The notes under the pieces: model-generated
Told to the model about the DNA's origin: nothing
Database searches by the model: none
Seen by the model: the letters and a program-made list of their open reading frames with translations, nothing else
Made by a program: the position numbers and the translations under genes
Assembly: GCA_040285825.1 (NCBI GenBank)
Contig: JAUPSS010000003.1
Coordinates: forward strand, 62,001 to 126,000
Reading direction: 5' to 3'
Length of the DNA: 64,000 nucleotides
From: Eukaryota sp. TZLM1-RC
Taxonomy: Eukaryota; Protista; Metamonada: BaSk clade
Shown here: positions 1-64,000 of the stretch, one piece after another
Position numbering within the stretch: the first letter of the stretch is position 1
Layout of the letters: each line of letters opens with the position of its first letter

Positions 1-2950
1 CATTGCATAAACTTCAAGTCTGCAAACAACATCTTGTCTAAGTCATTAGAATCAGCAGAAGGCACGCTGAGTTTTAGACTCCGTAGTGTAACCCAACTAG
101 TACATGTGAAACACAGTTTGGCTATCATCCCTGGCAACAACATGTTACTCATTGGTAGAGACCTGCTTCATCACCTAGGCCTATTAAACGACGAAGGCCT
201 TTTCAGTAAGATGGACGAGGAACATCGTACATTATTACTGCCTAAGGCTGAATTCGATCATTGAATTTCCCAAGTCTCAGATGTCGTCAACGTCCCAGCC
301 GTTAGTTGGAGCACATACAGTCTTTTGGTTGCACGATTAACCTCGACTGTGACAACGACAATAAGACCTTACTTCTAACCTTGAAAGAATTCGAAGGGAC
401 ATTCAACCTTAAGCCGCATGCTGACGGGATTGACTGTCCTTTTATGGAAATCAACTTTCACGACGAAAGTGTCCGAGTGAGACAACCCCCTCGTAGGTTA
501 AACCCCGACAAGCAGAAAATAGCCAAACAGATCTTCGATGATTTCATCGAGTCTGGATTTGCTGTTCCATCGAACCATAGGTTCAGCTCTCCAATATTTT
601 TTGTGGTATACCCTGATCAACGTAAGCCTCGCCTTACCGGTGATCACAGTGGCAAGGACGGAGTCAACGCCAACACAGTTTCTGTTGAACCTAATCTTCC
701 AAATTTCCGGTGTGCTAGTCTTCCTTTCGGAAGCCAATTTTATCGGCAACCTTGACTTCCCCAAATTATTTTGGCAACTGAAAATTGCAGAAAAAAACTG
801 ACAAAAGACTGCCTTATGCATTGGTGGCAAAAGCATCATGTTCAAACGTGCAGCTTTTGGCCTCAGAAACATTTCCGTAGTATTTCAGAACGTTACGGCA
901 GAAATCTTTTCCGGAGAGGGTGTATCCATCTATGTAGATGACATCATCATAGTAGGTATAACTGTTCTCGAAAAAGCTCGAACCCGTAGAGTTTGCCTTA
1001 AACTGCCCAAGTGCCATTTTGTGTCCTCCAGACATCCTATAAAGCTTCCTAGGAGCAGATTTCAACACAAAACCAGGACTATAAATCCTACACGTATAGA
1101 GTCGTTACTGAATTTCTCCAGATCCAAAACTGTGAAAGACGTTCGTAGCCTTATCGGTTCAGTTAACCGTATTAGGGAATGGCTTCCCCAGGTAACCAAA
1201 CATGTTGCCCCGATTATCAAATCAACTCAAACCACCTCGCTTGCAGTGGACAGACACTCACAATTTCCATCTAGCCAAAATCAAACGTTTGATCGCGAAG
1301 CATATGCCCTTAAACTTACCTCCGGTGGACAATTAAGTACTTATTAGTTGTCTTACTCTAACTTAGTCGTCTTACTCTATATCTGATACCTCAATCACTG
1401 GTTAAGGATACGCTTAACCTCCTACATGGATTCTTGCAAGGTGGCCACCAGTAAGGCAGAAAGTCTCTTCAGACTTAAAAACAGCGATTACTGGTGGCTT
1501 GACATGCTTTTAGACATGAACAAGCACGTTCTAGAATGTCCTTCCTGTCAAAAAACAGCAGTAGTTTTCAAACTGCATGTTGCCACTACTGCTTCCTTGT
1601 GGGCTGACAGACCATTTGCTAGAGTCAACGTCGATGTCATTGATCCTGTTCCTGAAGATCAAGACGGCCACAGATACTTTTTCGTATTTGTGGACAACTT
1701 CACGATGTTCACTATCACAGTTCCTCTGAAAGAACTAAAGCCCAATTTTACCGCTGATGCGCTCATATGAAAAGTGTGTGCCGTATTCGGGATTCCGTTC
1801 CTAGTTTATAGTGATAAAGGGCCAGAGTTTTCCAAAGCTGTCTTCGACGCTCTATGGCAGTTTTCGGGTATAGAAATCTCAAAGTTCCTTCCTCACTTCT
1901 CGCAATTCAACGGTTTAGTCGAACGCCGTCACCACAATATTTTGCAGAATTTGAGGAAGCTGTTTGTTCGTAGACTTTAATGCCTACGACATATGGTCAG
2001 AGTACATCCCATATGTACAGTTGTTGATCAACTCGTCTAAGAGTTCGATAACCAGTTACTCACTATATGAGCTCATGTTTGGTTCAAATTCTAGCCCCAG
2101 AGCTGACCCCGGCAAAATCGTAAAGAGCCTTGAAAGCTCAACGTCTGAGTCAACATACATCAACGACATCCAATCCAAATTTGCTAGATTGAAGAAGAAA
2201 CAGGATGAAGCAGAGCGCCCTCAAGCTTTCAAAGCTCCTCCTCATGATTCCCAAATCGAAGTTAATTCTTTCTCTCCGGGTCAACTGCTCAAGCGAGCTT
2301 CGTCTTCCATGGCTAAGTTCTATGGTAATTATAAAGGACCTTTTTTAGTTTTAGATACAACATCTACCTCCACAGCTGACATCAAGAATCTGTGTACTGG
2401 TATTGCAGGTAAGGTCAGTGTGAAGCATTGACAACCTTGGCACTCCTGCTTACCCGTAGATGAAAAATTCCATTCCTGGGTTGCAGCCGGTGATGCCGAA
2501 GAGCATGTGATTCACAAAGTACTCAGTCAGGATGGTGATCACTATCAAGTCCAATGGCCTGGCAATCATTTTACCACTGAACTGGTTTCGATTGTTCAGA
2601 GCACTTCTGCTTGTAAAAAATTCTCCAAGTCTTTAGCTAATACTCGCTTTCGCCCTTCTGGCTGAAAACGTCGTACTAATAAAATTAGCAATAATAATAA
2701 TATTGATCCTACGACTTTAAGGTTGCGACGCTCGAAAAGGAGAAAGGGCAGTGTTAGCCTTCCATAATATTTATATTTCATTGTTATGTTAGTTTAGAAT
2801 AGTTTATATAATTTTAGTTTATTCTAGTTTAATGTACAATTGCGCTCTAGTGCTTAAGTCAAGGGAAAACCGTTTTGCCATTATAATAAATTACTTTGCT
2901 TTTAGGTATACACAGATCATTATTAGGGCTGTGGTGGCTACCAAACATCA
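1..2950 (+). mobile_element. Degenerate Ty3/gypsy LTR retrotransposon (PR end-RT-INT-chromodomain, PPT, 3' LTR); 5' part outside window
   Basis: Fragmented ORFs 34-2431 parallel the pol of the 52414-59809 element (RT 'AAFGLRN...IYVDDII', INT 'CPSCQ', 'SDKGPEF', 'GLVERRH'). PPT GAAAAGGAGAAAGGGCAG is followed by TGTTAG at 2752, as in the intact element. Confidence 0.9.
2752..2950 (+). repeat. 3' LTR of degenerate gypsy element
   Basis: Starts TGTTAG right after the PPT; probable end ...AACATCA resembles the ...ACCATCA end of the intact element's LTR. Confidence 0.6.
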
Positions 2951-3009
2951 AATTATATAAAAAATGACCAGTACAGCTACTGATAGTCGAATTAATTTAT
3001 TTTGCTCTT

Positions 3010-3197
3010 ATGCTATTTAAGCCTAAAGGAGCCAACATTGTTTCTTCCCTTTTTCAAAATTAATTAACCTATGCTTCAAAAGTATGATATGTTGCCGTAA
3101 GTCTAAAGTGGTTGAAGAAAGTTAATGAGGAAAAAATATTTGAAGTAAAGTGAATTGACTTTGTTTCTTATGCTATTTAAGCCTAAAAGCGCCAGCA
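3010..3197 (-). repeat. Remnants of short-LTR family (partial LTR + PPT + LTR)
   Basis: TAAGCCTAAAGGAGCCAACA|TTGTTTCTTCCCTTTTTC and TGTTGCC...AAGCCTAAAAGCGCCAGCA resemble 45937-46050, 47270-47358 and 34536-34611. Confidence 0.6.
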
Positions 3198-3455
3198 TAC
3201 AAAAAAGAGGGGGAAACTGTATTTCTAACTGTACGTATGAACGGTATAAATTTTGTATCCACAAACAATTTGCGAAGGAAAAACAATGAGAACTGATGGG
3301 AATACTGTGTATCCACCAAAATTTGTAAGTTCTCCATATTCTAGGAAATATTGCACTAACAGTGTTGCTGAACAATTAAGTAACGGTGTTCCTAGGCAAG
3401 ACATGAAATTGGATTTACGTGTCACAACCCTGAAACCAAAAGATGCACATCGGAT

Positions 3456-3690
3456 TATAGAGACTTTTGACTATTTGAAAGAAAATGAATAGTGATATAT
3501 TGCCTCAAGTTAGCAAAAGGAGCATAAAAATATTGCTGAATGCTTGCTCTTGGAGTAAAGGTTTTTTAACAATATAGAGACTTTTGACTATTTGAAAGAA
3601 AATGAATAGTGATATATTGCCTCAAGTTAGCAAAAGGAGCATAAAAATATTGCTGAATGCTTGTTCTTGGAGTAAAGGTTTTTTAACAAT
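3456..3690. repeat. Tandem duplication, 2 x 117 bp
   Basis: TATAGAGACTTTTGACTATTTG...GGTTTTTTAACAA starts at 3456 and again at 3573, near-identical. Confidence 0.9.
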
Positions 3691-3968
3691 TGTATTCGTA
3701 ATTTGATAAAGGAATTTGTACTTCAATGGTTTGAGAGCAGAAACTAAAAATAAAATAAAAAAAGTCTTTGAATAACTTTGGAAATGTTTTCACTTTGGTT
3801 CTAAGAAGGAAACTTAATCTTGTGAAAGCTTTTGAATATAAAGCAATGGGACCAAAAAAGACAACAATGCTGCGGTGTAGACTGTTCCAAAAGAAGATGA
3901 AGAATTTGATGCTCATTAAAGCAATAAGCATATAAGAAATTTATTTATTAAAGTACAATTAATCAGAT

Positions 3969-6068
3969 TTACTTGCTGGTATTACGTCCAGTATTATATT
4001 TTCTAAATTTATTTAGCAGAGGAGTCTTAATAGTTGACCTTGATAAAGAGCGTGGACTAAGAGAAACAGTGTAATCCTCCGTGAACAGATCATTAATTTT
4101 TAATGAATCCTGTTGAGAACAGGATTCATCAGTACTGGTTAATAAATGAGTTGGGACCGCAAATACTGTCTTAACCTTGGAATGCAATTCTTCAAGAAAA
4201 GAATAGGAACCCTCACTTAGTAGCACATAATGACGTGAAACGAGAAAAACAGATATCTTACAAGAGAATAGTAAAGAACAAACCAATGAAGGCAAAAGCA
4301 TATCTTGGTTTTTAGCTAATTCAAACTCTTGAGGATCTAATTTAGACCAAAAACCTGAAAACTTGCGTACAAAAGACTGCAATCCAAAGGGGGTTAAGCC
4401 ATTTGCTTGATTAATTATAAGTTCACAATTACCTAAAACCATTGAACTATTTTCCTTCAAAAAAGGAGAAAACGAAAACTTCTTGAAAATAATTTCAGAT
4501 TGAGTTTGAAAAAAATTTCTCGGTAGGAAAGAATAATTCAATGTTTCAGTAAAAGTGACGGGGTTAATTGATAGGGAATCATAACAAAAATTGTGGGATT
4601 TAATTTGGGTAATCTGGTTTTTAAAAGCATGGACAAATTGAATCAAATAGCACAAATTTGAAACCGTGTCATAAAATTTGAAAGAATCATTATTTCTACT
4701 TACAATTGGAGAGGAACAATAATTGTTTGGAGAATAAAAAAGTAAGATTTGACTCAATAAGGATGAAACATCTATATCAAATCCATTAAGATTTTGCTTA
4801 ACATAATCCACAATATTTTGCTTTTTAGACAAAGAATGTGCTAAATAACTAAGATAACCAAGGTCATTGATGGCACCTTCCATAACAAAAGGTCGAATCA
4901 AAGTAATCAATGATTGAGCAAACTCAGAAAAGGAAACAGAATGTTCACAAATTGATGAATTATTGATGTTAACGTTGGATTGAAAATAAAGATTCATCAT
5001 TTTTGTTAAACATTTAGTGAAATATTGCTTGAAAGGAATTAAAAATTCAAGGTGTATGAGAGTTTTGATGATTGAAGGACATCCTTCATTAGGATTGGGT
5101 AAAAGATCAAAAGAAACAAGTTGATTCGTTCTATTTGAATTAACCGATTGAAACCTTTGAATTGGAAATAGTACACAAATTAATGAACTTAAAATAGAAG
5201 AAATTTCCTTACCGAGAGCAATTAATATGTCCTTTTGGTTTGCATTAAGATTATTTGAAGGTAAAAATTCTTTCAATATTTGTGATAAATTACTGCATTC
5301 AGTGGAATGAACAACATTAATTAAAAGATAAATTCCATTTAAGAGACGTCGAAGCTTGCATAAAAAGTATTTAGGAACAGCCTTGACAAGCAACAGTAAA
5401 TCATTAAATAAACAAGTTTTTGAAGTAGCACTAATATGCAATGAACCAAGTTCAGATTCCAATTTGGTATTTTCAACACCATTAATTCCAAGTAACCGCA
5501 ATTGGGAACAAGACAAAGAAGCAAAGATAGAGAAGAACTCAACCTCTCGAAGTAAAGCGGTAATAGGAATAATAAGGTGAGGAAAATCAGCCTCCACCAT
5601 CGTGTAATGATTACTGGGTGTACATTTTACAGAAATCTTGCCAACAAAACCATATTTAGGGGACATACACATTGAATGCAAGACTCGTAAAAGTGGAGAG
5701 AGGATAGGTTGAGGTTCAAATTTCAGTTTTGAGTGAAAGAAAGAAAGAGAAGAGAAAAAAAGGTTAGACATTGATGGACTATAGCTTCCTGCAAAGACAA
5801 TGTGAATGTTTGACGGATTGTACTGAGACACGGCATGAGATATGAGAGAAAAAGGGTGTGGTGACAATAGTTTTGATTCAGCAATGTGCAGGAAACCTGG
5901 TGAATTGATGAAATTGGAATCAAGCAATGCATGGAAGCAAAGAGGTGAAATGAAGTCATTGAACAATGGAGAAGGTATTGCGATAAGGGCAGGACCACAA
6001 TACAAAAAAGGGTGAGATCTTCCATAGTCATGAATAAAAGAGCTCTCGGCACACAGTAGATCGTCCAT
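3969..6068 (-). CDS. Hypothetical protein, 699 aa
   Basis: Long uninterrupted ORF with host-like composition; no motif recognised. Confidence 0.7.
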   Translation of the reverse strand: MDDLLCAESSFIHDYGRSHPFLYCGPALIAIPSPLFNDFISPLCFHALLDSNFINSPGFLHIAESKLLSPHPFSLISHAVSQYNPSNIHIVFAGSYSPSMSNLFFSSLSFFHSKLKFEPQPILSPLLRVLHSMCMSPKYGFVGKISVKCTPSNHYTMVEADFPHLIIPITALLREVEFFSIFASLSCSQLRLLGINGVENTKLESELGSLHISATSKTCLFNDLLLLVKAVPKYFLCKLRRLLNGIYLLINVVHSTECSNLSQILKEFLPSNNLNANQKDILIALGKEISSILSSLICVLFPIQRFQSVNSNRTNQLVSFDLLPNPNEGCPSIIKTLIHLEFLIPFKQYFTKCLTKMMNLYFQSNVNINNSSICEHSVSFSEFAQSLITLIRPFVMEGAINDLGYLSYLAHSLSKKQNIVDYVKQNLNGFDIDVSSLLSQILLFYSPNNYCSSPIVSRNNDSFKFYDTVSNLCYLIQFVHAFKNQITQIKSHNFCYDSLSINPVTFTETLNYSFLPRNFFQTQSEIIFKKFSFSPFLKENSSMVLGNCELIINQANGLTPFGLQSFVRKFSGFWSKLDPQEFELAKNQDMLLPSLVCSLLFSCKISVFLVSRHYVLLSEGSYSFLEELHSKVKTVFAVPTHLLTSTDESCSQQDSLKINDLFTEDYTVSLSPRSLSRSTIKTPLLNKFRKYNTGRNTSK

Positions 6069-6189
6069 GAAAGCGGCAAGTTACTGTATCTGGTAAGGTG
6101 GGTTAAACGACTTAAGCAAGTATGAATCTGCAGTATGATGCAAAATTCAATTAAATGTATCGTTTTTTGATACGTTTTACTCTAGAAAA

Positions 6190-8415
6190 TTAATTTATTA
6201 AACTTACACACTTGACAAAATAAAATCATAACTAATGGGACGAAATTCATTGAACCAAGATTTCCTCTACACAATCTTGATCTGCTTGCTGTCTAGCTAA
6301 AGCTTCTCTAAATCGATTGAAAAACCGAGGTAATCTATTAATAATGGCAAATTGAATCCCAGAGCGCCATAAAAAGATATCAAATCTTTTCATTGTTTTT
6401 TCTTGAACCATTTTTTGAAAATCATTCAAAAAAGTTCCTGCTTCTATTGATAGTCTTCCGTTTATCGAAAATGGGAATGCAATAAAAACTAGCTGTGTAT
6501 TTCTACCAGCATTAGCCTCTTCAATATCTTTATCATATTTTTATGTTTTTCTTTAGCTTTAAATTCAAGACCACTTACAGGATTAAGTTTTCTTATTATT
6601 GAAGCCAAAGTGTTATTTGTGACATTACAGAAGACAAAGTCTACAACAGCTTCAGAGTTCTCAATCCAATCACAGAATACATCATCTCTGTCATCAGAAC
6701 CAAAATTATTCAATGACAGTGTTTCTTTCAGCAGAGGCTTTTTAATACGCGAGATTCTTGCAGTTCGTGTCATATTGAAAACAGTGTCTCTAACAGCATC
6801 ATGTAATGAAGAACGATAGGTTATCAATTTAGAACAATTTAGAGCATGACGCAAAGTGAGCTGTGGTGAATTCGAACAAAGACATTTTTCTTTTGATAAT
6901 AATTGGTTAATGGGGATGTTCAAATATAATCTCATTTTTGTTACAAATGCTTCATTAGTAGCACACAATCCAAATCTTCGTGGTACAATGGTTACAAAAA
7001 GTGAAGAATCTGACACCTTGTTTTCACAAACACCCTTTTCCAATAACAATGAGTGAAGATCTTGATTTAAAACAGCCGAGCTGCAAATATTATTATAAAG
7101 ATCTTTTTCATACATTCCAGTCAATCTTTTCTGTAATGTTCGAAGAGTGTACTTCAAATTTAAAACATTTTTTCTGGAATATTGCCATTGAATGATTGGG
7201 GAAAACATCGACCCCATTTTTCTACATCAATTCTTGAAATTTCTTCATTTAATGCAAAAACAGTGGAACTTTGCGTTGTCATCAATAAATCTTCCCAATC
7301 TGCAAATCTTTCGGAGAACTCAAAGATTGCATTTCTGCATCCACCAACAAAAGCACACGAGGTAAGAATAGAAGCCTTCGTCCACCCTAAACCACCATAT
7401 TGTGGACTAAGGTAAGCATGATCTGGAATTTGAAACATTTTACATCCCAGTAATTGAGACAGAACTTTTGCACGTAACTCATTAAACTTTTTGAGCCAAA
7501 GGTCTAGTGACGAGAGGATTTGTAGATCGAAATATATGATTAAAATTGGAACTAAAACACAGTCTTATAATGGTAAATTTGATGTGTTTTTTTATATCTA
7601 AATTCATCATTCGGTCAATTTTGTCAGAAATTGAGTTCAACTTCAAACAATTTTTTGGTAATTTCATCATTATTTCCTAAAAACGAACCCAAATGACGAA
7701 TAGCATCAATTGAATATAATTTGGCTTGAATTTCAATATCATCAATTATTGTGGAAACTGGAGAATTCGATAACAAAACACATTTAAGTAAATTAAGTCG
7801 GAGACCAATTTTGGTAAATAATTCTTTAAAACATACAGTTGCTTTTTTCACAATATTTAATTCACCAATAAGCACAACATCATCCATATATGCAATCATT
7901 TTTAGTGAAGGAAACATCTCTTGAATTTGCAGTAGAATAGGATGAATGGCCAAACAAAACAAAAGTGGTCCTAACGGATCTCCTTGCTTTACGCCACTTG
8001 ATGAAATCAAAATGTTGTTACCAAAATGTAAATTAGAATATGTGCAATATGTTGATTGAAAATATGGTATTAATTCTGGCATATATTGCAATAGAGCACC
8101 ATGGATACTCCGACGACTTAGCGAATTGAAAGCATTACTAAAATCCAATGACATGCAAACATTGGATTCATTTTGACGAAATAAGACATCAGTAGCAAAA
8201 ATCGCTGAAGAGACTCCATCTGTAGTATTTATACCATATTGAAAGGGTAATAAAATCTTTTTAGCTTTTTCATTGAACCTGCTTAAGCAACACGCAGAAA
8301 AAATATTATGTAAGCTCTCAGAGACTGCAATAGGACGAACATCCATTTTTGAATTTTTGACAAGTGCAGTCAAACGAGAACTTCTGAAATCATTATATTT
8401 GCAGTTGAAACTTTC
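6190..8415 (-). mobile_element. 5'-truncated CRE/SLACS-like non-LTR retrotransposon (RT + zinc knuckle + RLE), frameshifted
   Basis: 'RPIAVSE', 'LDFSNAFNS', 'GVKQGDPLGP', 'YMDD', C-x-C...H...C, 'HDAVRD', 'RDDVF..D'; paralogous to 48059-50290. Confidence 0.9.
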
Positions 8416-8556
8416 AGATCAAAAATTTTGTAAAGGAAATGTTGCTTCAATGAAATTCGTCCCATTAGTTATGAGTTTATTTTGTTAAGTGTGAAAGCTC
8501 AATAAATTATAAGTTGAAATTTTCAACTTTGATTTAAACAAAATAATGAAACAATT

Positions 8557-8983
8557 ATGGAGTCCAAATTACAATCTTTAATGAACAATGCCATGTTAAA
8601 CTCAGAAAATATGAACGCTGATCATCATTGGCTGTCCATGTTGATTGATCTACCTTTTAGAATTATTAAATTTGCAATTACTTCATCCTTGAATGTACTA
8701 CCTACTGTTGATAACCTTTCTCTATGGAAAATTTGTCGGAAAATGCCTGATGGATCTAAACTATTGTCTCCTGTGTGCTTGTTATGTCAATCTAGGCTAG
8801 CAAAATTATGCCACATTTTATGCATTTGTCCAAGTTATCAAATTCCAGAAATAAACAATAGACCCAAGTGTAGACATGATTCAATTTTAAATAATTTTGT
8901 AGACCTCTTAGTTCCTTTCTTAGATCATTATGATGTTAACTGCGATTTATTTAACCACACAAATCATTATGTAACTTTTCAAT
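8557..8983 (+). pseudogene. C-terminal fragment of a second RLE non-LTR family (HERO/NeSL-like)
   Basis: 'NVLPTVDNLSLWK', 'CLLC...HILCIC', 'RHDSIL'; inverted identical copy at 47490-47916. Confidence 0.7.
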
Positions 8984-9154
8984 CCAATGTTGACTCTTCT
9001 ACTCCTTGCGCATTGCAGTACCCTCTGTATTCTGTCAAATAGTTGTTAGAGGGTTGATCCTATTGATATTATGTCATGGATGTAAATGAATACTACTTCT
9101 ATTTGGAAAATTTCCATAATTACATCTTGAAAAATTGCTGGGATATTTTATTAC

Positions 9155-10415
9155 ATTTATTAAACTTACACACTTGACAAAAATAATTCATAACTAATGG
9201 AACGAAAATCATTGAACCAAGATTTCCTCTACAAAATCTTGATTTGCTTGTTGTTTAGCTAAAGCTTCTCTAATTCGATTGAAAAACCGAGGTAATCTAT
9301 TAATAATGGCAAATTAAGTCCGAGAGCGCCATAAAAAATATCAAATCTTTTCATTGGTTTTTCTTGAACCATTCTTTGGAAGTTATTCAAAAAAGTTTCT
9401 GCTTCTACTGGTAGTTTTCCGTTGATCAAAAATGGAAAAGTAATAAAAACTAGTGGTGTATTTCTACCAGCATTAGCCTCTTCGATATCTTTGTCATATT
9501 TTTTATGTTTTTGCTTAGCTTTAAATTCAAGAGCACCTACAGGATTAAGTTTTCTTCTGTGAACCAAAGTGTCATTTGCAACATTACAGGAGACAAAGTC
9601 AACAACAGCTTGGAGTTCTCAATCCAATCACAGTATACATCATTTCTGCCATCAGAACCAAAATTATTCAATGACAGTGTTTCTTTCAGCAGAGGCTTTT
9701 TAATACGCGAGATTCTTGCAGTTCGTGTCATATTGAAAACAGTGTCTCTAACAGCATCATGTAATGAAGAACGATAGGTTATCAATTTAGAACAATTCAG
9801 AGCATGACGCAAAGTGAGTTGAGGTGAATTCGAACAAATACATCTTTCTTTTAATAATAATTGATTAATGGGAATATGCAGCTATAATCTCATTTTTGTT
9901 ACAAACGCTTCATTATTAGCACACAGTCCAAATCTTCGTGGTACAATGGTCACAAACAGTGAAGAATCTGATGACTGATTTTCACAAACACCTTTTTCCG
10001 ATAGCAATGAGTGAAGATCTTGATTTAAAACAGCCGAGCTGCATATATTTTTATTAAGATCATTTTCATACATTCCAGTCAATCGTTTCTGTAATGTTCG
10101 AAGAGTGTAATTTAAATTTAAAAAATTCTTTTCAGGAATAGTGCCATTGAATAATTGGGGAAAGCATCGACTCCTTTTTTCTACTTCAGTTTTTGAAGTT
10201 TCTTCATTTAATGCAAAAGTAGTAGAACTTTGCGTGGTCATTAATAAATCTTCCAGATAGGCAAATCTTTCAGAAAACTCAAATATTGCATTTCTTCATC
10301 CACCAATAAAAGCACATGAAGTAAGAATAGAGTCCTTTGTCCAAGCTAAACCGCCATAATGTGGACTAAGATAAACATGATCAGGAAGTTGGAACATTTT
10401 ACATCCCAGTAATTT
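9155..10415 (-). mobile_element. 3' fragment of CRE-like non-LTR element
   Basis: ORF pieces 9259-10241 match the C-terminus of 48514-50226; shares the 3' UTR motif CCATTAGTTATGA. Confidence 0.85.
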
Positions 10416-10449
10416 GTTTTTTTGTAAACTGTATTTTTATTGAACTAAA

Positions 10450-12330
10450 ATTCTGTCTAATATTCAATATCCTCCAAACAAGCATCATTATTACTAAACC
10501 TACTCACAGAATTTCGTTCATATTCTACACAATTAGCTAAAAGAGCTTTAGAAATCATTGTTGGTATAGACTTGAAAATGCAAAAAACAATTCTTTTTAA
10601 CCAGAAAGTGGAATTCATTTTTTTACGAGATCTATTCAGTAAAATTTTTTGAAGTATTCAAAAAGTGTAACCCTGAAGGTCCAATATTGCCAAAGAGAGA
10701 AATTGCAAACGGCACAAACTGATATTTCACATGTTCGACTCTACCTAGTTGTGCCAATGGTGTTTCGTATTTTTTTGTTTTCCGTTTTTCGGCGTTAAAA
10801 TATGGCGAATCAGCAAAATACACCAAACGAGCAGCAGAATTTTTGCAGACATCTACTGAGACAACATCCACAACGTTGGGAACACCATCGATCCCTGGAG
10901 CTACTAAATCTGCTCTTCTTTTACAAAAAAAATCATCAGTTTGATCTGAGGATAGCTTATTAACTAACGGTTCAATAAAAAACTCTATATTGAAACTTTT
11001 GCACATAGCATAAAATTGATCACGAACTGAATCATGAACAATTGAGCGATAAGTTATAAAACATTTGCAGATTCCAATATCGGAAAGTGTAACCACATTC
11101 TTGCAGCGACAAAATAAATCATTTGGTATCGAACAAGGCCATAAGAAACATCTCATTCTCATAGCAGTGGTCCATTGATGATCATTGAGTAGAAGGCCAT
11201 AAATGTTGGGGAACTTGGGAGATTAGGCAACTTGAGCAACTGTCTTCAAGGTCAATCAAAAAGTTTGCAAAAGCGGTATTTTTTTCTTCAGCCAAGCTAA
11301 GACGTACAATAAAATGTGCAAAACTCAGTGGTAAGGAGAGCAAGCTTCTTGAAGGAAGTTCCACAGAATCAGAGGGAAAACATTCAAACCAGATATTTGG
11401 TGAAAGAGTTTCAATTTTCTGTTGCAAAGAATTAAGATTAAGGCTGGCACAGTTTTCAATGAGATCAATTTTTCTGGAAAGCGATTCACAAATTCAAAGA
11501 TAAAATTGTCACCACCACCATTAAATGCAGCTTTAAAAATTAGTTTGATTCTTGAAGATCAACACCACCAAAATCTGTACTGCAAAAAATGTGGCTTCGT
11601 TATTCAGATGCATCAATTTCTAATAATTTTTCCAAAAAATTGGTCCTTTGTTCATTAAAAATACGACAAAATTCCAAAGTAATTAATGGTGATGGTGATC
11701 TCAAAATATGAGTAAACTTTCCAGAATAACAAATTTTTAGAAAAAACAATTTCAAATGTTTTTCAATATTTAAATTTTCAACTGATTCTAATTCATTTCC
11801 AAATTGAGTCAACAAATTCGAAAGTTGGCTTTTGACATCATCAGTATTTCCGAAATAACAACCCCAAAAAAACGAAAACCAGAGTGATCGTAATTGATGA
11901 AGGGGACATTGACGTGATTAATGGAAAAATCAATTGGTTCATGGCCAATAATCAAACATTTGGAGATATTCAATGAGAGACCAATATCTTCATAACGCTG
12001 TTGAATAAAAGTTGCTATTTGTTTCAGAATTGTAATAGGAGCAATTAAAGAAATGTCATCCATATATGCTACAATATCTATTTCTGGGAATTTTTCTTTT
12101 AATTCGCACATTAATGGATGAATTGCCAGACAAAAGAAAAAAGGACCTAGTGGATCACCTTGTTTAACACCTGAAGACGAAAGCAGGTCAAAGTTTTCAT
12201 AGACCAATGTGGATGATTTTCCATAAAATGAATAGAAAAAAGGCTCAACTTCAGGAAAATGCTTTTGCAGCAAAGGTAAAATGGAAGAACGAGATACAGA
12301 ATTGAAAGCATTCTTAAAATCTAAACCTGC
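10450..12330 (-). mobile_element. Degenerate CRE-like non-LTR element (different subfamily)
   Basis: 'GVKQGDPLGP', 'YMDD', 'HDSVRDQ', RLE 'RADLV...VDV'; multiple frameshifts. Confidence 0.85.
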
Positions 12331-13504
12331 ATTGTATCAGATATGCATAGGCACGTTTTCACAAGAAGTGTGAAGAAACAATATCATACAACGGTGTGTA
12401 AAACAAATGTTATGTAAATTACAATTCAAAAGTTTGTTGTCAAGTGTCGAGTTTTTCCTCATGAATGAGGTTTTTCAAATGAAAAATGTGCCCAATAGTT
12501 TGAGCTTTAAAATTGTTTCTTCGATATACATTGAATTTATGTTGATTAGAAAAAAAATAAAAAAAATTTGTTTATCATTGTAAGACTTCATCCAACATTG
12601 TTTGAATACACACCAAGTGTAATTAAAGACAAGTGGTGCTATCTAAAAACTTGAAATTTTCAATTGTGAAATGCGCACTCAGTTTTGATTTTTTCAATGG
12701 CAATTAATCTTGTATAGATTGATGTAAATGTTGCAAAAAGTTGACAAATAATGGAATTAATATCCAAGCAATGACATGACCATCAGTGTAAATGTGACAT
12801 AACGCTTATAAATTTTGAAAATGTTGATGAATTAACCAAAAGAATGTTAATCATGTAGAAATTAGTGTAAACTCTGTCAATTGCTAAATATCACCAATTG
12901 ATTTATTTCAATTAAATGTTGACTTTTTTTAGAATATACTTGACATAAGAAAAAGATTTTAGATTTTCTTGGATATACATTGTATTTATGTTGAATAAAA
13001 AAACAATACTTGTTTAACATTGTAAGAATTCATTCAACATTGTTTGAATACACACCAAATGTCATGAAAGACAAGTGGTGCTATTTTGTAATCCATTTCT
13101 AGGTTTCAGAAAGAGAACACTGGAGTAACAGATTGATTATGAAGTGTTGTGGAGAAAAGAATAGAAACTGCTTCTAACATCAATTGTGAAATATATAAAC
13201 CTATAATATACTTCTTTAAAGAATTGCCTTAAAATATTCGGACATCAAACTGTTTGAATAGTAGAATGTGCTTTTGGCAACATCAATTTTCTCCAGTATT
13301 CTATACTTTTTCTGCTGTCAAGGCACACATTTCACATAGAACATTACAAAAAACAAAATGCATCCTTAACAGCTTAATTTTCAATACAATACAATACTGA
13401 ACCAAAAACAGAAGTCTATTTCTGATAATGTTCTACTCAACTGTTTAAACAACATTTTGACCGTCTACAGAGCGAGAAAAGGAATAAGTTTGTGATGAGG
13501 AATG

Positions 13505-14260
13505 TGTAACAAAAATGAGATTATAGATGCATATTCCCATTAATCAATTATTATTAAAAGAAAAATGTATTTATTCGAATTCATCTTAACTCACTTTGCG
13601 TCATGCTCTGAATTGTTCTAAATTGATAACCTATCGTTCTTCATTACATGATGCTGTAAAAGACACTGTTTTGAAAATGGCACGAACTGCAAGAATTTCG
13701 TGTATCAAAGAACCTCTGCTGAAGGAAACACTGTCATTGAATAATTTTGGTTCTGATGGCAGAAATGATGTATACTGTGATTGGATTGAGAACTCCAAGC
13801 TGTTGTTGACTTTGTCTCCTGTAATGTTGCAAATGACACTTTGGTTCACAGAAGAAAACTTAATCCTGTAGGTGCTCTTGAATTTAAAGCTAAGCAAAAA
13901 CATAAAAAATATGACAAAGATATCGAAGAGGCTAATGCTGGTAGAAATACACCACTAGTTTTTATTACTTTTCCATTTTTGATCAACGGAAAACTACCAG
14001 TAGAAGCAGAAACTTTTTTGAATAACTTCCAAAGAATGGTTCAAGAAAAACCAATGAAAAGATTTGATATTTTTTTATGGCGCTCTCGGACTTAATTTGC
14101 CATTATTAATAGATTACCTCGGTTTTTCAATCGAATTAGAGAAGCTTTAGCTAAACAACAAGCAAATCAAGATTTTGTAGAGGAAATCTTGGTTCAATGA
14201 TTTTCGTTCCATTAGTTATGAATTATTTTTGTCAAGTGTGTAAGTTTAATAAATGTAATA
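13505..14260 (+). mobile_element. 3' fragment of CRE-like non-LTR element
   Basis: ORFs 13596-14095 match the RLE C-terminus; 3' UTR motif at about 14205-14260. Confidence 0.85.
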
Positions 14261-14430
14261 AAATATCCCAGCAATTTTTCAAGATGTAATTATGGAAATT
14301 TTCCAAATAGAAGTAGTATTCATTTACATCCATGACATAATATCAATAGGATCAACCCTCTAACAACTATTTGACAGAATACAGAGGGTACTGCAATGCG
14401 CAAGGAGTAGAAGAGTCAACATTGGATTGA

Positions 14431-16915
14431 GAAAATGTAAATTTGTTACTGACAAACAACCAATTGACATTTTAGGCAACATTTTCCATTTAAAACAAAA
14501 AAAAGCTTGAAACTAGTAGAAGCAATAATGAATAAACTTGCTCCAAAAACCAAAATAATAAACAAATAAAGAAGTACAGTCTTTAGTTCGATATGTCAAT
14601 TCCATAAGTGATTGGCTCCCAAATATTTCACAACTAATTGCACCCATAAACGAGCTAAAAAATACAACCGTGTCGTGTAAATTGGGAGGCCAAACACGAC
14701 CAATTATTAGACCAAATAAAACAACTCATAATCAATCGCATGCCTCTGGCATTACCTTCACCAGACAAATGCATTCTGATAAGCCCCGATGCATCAGACA
14801 TCGCAATAAGAGGAGCCATTTGGGAAGAAGTCGCACCTTATGCTCCCATTGGAACTGCAGTAAAAGACAGAAAAGTTAAACCAATTTCCTTTTACAGTAG
14901 GAATTCAACCGATACTCAAGAGCGTTGGTTACTTTACAAAAAGAATTATATGTGATCTTAGTATTATTAACAGAAAGTCAACTTGAAAGCTTCTTCATAA
15001 CTAGACATCTGACCATTTTCACAGATCACAGGAATATTGCATTCCTCGCCAGGGCACCTGAAAAGAACAGAATCGTCAAAAGATGATTACCTATCTTGTC
15101 AAAATTAGATTTTGATATCGTACACGAAAAAGGAGAAGACAATCATTGGGCTGATATGATGTCAAGAAATTTAGATACAAATTTAGAAAATGCGGAAATA
15201 AATCACATCAATTGCCCACATGATCCCTTCTGGCACAGTGATATTCCACCTTCTGACGATGATTCTGATTATGAAGATCCAGACCCAATTCACATTTTCG
15301 AATTAGCAAAGCACTCAGCTTTACCCATTTTCTTAAATTGGCTCTCAAAGGTTAGATCAGAGCAACAACTAGCCAATAGCAATAATGACCCATTATTCAA
15401 AAACGCTACACTGTGCAAAAACACAGAAATCTGGTTAAAAGATAATAATATAATGATAATACCGACCAAACAAAGAAAAACGGCACTTAACCTAATTCAT
15501 GGTTTAAGCCAATCAGGCCACCCAAGCAAAAACGAAAGTTCTCATAAATTTTCCAAAAGTGATATCTACTGGCCAAATATGAAAAAGATCTCATTAAACA
15601 TATAGAACGTTGTCGTACTTTCCAGAAAACAGCACCAGTAAAGCAATCAAAGACTCCCTCAACTGGTTCCCTGTGGGCAAACCACCCTTCGCAAAATTAA
15701 ACGTGGATACTGATGGACCACTTAATAAAGACAACAATGATAGTAAATATTTATTAGTTTTCGTCGATTCATTTACAAGGTACACGATACTTGTACCATT
15801 GAGAAAACTCAGTGCCTTAGAAGTAACAGATGCATTGATATGGAACGTCTGCGCTACATTTGGCAAACTTATGTCTATACATAGTGACTATGGTCCTGAG
15901 TTAGCCAACGAGATATTTAAATTGCTTTACCAAAGAATCTCAATTGAGGTATCAAACTCAATTCCTTATCATTCTGAGAGTAATGGATCGCTAGAAAGAA
16001 AACAGCGAGAATGTGATACAATGTTTAATGAAATTTTTAAGACTACAACGACTATGATACATGGTCCACATATATACCAATAACTCAATTATTAATTAAT
16101 TCATCCAAAAGCAGAATTGCAAATCACATTCCATACGAACTGATGTTTGGGTCATCTATCAGCCCAAGATCAGATCCTGCTAACATCCTGGAAGGCATTC
16201 ACGATTTTGAATCCTATGTGTCACTTTTGCAGGACCTCAAGTTTAAAAATGGTCGTCTCCACAAGAAATGGGAAGAAGCAGAGCATCACCAATTGATAAA
16301 CAAACCCAGTCAAAATAAAAAGACTAATGAAAATGCATTTCATAATGGTGACTATATTTTTCAAAAGACAAAACAATCTAATAAATCACATAGATCTTAG
16401 TTAGGCCCTTGTCTGGTTTTAGAAACCCCTTCCAACTCCCCGTTATTAATAAAGAACCTGAAAACCTGGTGAACAAACAAAAGTATCTAAGAGGGACTGC
16501 AAACTTTATAACGCTGATGATCGATCCTAACGATTTTGATCTACTTAGGGCAATTGCAGCTACTGATTAAGATAAACATGTCATCGAAAAAATCCTTAAA
16601 GATTATAATACAACTCAAGGACCCTTCTGTACTGTGAAGTGGTTTAATGGAAAGACTACCGAAAAACCACTGCATTGTATCAGTTAATGAGAAGCGTATA
16701 CTCGATTTGATAAGAAACCAAGTAAAAGAAAACGTAAATCTATTAAATCCGGTAGCTCAGTTCAAGCTCTCCCCGTGCCTCGGCAAAAGCTTTATCCGCA
16801 GAGGAAGCGGACGAACAACTGTAAATAATTTTAGTTAAGAAAACGGGAGAATGTAGTGTAGGTATCTCACTGGTGAGTACCTAAGTTTAGATAAAATTAT
16901 CTTTATCCTAACCCG
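14431..16915 (+). mobile_element. Degenerate Ty3/gypsy pol (RNase H-INT-chromodomain), PPT and start of 3' LTR
   Basis: 'DASDIAI', 'KGEDNHWADMMSR', 'FVDSFTRY', 'SDYGPE', 'NGSLER', chromo-like 'HVIEKIL..VKWFNG'; PPT AAGAAAACGGGAGAA then TGTAG at 16852. Confidence 0.85.
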
Positions 16916-16917
16916 CC

Positions 16918-18400
16918 TTATCTAACAAATATCCTAAAACTAGCAAATATGCCTTTCAGCAACACAATTCTTAAATACAACAACATACAAACATTTGATT
17001 CATTTTGGTGACATAATGCAACTGTAGCAGAGACTGCTGACGCAAGTTCATCAGTAGTAATTAATTTATACTGAAAAGGCAACAAAGTTGTTTTTGCCCT
17101 TTCTTTAAAGCTGCTCAAACAACAAGCTGAAAAATATTATGTAAACTCTCAGAAACTGGGATTGGGCGAACATCCATTTTTGACTTTTTCACTGAGCAGT
17201 CAGTCGCGAACATTTTAATTTTCAGGACATTCACCCTGATTTGTTGAAACCCCCTTGAAAAATTAGGTTATTAAAATTGAAACAATCTTCTAAAGCTATC
17301 ACTGCAGCCTTGACACGATCTATAGAAAAACCTGAAAGTCCAGCACATTTTCCACGTAGTCTTGTGCTGATAACAGAAAAGACTTCTGATGCCAACAATG
17401 GATTACTTTCCCAATAAGCTCAATAATAATTGCGATCTAAAAGAACTTCAGGAAAAGTTTTTCAAATGGATGCAGGTTCATCAGTTTCTATACTGTATCT
17501 TCATTAATGGTAACTTTAACCCTCGGATTCAAAATAGATAAAACATCAGACCTTTTGTTATCAAAACACTTGTCTTCAAAAATTTTGCTTAACTTTTCTA
17601 ACAACAAATTTCATGGTCCCAAATTTGAATCACGTGAATTTCCTACGTAATTTTGTTCAATAGAGGGACAAACAGAACTGAAGAATTACCAACAATCATT
17701 AAGGGCAAATTTTTTGAACATAATTGGTCTAAAAAACGTTTAAAAATAAAGGAAAATTCTTTATGTTTAGACGGATGTATTTCTTGGGGAATTTTTTGAT
17801 TGGACAAAACAGAAGGAGAAAACGGGTTCCTACGATCGATAGATGGTGATTGTCTTCAGTTCTAAATTTCAAGTATCTCTTTGCAGTTTTCCCCATTTTA
17901 TTTCTTCTAAAAGAAACACCACAAGTGTTGCAAATTTTGTTTTTTTTTGGTATAACAATTTGCAGACTTTGCAACAACTTGTGAAGACGTATTAGTTGAT
18001 ATACCTTAAGATTATGCTTTCTTAATGAATTTCCTTTTGCATATATCTTTAGAATTTTTTGCATTAATGTTCTTCAGATTAGGACAAGTTCGAGCATTAT
18101 GTACCGTCTCACGGCAATGTGAACATTTATGCGAGCGTTTCTTGACCCTTGAACAACTTAATTTCAAAACATCATTTCCACTTTTTTTTTGATTTGAAGA
18201 ATTTTTGTTCAAAAATGAAGAGAGAAAAGGGTGGGGAGGAGAAGTGGATGGGGTATCATCAGCTTATTGTGAGCGATGTTCTTCTGCTTCAACACCATTG
18301 GAATCAGAGGCAGATTCCGGCATCAGCAACAAACGTATCAACAATGATGAAGTCTTTATATAGATTTATGTAGACTTCGTTGTAGAGGAGGGTCAAAAGA
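16918..18400 (-). mobile_element. Degenerate 5' half of CRE-like element
   Basis: Knuckle 'CSHCRETVHNARTC'; the RT start matches 48090-48330 in DNA (GGATGTTCGCCCAAT, LLPFQY). Confidence 0.75.
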
Positions 18401-18736
18401 CCCTTGGATACAGTGTGTGAAAACTTTAGGAATTTAACCATTTTGTCCCAAAGTTCTTACAAACGCAGTGCACACTTCGTTACATATAATCTGATTTGGA
18501 TTAAAACCATTGACAAGTAACTTTTGATGATTGTACACTGTAATAAACTACTAGTAAGACATCCACAATTATAGCACTACAATAATTACATTGTAAATGA
18601 TCAAGGTTTTTTAATAGAGGACCAGCCAGGCTTTGAAACGTAATTCAAGCTTTAAGAATAGTTACTCATTTATGAATTATTGTGATAGTATTAATAAACA
18701 AAAATCTTACATACATACATAACTTTATAAAACCAG

Positions 18737-20224
18737 TCAACAATACATATCAGGAGTTCTATTTAAAGGACAATAAAAATTCATTTTTGGGTAAGGTTTA
18801 ATCGTATTGAAATATTTCAGCTCAGGGTAATGATAACTGCCAAAGATTTGACACATTGAAGTGCCAGGCATCCCACAATAGAAGGGTTTATTTGGTAGAT
18901 GCTCTTCATAAATACCAAGTTGAAGCAAATCGCGAGGGGAAAATTCCTGGGGTATGATATCATTGAATAAATCTCCACCGAAAATCCCACCCTGTCTCAA
19001 CACCTCCACTACAAAGGAAGAGCACACTAGCTGTCGTTGCCCATCATAAGTCCAATCTACACGCTCAGGAATTGCAAGAAGCTCCCCAAAGTTCATATCA
19101 CCCCTTTCCACCAGAACATTAACAGTCTCTCGGATGGAGGAAACAGTTTGTCCAAGTCGGTGACTAATGCCTTCGAGAATGACACTGTGGAGTGGACCAG
19201 GTGCTACTTTTTCAACCAACTCAAGAAGTACCAATAGAAAGTTCCAAGACCATTTGCCTGGATAGTTTGCGTTTTCAGTATTCAACCAAGAAAAAATAAA
19301 ATTGCCCTGTCCGTAAGGAGTGCCTTCATTCTCTAAAAACCAATTAACTGCTGCTGTATTATTGAACTTAGCAGAATTTTGTGGACTTAACCTCAGAAGA
19401 ACAGCAGCTTCATACTTATTGGCACTTTCACTTGCAAGCCAAGAATCCCAGTCTTCAATGACAAAACCTGCCTTGGAACCGTCCGCTTTTAAGGTAGATT
19501 CAGCGACATGAAGCTTTCCATTCAGACTCAAAACAACAGCACAGTGGCCAGCAAAAGAATTTGTTCCAAAAGAAATCATTCCAGAGACACCACTTACAGC
19601 ATCTGATTCAATGATGACGTCACCAGGACGTAAAAGTGAGGTGTCAAAAGCTGATGGCGAAATGTTCCTTGGGGTGAGTGTAATATTCAGTGTGTTTTTA
19701 ATAAAATCAAGGTTTTCCTTATCAGTGCCTCGACCAGTAAAGAGTCTGATAGTATGATAGAGGTCCTTCAGAAGTTGCGTTGCCGATTGAGTGGAGTGAA
19801 AGAGGAAAAGTCCGTTAGTAGAAACATCATGCGATTCTTCTGGAGATAAAAGGAACTTCCAATGAACAGTGCCCTTATGAGAGACCTCTCTAACATGTAC
19901 GGCAAGCTGGCTAACAAGGAGATAAGTGTCAATGCAAGCAAAATCGCCTTTAGAAGCACTGACTTCCACGGCAATCTGACTAGTAGAAATACTGGAGAAA
20001 GAAGCTGTTGTGAGACGGGAGCAACGGGATCGCCAAGAGAAGATATGTTTGTCATCAGGTGACCAATGTGGAGTGAATATAGTGAGAAGCTCAGGTATAA
20101 AATCGTAGTGCTTATTGTTCAAGGGGGATGCAGTAACAGGGACAGGTACTAGTACACTGATTACAAGAATGAAACAGACCTAACATTAACACGGTGTAGA
20201 AAGCAAACAAACACAAAGCAACAT
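18737..20224 (-). CDS. Secreted permuted papain-like NlpC/P60 (YiiX/YebB-type) amidase, about 484 aa; one 33-nt intron (20180-20212)
   Basis: 'LRPGDVII', 'GHCAVV' (His), 'VAES', 'EGTPYG', 'LVCSSFV' (Cys), 'FSPRDL' give the His-before-Cys order. Splicing GTTTGT...GTTAATGTTAG yields the signal-like N-terminus MLLCVCFILVISVLVPVPVTA in frame. Confidence 0.75.
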
Positions 20225-20293
20225 TGGTGGTATAGGTAATTGATGAATGATTGATTTTTTTGCTTCGTAACTTTTTTTTATTTAATTTTAATT

Positions 20294-22320
20294 GGGAAAA
20301 CTCCAAAATCCACACGTTTTTCAAAGATAGAACAAAATCCACACTTGCAAAACAAAATCCACACACTTTCATAGATTCACAACACAATCCACATTTCCTA
20401 TGAACATTGATCTTAAACGTCTTAGGAACGATGCAACATTGGTGGCAACAGAACACAGGACGTTTGAGTCGAGATTGGACTTACAGACCTTCTTACATCA
20501 ACTTGCACTTCAATACAACAAGGAATTCACAGTTGCTCCCAACAATAACAAAACGCGGTATGAGGTGAGGTGTACTGCTGCCGAATGTCCGTTCAAAATC
20601 ATAGCTAGGGCACCAATAGATTCTGAGGTCTGGTGTATTACCAAAGCGGTCACCCATGCAGCAGGATGTGTAGCCTCTCCGAAGACCTATTTTCCACCCA
20701 AGATCATTGCATACATCTTAAAAGAAGACTTCAGGTGCGAGAGACCGTTTTCGCCCAAAGCGTTGGAAAAATCTAGCTCCGTCATCAAAAATGGTACATC
20801 TGCAGCACGGACAATTAGGGCTGCACAAAACTACTTATACGGTGACAGGGAATCTTCCTATAGACTCCTCCCGTATTATTTTTCTGCTATATGTGAAAAG
20901 ATGCCAGGAAGCGTGGCTTTTGTGAACTTCAATGCAGAAGGACATTTTCATAGATGTTTTTTCTCTCTTGAAGCTTCTAGTGAAGGCTTTGAATACACCA
21001 AACCACTGTTGGGATTGGATGGATGTCACATTAAGACTCAATATCTTGGTGTTTTGTTGGTTGCCACAACAGTAGATGCAGCTGGACATACTTTTTCCTC
21101 TTGCTTTTGGAGTAGTTGAAAATGAACATTATGATTCTTGGAAATGGTTTATAGAAGAGCTAAAGAAGGTTTTTGATTTGACTGGTATTACTGTCATATC
21201 TGATCGACAAAAAGGACTTATCAAGGCTGTTGGGGAAACGTTGCAAACCTCTGCTCATGCATTTTGTGTAAAGCATCTTGCCGATAATGCCAACGGTAAA
21301 GGTTCTAAAAAGGCCCGACCGTTCATATTCCGATTGGCCAAATGCGGTTCCAAAAGTTGAATACGAGAAACTGTTGCGTGAAATGACGTTAGTGAGTCCA
21401 GCTGCTGCAAACTACATCCGTAATACGGCTGAACCACACCATTGGGTTGAATATCAATTTCCAGGGAACAGATGTGGTCATGTTACCAGCAACATAGTTG
21501 AATGTGTAAATGCGTGCATTGCAGAAGCTCGTCAGCTTCCAATTGTACATATGTTAGAATCGATTAGGTCAATGTTGGCGAGATGGTTTATTACGAGAAG
21601 AACAGAAGCACGAAACTTATCATCAACTATTGTCTGCAGAGCAAATGATATTCTGGAACAGAGACTGTTACAATCTCGAGATTTAAAAGCTGTGGAATTG
21701 GACCAAGCTAAATTTGAAGTGAGGGAGAACGGCACTGTATTTACTGTCAATGTGGATTCCAACGAATGCTCATGTGGAGCTTTGGAAAAAGAAGGGATTC
21801 CGTGTGTGCATTTACTCGTACTTCTTTCAGCAAAAGGAAGTAGAGGTGTTGAATTATGTTCTGAACTTCATTCAACACAGAGATTTCTCAAAACTTACAG
21901 TGGAAGAATACTCTCAGTGGACGACATAAAACTTCATTCGGTTGTGAAGCAGACGCTAGAAGACAAGATCGAATCAGATATACAAACTCAACCTCCAATT
22001 CCTACACCGCGAGCAGGAAGACCAGGAGTCGTTAGGAAGAGGAGAAGTAATGAACCAAGAGGACCCAACAGCCGTAGCGAGAAGTTTACTGATGCAGTTG
22101 AACCAGCGCCCAAACAACGACGCAAGTACACATGTAAAGTATGTGGTGTCGAAGGACATAACGCAAGAGGATGTCCCAACAAAGATAAAGAATAGCTAAT
22201 AAACAAGATTGTGTGGATATTGATGTTTTTGGAGTTTCTGTGTGGATTGTGAAGTCTTTTGATGAAAGTGTGTGGATTTTGCTCCATTTTAAAGAAAAAT
22301 GTGGAAAATGAATTTATCCC
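20294..22320 (+). mobile_element. Mutator-like (MULE) DNA transposon, 2027 bp
   Basis: GGG...CCC ends; imperfect ~100-bp TIRs rich in AATCCACAC; 9-bp TSD ATTTTAATT at 20285-20293 and 22321-22329. Confidence 0.93.
20400..22195 (+). pseudogene. MULE transposase with SWIM and CCHC fingers, two frameshifts
   Basis: 'LDGCHIK', 'FPLAFGVV', 'ISDRQKGL', 'CVKH', 'TSNIVE', SWIM 'CSC...GIPCVH', 'CKVCGVEGHNARGC'. Confidence 0.9.
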
Positions 22321-22329
22321 ATTTTAATT

Positions 22330-25300
22330 TTATTCAAAACCTATAAATCAACATCTAAAAAATCCATCTCTCCCAAAACAAAAACACTAGATGCAACTCT
22401 CTCATAGTGTGAACCAAGAGACAGCAAAGCATCAGAAACCATCTTCAACATCCCCTTAAAAATAGAAAACACAATTCTATTTTGCCAAAACAATCTGTTG
22501 AAATTTCTCCCAGTTCTTCTCTTTACAATCAATTCAAAATCATCCAAAAAACGTAAAGCAGTTGGTGCAAGTGAACCAAAAAGGGAAAATACAAATGGAT
22601 ACAAATTGTATTTTGCATGCTGTAGACTGGCCAATTTAGAACAAAGGTTCATTGTATTTTTTGAGTTTGAAATTTTCAGCATTTGAAAGAGGATTATGAA
22701 TTTCAGAATTAACAAGCCTTTCATTTGAGGCATTACAAGGATCAACAGACATTACATCCAATAAAATGAAACTTCCATCTAATCCAGGTGATATAACATC
22801 ACCTCTATTATTCTTATGAAAATCATCTTCAGCATCAAACAGATTTGACAACAGAGGTTCCAAGAAGGATTCAATTCTATGAGATTTACACATACAATAT
22901 AACTGATCTCTTACAGCATCCTGAACCTTGCTTCTAAAAGTAATAAAATGTTTACAATTTAACAAATGAGTAGTTGTAATTTCTCGAGAACATTTACAAA
23001 TTAATTTATGAGGTAAATTATCAGGCCAGATAAAGGAACGAAATCTCATGTTCAGAGTCCAAGCAGAATCGGTTAAGAGAGTAACATAAACTTGTGGAAT
23101 TGTTGTGACTAAGGCAGAAGAAGTACTGTCACACATATCTTGTAAAAGATTTGCAAAAGCGGGATTCTTTTTCCTGGCCAAGCCAAGTCTAACATCATAA
23201 TCCAAGCTTTCAAAAATCTTTGACAATTTTTGTTGCAGCTTTTTACAGCAAAACTGTAAATTAAAAAGAGATCGGTTTGGAATTTCTTGAATTGATTGAG
23301 GAAAACATTTGGTCCAAATTTGTGGCGGCAATTTTTCAAGTTCACAAGATAACTCATACAAATAAGGACTGCAATTGGGAACTAACAGATGAGAATCATC
23401 AGGAAATCTACGAGAAAATTCATAAATAAAATTTTTGCCACCACCCAAGAATGCTGATTGACACAAAATTGAAGATTTAGTAAATCCAATACCACCCCAC
23501 TTTGCTGAAGAAAATAAGTGATTTTTCAACATTCCTGGTTCTACATCCAATAAATTAGCAAAAAATTCTGTTCTCATTGAATTAAAGGAACGACAGAAAT
23601 CTAATGCTGTGGAAGGAGCACAAGATCTCAAAATGTGGGCTTTTCTTCCAGTATAACAAATTTTAAGCATGAAAAATTTAATATGTCTTTCTAAATCTGA
23701 AGAAGAAATTGAATCAAGTTCAATTTTTATTTTTTCCAAAATAACTTGCAATTCATTCTGAATTTGAGGCACGTTTCCTAACCAACAACCAAGGAACTTA
23801 AAAGCATCACTACTATAATTAGTAAAAGGGACAATAGAATCGTTTATCACGAGATCTTGAGCAGAAGAGCCAATCAGAAGGCATTTGCTCGCATTAAGAT
23901 GAAGCCCAATATTTTCATGAATCGGCAATTTTTTGAGCAACCAATTCTAGTAAATCAGATGAACCAATCAAAGATATATCATCCATATAAGCAACTATTT
24001 TTATAGAAGGGTATTTTTGCTTAATGATATTTAAAGTTTTGTGAATAGCTAAACAAAACAATAATGGGCCTAAAGGATCACCTTGCTTCACACCAGAAGA
24101 TGATTTAAGACCAAATGAATTAAAAATTAAATCTGATTCTTTCCCATAAAAATGGTAGAAAAAACTCGATAGCTCAGGAAAATCAGATCTAATAACTTCA
24201 AAAATTGCTTCTCGCTTTACAGAATTAAAAGCATTTTTAAAGTCGAGATTAAAAATAAAATTATTTTCCTCTGCATTAAAAAAGGTATCAGAGGCAATAG
24301 CAGCAACAGAAGCACCATCAATTGTTTTGATTCCAAATTGATGAGGATTCAAAAATGTAGAAGCTTTGTCTTTGACACGATCGAAGACAATTGATGCCAG
24401 CAAACGAGAAAGAGATTCACCAACAGCAATTGGGCGTATTCCATCAGGTTTGATTCCGTTTCCAGGCTTTACTGAAGCAATCAGACGTGCAGCGAGTAAT
24501 TCAAATGGAAGATTAATTTTCGAAACAATTAATTGTTGAAAATAATGGGCTAGATCATCACCAATTTCGGGAACACTGGAACACGCTATTTTTAAGAGAT
24601 CAAAAGAAATTCCAAATGGGCCTGCTGCTTTCCCCTTTGGTAATTTTTGAATAGCTTTAAGAACTTCAATTGCAGTAATAAGATTTTCAATCCAAAAAGG
24701 ACACACATCAGGCTTGCTGCACTTGAAATTTTCTTGAGGATGCAACTTTTGAAGTTTTTCAAGGGTATCAGAGTTTGCATCAGCCAAAGAAGAGGAAAAC
24801 AATGACTGCTTTGCGGCACCATAACGACCACGTAAGCACAATTTTCGGCAAATTTTTGATTTTACAATTTTTCTATTTCCAAATTTTTTTTAAAACAATT
24901 TTTGTTTTTTCGAGCAAAATATTTCCAGAAGGATGAAATATTCCACTTATTATTTTTCAATTCAGAAGTAAAATTTCTCATTTCCATTGAGAAGGGGATT
25001 GTGCTGGCGGGGCTAATTTCTACTGGGATCTGGATCGGGGGTCTTACGGTATCAGCAGCTTTACAATTGGTACAAAACAGAAGTTTTCGACCATTTCTTG
25101 AATCTGTAACATTTTTTTTGCAAAATGGACAACAAAAATTACTGTTTTCAGAAGGGGAAGAAGAGTGAGCACTAGAAGCATTCAAATGTTGATCGTCAGA
25201 AACATTATTTTCAGCACCTTTCACAACGGCATCAGCTGGAACAGAACATTCGAGAATTTGTTGAGCAGATTTTAATTCAATTTCTCTTTTTTGTTTTTCA

Positions 25301-25790
25301 GGGCATGTTCTCGAATTATGACCACTGAAACCACAAATCGAACATTTTTTAGAACCTTTTAATGGCAATGGTTTCATTTTTTCAGTTATTTCTATTTTGT
25401 CAATTTGTGAGTTAAAAGTAGAAATAGATTTTTGACTTTTTCCAGTTTCAGCATGAGAAAACAAATTTCGAGAAACGGAGTTGTTAATAGAACGCGCAAC
25501 AGAACGTAAGGAACGTAATGGTGGTTTTTGTGTGTTGTTTCTGGTACAATGATCAGTTTTTGAATTGAAATTTTTTTGAGATGAATTTCGAGCATAGCTT
25601 GTATTGTGGGGAGAGTGGGGAAGTGGAGAGGATGAGCTTGATCTGACTGGCAGAATCTTTGCTTGGGCGTTCCAATCAGTATCAGAGTCACTATCAACCA
25701 AAGGCATCGTTTTGACAGAGAAACAGTACGACTTTGACGCTTTGACAGAAAGTGAAATATGAAAGGGTTGACTAAGGGAGGGAGAAAAAA
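22330..25790 (-). mobile_element. Near full-length CRE/SLACS-like non-LTR retrotransposon (single ORF of about 1100 aa broken by 3 frameshifts)
   Basis: ORFs 24862-25707 (CCHC), 23915-24841 (RT: RPIAVGE, QGDPLGP, YMDD), 22636-23940 (knuckle, 'RGDVI..LDV'), 22341-22745. Confidence 0.9.
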
Positions 25791-25871
25791 AAGAAAAAAA
25801 ATGATTATGTGATTTTCAATTCAAATGAATTATCAACACATTGCTTGTCTTTTCACTCACTCAATAAATTT

Positions 25872-26777
25872 ATGTTTTCTTTCCTCAGTAAAGCCAATGC
25901 ATCCTCCATCAAGGTACAACTGATGCTACAACTGTACAAAGGTGCCCGTGCCTTCTTTCAACAGGAAATATCTCTTTATTATGACAACTGCTTTACCGCA
26001 GTAGAACTTCAGGAAGCTGCTCATCAATTTTTCCACTCCCAATTGTCTGCAAAGAAAAAGAAGTTTAACAGTGACTGGCAACTTGAAGTCAAATACAAGT
26101 CAACCGGCAGCCAGTTTCGTCCAGGAGTAACCTCCACGATAGCTGGATGGATTTCTGCGCACAGTGGGGAGGGTGTAGCCTTTACAATCAAGGTCAACCC
26201 CATTGATGTGGACAAGGAGACCTACAAAATGTGGCAGCAAGAGCAGGTACAACAAGAGGTTATCCAAATGCCAGTTGAAGACTTGAAAGAGCTCAACGCA
26301 GGTGTATCGGCTCCATTAGCCATTTGGAAATACAGGGCCTCTCTTGTGGAGAAGCGTGAGGCTTCTTCTACTATTATACCTACCGATTTATCTCGATTTT
26401 TCAATTCTGTCAATCAACCCGAAAGTGATGACGAAGATGAAAACTTTGGAAATGCTGTCGCACAAATGTTATCACGTGAACTACTTCGGATTGATGCTAA
26501 GAGAAACCGTTTTGAGGAAGTTCAAAGAACTATATTGTTTAAAAAAGTTGCAGGCTTTTGTCAGTCTCTTAAAAGAAGATCTCCATGTCGTGCAAGACTT
26601 ATACCACTTGCTGAGCGTGCCTTAGATCAGGTTGATGATGCTGATGACCCCCATGCTCCTTTTTTCAGAATGCCAAGAGTAGAAAACGATTTTGTCTCTC
26701 CGCCTGCAACACAATCAAATAGTTCTAACGAAGAAATAGTGAATGCAGGTCTTGCACAGCGACAGTTATTTCCCTAA
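25872..26777 (+). CDS. Hypothetical ~300-aa protein convergent with DD34E transposase
   Basis: Open ORF (first ATG 25872); its stop is 23 bp from the transposase stop; no recognised domain. Confidence 0.55.
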   Translation: MFSFLSKANASSIKVQLMLQLYKGARAFFQQEISLYYDNCFTAVELQEAAHQFFHSQLSAKKKKFNSDWQLEVKYKSTGSQFRPGVTSTIAGWISAHSGEGVAFTIKVNPIDVDKETYKMWQQEQVQQEVIQMPVEDLKELNAGVSAPLAIWKYRASLVEKREASSTIIPTDLSRFFNSVNQPESDDEDENFGNAVAQMLSRELLRIDAKRNRFEEVQRTILFKKVAGFCQSLKRRSPCRARLIPLAERALDQVDDADDPHAPFFRMPRVENDFVSPPATQSNSSNEEIVNAGLAQRQLFP

Positions 26778-26800
26778 TGATAAACAATTTTATTTTTGAA

Positions 26801-27866
26801 CTAATGGTCTAATATATACTCAGACATATTCTCAGATAAATATGGAGACTCATACAGTTGATAATCAATCCACCCACTATGATTGAAGAGAGCAGTACAA
26901 TCGAACTTAAGCTGTGGTAAAACTGTTTGAATAATCTCAATGGAACTTTTGCCTTTGATTTGGTGAGAAGCATCACGAATATTTTTTCTTAAAACCGAAA
27001 AGTACGCCTCAATAGGATTTGATTCTGGGCAATATGGTGGTAATACGATATAAAAAATGCCCATTTTGTTCAAAGCAGCGGTTATAAAGGGTGACAGATG
27101 AATTCTACATCCATCAACAATTAATACACTTCGGCTGCTAGTGTTTGTTCTCAAAAATCCTAAACGCAGAATGTCTTTTAGAAAACTAATGTATTCTAAA
27201 CGAAAAAATTGTCCTTCCTGCAAATGATGAAACAAATAGCCATTCTGGTCAATTGCAACTGCCAAGGAGATTTGGTCGACATTAATCAATCCATTTTCAG
27301 CCGCAACAGGTTCGTTCTTTGGGCTTCTTCCATATAATCTAGTGAAATGTTCTTTTCTAAAGCTAATTTCATCTACAAACACTAATTGATATGTCAAAAC
27401 TATACCTAAATTAATGGAAAGCTGTTTTTCAAAAGCTAAAATAAGTGTTACCTTAGCCTTTCTTATCATGGATCTACATCTTTTTCGTGAAAAGCCATTG
27501 CTGATAAGTGTGCGGTGAATCGTACTTATTGAACATTTACGACCACAATGTCTATAAAGGGCTTGCTTAATTTCCCTAAGGTAAAGCAAAGGGTCTTCTT
27601 TGACCAAAGAAACAATAAAGGATACCTCTGCAGTTGACAACATTAGGCGTGAATTTGGAGTTTCATTTGATTGATTTGTTAAAAGCAGCCTGTAACCAGC
27701 GACTAAGAGTTGACTGTGAAATGCAGAAGTATTGAGCTATATAAGTTTGTGGTTTGTTAAGAAACATATAGGTATAACAGGCCCTAACCTTAGTGTCCTC
27801 AGATGCATGGACCCTTAAGGACGCAAGCTCTTGTGAAGACAACAACATGTCGTATGTATACCCCAT
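26801..27866 (-). pseudogene. IS630/Tc1-mariner DD34E transposase (HTH + DDE_3), one frameshift near 27680
   Basis: HTH 'IAQYFCISQSTLSRW', 'LYLREI..SISTIHRTL..G', 'FVDE', 'IVDG..IH', 'LPPYCPESNPIE'; 34 residues between D2 and E. TIRs not identified. Confidence 0.88.
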
Positions 27867-28274
27867 AAATAATAGTGACTGTCTGTTTGTTAGTTTTGTT
27901 AAATGTTATGGCAATAAAAAGCTCAATACTACAAAAGTTTATTGATATAGACATTCTGTCCCAAAAGAAAGCAGGTTGATGTAAGACGTATAAGGTCTCT
28001 GCTTATGAAGTTGTTGTGATGACATCATATCTCTTCTGTTACAAAAGAAGCAAGGTTGATCTTATTGTGTACAAGACGAACTGATATAGAACTACAGACG
28101 GGTTTAGCCCTACTTCTTTGTCAATAAAGGCTATTTATAATTTGTGAAAGAGCGTTTTGTGGGGTGAGTGAAAGCTGAGTGAGTAAAAAAAGTTTGTACT
28201 CACAACCCACTCAAAAAGCGATCCTCAGTTGATTTTGGAACAAAAATTTATATTGTTTCCCCTTATTGTAAAGA

Positions 28275-30086
28275 ATGGGAAACACCAACTCCACGTCCTC
28301 TCTTCCTTTGGAACGGCTCTCAAAGGAAACAGTTTCTGAGACCGAGGAACTGTTTTGGGCGTCTATCTTTGACCTTTTTTCTGAAGTTGAGGACTTCCAT
28401 GGGCTTATTGAGTCTCTAGATGTTTCATATATTGTTTCTAATCTACCATCCAATATCCACACATTACTCACAAGATGCCACCAAGAATTGTCATCTTATC
28501 AGTCTATCTCACCGTTTCCTACCAAACAGGCTCTAGGCATCCTCCGCTTCCTAACCAGTTTCGTTCCATTTCTACATGCATTATCTTTCGAAACACCTTC
28601 TTTTACCGACCTCCTTTTATCTCTTTGCTTTCATCCTGGGTTTACTGTTTCATCCTCTGCCAGGCTTGACGTCTTTGCAGATCTGATATGGTCCACAGGC
28701 TTGTGGTCTTCAAATCCGGTGTCTCACCCTTCTTTCACTGACCTTAACCGGGGTGTTGTCCTTCGTTGCATTCTCTCTTTCTTGTCTTGTTCACTTTATC
28801 AGCCAGATAATCTATTTTATTTGGACTCTTTCAAGAATTCTCAGCATAATTTGATTAATGTTTTCATCTGTTCATTATTTAATACTGTTATTAACTTCAA
28901 AAGGGGATCAAAATTTAAAATTTTTAGTACTTTTGCTAAAGATTATAAACCAGCAGTATTTGAAGTTTCAATCCAATTACTTTTGATTTTACTTGACTTT
29001 GAGGAAACCGCATTCACCTCTTGTATCAAGTCAATTCAACCTCATGACTTTTCGTTTCTGTTGTCGGGGTTTTTAACACTTTTTAGCAACCCAGTCGTCA
29101 CAAAATCGGAAACCCTTGATGAATCAATTGATGTTGTTCTGGACCAAGAGGCCCTTTTATTGTTCCTAAAAATTGCCTATATTCATCAGGAGTTTTTTTC
29201 TTTTATTACTTCAACAGTCGCTTTGGAGTCACTTTTATTGCCCCTGTCTAATATTGTCCTTGATTTGGACAATGATAAGTTACTTCAAAATCATTGGTTA
29301 TTTGTTTACATTTTCCTTTTATTAAGCCATGATAGGAATTTTTCTGTTGCTTTAAGTACTCCCCTTTCAAGTCCATTAAAAATTCCAGAGTTGCCAAATA
29401 TTTCTGGAGTTCTTGGGGATTTGTTTCTTTTAGTTTTACATAAGTTAATTGCGCGAAATTTAAAGAATTTTGAGCTATGTAAGGGATTCTTAGTTGTTTT
29501 ACACAATATATCTCCTTTTTTAAAGAATTTGCATCATGTTGTCGCTTCAAAGTATCTTGATTTATTCAAATTCTTATCAAGTCCACGCTTTCTGAGCGTT
29601 TCAATCAACAATTTTGACCTACTTGGACTTTTGTTAAAAATTTTCAGCAATATTGTTCACCATCAGTATTCTTTCAATGATCATTTCGTTTATTCTTTAT
29701 TGGTGTCCGAAGATGATTTCTCCAATCTTGAAAGTAATTTGAAAAAAGATTTTGAAGCTGAATCTTCAGTTTATTTTAAACCAATTGAAAATATCATCAA
29801 TGGACATTCATTCACTACTATTTCAAAGTTAATTGCCACTTTGGGGGGATCTTTGAAAACCATTTCCCGAGCTGATGAACACACCCCTAGTCCCAAAGTG
29901 CTAAGGCAGTTTATAAGGAACTTTACTATTACTGGTCTTTTACCCGTTGCAGTTCCTATCGAAATTAGTTCTTTTGAAGTCAATGATGATTTGATTGATT
30001 GGATGGTTAAGTATACTTGGGGGTTAGTTGTAGTTAATAGTACTGTTGACATTTTTAGGAAAGACTCTGTTAAACTTTTTGAATAG
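28275..30086 (+). CDS. HID1: HID1/Ecm30 (dymeclin-superfamily) Golgi trafficking protein
   Basis: MGN myristoylation start, 'IWSTGL', 'LLSHDRNFSVAL', 'NISPFLKNL', 'SSPRFL', 'QYSFN..VYSLL', 'YTWG', terminal 'VKLF'. Confidence 0.8.
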   Translation: MGNTNSTSSLPLERLSKETVSETEELFWASIFDLFSEVEDFHGLIESLDVSYIVSNLPSNIHTLLTRCHQELSSYQSISPFPTKQALGILRFLTSFVPFLHALSFETPSFTDLLLSLCFHPGFTVSSSARLDVFADLIWSTGLWSSNPVSHPSFTDLNRGVVLRCILSFLSCSLYQPDNLFYLDSFKNSQHNLINVFICSLFNTVINFKRGSKFKIFSTFAKDYKPAVFEVSIQLLLILLDFEETAFTSCIKSIQPHDFSFLLSGFLTLFSNPVVTKSETLDESIDVVLDQEALLLFLKIAYIHQEFFSFITSTVALESLLLPLSNIVLDLDNDKLLQNHWLFVYIFLLLSHDRNFSVALSTPLSSPLKIPELPNISGVLGDLFLLVLHKLIARNLKNFELCKGFLVVLHNISPFLKNLHHVVASKYLDLFKFLSSPRFLSVSINNFDLLGLLLKIFSNIVHHQYSFNDHFVYSLLVSEDDFSNLESNLKKDFEAESSVYFKPIENIINGHSFTTISKLIATLGGSLKTISRADEHTPSPKVLRQFIRNFTITGLLPVAVPIEISSFEVNDDLIDWMVKYTWGLVVVNSTVDIFRKDSVKLFE

Positions 30087-30399
30087 TTCAAATCTAGCTT
30101 TGTAATTATCTAGGTCGATCATGTTATTAATAAAATGATAATTGATTAGAGATTTTTTGAGGGGATGAAGAGGACAGTTTGTCCCTGCGACTAGTAAACA
30201 ATTTCAATAACAACGGCCATGACGCATGACACAGCGGAGTTGGCCGAGAAACTCTTTTCATTTGACTTCAGTAAATGAAAACCAGACTATTCAGTGTACC
30301 AACAAAACTAACGTTTTTGGTAATATAGCATTGATGATTAATGAAAACTGAAAACAAATATTTAAATATTTACAAAAATAAAAATCTATACACAAATTC

Positions 30400-31335
30400 T
30401 TAACTAAAATGGTTAGGTAGAAATTTCAAAGAAGATTCCAAATCAATTACTGGAGTGTCTACATCATTAATTGAACTGTCAGTAGAGGAAGAATCATCTT
30501 CACCAGACAATTCTAATCCGGTGAGTTTAAACAATCCATCACAATTAGTGTCTCGATCAGTCAAGACTCTGTTCGTACATGTAGGAGCAGATGAAGGTTC
30601 AGTTCCGAGCATGTGAGGTTGTGAAAGTGATGGATAAATTCGTAAAGATGTTGTCCGTCGCAGTGGTGGTGGCGACTTACTCAAAGAATCGATATCATCT
30701 AAACAGTCTGCTTCCTTTTTATAATAATCCCAGAAAAGCGAGGAATGTACATTGGGACTAGCACTCAAGGGGGGAGTAGGACTTTGCTTGCTTGGTGAAT
30801 TGCGAGCATTGTGAGCAGTGTTACTCCACTCGACCACCCATGATTTTTTAGACTTCCGGACATTAGTGAGTGCCCTTATTGCGTCCTCTCTAAAGGAGTA
30901 CTTGACAAAACCACAGCCTTTGCTCAACTGAGTCATATTGTCGCGTACTATCGTTATTTTCTCGATCGGTCCAAAGGGGGAGAAAATGATTCTTATATCT
31001 TCTTGACTGGTTTGACGACCAATCCTTGCAATGAGATTAGCTCATGGATATAGATCATACATAAATAATGTCGTATTAGTCTGTGCAGGCTCGCATCGAA
31101 GAGACCTGCCATAGAGATACAAGTTTTGAGAGTGGGACAATGCGTTTTTAGCGTGTTGAGGATCATTGTACTGGATAAAAGCATAAAAAGCACCAGACTT
31201 ATCCGCGATAATACGGACGCGCTCAATTGGACCAAAAGGCACAAAGGTTGCACGAAGATCCTCTTCAATTTTGGGAGATTCAGCTATGTTGGCAACAAAA
31301 ATACAAGAGTTTGCATCGTATTTCCTCTGGGACAT
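30400..31335 (-). CDS. RNA-binding protein with two RRMs; intron starting at 31060 (30 or 36 nt)
   Basis: RNP2 'IFVANI', RNP1 'FYAFIQY' and 'KGCGFVKY'; the in-frame TGA lies inside a GTATGA...GCTAAT intron. Confidence 0.85.
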
Positions 31336-31599
31336 AAGAAGAAGGATTGAAAGCCACCCTGTATCTTAACAGGTTGGCTCTGCAACGCAATGATAAAATT
31401 AATATAAATTCACCAGTTTTAAAAGTTAAATTTTATGGAGATTTCAGTCCATTAATCGATACCAATAACCTCCTTAATCAACAATCTTTACAAGAAGAAG
31501 CAACAGCTAATTCATACTACAAATATTGAAGGGTTATGATCTCAATCATATTTACATGAAAGGTAAACCAAAAATGGAAACTATTTTCCCTCATACTTC

Positions 31600-32710
31600 A
31601 ACATTCAACTTCATATCAGTCTCTGTTTCTTTTTTAAGCTGTTACACGCTCCTTGATGAGTTCTGATAGTGGCAAGAGACACTAATTGGGATGCTAAATT
31701 TGTTGAAAGAAGGACACCAGATGATACCTGTGAATCTTTCTACGTCCGCTTCACTTCTTCCTTATTCTTTTTCATCATCTCTTAATAATGCACACCCTAA
31801 TCTCTCTTCAAAATTTCTACAAAAAATTTCCAAAAATTTCAGAATTGAAAAAAATCTATTCCACTCCTTGTAAATCACAATTACGTTCCCTACGTTCTCT
31901 TGCACGTTCAGTCAATAATTTTAAGTCTATTAAACTGTTTTCACCATGGGAAATCGGAAGAAGTGCAAAAACTGTTCCAAATAATAAAAATGGCTCGCAT
32001 GTTGTCTTTCGTTTTCCTGTTCAAAAAACGAGTCAACTACTAAAAATTTGCAAAAACAAAAAAATGTTTCCTTTAAATTTTGCGTCAAACCAACATGTTT
32101 AAAAAGTTCTATAAAATGTTCAATTTGTGGTATCAGCGGTCATAATTCGAGAACAAACCCTAAAAAACTAAAAAAAAAAGAAATTGAATTAAATTCTACT
32201 GAAAAACTCTGCAGTGTTCCGTTCCAGTCAATGTTGATTTGAATTGAGCTGAAAGTAGCGAACCCGCTGACCTTCCTTTAAATGCTCCCAATGCTCACTG
32301 ACCTTCCCCTTTTGAAAATAATAATCTTTGTTGTCCATTCTGCAAAAAAGCCATTACAGAATCAAGAATGGTGGAAAACTTTGGTATTTTACCAATTGTG
32401 AAGCTGCTGACACATTTCGACCACCAATTTAGATTCCAGGGGGTATTAATCCCGCCAGTACAATTCCTTTTTCATTGGAAGTGCGTACTTTTACTTTTGA
32501 ATTAACATACAATAAGTGGAATATTTCATCCTCCTAAAAACATTTTGCAAGAAAAAACAAAAAATGTTTTAAAAAAAATTTTGGAATGAAAAAAAACTAA
32601 AAAATCAAAAGTTATCCGAAAGTTGTGCTTACGTGGTCGTTATGGAGCTGCAAAACAGTCCTTGTTTTCCCTTTTTTTGGCTGGTGCAAATTCTGAAGTT
32701 GCATCCCCAG
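31600..32710 (+). mobile_element. Degenerate 5' fragment of CRE-like element (family of 22330-25790)
   Basis: 'LRSLRSLARSVNN', 'CSICGISGHNSRT', TGCTTACGTGGTCGTTATGG. Confidence 0.8.
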
Positions 32711-34611
32711 TCTCTGTTGATCTTGTCTCGTATATGGGGAATGAGGTCTCTAACTCTTTCCGGTGTAAGTTCTGTCTGGCCTTCTCCAAATAGCTGGGTG
32801 GCTATGAGGTAGGCCCTTGTCCAATCTGACTGTCCTGGGGCTTCAAAACTTCTATTAGTTATCTTTCGCCTGTATTTATCCCAAGTCTAAAATTTTAGTA
32901 GAAACGCTATGATCGACCTTTTGTTGATTGGGTCTTCTGCGGATAAGTGAGGTCTTTTGTAGTTGCTATCTTTTGAATGTGGATCAATTTGTTTATGGAG
33001 AATGCTAGCTATGCTCATATCTAAAGCTGTGCTAGAGGATTGAAGTCCTCGAGACGCATAGATCTGTCAAAAAAAGTTCTTTCAGGAGGCTGAGGGGGAG
33101 CCGTTTCTCCAACAGCTGCCCCGTTTAGCTCAATGTCTTCTCGAATGTCGCCCGTCATAGGTTGAGTGGAAGTTGGTTCTTTTTGTTGAACAGCGTTTCG
33201 TCTCTCTACAAGTTCAGGGACGTTTACTGTTGGAACACGATCTGGTATGCTGTTAATCGACCAAACTTGTAAAGGTTGGCTTTTCTCTGATATAATAGGA
33301 TCCACAAATGGTAATTTAGGAAGGTGGAGAGGTGTAGATGGATCTCCCGTCTACCATTGCCTAAAGTCTCGTTGTTTAGTCAAGGAGTTGCCATGTTGTT
33401 GAATATTGTTATGTGGACAACTCCTACACGTGGATACCGATGATCGTTCCGTATGTATGTTATTTAAGGAGTCTGCATCGAACCAGGGTGTTATAGGTTC
33501 GAGCTTGTCCGGTTCACTACTGTATTCTTGCTCCATAAATTGCCTAAAATATGTGGGAGCTCCCCTCGTCAGTTCCGTATACCTGTGGATTTCAGTATCA
33601 AATCTGGGATCGAACCACGCAGGAAGTTTATATTGTAGGATGTCTTCCGAGTCGGTCCTACTTCTCTGCTCAATGGAAATTATTTTCATTTTCCTATCAC
33701 ATTGATCTAAAAGAGGGGCCTTCCAATCCATTCTATCTTTGGTAGGAAAGGCCATGATCTCTTTGTTTCTCTTATCCATACCCGAGAGTTTGGGACGGCG
33801 CCCTGCGTTACGTCCGAAAGTTTCTCTGCTCAAATTGTCTAGAGCTTTGATGAGCTCATTTCACGTATTTAAGGGGTTTTTAAATACCCTTTGTCCATCC
33901 CCAACCATACCGAGGATCTGGAAACCTACGTTTTTGCCTCTTTTAATGAACCTCCACAGATGAGGGAACTGCTCGAATAAACAGAAGTCTGTTGGTTCAA
34001 GGGAAGCTTCCGTGTCCTTTTTCAGAAGGTTATACAACCCCTTTGATGGGTCGTCTTCCCCTTCCATATCATCTAGTTGAGATTGGAGTTCTTTGTATTC
34101 TTCTAGTGAAGACGTGTCTAAGGTGGGATTTATATCGTTACCTTTATGACAGATTCTATATTTGGAAGGGGACAGGGAGCCGGGTCCGTTATCGTTGCCT
34201 TTGTTGACAAATCTCTTTTCTCGAGGGGAGAAGGAGCCGGTGTCCGTTCTCGTTACCTCGTTCTTTGTGGAAGGAGAGACCCGCCCTCTCATTCGTATTT
34301 TTTTGCTAAGGAGGAGGTGGAGGCCGGGTCCGTTGCCTCGTTATCCTTACTTGTGTATGTTGTATGGTGTGTACCCTGCTGATGCAGCATGTGAGGTGAA
34401 TGAGTGAGGTCAGAGGTATCTTTCCCTGAGATGTCTGAAATGTTCAAAAGATAACTGGCTGGCTGGTTTCTTGTTGGTGATAAATGCTGAGGTTATTTGT
34501 GATATACCTTGACTTTAAAATGGCCAAAAATTATTGCTGCCTAAAGTCTAATGCAATTAAAAAAAGTCTGATTTTTTTCTATTCATATGATATAAGCCTG
34601 AGGAAGCCAAC
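32711..34611 (-). mobile_element. Degenerate gag-like region plus 5' LTR (34536-34611) of short-LTR family
   Basis: ORF 33861-34292 is homologous to 46424-47119 ('QLD.MEG.DD...TDFCLFEQ...LW'); TG...CA repeat unit at its 5' end. Confidence 0.6.
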
Positions 34612-34615
34612 ATAT

Positions 34616-34865
34616 TTACATAGTAAATAATTGAATAAATTGTTTTGCTATAAAAAACAACGAAAACGCATGTTCAAAAGCCATTCTTTGTTTGTTAAAA
34701 AAAAGTTCATAAATAAAAGGTTTTTGAGTAACAAAAGCAGCAGCAGAACTATTGCGAATAGCTTTTAAAAAATTTCCGAGAGCAGGATTTTCAATTTTGA
34801 ATAAGCCAAGTTTTACTTCATAATCCAAGTTTTTGCACAATTCAACCAAATAATGCAACATTTTT
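34616..34865 (-). pseudogene. Small internal fragment of CRE-like ORF
   Basis: 'LDYEVKLGL..ENPALGNFL' matches 'LDYDVRLGL..KNPAFANLL' in 22636-23940. Confidence 0.7.
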
Positions 34866-34869
34866 GCAA

Positions 34870-36474
34870 CTGGCTAATTTTGCCACAAATAGGTTGGTCA
34901 AAAACAACGACTGGGCGTGTCAGTCGACTGAAGCCGGCTATATTGGAGTTTGGCGCCCATCCCTACTGACATCCGGAACTTTGCCCACTTCAAAAAAAGA
35001 ACAGCTTGTGTCAAATTATGACAGATGGCCCAGTTTTATGCAAGCTCAACGTCTATAAAACCATGGCAGTCTTTTTTAACTGTGAATATCCGAAGGGATA
35101 ACTTTGTGCCCTTTTCAAAGATGCAGTTGTTTCTGAGCAACTAATTGGTTGGTAGGAACAACATCATGCTTACATTGCTGATTTGTTTAACCATTAATAA
35201 GGCATACCTGCTAGGTTCCAGGCCCTCTTAAAAAAGACTGACCTCCAACTGAACATTGCAACAATGAGCTTTATTTTCTCCACCGGTTTCCGTATTTCGT
35301 CGTTTCTCAAGAATACGACGAGTAAAACAATGCAACGACATGTCTGACTCCTTCCGCAATCTACTCCACGAGTTTTATTTTATTCAGTCAACAACTGAAA
35401 AAACACTTGTTACGTTTGAACCCAGACCAACAACTTCTGAGGAACTCATTCAAACATTTCAACAAGAAGTACTTTGCCACATATACCATTGCCTATATGA
35501 GCCATTGTAATTTTCTCGACAGCCCCCAAAAAACCAAAAATGGCCGCACAGAATTCGGAACCGCCAAGCCAGTGGAGAACACGATATGCCTGCAACGAGT
35601 CGAAAGCGAAACTCCAGGCTTCAACAACAGGTTCGTCCTAGACAACGCTGGAGAACTGATGGCGCCTAAAAGTTCCCTCCCGTTGATCCAATTGAATACT
35701 GGTTTTGTACAATAGAACCTAACAACAAAAATCTGTGTGGTTATTCAATTGGAGCAAGAAAAGATAATAACAATGTTGACGATCAACTTTCGGGCCTTGT
35801 TTAAATCCATAAACAAAGAAATTATTCACCCACCGGTATTGACCCATGCATCACCAAATTGCTATTTCGTACAGAATTTCCGCAAATATCTGTATGAAAA
35901 AGCAACGCCAATGACATTGGTACCGACACAGGAAAAAATCAGGAATCCCGACTTCCGTCTGAGATCTGTACTAGACCAACAACTGATAAATGGAGCCCTG
36001 CATTGCAACAAGATTGATATTCTTATAGCAAGACAAAGGCATTTATTGGAAAGCTATACGCCGTAATTGCTTCTACTTTTTCATTCGTCGCCAAAAGAGA
36101 TTCAGTCATTTTTTCCAGAAAATCAAAAACATGGCTGAAAATTGTAAAGTGATTATTTGGTTTGGAAAAGGAGGTGATGGACCATTCCGTCAAAAAGTGA
36201 GATCGCCAAGAAAGCGTTTTTTCAAGAATTTCAAGGCTCGATTTCCAACCGTGAAGGATGGAGATGAATACTAAACATCGGCCAAAGTGAACTTTTGCAA
36301 AGTTTTCCATGAAGACTTTTACCTCATAGAGAATGGATGCTAAAGCCTATTTTACATGTCAAAGATGTGGAATGGTTTGGTCAAGAGATATCTCTGCATC
36401 GAGAAACCACTGGGAGATTGCAGTATGCGAATACTTTTTGAACACTAGACCCTAGCTTTTAGAAGACCTCAATA
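34870..36474 (+). pseudogene. Fanzor1-like RuvC nuclease pseudogene, family 2
   Basis: Manual translation: RuvC-I-like 'TIEPNNKNLCG' (35715), 'IIWFGKGG', 'GDEY*TSAK', 'CQRCGMVWSRDISASRN', 'TRP'; many stops and frameshifts; 5' limit approximate. Confidence 0.8.
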
Positions 36475-36607
36475 AGAGTCTTCAAATCCAACGTTTTTTG
36501 ATCTAAGGTGATGATCTCCGGATGGTTAAGTTTAGGCATGTGGATGTGGTTGAAGTATTGGAAATTGACATTTCAGATAAAGAATGCATTTTCAGTGAAA
36601 ACCACAG
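36475..36607 (+). ncRNA. Putative omegaRNA scaffold remnant and right end, Fanzor family 2
   Basis: ATTTCAGATAAAGAATGCATTTTCAGTGAAAACCACAG aligns with the family-1 terminus ATTTCACAAGGGAATGCATGATAAGTGAAATTCACAG. Confidence 0.45.
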
Positions 36608-37139
36608 ATAGTGTTAATTCAATATTATTACAAATCTTGAAAGTTCTGCAAGAAAAAACTGTCGCTAGAGTCAATCATTTGAAACAATTCGCAGAACTGC
36701 ACACATCAACGTTCTACTCTAGTGTTTCTGCGGTCGTCTCTTCTTGGTCTTCTCATTCGTCTTTGACAAATAAAGGTCTCTTTTCTTCTGCTTCATTACT
36801 TTCTCCTCCTCAAAAAACTTCAAATAATGATGATGACCTACAAGTGCTGCAGACCACCAGGTCTTAAAACTATGAGGCAAACATTTTTGGATGATTCTTA
36901 CTTCCCAGCATACAAGCAAAATGTCCACAGAACTATTTTTCGTTTTGTTTACTAAACAAATCTTTGAGTAAACGTTGAATGTCAAAATTGGAACTCTTTT
37001 TTCGTGGAAATTCAGTGGTACAATAGATTTTTGTTTTCAAAAGACGAAGTTCTTGAACGTCTCACTAGAGCAAGAGGCAGAATTAGTCAAATTGTCAAAT
37101 TAGTTTTAAATTAGTCTCAAGTGCGAATTCACTTTTTAT

Positions 37140-37360
37140 TACTATTATGATTGAAAGTCTAAACTTTTGAAATCATTTAGGAAAACATCTCAAAGAAAGT
37201 GGTCCTACATATGATTTTCTGATTTGGAAGAACATAATTGTATTTTCGTTATTGAAAGCACTTCCTCGTTATATTAACTGCATTTGGAACAACATTACAG
37301 AGTTTAGTAATAAGCGAGTTGCTGTTCAAGTGTATGACGAAAATCTCTCGCCATTTAAGT
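37140..37360 (+). pseudogene. Extreme 3' fragment of an RLE non-LTR ORF
   Basis: 'YDFLIWKNIIVFSLLKALPRY' resembles the CRE C-terminal 'FDIFLWRSRIQFAIINRLPRF'. Confidence 0.45.
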
Positions 37361-37511
37361 GATGGGCTTTTTAGTAGGTTAAAATATTAGTTAAGGTTTT
37401 TGGTTTAGTTTCAAAATGTGAATGTTCCACAAATAAATCTATGATCATCAGCAGGTTAGATAAAGGATCGCAGTCTCATATATTCTTGTGTTCTGAGAAT
37501 AAGTAATAGTA

Positions 37512-37760
37512 CTGTGAATTTCACATATCATACATTCCCCTGTGAAATTCACTCCTGTTTTCAACTTTCTCAATGTCTACTCACAAACTGTAAGAGACAT
37601 GTAGCGTCATTTGACAAAGACAATCATGATCTTCATCAATGGGCTACATCACTTGAATACACCTACTGCTTTCACAAAACAAAGCCTCGCGACTTGATGT
37701 ATCTTAGTGGATCTACCAAATGCTACTAAGGCATTTGTAAATCGATCTCAAAAGTTTTTG
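37512..37760 (-). ncRNA. Putative omegaRNA scaffold, copy B
   Basis: About 94% identical (hand count 15/249, no indels) to 50462-50710; hairpins GTGAATTTCACA/TGTGAAATTCAC and CAAATGC/GCATTTG. Confidence 0.7.
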
Positions 37761-39983
37761 AAAACAATTAAAAAAAATAAATAACTCAAAAAAATACAAG
37801 ATTTTCAACAGTTGTTGTTTCTGTATGCTCAGATTCGTTCATTCATTTTCTCAACAGAGCTTTTGGGCAAATGTATCGTAGCGGCCCCAATTCCGCTTTC
37901 TTCTTAATTTGAATATTTTTTGCAGCGGAAATATCTCTGTCATATACTGTTTGGCACTCAGGACAAATACGCATCTACCAGGAGTCTTTTGAATTTTTTC
38001 GGCCATGCAACAACTGGACAGTTTGCTTGTATTAAATTCACTGGTTGTCAAGTGCTTCAGGTCCTTTTGATAACACAACCATTATCTGAAAGCCCTAGCA
38101 GACCCATATCGATTGGTTTTTCGGCAATGAGAAGGGAAATTAGCAAAACCCACAACAAAATAGAGTTTTTCAGGATGTCCAGACAGCCTTTGAAATTTGT
38201 TGAGGCTCTCTCGGAACTGTCTCTCTTTATATTTGGGATGTCAAATTTAATTATGTTCCGCTTTTAGCGATTACTTTCCAAGTACACTTTCCTCCTGACC
38301 ACATTCCATTGGTTCAAATTTTTGGTGAAATTTTGAACAGAATATTGGTTGGGGGAATGTTTACTAAGTGAAGGTTTTGTCATGTATCTTCTGAAATTTG
38401 GACAAGGGATAACTCCACAGTGATTATCATTTAAAAAGTAGTTACATAATCTAAATTGTCCTAGATCAACGCCAATAAGGGGCCTTTCAGGTAAAATTTC
38501 GACTGGATCTCTGCGTCTTTAACAGCAAATGTTTTTAATACCCTTCAACTGTAATTCTCTGGTTTTGTTGGCATCAGGGTCACTTTTCATTTCTTCTTTC
38601 AATTTTCTTTTCCTTGTCGGTAATTCATCCAGCTCAGCTGTGTTTTTGAGTCATTATTTTTATTTTCAAAAATGAATAACAGTTCATTACCATTAGTTTT
38701 CAATAGGATCTTTTTAGATCTATTTTTCAAACCTTTTCTGTTGATATCAAATTTTTGATAAGCGTATTGTTTGAATACTCGTATCGGACATGTATTTTTG
38801 ACGAACTTTGTTTTGAAAAATAATCCTTCAATAAGGGAAAATTTTTTCGAAGAAAGGAAAATTTGTGAAGGTACCTCAAGAAATTCAGAACCTTTATAAA
38901 AAGCTAAAAGTATCTTTCTAAATTTCTTCCAGCAATGTATACGAGAATAAAAAGTGAGTAAGTATTGTGAAATTTTAAGATTAAAGAGAAAAAGCTCATT
39001 AATTTTCTTTGATGAAAAGGTGATTCTATTACTTGAACATTGTAAAAAAGCAGTGACAGGAAATCTTTGGAAAAGATTCAAGATAAAATTACATGCATTT
39101 GCTAAAAAGAATCTTATTCTTGAATTATTAAAATGGAATTTGATGTAGTGTTCAAGAACAGAATCAACAACTACTTATTCGGGTTGCTCACCTTTTGTTA
39201 TTACACTAGCTTCTAAAGGTGCTAAGGGTTCATCTGGAATAAGATAGAGAAAATAATTGGCAAAGACATTCGTTTTATCCAGAGCTCTACAATGAGCACA
39301 AATAAAATTTTTTGTCCAGGATTGACAGATTTTAGGTAAACTTGTCTTAACATTAGATGCCAATTGACGAGCCCGACAAGCAAGGTTTGGAGAAAGTTCT
39401 TTTCTATTGATAAAATTACATTTCTGTGACTACAGCCAATCGTTGAGGAAATTGATGAATGAATTTTTATAAGGAACTAAACAATTTTTCCATGTAGAAA
39501 CAAGTGACCTGTCTTGTGGACATTCAGGAAGAAATCCACTGTAAAAGATATGTAGTAATTGGCGTTGTTTTTTGGAGGTGGATGGGTTTGGAAAAGAATA
39601 AGTGGTGATGACGGTCATAAACAATTACCATACATATTGTTCCACTAAAGCTCTAGATGCCAACGGAAAATTCAAAAAATAGATTGAAGCAGTAAAGAAG
39701 CTTCATGACAAATCTCGGTGACCAAAGGAAGGTCAGTCCGAATTTGTTGCACCGCTGCAGGGGCCAGTAGCGGATTTAAAGGCACAAGACCGAATGAATA
39801 CACGTGACACAGAGCGGGTGTTTGACATGTAGTGAGAATAAAGATTTCATCTATCAAATTTTACACTTGTCACCCCTTTTTCGACTTCTGGTTGCCTGTT
39901 TTGAGAATTTTTTAACGCTCAACTTAGTTTTGGGAGGTTTTTACTATTCCCACACTTTCCCCTCATTTCATAAACTAGGTTCT
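37512..39983 (-). mobile_element. Fanzor1 element family 1, copy B (2.47 kb; ORF about 37851-39828, pseudogenised)
   Basis: Collinear with copy A lacking the LTR insertion; 'LIGVDLG', 'SEFNTSK', 'CPEC..YDRDISAAKNI'; homology to A stops at both ends next to a TA. Confidence 0.9.
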
Positions 39984-40893
39984 TAGTTCCCTCACTTACG
40001 TTCTTTTCCGAGCTTTAGGACTCCCCCTGTATTCTCAATACGTGGTTTTCTACTCATTTTTGATTCATTTTTACCTTATACCTGCAGTTGGTTCCCTTAA
40101 AACAATTGTTGGACTCGTCCTAAATCCCACCACTCTCTTCCTGTATGTCCATTCCTTTCCATCGTCAGCTCCTTCACAATTCAATTTTTCTCTTCTCTTA
40201 GACTCTGTCAAAATGGTTGTTGATGAAATTGAGTCATCGCAATGTCATGGAGTGCTTTGTAGCCACTTAACCATAGTTTAAGCAGTTTTATCAGTTTTAA
40301 TAAGCATAATTTTACATCACTGTTAGATCTTTGAATGATTCGTTTTTAATTTTGTTTATTCCTTTGGAGTTTTCAGTTTAACATCCCAATCAGTATTACC
40401 ATCTCCATTCTTTTTGTCATAAGGAGCACTTTTAGGTACAATACTGATCTACCAAGTAGACCACGAAACAAGCTCGTCTGACAATTGTCTGGAGATAAAA
40501 CAATTAGTGGTACTCAGTATCAAACAGTAATTTGGAAAGACTCATAATGATTTGTTCTTTGTTGATTTGATTTTTGAGAAAATTCTGGTCTGGGAACAAT
40601 TTTCACTGTTCATTATTATGATGTTTGGGCACTGTTACAACTTCTCTGGACTGGGTTTGAAGCTCAAGTTTTCATTATGATTATGATGAATTATGATCGG
40701 GAGTTCTTCGTTGAGTTTGTTTTTGTGTAGCCCATAGTTCTATTTGTACCTCATGTCAACAAATAAAACAGCTAATGTAAATAACATGTTGTACAGCTGA
40801 TCCACGTGTACATTTTTAGTACTGAAAAAATAATAAACAATTTATTCTATCCAAAAAATCTGACACGAACTCCTCGAACGAACATCTATAAAG

Positions 40894-41212
40894 TTATGCT
40901 TCATAGTTGAGATGAAGACTGTCTTTACACTTAAGCAAGTCCGATGAGACCATTTTATCAAAGTAGGCCGAATCGCTCACTAATCTTCGTAGAAGAAGTG
41001 TTTTAGCTAGCGAGATATAGTTAACTGTGACACAAAGTAGTACTAATTGAAAAATGTCAGCAAAAGTAGATACTATCAATAGTTAATGGAAGGAGAGCAG
41101 CATCTGATTGAATCAGAAACACAAAAAAGGGATTAGGTAGGGATTAGGTAGGGAAGGAAAAAGAAGAGGGAATACTATACTAGTAGGGATTCAACCTAAA
41201 ATTCAACCACAG
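40894..41212 (-). repeat. Probable left-end fragment of Fanzor family-2 element
   Basis: 40983-41110 is the reverse complement of 63160-63289, which is joined to a RuvC fragment; 41113-41214 matches 61501-61589; minus strand begins TA|CTGTGGTTGAATTTTAGGTTGAAT. Confidence 0.6.
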
Positions 41213-41254
41213 TAATTAGTTTCTCAACATCATCATAAAACATCGTCTGCCAGA

Positions 41255-42202
41255 ATGGATGATCCATCTCTCTATGAAAAAGCCAAACCAACATATTCCG
41301 AACCCGTTCTTTCCTTTGGTGGTTTTGATGCTGGATCAGATTCTTCCTCCGAATCACCTGAATCTGATGTTGAATTAGTATCGAAGCCAAAAGATTCTTT
41401 AGCTGCATCTCGTCGTGCTCTTGTCAATCAATCCCAGACCGCACATCTTCAAAAAAACCTTGTAAGTGCACTCTTAGAACTCAGAGTCCTGCTTCAGGCA
41501 CCTATTGACAGTGTTTCCAAATTACCAACAGAAAACTACAATGCTTTGATGTCTTTATCTCAAAGCAAAGACCCAAATGCCTCTTTACTTCAACACGAAG
41601 TTGAATCCGAATGTTTATCTCTATTAAGAGATTTTCAGGAAACATTTTCCATTCTAGATGATACATTTTCTCCTGACCAGTCTGCTGTTTCTACTGAGGA
41701 GGTCTGGTCGTCAATCGAACCTATTCTTGAATGTCAGGCTCAACAACGTTCTAGTACCCTTTCTTATTGGCACGCCAGGGCCAAGGTGTCTTCGGTTGAT
41801 CCACAATTGAAATCATTGGACCAGAATCCTGAAAATCTTGTTAAATCTCAGGTTGATCACTCTTTAGATCGCTATGTCAAAAAGTCTAGGGTTAATAGAA
41901 CCGGGGCAGTTCGTCTGGGAGATTGTCAAGCTGAGAGGGAGCGTCACGATTTGTATGATGATGGAGATTTTTTCTATACTGTGTTGAGGGATTTAAACCT
42001 TGCTGATGATATAGGTAAGAAGCAACAACTTTTAGCAAAGCATTCAAAGAGAGATAAACTGAAGAAAGCTCCCAGTGAACGTAATTGTAAAAATAAGAGG
42101 TTAAAGTATAGTGCTATTCCAAAGTTACAAAATTTTATGGCTCCCAGGCCACAACCTTTTCCTGCAATGGCACCTGCTCTGTTTAATAGTTTGTTTTCGT
42201 AG
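41255..42202 (+). CDS. AATF: AATF/Bfr2 (Che-1, TRAUB domain) ribosome biogenesis factor
   Basis: 'LLELRVLLQ', 'LKSLDQ', 'YDDGDFFY..LRD', 'KRLKYSAIPKLQNFMAP', 'LFNSLF'. Confidence 0.85.
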   Translation: MDDPSLYEKAKPTYSEPVLSFGGFDAGSDSSSESPESDVELVSKPKDSLAASRRALVNQSQTAHLQKNLVSALLELRVLLQAPIDSVSKLPTENYNALMSLSQSKDPNASLLQHEVESECLSLLRDFQETFSILDDTFSPDQSAVSTEEVWSSIEPILECQAQQRSSTLSYWHARAKVSSVDPQLKSLDQNPENLVKSQVDHSLDRYVKKSRVNRTGAVRLGDCQAERERHDLYDDGDFFYTVLRDLNLADDIGKKQQLLAKHSKRDKLKKAPSERNCKNKRLKYSAIPKLQNFMAPRPQPFPAMAPALFNSLFS

Positions 42203-42561
42203 TCTTTTTCATTACTGTTTAGATTTTCTGCTACTTTTTAAGCCTAGTTTTTTTAGTTTTGGTTGAAGCAAAATGTTTTCTCAACAATATAAACTAGTTT
42301 ATTTAAAGTATCGCAACACATTCTTTATCACAGGTGAGATTTTGTTTGGTGCAAGGAAACTCAGAGCTTTGAAAAACAAGGGAGTGAATAAGCATGGTGA
42401 TACTCGGATCATCAACATCTTACACAGAAATGTTTTAGCAGTGTGAGCAGCAAAAAGAAAATTGGTGGAGAACAACTAGTGACAGCTCATGCCAACTCAT
42501 CTCATCAAGAACTGATTCAAGAACAACACCAGCAATTGATTCTACTCTATTGTTCATCTAC

Positions 42562-44211
42562 ATGTCGTTCGCTGATCTTAAATCCAAAGGTAACGAATCG
42601 TTTAAGTCAAAAAAGTTTGAAGATGCTATTCATTGGTATACAGAAGCGTTGTCTGTTAGTCCTGCCAAGGAAGTCTACTGTAACAGAGCTGCAGCTTATA
42701 TCAACTTGGGGAAATTTGATGAAGCCTTGAAAGATGCTGATTCATCCCTCTCAATTGATCCTTCTTTTGCTAAAGCATATCTCAGAAAAGGTACAGCACT
42801 TTGCTCTCTTGGAAGATCTGATGAAGCCAGGACTACGTACAATGATGGTCTCAAACATTGTCCTGGTAATGCTTCTCTAGAACAGGCCCTTAATGAACTT
42901 CAAGCATCTCAAACTTCTGCCAAAGCTCCGGACATGGCTTCTCTATTTGGAAACATGTTCTCTCCTCAAAACATTGCTGCCGTAATGTCTGATCCATCAG
43001 TTGCTCCTCTCCTGCAAGATCCTAACTTTATCACCAAGTTGACTGAAATTCAATCAGACCCCAACTCATTTGCGAAACATCTGCAAGATCCTTCTATTCA
43101 AAAGTTCATGACTGCTCTAATTGGCAAAATGCAAGGCAACATGCCCGAACCCTCCCCTGAACAACCCAAAAAGGAACAACCCAAAAAGGAACAACCCAAA
43201 AAGGAGACTGAACCTGCTGGTCCTGTTGAAGGCACTAGTGAGTGGTATTATGAACAGGAAAAGGGTAAAGGTGTTGAACTGTACAAAAAACGAAAGTTTG
43301 ACGAAGCAGAGGAACACTTCCTAAAGGCAATGGAATACCTCCCAAATGATGTTTTGGTCAGGTTGAACTTGGCTTCTGTCTCCTTGGAAAAGGGTAATTT
43401 GGAAGAAACTCTGAGCAGATGTGATGATGCTTGTGATAAGGCAAAGGAGACTGGAAAGTATGATTTAATTTGGAAATGTTATTTCAAAAAGGGAAATGCT
43501 TTTGCCAGATTTGAAAAGTTTGAAGAAGCCATTGAATGGTACGAAAAGACTTTAACCGAAAAGAGAGATCGTGAAGTTTCTTTAAAGCTTCGTGATGTAA
43601 AGAAAAAATACAATGAATGGAAACAGCAACAGCTCATTAATCCAGAAAAGTCTGCTGAAGTCAAGGCAGAAGCAAACGAAGCTTTCAAGTCTAATGACTA
43701 TGCAACTGCTATTGAAAAGTATTCGGAAGCAATCAAGTTTAACCCTGATGATCATACTCTTTATTCCAATAGAGCTGCTGCCTATATCAAGATCATGGAA
43801 TGGGACCTTGCATTGAAGGATTGTGCCAGTGCTATTCAGTTGGAGCCAAACTTCATTCGAGCCTATTTGAGAAGGGCGCAGGTGAATTTCTTTTTGAAAA
43901 AATATCACAAATGTACAGAAGATTATGAAAAGATTCTTGCAATCGCACCCGATAATGCTGATGCAGTTACTGGCCTCCAGCAAACTCAACAAGCCGTTAT
44001 GGAACAACAACGCTCTCCACCAGATGAAGAACAAATGAAGAAGGCTCTTGAGGATCCTGAAATCAGTAAAATTATGTCAGATCCGGTAATTCAACAAATT
44101 TTACAACAAGCCCAAACGGACCCTGGTTCACTACAGTCACATATGCAGAACCCTGGCTTTAGAGATCGTATTCTCAAGTTAGTGCAGGCTGGAGTTCTTA
44201 GAATGGGTTAG
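42562..44211 (+). CDS. STI1: STI1/HOP Hsp70-Hsp90 organising protein
   Basis: TPR1-DP1-TPR2A-TPR2B-DP2 layout; 'LKSKGNESF', 'YSNRAAAY', 'DPEISKIMSDP', 'KLVQAGVL'; ATG at 42562. Confidence 0.95.
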   Translation: MSFADLKSKGNESFKSKKFEDAIHWYTEALSVSPAKEVYCNRAAAYINLGKFDEALKDADSSLSIDPSFAKAYLRKGTALCSLGRSDEARTTYNDGLKHCPGNASLEQALNELQASQTSAKAPDMASLFGNMFSPQNIAAVMSDPSVAPLLQDPNFITKLTEIQSDPNSFAKHLQDPSIQKFMTALIGKMQGNMPEPSPEQPKKEQPKKEQPKKETEPAGPVEGTSEWYYEQEKGKGVELYKKRKFDEAEEHFLKAMEYLPNDVLVRLNLASVSLEKGNLEETLSRCDDACDKAKETGKYDLIWKCYFKKGNAFARFEKFEEAIEWYEKTLTEKRDREVSLKLRDVKKKYNEWKQQQLINPEKSAEVKAEANEAFKSNDYATAIEKYSEAIKFNPDDHTLYSNRAAAYIKIMEWDLALKDCASAIQLEPNFIRAYLRRAQVNFFLKKYHKCTEDYEKILAIAPDNADAVTGLQQTQQAVMEQQRSPPDEEQMKKALEDPEISKIMSDPVIQQILQQAQTDPGSLQSHMQNPGFRDRILKLVQAGVLRMG

Positions 44212-44914
44212 CTTACCAAATATTAAATAAATTTACCATTTTTTATCTTTATGTATTTCTCAAAGTAAGCAATTCAATTTAATCAACATTTAAGCAAACA
44301 TCAGCCAGATTTTACTAGAATCAACTGCAAAAGATGCAGTCCTAGATTTTACTATTGCTCGTTCACACGTGCACTGGAAGAGTGGATGTTGGAAGGAGAA
44401 ACAAATCCTAAACTAGTTCGTATTCTGAAACTGAGATTACATTAGCTCTTCTCGTCTTTCTTCATTTTTCTGACGACCCCAAGGTTTCTTAGTTCTGATA
44501 TTAGGACATTAGGTCTCATTAAACAATTTGATAGATGTAAAATGGAAAATGGTACTGTTCTGGCTTTACATTGATTGTATATATGAACTTACTTTGCTTG
44601 GTTTATTATAATGTTTTGTAGAATAAAGATTTCATCCGGTAACTTAATTGAGGATTCATTAAAATAAGAAAAATAATCTGATTCATATCGAATTATGTGT
44701 TTCAACTGGGAAAATGTTTTTCAAACTGAACTACTAAAAATCACAACCATTCATTGAAACAATCTCGAAGTTTTATATCCAAGTTGCTCTTTTTTGCCAC
44801 AGCAAAATTGTTTCTATTATGTGAAGGCATGCTAGCTGAATTTATGTATTGTTTACGTAAAGGGGTTGAGTTCAAGATAATTTTATTTAATGACACACAA
44901 TATAAAGGTACTCA

Positions 44915-45590
44915 TTAGTGAGATACATTTATCAAAAATGGGAAAGAAATGAAAACAAGTTGTCTAATTCTATCAGCACTAGTTTCTTCAACATCTTTGT
45001 CATATTTTTTATGTGTTTCTTTGGCTTTAAATTCAAGAGCATCTACAGGATTGAGTTTTCTTCTGTGAAACAAAATGTCATTTGCAACATTACAGGAGAC
45101 AAAGTCAACAAAAGCTTCAGAATTCTCAATCCAATCACAGTATATATCACCTCTGTCATCAGAACCAAAATTATTCAATGACAGTGTTCTTTTTAGCAGA
45201 GGCTCTTTGATACACGAGATTCTTGCATTTCGTGCCATATCAAAAACAGTGTCTCTAACAGCATCATGAAATGAAGAACGCTAAGTTATCAATTTAAAAC
45301 AATTTAGAGCATGACGCAAAGTGAGCTGTGGTGAATTCGAACAAAGACATTTTTCTTTCATTAATACTTGATTACCGGAAATATTCAAACATAATCTCTT
45401 TTTCCTACAAACGCTTCATTAATAGCAGACAGTGCAAATCTTCGTGGCACAATGGTCACAAACAATGAAGAAACTGATGACTGATTTTCACAAACAGATT
45501 TTTCCAATAGCAATGAGTGAAGATCTTGATTTAAAACAGCCGAGCTGCATATATTTTTATAAAAATCATTTTCATACATTCCAGTGACGT
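44915..45590 (-). mobile_element. Internal 3' fragment of CRE-like element
   Basis: 'DDRGDIYCDW..VDFVSCNV' matches the 48514-50226 protein. Confidence 0.85.
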
Positions 45591-45936
45591 TTTATTAAAA
45601 ACATAATTCCACTTTTTCCAATCAACAATCAACGTAAAGTACTGAGTTTGCATCACTTTTAAACCCTCACCCATGTTGTGTTTCTGTCATTCTACTCTAC
45701 CAGGCAAACATAGGCAAGATTCTCTAGTAGAATAGATGCTGTATGAGCATTTGAGAGTTTTTATGCTAATTTTTTATAGATGGATTTTATTGTAGACTTT
45801 AGAATGAATAATCTGTGATCAATGAAGCGCAGCTTTTAGAAACTGCTGCTCTTGTAGAAATTCAAAAGGAAGTGATTCATCCAAAGAATTCAAATTTAAC
45901 AAAAACAATGCAAGACTGATATTTCGTATTTCTTAA

Positions 45937-47358
45937 TGTTCCCTTAAGTCGTGAAGATGACGTAAAGTGAATGAGAATAAAGTTGATTTATTTTGCCCTT
46001 ATTTTAGTTAAGCCTAAGGGCGCCAACATTGCTTCTTCCTTTTTTCAAAATTAATTGACTTTAATAAACTAATAACTATAAAAACTATAAATTTACAAAA
46101 TACTAATAACAACATAAAATGGTTTCTATTGTCTACTATTATGTCTAAGCTGGTTGAATATTGTATAAACACTGGTTTTACTTAATTAAGATAGACCATC
46201 AATGATATATGACCCTTGTACAATAATGTGGAAGATTAGTTGGAAATAACTGAAAAGGCCTTGTTTCAAATTCTGTGTGTTTGATTACCTTGTTGAGTAT
46301 GTTTTGATCGCTGCATAATGACGCTCTGCTTCTTTCATTTTCCGTAAACGAGTAACGTGGAAGTGTCGTTGAGTAAATTTATTGTCAAAATGAATAGTGT
46401 ATTTGCTATTGAATATACAGGATCTATGCTGCAATCAAGGCAACAGTAACCAAAATAACAAAATTCAAAGATCCCAAGGCGGCGTCTTTTGTTGTTGAAG
46501 TATTGACTAAAATGGTTAAAGGAGCAACATCCGCACCCTTGCCATTGTAGTACATGATGGTGGAGGTGGAGTCTCTACTCGTTACCTCGTATGTAGTCAA
46601 CTTTTTTGGTGTTTGGTTCCATAAAAGACGGAGCTGCTCGAATAGACAAAAATCTGTTGAGTTGAGGTAAGCCGAAGTGTCTTTGTATAGAATCTTAAAG
46701 AAACCTTCATTGATGTCGTCTTTCCCTTCCATGCTGTCTAATTGAGCATGAACCTTTTCGTACCTGTCTAGAGGGGTACACGTAGCTGAGGTGGGGTTAA
46801 CATCCATTCCTGTAACCATCATTGGTGCTCCTTTTTGAAGGGGAGAAATAACCGGGTCCGTTCTTGTTACCTCTATACTATCGAAAGACTCTTGAACTTT
46901 TGGGAAGGGAGACGGAGCTGGCTGCGTTCTCGTTGTTTTTTTGACTATTCTATCTTTAGATACAGAGGTGGGATCCGAATCCGTACCTGTTTCCTTGTTT
47001 TTCTTTTTAACCTCAGAAAAAGGTAGGACTCGTCCATTCTTTTGTTCGACTGAAGATGTATTTGAGCAGGTGCTGGGATCAAAGTCTGTTACCTCGTTGT
47101 CCTTTTCTCGTTGCTGCACGTGGTAAGGAGTATGTGAATTGTCAGAAAGATCATTCTATAAGTTGTCTGACATGCTATTCAACTGTTTGGCTTAAGTTAA
47201 CTGCTGAAGTGCTGTTTGCTATGCTGTTAGATACGGTATACCTGTGACTTAATGCATGCCAATAATTAGTGTTGCCTTAGGTCATGAAGTTAACATAAAA
47301 TGAATGAGATAAAGTTGATTTTTTGCCCATATTCTATTTAAGCCTAAAAACGCCATCA
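45937..47358 (-). mobile_element. Internally deleted short-LTR element (~90-bp diverged LTRs at 45937-46028 and 47270-47358)
   Basis: TG...CA direct repeats; minus-strand PPT GAAAAAAGGAAGAAGCAA before the 3' LTR; gag-like ORF 46424-47119; no TSD seen. Confidence 0.6.
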
Positions 47359-47412
47359 TTGATGTGTGTCTACTATGCAAATGTTGTTTCATCGGTGATG
47401 TTAACTCACAAA

Positions 47413-47916
47413 TCAGAATTGTCTTCCGTCTAGATTCATCTGTTTTTTTGTGATAAGCATAGCATTAGGACTCAACTCAGTAACAACCAATTGAAAAGTT
47501 ACATAATGATTTGTGTGGTTAAATAAATCGCAGTTAACATCATAATGATCTAAGAAAGGAACTAAGAGGTCTACAAAATTATTTAAAATTGAATCATGTC
47601 TACACTTGGGTCTATTGTTTATTTCTGGAATTTGATAACTTGGACAAATGCATAAAATGTGGCATAATTTTGCTAGCCTAGATTGACATAACAAGCACAC
47701 AGGAGACAATAGTTTAGATCCATCAGGCATTTTCCGACAAATTTTCCATAGAGAAAGGTTATCAACAGTAGGTAGTACATTCAAGGATGAAGTAATTGCA
47801 AATTTAATAATTCTAAAAGGTAGATCAATCAACATGGACAGCCAATGATGATCAGCGTTCATATTTTCTGAGTTTAACATGGCATTGTTCATTAAAGATT
47901 GTAATTTGGACTCCAT
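47413..47916 (-). pseudogene. HERO/NeSL-like non-LTR C-terminal fragment
   Basis: Identical to the 8557-8983 protein up to 'HYVTFQ'. Confidence 0.7.
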
Positions 47917-48058
47917 AATTGTTTCATTATTTTGTTTAAATCAAAGTTGAAAATTTCAACTTATAATTTATTGAGCTTTCACACTTAACAAAAATAAACT
48001 CATAACTAATGGGACGAATTTCATTGAAGCAACATTTCCTTTACAAAATTTTTGATCT

Positions 48059-50290
48059 GAAAGTTTCAACTGCAAATATAATGATTTCAGAAGTTCTCGT
48101 TTGACTGCACTTGTCAAAAATTCAAAAATGGATGTTCGTCCTATTGCAGTCTCTGAGAGCTTACATAATATTTTTTTCTGCGTGTTGCTTAAGCAGGTTC
48201 AATGAAAAAGCTAAAAAGATTTTATTACCCTTTCAATATGGTATAAATACTACAGATGGAGTCTCTTCAGCGATTTTTGCTACTGATGTCTTATTTCGTC
48301 AAAATGAATCCAATGTTTGCATGTCATTGGATTTTAGTAATGCTTTCAATTCGCTAAGTCGTCGGAGTATCCATGGTGCTCTATTGCAATATATGCCAGA
48401 ATTAATACCATATTTTCAATCAACATATTGCACATATTCTAATTTACATTTTGGTAACAACATTTTGATTTCATCAAGTGGCGTAAAGCAAGGAGATCCG
48501 TTAGGACCACTTTTTGTTTTGTTTGGCCATTCATCCTATTCTACTGCAAATTCAAGAGATGTTTCCTTCACTAAAAATGATTGCATATATGGATGATGTT
48601 GTGCTTATTGGTGAATTAAATATTGTGAAAAAAGCAACTGTATGTTTTAAAGAATTATTTACCAAAATTGGTCTCCGACTTAATTTACTTAAATGTGTTT
48701 TGTTATCGAATTCTCCAGTTTCCACAATAATTGATGATATTGAAATTCAAGCCAAATTATATTCAATTGATGCTATTCGTCATTTGGGTTCGTTTTTAGG
48801 AAATAATGATGAAATTACCAAAAAATTGTTTGAAAAGTTGAACTCAATTTCTGACAAAATTGACCGAATGATGAATTTAGATATAAAAAAACACATCAAA
48901 TTTACCATTATAAGACTGTGTTTTAGTTCCAATTTTAATCATATATTTCGATCTACAAATCCTCTCGTCACTAGACCTTTGGCTCAAAAGTTTAATGAGT
49001 TACGTGCAAAAGTTCTGTCTCAATTACTGGGATGTAAAATGTTTCAAATTCCAGATCATGCTTACCTTAGTCCACAATATGGTGGTTTAGGGTGGACGAA
49101 GGCTTCTATTCTTACCTCGTGTGCTTTTGTTGGTGGATGCAGAAATGCAATCTTTGAGTTCTCCGAAAGATTTGCAGATTGGGAAGATTTATTGATGACA
49201 ACGCAAAGTTCCACTGTTTTTGCATTAAATGAAGAAATTTCAAGAATTGATGTAGAAAAATGGGGTCGATGTTTTCCCCAATCATTCAATGGCAATATTC
49301 CAGAAAAAAATGTTTTAAATTTGAAGTACACTCTTCGAACATTACAGAAAAGATTGACTGGAATGTATGAAAAAGATCTTTATAATAATATTTGCAGCTC
49401 GGCTGTTTTAAATCAAGATCTTCACTCATTGTTATTGGAAAAGGGTGTTTGTGAAAACAAGGTGTCAGATTCTTCACTTTTTGTAACCATTGTACCACGA
49501 AGATTTGGATTGTGTGCTACTAATGAAGCATTTGTAACAAAAATGAGATTATATTTGAACATCCCCATTAACCAATTATTATCAAAAGAAAAATGTATTT
49601 GTTCGAATTCACCTCAACTCACTTTGCGCCATGCTCTAAATTGCTCTAAATTGATAACTTATCGTTCTTCATTACATGATGCTGTTAGAGACACTGTTTT
49701 CAATATGACACAAACTGCAAGGATATCGTGTATCAAAGAGCCCCTGCTGAAAGAAACACTTTCTCTGAATAATTTTGGTTCTGATGATAGAGGTGATGTA
49801 TACTGTGATTGGATTGATAATTCTGAAGCTATTGTTGACTTTGTCTCATGTAATGTTGCAAACGATACTTTGGTTCACAGAAGAAAACTTAATCCTGTGG
49901 CTGCTCTGGATTTTAAAGCAAAAGAAAAACATAGAAAATATGATAAAGAAATTGAAGATGCAAATATCGATAGAAATACACAGCTGGTTTTTATTGCTTT
50001 TCCATTTTCGATAAATGGAAGATTATCAGTTGAAGCAGAAACTTTTTTGGATGACTTCCAAAAAATGGTGAAAGAAAAAACAATGAAAAGATTTGATATT
50101 TTTTTATGGCGTTCACGGATTCAATTTGCCATTATTAATAGATTACCGCGGTTTTTCAATCGAATTAGAGAAGCTTTAGCTAGACAGCAAGCAAATCAAG
50201 ATTTTGTAGAGGAAATCTTGGTTTAATGATAGTCGTCCCATTAGTTATGATTTAATTTAATCAAGTGTGCAAATTCAATAAATTAATGAT
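48059..50290 (+). mobile_element. 5'-truncated CRE-like non-LTR element; 570-aa open RT-end/RLE ORF 48514-50226, one frameshift in a T-run near 48512
   Basis: 'YMDD', 'GGLG', knuckle, 'HDAVRD', 'RGDVY..D..VD', 'KAKEKHRKY'; 3' UTR to about 50290. Confidence 0.92.
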
Positions 50291-50461
50291 TTCATTATAT
50301 AATTCATTGTAAATTTCGGGAAAATGTGTACCAACACGGTGAGAAAAAAACTACATAACATTCGTTCAACACAATCAATTAATGAGGCATTTACGACTAA
50401 CGAAGCGTCAACTGACAGATCTAATTTACATGGCCCCTAAATTTGTTGCAATTCTATTCTA

Positions 50462-50734
50462 CTGTGAATTTCACTTATCATGCATTCCCTTGTGAAATTC
50501 ACCCCTGTTTTCAACTTTCTCAATGTCTACTCACAGGCTGTAAGAGACATGTAGCATCATTTGACAAAGACAATCATGATCTTCATCAATGGGCTACCTC
50601 ACTTAAATAGACCTACTGCTTTCACAGAACAAAGCCTCGCGACTTGATGTATCTAAGTGGATCTACCAAATGCTACTAGGGCATTTGTAGATCGGTCTCA
50701 AAAGTTTTTGTTTCTGTATGCTCAGGTTCCCCGT
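50462..50734 (-). ncRNA. Putative omegaRNA scaffold, copy A
   Basis: Non-coding tail between the Fanzor stop and the element end; at least four hairpins; more conserved versus copy B than the ORF. Confidence 0.7.
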
Positions 50735-52413
50735 TCATCTTCTCAACAGAGCATCTGGGCAAATGTATCTTTCCGGCCACAATTCGGCTTTCTTCTTAAT
50801 TTGAATATTTTTTGCAGCGGAAATATCGCTGTCATATACTATTTGACACTCAGTACAAATACGCATCTGCCATGAGCCTGCTTGAATATTCTCGGCCATG
50901 CAACAACTTGACAGTTTGCTTGTATTAAATTCACTGGTTGACAAGTGCTTCACGTCCTTTTGATAACACAACCATTTTCTGAAAGCCCTTGCTGATCCAT
51001 ATCGATTGACTTTTCGGCAATGAGAAGGGAAATTAGCAGAACCCACAGCAAGATAGAGTTTATCAGGATGTCCAGCCAACCTTTGAAATTTGTTGAGACT
51101 CTCTCTGAACTGTCTCTCTTTTCGTCTGCGGTTATCAAATTTAATTATTTTCCATTTCTGGCGATTACTTTCCAAATACACTTTCCTCCTGACCAAATTC
51201 CAATGGTTCAAATATTGGTTGAAATTTTGAACGGAATATTGGTTGGGAGAGTGTTTACTGGGTGAAGGTTTTGTCATGTATCTTCTGCCAGTTGGACAAG
51301 GGATAACTCCACATTGATTATCATTTAAGAAGTAACCACATAATCTTGATTGGCCAAGATCAACGCCGATAAGGGGGCTTTCAGGTAAAATTTCGACTGG
51401 ATGTCTACGTCTTCGACGGGGCATTTTTTAGTACCCTTCAACTGTGTTTCTCTGGTTTTGTTGGCATTAGGGTCACTTTTCATTTCATTTTTTGATCTTC
51501 TTTTCTTTTTCGGTGGTTCATCCAGCTCATCTGTGTTTTCTGAGTCATTAGTTTTACCTTCAAAGGTCAAAAGCAGTTCATTACCATTAGTTTTCAATAA
51601 AATTTTGTTAAATCTATTTTTCAAACTTTTTCTGTTGATATTGAATTTTTGGTAAGGACATTGTTTGAATACTCGTTTCAGACATGTATTTTTGATAAAC
51701 TTTGTTTTGGAAGATGATCCTTCAATAATTGGAAATTTTTTCACAGAGTGGAAAATTTGTGAAGGTACCTCAATAAATTTAGAACCTTTATGAGAAGCTA
51801 AAGGTATTATTCTAAATTTCTTCCAGCAATGCATATGAGAAAAGAAAGTGAGTAAGTATTGTGAAATTTTAAGATTGAAGAGAAAAAGCTCACTAATTTC
51901 CTTTGATGAAAAAGTGATTTTATCATGTGAGGACAGTAGGGAGGCAGTGGTAGGAAATCTGTGAAAGAGATTCAAGATAAACTTACATGCATTCAATAAA
52001 AAAAATCTTTCTCTTGAATTATTCAAATTGAAATTGATGAGGTATTCAAGAACAGAATCAACTACTACTTCCTCGGGTTGGGCTAGTGGTTCATCTGGCA
52101 AAAGTGAAAGAATATTATTTGCAAAGACATTTGTTTTATCCAGGGCTCTACAATGAGCACGAATAAAGTTTTTTGTCCAGGATTGACAAATTTTAGGTAA
52201 ACTTGTCTTAACGTTGAAGGCCAATTGACGAGCCCGACAAGCAAGGTAAGGAGAAAGCCCTTTTCTATTGATAAAATTACAGTTCTGGGACTGCAGCCAA
52301 TCATTGAGGAAAAGATTGAATGAATTTCTGTAAGGCACTAAAGAATTTTCCCACACAGAAACAAGAGACCTGTCTTGTGGGCATTCAGGAAGAAATCCAT
52401 TGTAAAAGATATG
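50735..52413 (-). CDS. Fanzor1-like RNA-guided nuclease, central and RuvC part (1-nt frameshift near 51425)
   Basis: RuvC-I 'LIGVDLG', rearranged RuvC-II 'YLAVGSANF...SEFNTSK', Zn finger 'CC...CTEC', RuvC-III 'DSDISAAKNI'; copy B is 1 nt longer and in frame across the shift. Confidence 0.9.
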
Positions 52414-52567
52414 TGATGGTCTTGGCTGTTGGTTATTGTCTGACATACAATGTAGAGTAACAGAAGTGTAATTTATTACGAAGAGGAATTGTATTCTCTC
52501 TTCTTAAGCTAACAGGCGGAATACTAATAACTAAACTATTAACTATAAATACTATTCAAGACTAACA
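52414..52567 (-). repeat. 3' LTR (154 bp)
   Basis: Identical to 59656-59809. Confidence 0.97.
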
Positions 52568-54097
52568 CTGCCTTTTCCTCTCTTTCGAGCGACGAGCCCT
52601 GGAAGCTCTAGTCACAGGAGGTGAACTAATGGAAATATGACGCTTCTTGGGAGGAGCGGATTTAGTACGGCGACGTGCTTTTGAAGTCTTGATAAAGTCT
52701 TTATACGCGGCAGTATTTTGGACTGTAGACACATGTTCGGTGGTGATCTCTTTTCCAGGCCATTGCACTTGGCAAAAGTCACCATCCTGACTGAGCACTT
52801 TTTCAATGATGTGTTCTTCGACATCACCTGCAGCGACCCAGGAGTGGAACTCATCGTTGGTGGGCAAGCTGGAGTGCCAGGGTGCTAAATGTTTGACGCT
52901 AGCTTGGACAATCGTACCTGTGCAGAGATTCTTAATATTCACAGACGAATTGGATACGATTTCAGTAATTAGGAAGGGTCCTAAATAGTCTCCATGAAGC
53001 TTAGCGGAAGAGCCAGATGCTCTCAATACCAATTGACCAACTTCAAAAGGGTTTGGAGTTGACGATCTAGTTAGCTTGGAAGCTTTGGAAGCTTGATGGT
53101 GTGCTGCCTTTTCCTGTTTCTCTTTCAATCTTCGAAATTTAGATTGAATTTCTTGAATAAAAGATGACTCAGACGTAGAGCTTTCAATGATTTCAAGAAT
53201 TTTGCCAGGGTCTGATCTGGGAGACACATCTGAGCCAAAGATCACTTGGTATGGGGTGTGGTTGGTAATTGAGCTCTTGGAAGAGTTGATCAATAATTGC
53301 ACATAAGGCAAGTATTCAGACCACACATCGTAGGCATTGAAGTCTACGAGCAATTTCCGTAGGTTTTGCAGGATGTCTCTGTGTCGGCGCTCTACCAGGC
53401 CGTTGGACGGAGAAAACCTAGGTATTGACTTTGACACCTCTATGCCCAAAAATTTGCTTAATTCGTCAAAGACAGCCTTGGAAAATTCGGGTCCATTATC
53501 GCTGTGGATTTGAAATGGAATACCAAAGATGGCACAGACTTTCCAAATTAATGCATCTGCAGTAAGATTGGCATTTATCTCTTTTAAAGGCACGATGATC
53601 GTGAACCTAGAGAAGCTGTCAATAAATACGAGGATGTATTTGTAGCCTTCTTGATCTTCTGGAAGAGGACCAATGACGTCGGCGTTGACGCGAGCAAAAG
53701 GTCTGTCAGCCCACAATGAACCGGTTGGGGGAACATGCAGTTTGGGAATTGGCTTTGTTTTCTGACAGGAGGGGCATTCTTGGACGTGCTTATTCATGTC
53801 GGTGAGCATGTTTGGCCACCAATAATCGCTGTTCCTGAGCTTGTTCAGGCTTTCAGCTTTGCTTGGATGACCTCCTTGCAGAAGTCCATGCAACAAGTTA
53901 AGGGTGTCCTTAGTGATTGATTTGGGAATCACTATCTTGTTGTCGTGAGTCATATATAAATCAAGATGATTGTTATGAACACAGTTGTTGAAAGAGGGGT
54001 CTTTGGAAGCTATGGCAAGCTTCTGTTCGGACCTAATCCTACAGAGCCATGGCTCGAAAATAGGCAGATCGTTGGAACATCGTTCTCTGATGACCAT
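52562..54097 (-). CDS. Integrase with C-terminal chromodomain-like module
   Basis: HHCC, 'ADVIGP', 'SDNGPEF', 'NGLVERRH', 'GPF', 'HIIEKVL..QVQWPG'. Confidence 0.92.
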   Translation of the reverse strand: MVIRERCSNDLPIFEPWLCRIRSEQKLAIASKDPSFNNCVHNNHLDLYMTHDNKIVIPKSITKDTLNLLHGLLQGGHPSKAESLNKLRNSDYWWPNMLTDMNKHVQECPSCQKTKPIPKLHVPPTGSLWADRPFARVNADVIGPLPEDQEGYKYILVFIDSFSRFTIIVPLKEINANLTADALIWKVCAIFGIPFQIHSDNGPEFSKAVFDELSKFLGIEVSKSIPRFSPSNGLVERRHRDILQNLRKLLVDFNAYDVWSEYLPYVQLLINSSKSSITNHTPYQVIFGSDVSPRSDPGKILEIIESSTSESSFIQEIQSKFRRLKEKQEKAAHHQASKASKLTRSSTPNPFEVGQLVLRASGSSAKLHGDYLGPFLITEIVSNSSVNIKNLCTGTIVQASVKHLAPWHSSLPTNDEFHSWVAAGDVEEHIIEKVLSQDGDFCQVQWPGKEITTEHVSTVQNTAAYKDFIKTSKARRRTKSAPPKKRHISISSPPVTRASRARRSKERKRQC

Positions 54098-54127
54098 GAT
54101 ACGTTCGAAGTTGTTTAAGTCTTCGAT

Positions 54128-56284
54128 TTAGTATCTTTCATTTTCTGTTCCATCAATTTTATCAATGTAAAATATTGGATGAAAATTTGGAGGCATTTGA
54201 TGGGACAAATGATTGATCTCTTGATGGTCTATAGGCGGAACTATTCGAGACAACATATCAGCCCAGAAGTTATCTTCCCCTTTGGTATGTACCAAATCAA
54301 AGCAGAATTCAGAGAATATGGGTAACCATCTTGTTACAACTCTGTTCTTCTCAGGAGCCGTGAACATGTAGGTAAGGTTTTGATGGTCTGTGAATATAAC
54401 CAGTTTCCTTCCTTTCAAGTAGTTTTCAAAACCACTTTGAGTTAACATGAGTAGGATAGCATAGAGTTCCTTTTGGTTTGTCGGCCAGTTCTTTTGCGAG
54501 TTGGTTAACAACCGGCTGAAGAAGCTGATAGGCCTACATTTCCTGTTGATCAGGGGGGTAACGGGGTCGTCGACTTGTTCGATTTGTTCCCATATGACGC
54601 CGCCTACAGCAATGTCGGATGCATCGCAACTAATTAAAATTTGGTTTTCCAGCGGAGGTAAGCTGAGCGGCATGTGCTTCACTATCAGTTGTTTGATCTT
54701 TTGAAGGAGTCCGTCGTGCATGTCGGTCCATTGAAGGCGTTGCGCGCGGGGTTTGGGTTTAACTTTGGAGTTATTTCCATCCTTCTTAGTCAATCTGATG
54801 ATAGGAGCGATGAGCTCAGATACCTGAGGAGGCCATTTTCTAATGAAGTTGACTGATCCTACGAGGCTGCGGACGTCTTTGATTGTCTTTGGTCTAGGTA
54901 GATTCAGCAAAGATTCAACGCGAGTGGGATCGATAGTCCGTTGTTTGTTTTGGAAAACACTGCCCAGTATCTTGATTGGGTGTCTGGAAGACACGAAATG
55001 GCACTTTGGAAGCCCCAAGGAAACTCTTTTGCATCTGGCTTGATCAAGGACGCGACGGAGGCGTTCAATGAATTCGTCAAAGGTTGAACCTATGATTATG
55101 ATGTCATCTATGTAAATGAAGACACCGTCTTCCGAGAAGATGTCAGCCATGACGTTTTGGAATACGGCTGGGACATTCTTTAGGCCAAAAGCTGCACGTT
55201 TGAACATGATGCTTTTGCCAGGAATGCTCAGGGCTGTTTTCTGCCAATCCTTTTCGGCAATTTGGAGTTGCCAAAAGGCTTTGGGGAGGTCAAGGGTGCC
55301 TATGTAGTTCGCTTGGGAGAGAAATACCAGCACGTCGGAGATCCTTGGAAGGTTGGGCTCAACAGGAATGGTGTTGGCGTTGACTCCGTCCTTGCCACTA
55401 TAATCACCGGTAAAGCGGGGCTTACGGTGATCTGGGTAGACCACTAGACAGACAGGGGAGCTGAACTCATGGTTCGATGGGACAGCAAATCCTGAGTCTA
55501 TGAGTTCGTCGAAAATTTGGTTAGCGACCTCTAGCCTGGCTGGATTCAGGGTCCTGGTGGGTCTTCTAACTCTGACGTCTTCATTGTAGAAGTTGATTTC
55601 CATGGGAGAGCAATCAATACCTTCAGCATGAGGCTTGAGGGTGAATACGTCTTCGAACTCTTTCAAAGTTTGAAGTAGGGACTTCTTGAAATGGTCGTTG
55701 TCGAGGTTGATGGTACAACCAGATGAGTTGATGTGTTCCAACCAACGTGTGGAAACGTTGACGACTTCTGAAGCTTGCGATATTCGATGGTCGAATTCGG
55801 CTTCAGGTAATAGTAATGTACGACAGGCGTCGTCCATTCTAATATAAATGCCCTTGTTGTTCATCAGCCCAAGGTGACTCAACAAGTCAGCACCAATGAG
55901 AATGGTCTCGTGTCCAGGAACGATGCTGAACTTGTGTTTCACGTGTACAATCTGGGTAACACTACTTAGTCTAATGCTAAGGGTTCCAGAAGCAGTACCA
56001 AGGGACTGTGAGGTAGTTCCATCAGCAATCTTGTATGATATGGTTTCGTTGGACCGTGCCATGTTACAATTACTGATGACGTCTTCCGTGACTACTGAGC
56101 ATGTTGCACCAGAGTCAATTATGCCTTTAACTTCGACATTGTTGATCAAGAAGTTTAATTGTAGGCAGTTGGTTGTGGACTTTATGGTTTGTACCATGAA
56201 TATTGTATCCGAATCGTATTCAGCTTGTTCTGAGAAGAAATTAGCTTGAATGTTGTGTGTCTTGGTATGTTCCAAGTTGGCCAA
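54128..56284 (-). CDS. Pol: aspartic protease, RT, RNase H
   Basis: 'IDSGA', 'AAFGLKN', 'YIDD', 'CDASD', 'KELYAI', 'TDH', 'WADMLSR'. Confidence 0.95.
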   Translation of the reverse strand: MANLEHTKTHNIQANFFSEQAEYDSDTIFMVQTIKSTTNCLQLNFLINNVEVKGIIDSGATCSVVTEDVISNCNMARSNETISYKIADGTTSQSLGTASGTLSIRLSSVTQIVHVKHKFSIVPGHETILIGADLLSHLGLMNNKGIYIRMDDACRTLLLPEAEFDHRISQASEVVNVSTRWLEHINSSGCTINLDNDHFKKSLLQTLKEFEDVFTLKPHAEGIDCSPMEINFYNEDVRVRRPTRTLNPARLEVANQIFDELIDSGFAVPSNHEFSSPVCLVVYPDHRKPRFTGDYSGKDGVNANTIPVEPNLPRISDVLVFLSQANYIGTLDLPKAFWQLQIAEKDWQKTALSIPGKSIMFKRAAFGLKNVPAVFQNVMADIFSEDGVFIYIDDIIIIGSTFDEFIERLRRVLDQARCKRVSLGLPKCHFVSSRHPIKILGSVFQNKQRTIDPTRVESLLNLPRPKTIKDVRSLVGSVNFIRKWPPQVSELIAPIIRLTKKDGNNSKVKPKPRAQRLQWTDMHDGLLQKIKQLIVKHMPLSLPPLENQILISCDASDIAVGGVIWEQIEQVDDPVTPLINRKCRPISFFSRLLTNSQKNWPTNQKELYAILLMLTQSGFENYLKGRKLVIFTDHQNLTYMFTAPEKNRVVTRWLPIFSEFCFDLVHTKGEDNFWADMLSRIVPPIDHQEINHLSHQMPPNFHPIFYIDKIDGTENERY

Positions 56285-56292
56285 AGGATCGA

Positions 56293-59200
56293 TTAGGGAA
56301 TCTTTCCATGTTGTGTTTTCTGTGTGGGAATTTGTTGTAGTTGTAGGGGGTATGGTTTCAAAACTGCGTAAATAGTGACGGGAACGTTTATTATATGATG
56401 AAGAGCCTCAGCCTCTGCCGCGAGTGCCTCTTCGACAACGGAAACCAGAACCTCTAGAACCTCTGCCTCGAGCTTGATGTTGAGCTTGTTGCTCTCTCCA
56501 CTTTTTGCTTCTTTGGCAGTCCTCACTAGGGCACCTTTCAGTCGGATGACCCATTTGTTTACAGAAATTGCATTGGACGTTGGGATCAGACTGAGTGGAA
56601 GACGGTTGAGTAGAGCTTCCTTCTCGTCGTTGTTGTTTGGGCGCCTGTCAGAGCTGGAACCTCTTGGTTTGGGGATAGCAGGGGGAGAAGGTACCGTCTG
56701 TCTGCAACAGTTCTCAGTCTGAAACGAGATTCTATTTTGATACAAGAAGTCCACGTGATTGATCTGCTCCTTAAAAGATCTAGCATTACAGAAATTTTCG
56801 TATTCTATTTGGAGAACACTGAAAAATTCTCCTAGGGTGTGGCCATCTGAGTAGTAATGGGAGGGATTGGACCAGATCCTGAGGAGTCTGTCCCTGATGA
56901 TGGTAATACCGATGCTTTCAATGACGTGAGAAGCAAATTCCCATTCGGGGAGTCGGTCGACGGGGTTTCCGTGGATGGTGATGTTTCTCATTTGATGAGT
57001 CAGACCGCGAACGTCTTGGATAGCGGTGGAACGCGTTAAGACTCTGCCTATGTTAAGCATGAAGTCTATCCATCTGTTACCATAATCTCTCTCAGACCAA
57101 TCCATGTGTACAGCATGAAGTGCGTCCAGGGCTTGATCCAGTCTACTGAATTGGGTTCTCCTTAGGATCTGTTCCCAAATGTTGCGTTCGTCTTTGCTGG
57201 TTGGGACCATGGCGGAGGAAATTGAAAGGCCAGTGCCTTGATACCTTAAAGCGTTGAGAGCTTCAGGTGTAACGCATTCAGCTAAGCCTTTAGGACTAAT
57301 GCGCATGGCAGATCTGAAAAGATCCCATTCATGAATTGGTTCACTGTCGAACCGTTGGTCAGATGCCAGTTCTGCTGATCTAGCTCGTTCAAGTTCTTCA
57401 CGAAGTCTAGCAACTTCGCTGGCTAAAGCAACTTGGGCAGGATCCTCGATGTTGCCTCGAGCCTCGTCTACAATTCTATCTGTACGACTCCAGAGGATAA
57501 ACTTGTTAACAAACTTGAGGAGTTTATCAACATCCATTAAATCAGTCGCGTTGAGAGTTGGACGTTTGGGGCGGTCTCTGCGTCTGTTGTTTCTATCTCT
57601 TGATCCCACCATGGAAGATAGGAGAAGGTTACTATCGTAAGTACCTGAGAAAATAGAACGTGAAGAACTAACCGTAGAAGGTGTTGGTTGAGCCGTGTGT
57701 TGTGAACTTGTTGAACCAGTGGAAGGAGGTGTGGGTGGAACCACTGATTGTTCCATCGGCTGTGCAGGTGCTGGAGTTTGTTCCATTGGTGCTAGCACAG
57801 TTGGAATTGAGTCTGGAGTTGGGGACTCATCACTGACTTCTACTACAACATCCTCTTCAGTTTGTTCCATGGGAGGATTATGCGAGGGTTCTGTAGAAGT
57901 TTCCATAGGTTGATCTGTGGAAGGTGGAACTTCGCGTTGGTGAGGTTCAGGAGAAGGTTCTATCTCTTCAATCTGGGCTGGAACCTGGTAAGAAGAGATC
58001 GCTGGTTGAACCAAGCGTGTTTTCTCTATACGACCTTCTACCATTACCCACTTTAACATCCTGGATTCTATGCATCCAGGGAAAACGGTGACGAGCTGGA
58101 GGGCTCTTTGAAGATTGCCTGATCTTCTGTGGTCAGGACCACAATATGAAGCTATATGGTCAGGACGTCTGTCGTAAAGAAAGAGTCTTTCACCGTATGT
58201 AGTTTCGGTAAACCACCACCCTGTTCTATAATCTCTGTCGATAAGGATATCGAGAGATGCGTTGTACCCAGGGCTGAACCTAGGGTAGGGGCAAGGGTTG
58301 TGAACATTTAAGAAGAGGTTGTCTTCATCTCCAGCGAAGCGTCTGAATACTCCTTCTCGAGTAGTTCTCATGAACCTAACTCCGGGTCTTGGTTCGTGAG
58401 TTGGTTTTGGGTCATTCCTGGAGGTTTCTGGGGTGATCCTTTCATCGGTAAGAAATGGACCTATTCTGGGAGAGATCCATAATCCTAAGTCGTTCTCGAC
58501 TTTGGGACCGTAGAAAGGAGGCCGTTTGTTGCTCATCTCCGTGGGAGGGATGGCTTCTGGATCCTCTGGAATGACTCGTGTGTCCCTATATCTAGCGTAA
58601 GGGTTGTGCTGACGGGAAGCACCATGATGAACACTTGAGCTAGCGTGGGAGCTAGTTTGAGAACGGGTAAGTTGAGCAGGTGTAGAGGATGTTCCTCTTC
58701 TAGCTTCAATCTCTCTGTCCAATCTTTTTCTGTGTTCCCAGTTTCGTTCTTCTTGGAGGAAACGCTCTATATATTCTTTAGAGACCTCACCAGGAATTTT
58801 GTCAATTTCAGAAGAAGGTGCCGTGGGAGGGACCTGATGTTGAGGTAGAGGGGAGAATTCCTTGGGAGGTTCCTCGTACTCAACCAAATCTGAAAAGATT
58901 TGTTCGTACCTTTTCCTTTGCTCTTCGGAAAGATACGAAGGAAGGTTCGAAAGGCTAGGAATGGAATCACTAGCCTGGTGAGGGGAAACAGACAGATTAT
59001 TAACTCCACTAACTGTTGAAGTTAGAGGAGATCCTGAAGTTGGAACAGCAGGATTTTGGATAGTTCTCCTAACAGTTGGAACTGGAGGGAGAAACTGTTG
59101 AGAGTGAGAGGGTGGAACCTCAGAACTAGATGAAAGGGATGAAGATGGTACTTCAATGGCCTTTGTAGAGGAGGAAGAGGGTTGATCTTCTAATCCTTCC

Positions 59201-59688
59201 TTTGACGCGAGAGAAGGTTGAACAGTCTCTCTGTTCTGAGTAGAAGGTGAAGATGGTACTTCAGAACTTCTTTCAGGGAGGGAAGAAGATGGGACTTCAG
59301 ACGCCCTTAAATGTGAAGGAGGGAGAGGAGCAACGGAATCCTCAGCATCTTCATCGTCGTAGGAGACTAATGAAGGGCTTCTTCCTTCCGAAGGAATAGA
59401 ATCCTTAGGAGGGTTGTCTCCTTCCACAGGAACGGAATCCAGAGGAGGGGAACTTCCTTCCATTGGAACGGAATCCTCAGGAAGGGAACTATTTTCCTTT
59501 GGGGTGGAACCCTCAGGACGAGTTGCTTCAGGAAGCGCAGAAGCTTCAACCGAAGAAGGAGGCATGGAAGCAGGGTCTGTGGTTAATGGTGAGGAAGAGG
59601 GACCAGTCTCTTCCTCAAGGATCCTACGTTGAGCCGGGGACGACCCAATACGTATTGATGGTCTTGGCTGTTGGTTATTGTCTGACAT
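56293..59688 (-). CDS. Large Ser/Pro-rich Gag-like protein (CCHC knuckle lies in the alternate frame near 56550)
   Basis: 1131-aa ORF starting inside the 5' LTR; the shifted frame gives 'CNFCKQMGHPTERC' and is in frame with pol. Confidence 0.8.
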   Translation of the reverse strand: MSDNNQQPRPSIRIGSSPAQRRILEEETGPSSSPLTTDPASMPPSSVEASALPEATRPEGSTPKENSSLPEDSVPMEGSSPPLDSVPVEGDNPPKDSIPSEGRSPSLVSYDDEDAEDSVAPLPPSHLRASEVPSSSLPERSSEVPSSPSTQNRETVQPSLASKEGLEDQPSSSSTKAIEVPSSSLSSSSEVPPSHSQQFLPPVPTVRRTIQNPAVPTSGSPLTSTVSGVNNLSVSPHQASDSIPSLSNLPSYLSEEQRKRYEQIFSDLVEYEEPPKEFSPLPQHQVPPTAPSSEIDKIPGEVSKEYIERFLQEERNWEHRKRLDREIEARRGTSSTPAQLTRSQTSSHASSSVHHGASRQHNPYARYRDTRVIPEDPEAIPPTEMSNKRPPFYGPKVENDLGLWISPRIGPFLTDERITPETSRNDPKPTHEPRPGVRFMRTTREGVFRRFAGDEDNLFLNVHNPCPYPRFSPGYNASLDILIDRDYRTGWWFTETTYGERLFLYDRRPDHIASYCGPDHRRSGNLQRALQLVTVFPGCIESRMLKWVMVEGRIEKTRLVQPAISSYQVPAQIEEIEPSPEPHQREVPPSTDQPMETSTEPSHNPPMEQTEEDVVVEVSDESPTPDSIPTVLAPMEQTPAPAQPMEQSVVPPTPPSTGSTSSQHTAQPTPSTVSSSRSIFSGTYDSNLLLSSMVGSRDRNNRRRDRPKRPTLNATDLMDVDKLLKFVNKFILWSRTDRIVDEARGNIEDPAQVALASEVARLREELERARSAELASDQRFDSEPIHEWDLFRSAMRISPKGLAECVTPEALNALRYQGTGLSISSAMVPTSKDERNIWEQILRRTQFSRLDQALDALHAVHMDWSERDYGNRWIDFMLNIGRVLTRSTAIQDVRGLTHQMRNITIHGNPVDRLPEWEFASHVIESIGITIIRDRLLRIWSNPSHYYSDGHTLGEFFSVLQIEYENFCNARSFKEQINHVDFLYQNRISFQTENCCRQTVPSPPAIPKPRGSSSDRRPNNNDEKEALLNRLPLSLIPTSNAISVNKWVIRLKGALVRTAKEAKSGESNKLNIKLEAEVLEVLVSVVEEALAAEAEALHHIINVPVTIYAVLKPYPLQLQQIPTQKTQHGKIP

Positions 59689-59809
59689 ACAATGTAGAGT
59701 AACAGAAGTGTAATTTATTACGAAGAGGAATTGTATTCTCTCTTCTTAAGCTAACAGGCGGAATACTAATAACTAAACTATTAACTATAAATACTATTCA
59801 AGACTAACA
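59656..59809 (-). repeat. 5' LTR (154 bp)
   Basis: Identical to 52414-52567. Confidence 0.97.
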
Positions 59810-60089
59810 TATGGAGTAATTGGCGTTGGCCTTTAGATGTGGAAGGCTTAGGAAAAGAACCAGTGGTGATGACGGTCATAAACAGATACCATACATCCTG
59901 TTCCACTAAAGCTCTAGATGCCAACGGAAAATTTAGAAGAAAAGATTGAAGTAATAAAGAAGCTTCATGACAAATCTCGGTGACCACAGGAAGGTCAGTC
60001 CGAATTTGTTGCACCGCTGCAGGGGTCAGCAGCGAGTTAAGTGCACAAGACCGAGTGAATACACGTGACACAGAGTGGGTGTCTGTCAT
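59810..60089 (-). CDS. N-terminal 93 aa of Fanzor copy A
   Basis: Joins in frame (..QLLH|IFYNGF..) to 52409 once the LTR element and one TSD are removed; matches 39550-39828. Confidence 0.88.
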
Positions 60090-60296
60090 GTAGTGAGAAT
60101 AAAGAGCTCATCTATCAAATTTTACACTTGTCACCCCATTTTCGACTTCTGGTTGCCTGTTCTGGGCGGTTTTTAACCCTCAACTTGGTTTTGGGAGGTT
60201 TTCACTATTCCCACACTTTCCCCTCACTTCATAAACTAGGTTCATAAACTAGGTGACCTTTGTAAAAGTTTCTGGAATTTCAACTCTATGTAACTC

Positions 60297-60719
60297 ATGA
60301 AAGACGCTCTCAGCATCATCAACAGATCAGTCCACGATACTTCTTTGTCTAAAGAACGTTTCTTTGTTGGTTTTGAGGATAGACTTGGCGGTGTATTCTT
60401 CCTCCCTCTTCACGATTTTCTTGCCTTATCTGTACCATCTCACAGAATTCGCTACATATCTAAAGGAAACTCATTTTTCTGGTCTCGCACAAAACGAATC
60501 AACCTTATTGGCTCTGTTGCACCTTCTGTTTCTTTATTCTCATCTCCAACACCTGGTGTTCTCTCTCGATATTTTCCTTCTCATGCTACTGGTAGAAAGA
60601 ATTTCCAGTTACCCTTCTTCTCTAACATTGTTTCTTGTAGTGTAGGTGTTCATCATACATTGGCACTCACTGCTTGTGGTAATTGCTATGGATTTGGTCT
60701 GAACAAATCTACCAATTAG
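60297..60719 (+). CDS. MJ1316/DUF504-like RNA cyclic-end recognition domain plus one RCC1-like repeat (probably truncated)
   Basis: 'IINR..HD', 'VGFEDRLGG', 'VPSHRIRYI', 'WSRTKRINL'; then 'SVGVHHTLALTACGNCYGFGLN'. Confidence 0.6.
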   Translation: MKDALSIINRSVHDTSLSKERFFVGFEDRLGGVFFLPLHDFLALSVPSHRIRYISKGNSFFWSRTKRINLIGSVAPSVSLFSSPTPGVLSRYFPSHATGRKNFQLPFFSNIVSCSVGVHHTLALTACGNCYGFGLNKSTN

Positions 60720-61192
60720 GCAACAACTACCCCCAAAGCAGCACTTTCAAACCGTTTTCCTAAGATTTTTTAGAAATTCAATCAATTTATCTATCCTAAA
60801 TGAACCCTGGAGAAAACCAAAAGTCGAAATGCTATACGACACGTGTGGATAAGGTTTGTCAAGTGGCATAAAGGTAGTTAGTGTTCATCATCTACTGAGA
60901 TTTCATGTTATTATTGATTAGCTACTTGCTTCAATTGTGATGTATCCGGGACAATTCCACAGAAATGATACTATCAATTTCTGTATGTATGTTATCATGA
61001 AGCTTCAGTTGTTTTGATGAACACACAACCATCCTTTTATGAACAGCAATTATAAATCCTCTATTAATGAGAAAAACATTAAAACAGCCAAAAAAAGATT
61101 CACATATTTACACTGTTGTGACAGCATGTCAATGCTGAAACATTAAAATCAAACAATTAAGCCATATTTATTTCTATGCAATACAAATCCAA

Positions 61193-61490
61193 CTATCCTT
61201 GTTGTTGAGCTTTCATTGACAAGCTTCTTCCTAAAGTTAACAGAATGATCATAAGGTAACAAACCAGCAGCTATAATTTCATCACACAACAATAATTGAG
61301 AAGAAATAACAGCAGACGAACGAATCATATTTCTTAAAACACAATAGTTGTCCCAAATTCCAAGTTCCTTTGGATCACAGGCTTCTCCAAAAAAGACATC
61401 TAAACCAACAATGCCACCCTCTTCGGCTTCTTCTTGCAAGTTGATAATAGTCTCTTCAGCATCAAGACCAGAGTTTTGAGCAAGTGTTTA
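61193..61490 (-). pseudogene. CCT6: 3' fragment of chaperonin CCT-zeta with a 34-nt intron (61231-61264)
   Basis: 'TLAQNSGLDAEETI..LQEE', 'VGLD', 'GIWDNYCV', 'QLLLCDEIIAAG|RSL'; no upstream coding part. Confidence 0.8.
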
Positions 61491-61500
61491 TCTCAATAGG

Positions 61501-61587
61501 TCAGAAACACAAAAAAAGGATTAGGGAGGGATTAGGGAGGGAAGGGAAAAAAAAGGGATTTGTATTCAACCTAAAATTCAACCACAG
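61501..61587 (-). repeat. Second left-end fragment of putative Fanzor family-2 element
   Basis: Matches 41113-41212, ends ...AAAATTCAACCACAG|TAAT on the plus strand. Confidence 0.55.
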
Positions 61588-61695
61588 TAATATTCTTTCC
61601 AATCCCTGACGATAGATTATAAAGATTTAAACCACATCTGAACTTTACCACGATATGATATTGAACAAAGTTTATTTCAAAGTTGAGTTGGGACC

Positions 61696-62270
61696 CTAAT
61701 GCTTTTTTCTACAGCTGTGTACAATAGAACAAGCTTTTTGTTTTTCTTCTGGTGAAACCTTCTTAGAGGCACAGACTCTTTGATAGTGGGTTTCACCTTT
61801 AAATCTAGGAAGGTTTGGATCAGAAGGCCCTTGTTTGTGTAAGTTCTCTTTCAAGGTTGCCTCTCTTCCTGACCGACTCATAGTAGATACATTTTGGGAT
61901 TCTAAATATTGCGAAAACTGCTCATACTCTTGTCTAAACTCGGGAATCTCTGTTGGCTGGATGGGTTCTCCTGGGGCAGGTGAGCAGGGCTTTGTTTCTC
62001 TCAACATTTCTTCTACTGATTGATGAGGTTCGCTCTCAAAATTCCTACAATGAGCTTTGTTTTTGAAAATACTTGTGCCTGCCTTCATGTCCTCGTACAC
62101 GGTAACCCATTTCCCCACGATGTCCTGGGCCTTTACCGTCTTCTTCAACTGTTGTTAGAAAACTTCTAATCATACCTGGTTTTGCCGTGTGAGGTTTGTG
62201 CTTTGGAAGGTTCTCTGACATTTGTTAGATCCATACACTGTTTTGCTGTTAAACCGACTTCGCAGGTATC
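61696..62270 (-). CDS. Hypothetical intron-containing protein (27-nt intron 62149-62175; 5' end unresolved)
   Basis: 150-aa exon preceded by GTATGA...CTAACAACAG and an upstream open exon. Confidence 0.5.
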
Positions 62271-62764
62271 TGTAATGAATATAGAGACTAACTAAATCCA
62301 AAACCTAGATACAAAATAAAATTGACTAGATATAAAATTATTTTAGTGACCACATTTTTATTATTAGTCATATGCAAATACATACACAGTTAGAAGGATC
62401 ACATAGGGAGGCCACCATTCCTGGAGATCTGCCAGAAACTATTCTAGTCTGGAATAAAAGAAACTTATTGTACTAAAAGACCAGTTAAGATCACAAGCAC
62501 GAACTAATCAAAACCTGACATGTGATAAAGAACATGGGGGCTATGTAAATCCACCAAAATTCACTCGAAATCTGTGACAAATGTTTTACACAAGTCCCAT
62601 ACTCATAATGTGATGTCAAATTTTGCAAATATCAAGTTTGTGGTTGATTAATATTATCAAAACCTGAGATAAAATTGACTAAGAATGTTTACAAGAGATC
62701 AAGAAAGACATTGAAAACAGTTTCAATATGTACTATACAAAACAATGGAAGAGAAAGGGGCGAC

Positions 62765-62969
62765 TTATTTCTTAGAAGGGACATTAGATGACGCCTGCTT
62801 CTTTGCTTCAGTACGTGCCTGTTTCTCTCTCATAATTTGGGCCTGTTTTCCTTCCAATTGGAAAGACTAGCCCCACATCGTTCCACCTTGGTTTTGCCAC
62901 CTTTGGGTGCTTTTTCAGCCTTTTTTGAGACCTCTGGCGGTCACGTTCCCGAGTGTTTCCGCGACTCAT
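62765..62969 (-). pseudogene. SERF: SERF / small EDRK-rich factor, frameshifted
   Basis: 'MSRGNTRERDRQRSQK' and, after shifts in A-runs, 'AQIMREKQARTEAKK'. Confidence 0.75.
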
Positions 62970-63049
62970 GTGAATAGAAGTTGTTGAAACCAATGATGGT
63001 GGGGCCTGTTTTGTTATCACAAAATTGAATTGGGATTTAAATGTTCAAT

Positions 63050-64000
63050 TTGGTTGAATAATAATCCCCCTGACCTTATTCCCCCTAGAAATCCCTTTGG
63101 CCTAATTCTTTCAAGATTTGTTAGTCTATTCATGATTCTTTTGGTCATCTCATCCTCCTAATCAATCTATGCTGCTCTCCTTCCATTAACTATTGATAGT
63201 ATCTACTTTTGCTGACATTTTTCAATTTGTACCACTTTGTGTCACAATTATTTATATCTCGCTAGCTAAAACACTTCTTTTACGAAGATGACGAAACGGA
63301 AATGGTGTTCTAGGCCATCGACCCCAACCACTCAAACCTATGTGGTTCCATTGGAACACGTTCAGGGCCGACCGTATCCAATATCTTCTTGGCACCAAAG
63401 CAACGAAATAAAGCAACGAAAAATAATTCACTCCACTTCACTGACCCACTCATCAATAGATGTTTTTGACGTGCAGAAATTGAACCATTATCTGCTTGAA
63501 ATATCAACTATCGGTGACTACAAGGACTATGAAGGTAATAACGCAAGACAATCATTGCTAAAGCAGCAATTATATCTGAGTGCTGGAAAAGCATTGAGAA
63601 GAAACACATTTGACTTCTTTATCAGAAAACAGAGAAGATTCAGCTCAATAATCAACAAGGTGAAAAAATTTGCAGACGGTCGAGAAGTAAAGGTGTGGTT
63701 TGGCAATGGAGGTGGTGGTCCATCACGTCAAAAAGTGAAAACACCACGCAAGGCATTTCTCAAGTTGTTACAACGTTCATTTGCTAATGTGAAGATCGGA
63801 GATGAATACATGACATCTGCAAAGGTGAACTGCTGCAAGATGCTACACCAAAAGATCTATTGGGAAGTTGATGGTGAAGTTAAAGTTCACAACGCCTATT
63901 TCAGTTGTCCGGAACGTAATCAAGTTTGGTCTAGAGACATTTCTGCATCACTAAATCATCTAGAAATTGCAATTAGTGAGCACTACTATGGAACAAGACC
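63050..64000 (+). pseudogene. Internally deleted Fanzor1 family-2 element; RuvC half runs off the window
   Basis: 'F*AIDPNHSNLCG' (D at 63320); open frame from about 63420 to the end with 'VWFGNGG', 'GDEYMTSAK', 'CC', 'WSRDISASLN', 'GTR'; missed by the ORF track because no stop falls in the window. Confidence 0.85.

Follow-up and report, generated by a model that had tools for sequence, protein, structure and literature searches.

The minus-strand interval 60246-50460 of the window, the whole 64,000-nt stretch analyzed here (contig JAUPSS010000003.1 of assembly GCA_040285825.1, from the soda-lake protist Skoliomonas litria strain TZLM1-RC), is very probably a dead copy of a ~2.4-kb non-autonomous S. 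litria mobile element that carries a Fanzor1-type nuclease gene. In this copy (copy A), the gene lies in three minus-strand pieces, 60089-59811, 52407-51424, and 51424-50735, separated only by a Ty3/gypsy retrotransposon and by a run of six A residues (A6) that is 1 nt short. The pieces add up to 93 + 1 split codon + 328 + 229 = 651 codons without further stops, the same number as in the intact paralogue P0063, and this agrees with the ~650 residues predicted in the preliminary description. The pieces were searched apart and never joined; P0063 and P0046, an intact orthologue, served as full-length stand-ins. The features of the locus are:

60247..61195, no strand assigned: 5' extension, common to copies L001 and L010 and absent from copies B, L003, and L006
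60090..60246, minus strand: 5' leader in common with copy B; its left end is not sharp
59811..60089, minus strand: piece 1, the N-terminal 93 codons, with the start Met at 60089; 2 of 93 residues differ from P0063
52414..59809, minus strand: LTR retrotransposon in codon 94, identified by its repeats, target duplication, and Pfam domains
51424..52409, minus strand: piece 2, 328 codons preceded by the remainder of the split Ile codon; 8 of 328 residues differ from P0063
51424..51429, minus strand: A6 run, one base below the 7-nt state that joins pieces 2 and 3 in frame
50735..51424, minus strand: piece 3, 229 codons, the RuvC and TNB zinc-ribbon half, recognized from PF07282 and comparison with P0046
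50460..50734, minus strand: 3' tail, non-coding, 275 nt, a candidate omega-RNA scaffold and the element right end, from its fold and shared terminus
37510..39985, minus strand: copy B of the element, 85-90% identical and disrupted by several stops and frameshifts

The insertion in codon 94 is a young Ty3/gypsy element. Its 154-nt direct repeats (52414-52567 and 59656-59809) are 100% identical and bounded by TG...CA, a 4-bp target duplication (CATA on the minus strand) lies at 59813-59810 and 52413-52410, and the internal ORFs match Pfam protease, RVT_1, RNase H, Integrase_H2C2, and rve in the order PR-RT-RH-INT. When the element and one CATA are taken out, the frame reads ...LLH|IFYNG..., joining the N-terminal piece to piece 2 as had been proposed; the same junction is continuous in copy B and in paralogues P0038 and P0063. 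In GenBank, piece 1 is a 102-aa protein that continues into the LTR. Piece 2, the helical WED/REC part, contains a PPKKKRR basic cluster (51516-51496) and ends in ...GTKK at the A run; it has no Pfam match and no usable match in the ESM Atlas. Restoration of one nucleotide at the A run, the second repair proposed, joins the RuvC piece: copies B, L002, L004, and L010 carry 7 nt at this site, and the P0001 and P0063 proteins continue through it as GTKKMPR. Copy B is uninterrupted at the LTR site and is more decayed than copy A. A promoter and terminator scan returned nothing beyond chance.

The uninterrupted genomic copy that the preliminary description called for exists. P0063 (KAL0223451.1) is a single unbroken 651-codon ORF in the same genome, so that no reconstruction is needed; it is 97.5% identical to copy A (16 of 650 residues differ), and the right end of its locus is clipped by a LINE-like element. 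The family envisaged in the preliminary description does have an intact member in S. litria, which may be active. Orthologues are present in two sister strains; those of GEM-RC1 are P0046 (648 aa, a single ORF) and P0050 (646 aa), which like P0063 are annotated as hypothetical proteins of Skoliomonas. The copy A pieces tile P0063 and P0046 end to end, with pieces 1, 2, and 3 being 72%, 44%, and 71% identical to P0046 residues 6-90, 92-418, and 420-647, respectively. The family comprises at least 82 gene models in a 90% cluster that includes P0063 (representative 509 aa) and spreads over many multi-megabase contigs. dN/dS between copies is 0.28-0.61; selection acts on the protein.

All previously noted motifs are found in copy A: GVDLG, AVGSANF, SEFNTSK, the CC/CxxC pair (SSCC/CTEC), and DISAAKNI (within DSDISAAKNI). 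The codon for the RuvC-I Asp is at 51361-51359 and that for the RuvC-III Asp at 50827-50825; between them, Gly occupies the canonical RuvC-II site (51043-51041) and the relocated Glu is encoded at 50932-50930. In the profile alignment, this D/E/D set maps to D383/E541/D606 of SpuFz1, the Spizellomyces punctatus Fanzor1 (numbering from PMC10432273); at the RuvC-I Asp the HMMER alignment was 11 residues off and the register was reset by eye. In Fanzors the canonical RuvC-II site lacks Glu, and a substitute Glu lies shortly before the zinc finger (PMC10711439, PMC10530073); copy A has Gly (AVG) at the canonical site, and its SEFNTSK Glu aligns with SpuFz1 E541. The Fanzor arrangement places this Glu exactly six residues ahead of a CxxC...CxxC zinc finger. 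In copy A, six residues separate the Glu from S-S-C-C, followed by CTEC, giving four Cys with a first knuckle of xxCC rather than CxxC. The xxCC form is common to the whole skoliomonad clade, and the metagenomic relative P0016 has CxxC. The Fanzor RuvC-I Asp is found "near exclusively" in a D-P-G context, which is typical, not absolute (PMC10711439); the S. litria and GEM-RC1 subfamily departs from it with D-L-G, the Asp being kept, and relatives at 41% identity carry DPG or DPN. Copy A also has five private missense changes, among them R621S (50830-50828) beside the RuvC-III Asp. The earlier view that the element was nearly intact until recently therefore stands only in part: it fits the young LTR insertion but not these changes.

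Taken together, the sequence matches support identification of the copy A pieces as a Fanzor-type nuclease gene. The putative Fanzor1 assignment rests on the broad family profile A2, which matches SpuFz1 (8GKH) with an E-value of 3.2e-12 over 340 positions, the RuvC/TnpB profile match that had been sought. SpuFz1 was not reached by the close-subfamily profile, nor by P0046, P0016, or P0011 as single queries. Profile A2 matches TnpB, Cas12m, and TranC over the last ~60 residues only. Piece 3 gives a borderline match to the TNB zinc ribbon PF07282 (E 9.8e-6, 26.1 bits against a cut-off of 26.3), and for P0046, P0009, and P0016, all intact relatives, the scores of 28.5-34.4 bits exceed the cut-off. 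When the family alignment was used in a word-indexed search, the matches were confined to proteins of the RCL strain. The copies lie on an S. litria contig, nested with gypsy and LINE elements, as expected for a gene of a eukaryotic genome or element.

An AlphaFold model of piece 3 (13 sequences) had a mean pLDDT of 44.8, too low for structure search. The model of orthologue P0046 was also poor overall (mean pLDDT 48.5), its usable part being the RuvC core, and the RuvC fold of the TnpB/Cas12 superfamily (RNase H-like, interrupted by a helical insertion and the zinc ribbon) was recognized on this model, not on copy A. Residues 428-648 (core pLDDT about 70-89) matched Cas12f (Z 10.3), mimivirus Fanzor2 (Z 10.2), TnpB (Z 9.8), and the Fanzor1 GtFz (Z 8.1), and the best Foldseek matches were all Cas12f, Fanzor, or TnpB; because the models are poor, these fold matches have low TM-scores and do not separate Fanzor1 from Fanzor2 or Cas12f. 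In Fanzor1 proteins the REC lobe is enlarged, and its REC2 part has a pair of kinked helices (PMC10711439). The family has a helical N-terminal half of ~420 residues, and the P0046 model places helices 483-535 between RuvC strands, with confidence below 50 there.

The 275-nt tail most likely encodes an omega-RNA scaffold that ends at the element right end. Its fold has a z of -4.08, and it terminates in a hairpin (GTGAATTTCAC ... GTGAAATTCAC) followed by AGTA. Copies A, B, L001, L002, and L006 and GEM-RC1 share this right end (six copies, two species), and the tail is ~78% conserved between species, compared with only 44% identity in the middle of the protein. In a covariation test with 98.4% of the tail cells paired, 5 pairs were changed on both sides versus 1.0 ± 0.9 in shuffles, all from one sequence. 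Rfam gave no match across 50300-52500. The computed features are those of an OMEGA system, in which a conserved structured 3' RNA and the element terminate together at the right end.

The copies have one invariant 3' end, unrelated flanks, variable 5' ends, and flush direct repeats that differ in length (11 and 7 nt). No transposase and no regular target duplications were found in the element, and a search for terminal inverted repeats (TIRs) between its left and right ends did no better than shuffles. A host-gene fragment is carried along: the 5' extension contains a divergent 140-aa ORF (60297-60719, plus strand), a fragment of an MJ1316 and RCC1-repeat gene. This combination of ends, repeats, and host fragment without TIRs or transposase would fit RNA-mediated or one-ended copying over cut-and-paste. 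Simple mimicry of the tail of the neighboring LINE-like element is not supported; the 3' tail of that element bears no likeness to the Fanzor right end. We consider unlikely a more speculative reading, in which the family forms a live Fanzor1 clade specific to this lineage, altered around the active site (DLG, xxCC), and spreads by a non-canonical route anchored at the right end.

Would the protein be better placed elsewhere, as a Fanzor2-like or unaffiliated Fanzor/TnpB offshoot? The preliminary description took Gly at RuvC-II with a downstream Glu to typify Fanzor1, which does not hold: Fanzor1 shares the relocated Glu with Fanzor2 and some TnpBs (PMC10530073, PMC10711439). The Fanzor2 and Cas12f structures match no worse than GtFz, and the element ends are asymmetric and lack TIRs. 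On the other hand, SpuFz1 is the sole long sequence-profile match, no Fanzor2 chain reaches an E-value of 1 with profile A2, NCBIfam TnpB models match ~60 residues far under their cut-offs, and at 651 aa the protein has an N-terminal half that far exceeds that of TnpB or Fanzor2. A placement outside Fanzor1 is thus unlikely. Far less probable still is that the sequence represents a host gene, whether domesticated or ordinary, or bacterial TnpB contamination instead of a eukaryotic mobile element; the missing transposase, TIRs, and regular target duplications would suit such a reading, but the 82 clustered gene models, the common 3' end among unrelated flanks, the nesting with gypsy and LINE elements, and the orthologues in two sister strains all argue against it.

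A separate question is whether the A6 run belongs to the damage in the Fanzor1-type gene. It could be a homopolymer assembly error or a site where slippage is tolerated, leaving the LTR insertion and missense changes as the only disabling lesions; we judge this somewhat unlikely. Run length is discordant with the copy tree, since copy A (A6) is nearest L010 (A7) and L002 (A7) nests among A6 copies; the assembly combined Nanopore R9.4 reads with Illumina correction (PMC11316075); and a -1 slip on the run would reproduce exactly the GTKKMPR seen in the intact copies. Yet Illumina coverage of the S. litria assembly is 206x, A7 was assembled in other copies, and no slippery run occurs here in the GEM-RC1 orthologue. 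A6 is also present in L001, L005, and L006, and in L001 the frame is regained through an extra C 46 nt downstream, as though A6 were genuine in that copy.

In intact members, we propose that the protein would bind the tail RNA, that the flank just past the right end would serve as the guide, and that matching DNA would be cut by a RuvC site composed of the Asp of GVDLG, the relocated Glu of SEFNTSK, and the Asp of RDISAAKNI. Copy A was probably disabled three ways: by the recent Ty3/gypsy insertion in codon 94, by the one-base shortfall in the A run, and by missense changes, one of them at the Arg beside the RuvC-III Asp.

Fanzors are eukaryotic RNA-guided nucleases of interest as compact genome editors, and a literature search found no paper linking them to metamonads. 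The dead copy leads to a complete candidate system in the same genome, with an intact protein (P0063) and a conserved candidate omega-RNA; many copies allow its ends to be read, and diverged orthologues exist in two sister strains. Enzymes of this class have been described before; the DLG and xxCC motif variants and the unusual copy ends merit specialist attention.

Among solved structures, the closest relative by the family profile is SpuFz1 (8GKH; PMC10432273), which at ~640 aa is close in size to the 651-aa protein described here. Both have Gly at the canonical RuvC-II site, a Glu just before the zinc ribbon, and then an R-D motif at RuvC-III, and both elements consist of a single gene with a structured RNA (here a candidate) at the 3' end. 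They differ in RuvC-I (DPN in SpuFz1, DLG here), in the first zinc knuckle (CxxC versus xxCC), and in their ends, SpuFz1 elements having 30-nt inverted repeats and the S. litria element none that we found; there is no detectable single-sequence similarity between them. Like ISDra2 TnpB and IS200/IS605-type elements, the S. litria element combines a RuvC and TNB nuclease with asymmetric ends and a subterminal right-end hairpin, and, as for ISDra2 TnpB, a 3'-encoded guide RNA is predicted to run into the flank. ISDra2 TnpB, however, has about 400 aa, a canonical RuvC-II Glu, and a TnpA transposase partner, whereas the S. litria element encodes 651 aa with a relocated Glu and no transposase found, in a eukaryotic host. 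Closer to home, P0063, P0046, and P0050, all intact single ORFs, share family and architecture with copy A, which alone is LTR-split, frameshifted, and R621S. P0009 and P0023 of the RCL strain have a homologous Fanzor part (41% identical across the RuvC half, E 1.7e-40) and keep DPG where the S. litria subfamily has DLG. Unlike the copy A element, which has no XPG domain, P0023 carries an XPG_N/XPG_I 5' nuclease upstream of its Fanzor part within one 1323-codon ORF.

The LTR-interrupted element of the window (copy A, 60246-50460, minus strand) is one unremarkable, dead member of a Fanzor-type family with many copies. ORF listing and Pfam scans place one gene in three open pieces around a Ty3/gypsy element on the minus strand:

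60089-59811, 52407-51424 and 51424-50735, minus strand: pieces 1, 2 and 3 of the gene
59809-59656 and 52567-52414, minus strand: LTRs of the Ty3/gypsy element, 154 nt each, 100% identical, TG start, CA end
59813-59810 and 52413-52410, minus strand: CATA on both sides of the Ty3/gypsy element
51429-51424, minus strand: A6 run between the 328-codon middle piece and the 229-codon RuvC piece

The Ty3/gypsy ORFs encode protease, RT, RNase H, and integrase domains (Pfam), and a polypurine tract lies just before the 3′ LTR. Since the LTRs are identical, the insertion is young. When the element and one CATA are removed, 60089-59810 continues in frame into 52409, reading ...QRQLLH/IFYNGFLPE..., a junction that is uninterrupted in the second copy of the window (copy B, 37510-39985) and in the same-genome paralogues P0038 and P0063. 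The codons sum to 93 + 1 + 328 + 229 = 651 with no further stop. The preliminary description, which assembled a gene of ~650 aa starting with removal of the LTR element and one duplication, was exact in its coordinates. Its remaining repair, one extra nucleotide at the A6 run to connect the RuvC piece, is borne out by copy B, which is longer by one base. The pieces were searched separately and never joined, with intact relatives serving as the full-length form. An ATG in the 3′ LTR (MSDNNQQPRPS, also the start of the gag ORF in the 5′ LTR) reads in frame into piece 2, creating a 373-codon chimeric ORF (52446-51325, minus strand).

P0001 and P0063 read GTKKMPR straight through the A-run site. 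Six A residues are found in copy A and in the further copies L001, L005, and L006, whereas the site has 7 nt in L002, L004, L010, and copy B. Because this distribution is at odds with the copy tree, because L001 carries an additional C 46 nt downstream (equivalent to window 51378), which puts the sequence back in frame following 16 codons out of frame, and because the assembly was made from Nanopore R9.4 reads with Illumina correction (PMC11316075), the run marks a site prone to mutation or else a weak point of the assembly. The GenBank model at L001, P0038, runs straight through the out-of-frame stretch.

The host, TZLM1-RC, is a strain of the free-living anaerobic metamonad Skoliomonas litria (PMC11316075, PMC11603281). 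An exhaustive HMMER search returned near-identical S. litria fragments and full-length relatives in sister strains, including P0046 (648 aa) and P0050 (646 aa) of GEM-RC1. P0046 is a single ORF without interruption, on which the copy A pieces cover residues 6-90 (72% identical), 92-418 (44%), and 420-647 (71%), leaving neither gap nor overlap. Within S. litria, P0054 belongs to a 90% cluster of 82 gene models, among them the uninterrupted copy that the preliminary description proposed to look for: P0063, 651 residues encoded by a single 1956-nt ORF. Copy A differs from P0063 at 16/650 residues, with a DNA identity of 98.3-98.8%. The related strain Skoliomonas sp. TZLM3-RCL (GCA_040285805.1) encodes P0023 (L007:2501-6472), one uninterrupted 1323-codon ORF in which an XPG_N/XPG_I (FEN1/EXO1-like) 5′ nuclease is fused to a Fanzor of a related RCL family; ahead of the XPG part stands the 2A-like motif DVEPNPG, whose next residue is Met instead of Pro.

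The suggestion that copy A was nearly intact until recently agrees with the young LTR insertion but less well with five private missense changes (S158F, Q243H, N380T, R527Q, and R621S), the last of which removes an Arg adjoining the RuvC-III Asp that is kept in every relative and in SpuFz1, the solved Fanzor1 of Spizellomyces punctatus. The family to which copy A belongs is probably still functional. Pairwise dN/dS among seven copies is 0.28-0.61, so a large share of the divergence between them accumulated while the protein was under selection. An intact ORF exists, but the right end of its locus (L010) is clipped by a LINE-like element.

That LINE-like element (L010:5233-7299) directly adjoins the intact copy. 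Another (window 47490-50287, plus strand; RVT_1 ORF 48514-50226), from a set of at least four in the window, faces copy A tail-to-tail, 172 nt from the Fanzor right end. The two are 99.4% identical across 2070 nt.

Neither TIRs between the ends of copy A nor a transposase within the element were found. The 3′ end is constant among copies and the 5′ ends are variable. Copies A, L001, and L010 are longer by ~950 nt at the 5′ side, a stretch that includes part of an MJ1316 + RCC1 gene and that may be host-gene sequence carried along or the locus originally targeted; the short-form copies B, L003, and L006 lack it, B and L003 have a different leader, and L002 and L005 are truncated.

Window 60247-61195, L001:1843-2844, and L010:1908-2851: 5′ extension, in three copies including the intact one
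60297-60719: 140-aa ORF in the 5′ extension, divergent orientation, MJ1316 + RCC1-repeat gene fragment
L001, 1828-1838 and 5221-5231: direct repeats, TACTGTGTATT, 11 nt
L006, near 2546-2552 and 4962-4968: direct repeats, TACTCCA, 7 nt

The direct repeats are flush, lying immediately after ...CACAG and immediately before the 5′ end; none were found in A, B, or L002. A cut-and-paste transposase does not yield repeats of unequal length along with a fixed 3′ end and 5′ ends that differ among copies.

The 275-nt tail past the copy A stop codon has a fold z of -4.08. It ends in ...GTGAAATTCACAGTA at the same base in A, B, L001, and L006 (L002 is one base short), and the GEM-RC1 orthologue shares this terminus. 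Between species the tail is ~78% identical, versus 44% for the middle of the protein. Aligning six sequences gave pairing in 98.4% of cells and five pairs with changes on both sides, all of them contributed by the GEM-RC1 sequence alone; shuffles gave 1.0 ± 0.9 such pairs and slid controls 0-2. An Rfam search of the tail region gave no match. Judged from sequence, the tail fits a candidate omega-RNA scaffold, with the flank as a putative guide.

Against the Cas12f1-like TNB domain, piece 3 scores slightly below the Pfam cut-off (E 9.8e-6), and NCBIfam TnpB models gave sub-threshold matches only. SpuFz1 was not reached by the narrow subfamily profile or by P0046, the metagenomic relative P0016, or P0011 as single queries. 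A profile of the wider family (A2; S. litria, GEM-RC1, three RCL families, and one metagenomic protein) reaches SpuFz1 (PDB 8GKH) with E 3.2e-12 over 340 profile positions; its match to TranC, Cas12m, and TnpB is confined to the last ~60 residues, and Fanzor2 chains are absent from its matches. This profile supports a putative assignment to Fanzor1. In the A2 alignment, the Glu of SEFNTSK pairs with chain residue 935 and the Asp of DISAAKNI with chain residue 1000; subtracting the MBP offset of 394 gives E541 and D606, named as SpuFz1 metal ligands (PMC10432273). For the RuvC-I Asp the HMMER placement is off by 11 residues, and the match of GVDLG to SpuFz1 VIDPN (D383) was made by eye. Both structure models are poor (pLDDT 44.8 and, for P0046, 48.5). 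Since Cas12f, mimivirus Fanzor2, and TnpB all align at Z about 10 with the RuvC core of the P0046 model (residues 428-648), and the best Foldseek matches are all Cas12f, Fanzor, or TnpB, the predicted fold supports membership of the TnpB/Cas12-type superfamily. The reading as a Fanzor-type nuclease thus stands, without the relocated Glu as a Fanzor1 hallmark, since all Fanzors and some TnpBs share it (PMC10530073, PMC10711439). The subfamily of copy A departs from known Fanzors at RuvC-I, where it has DLG and they nearly always have DPG, and its first zinc knuckle reads xxCC in place of CxxC.
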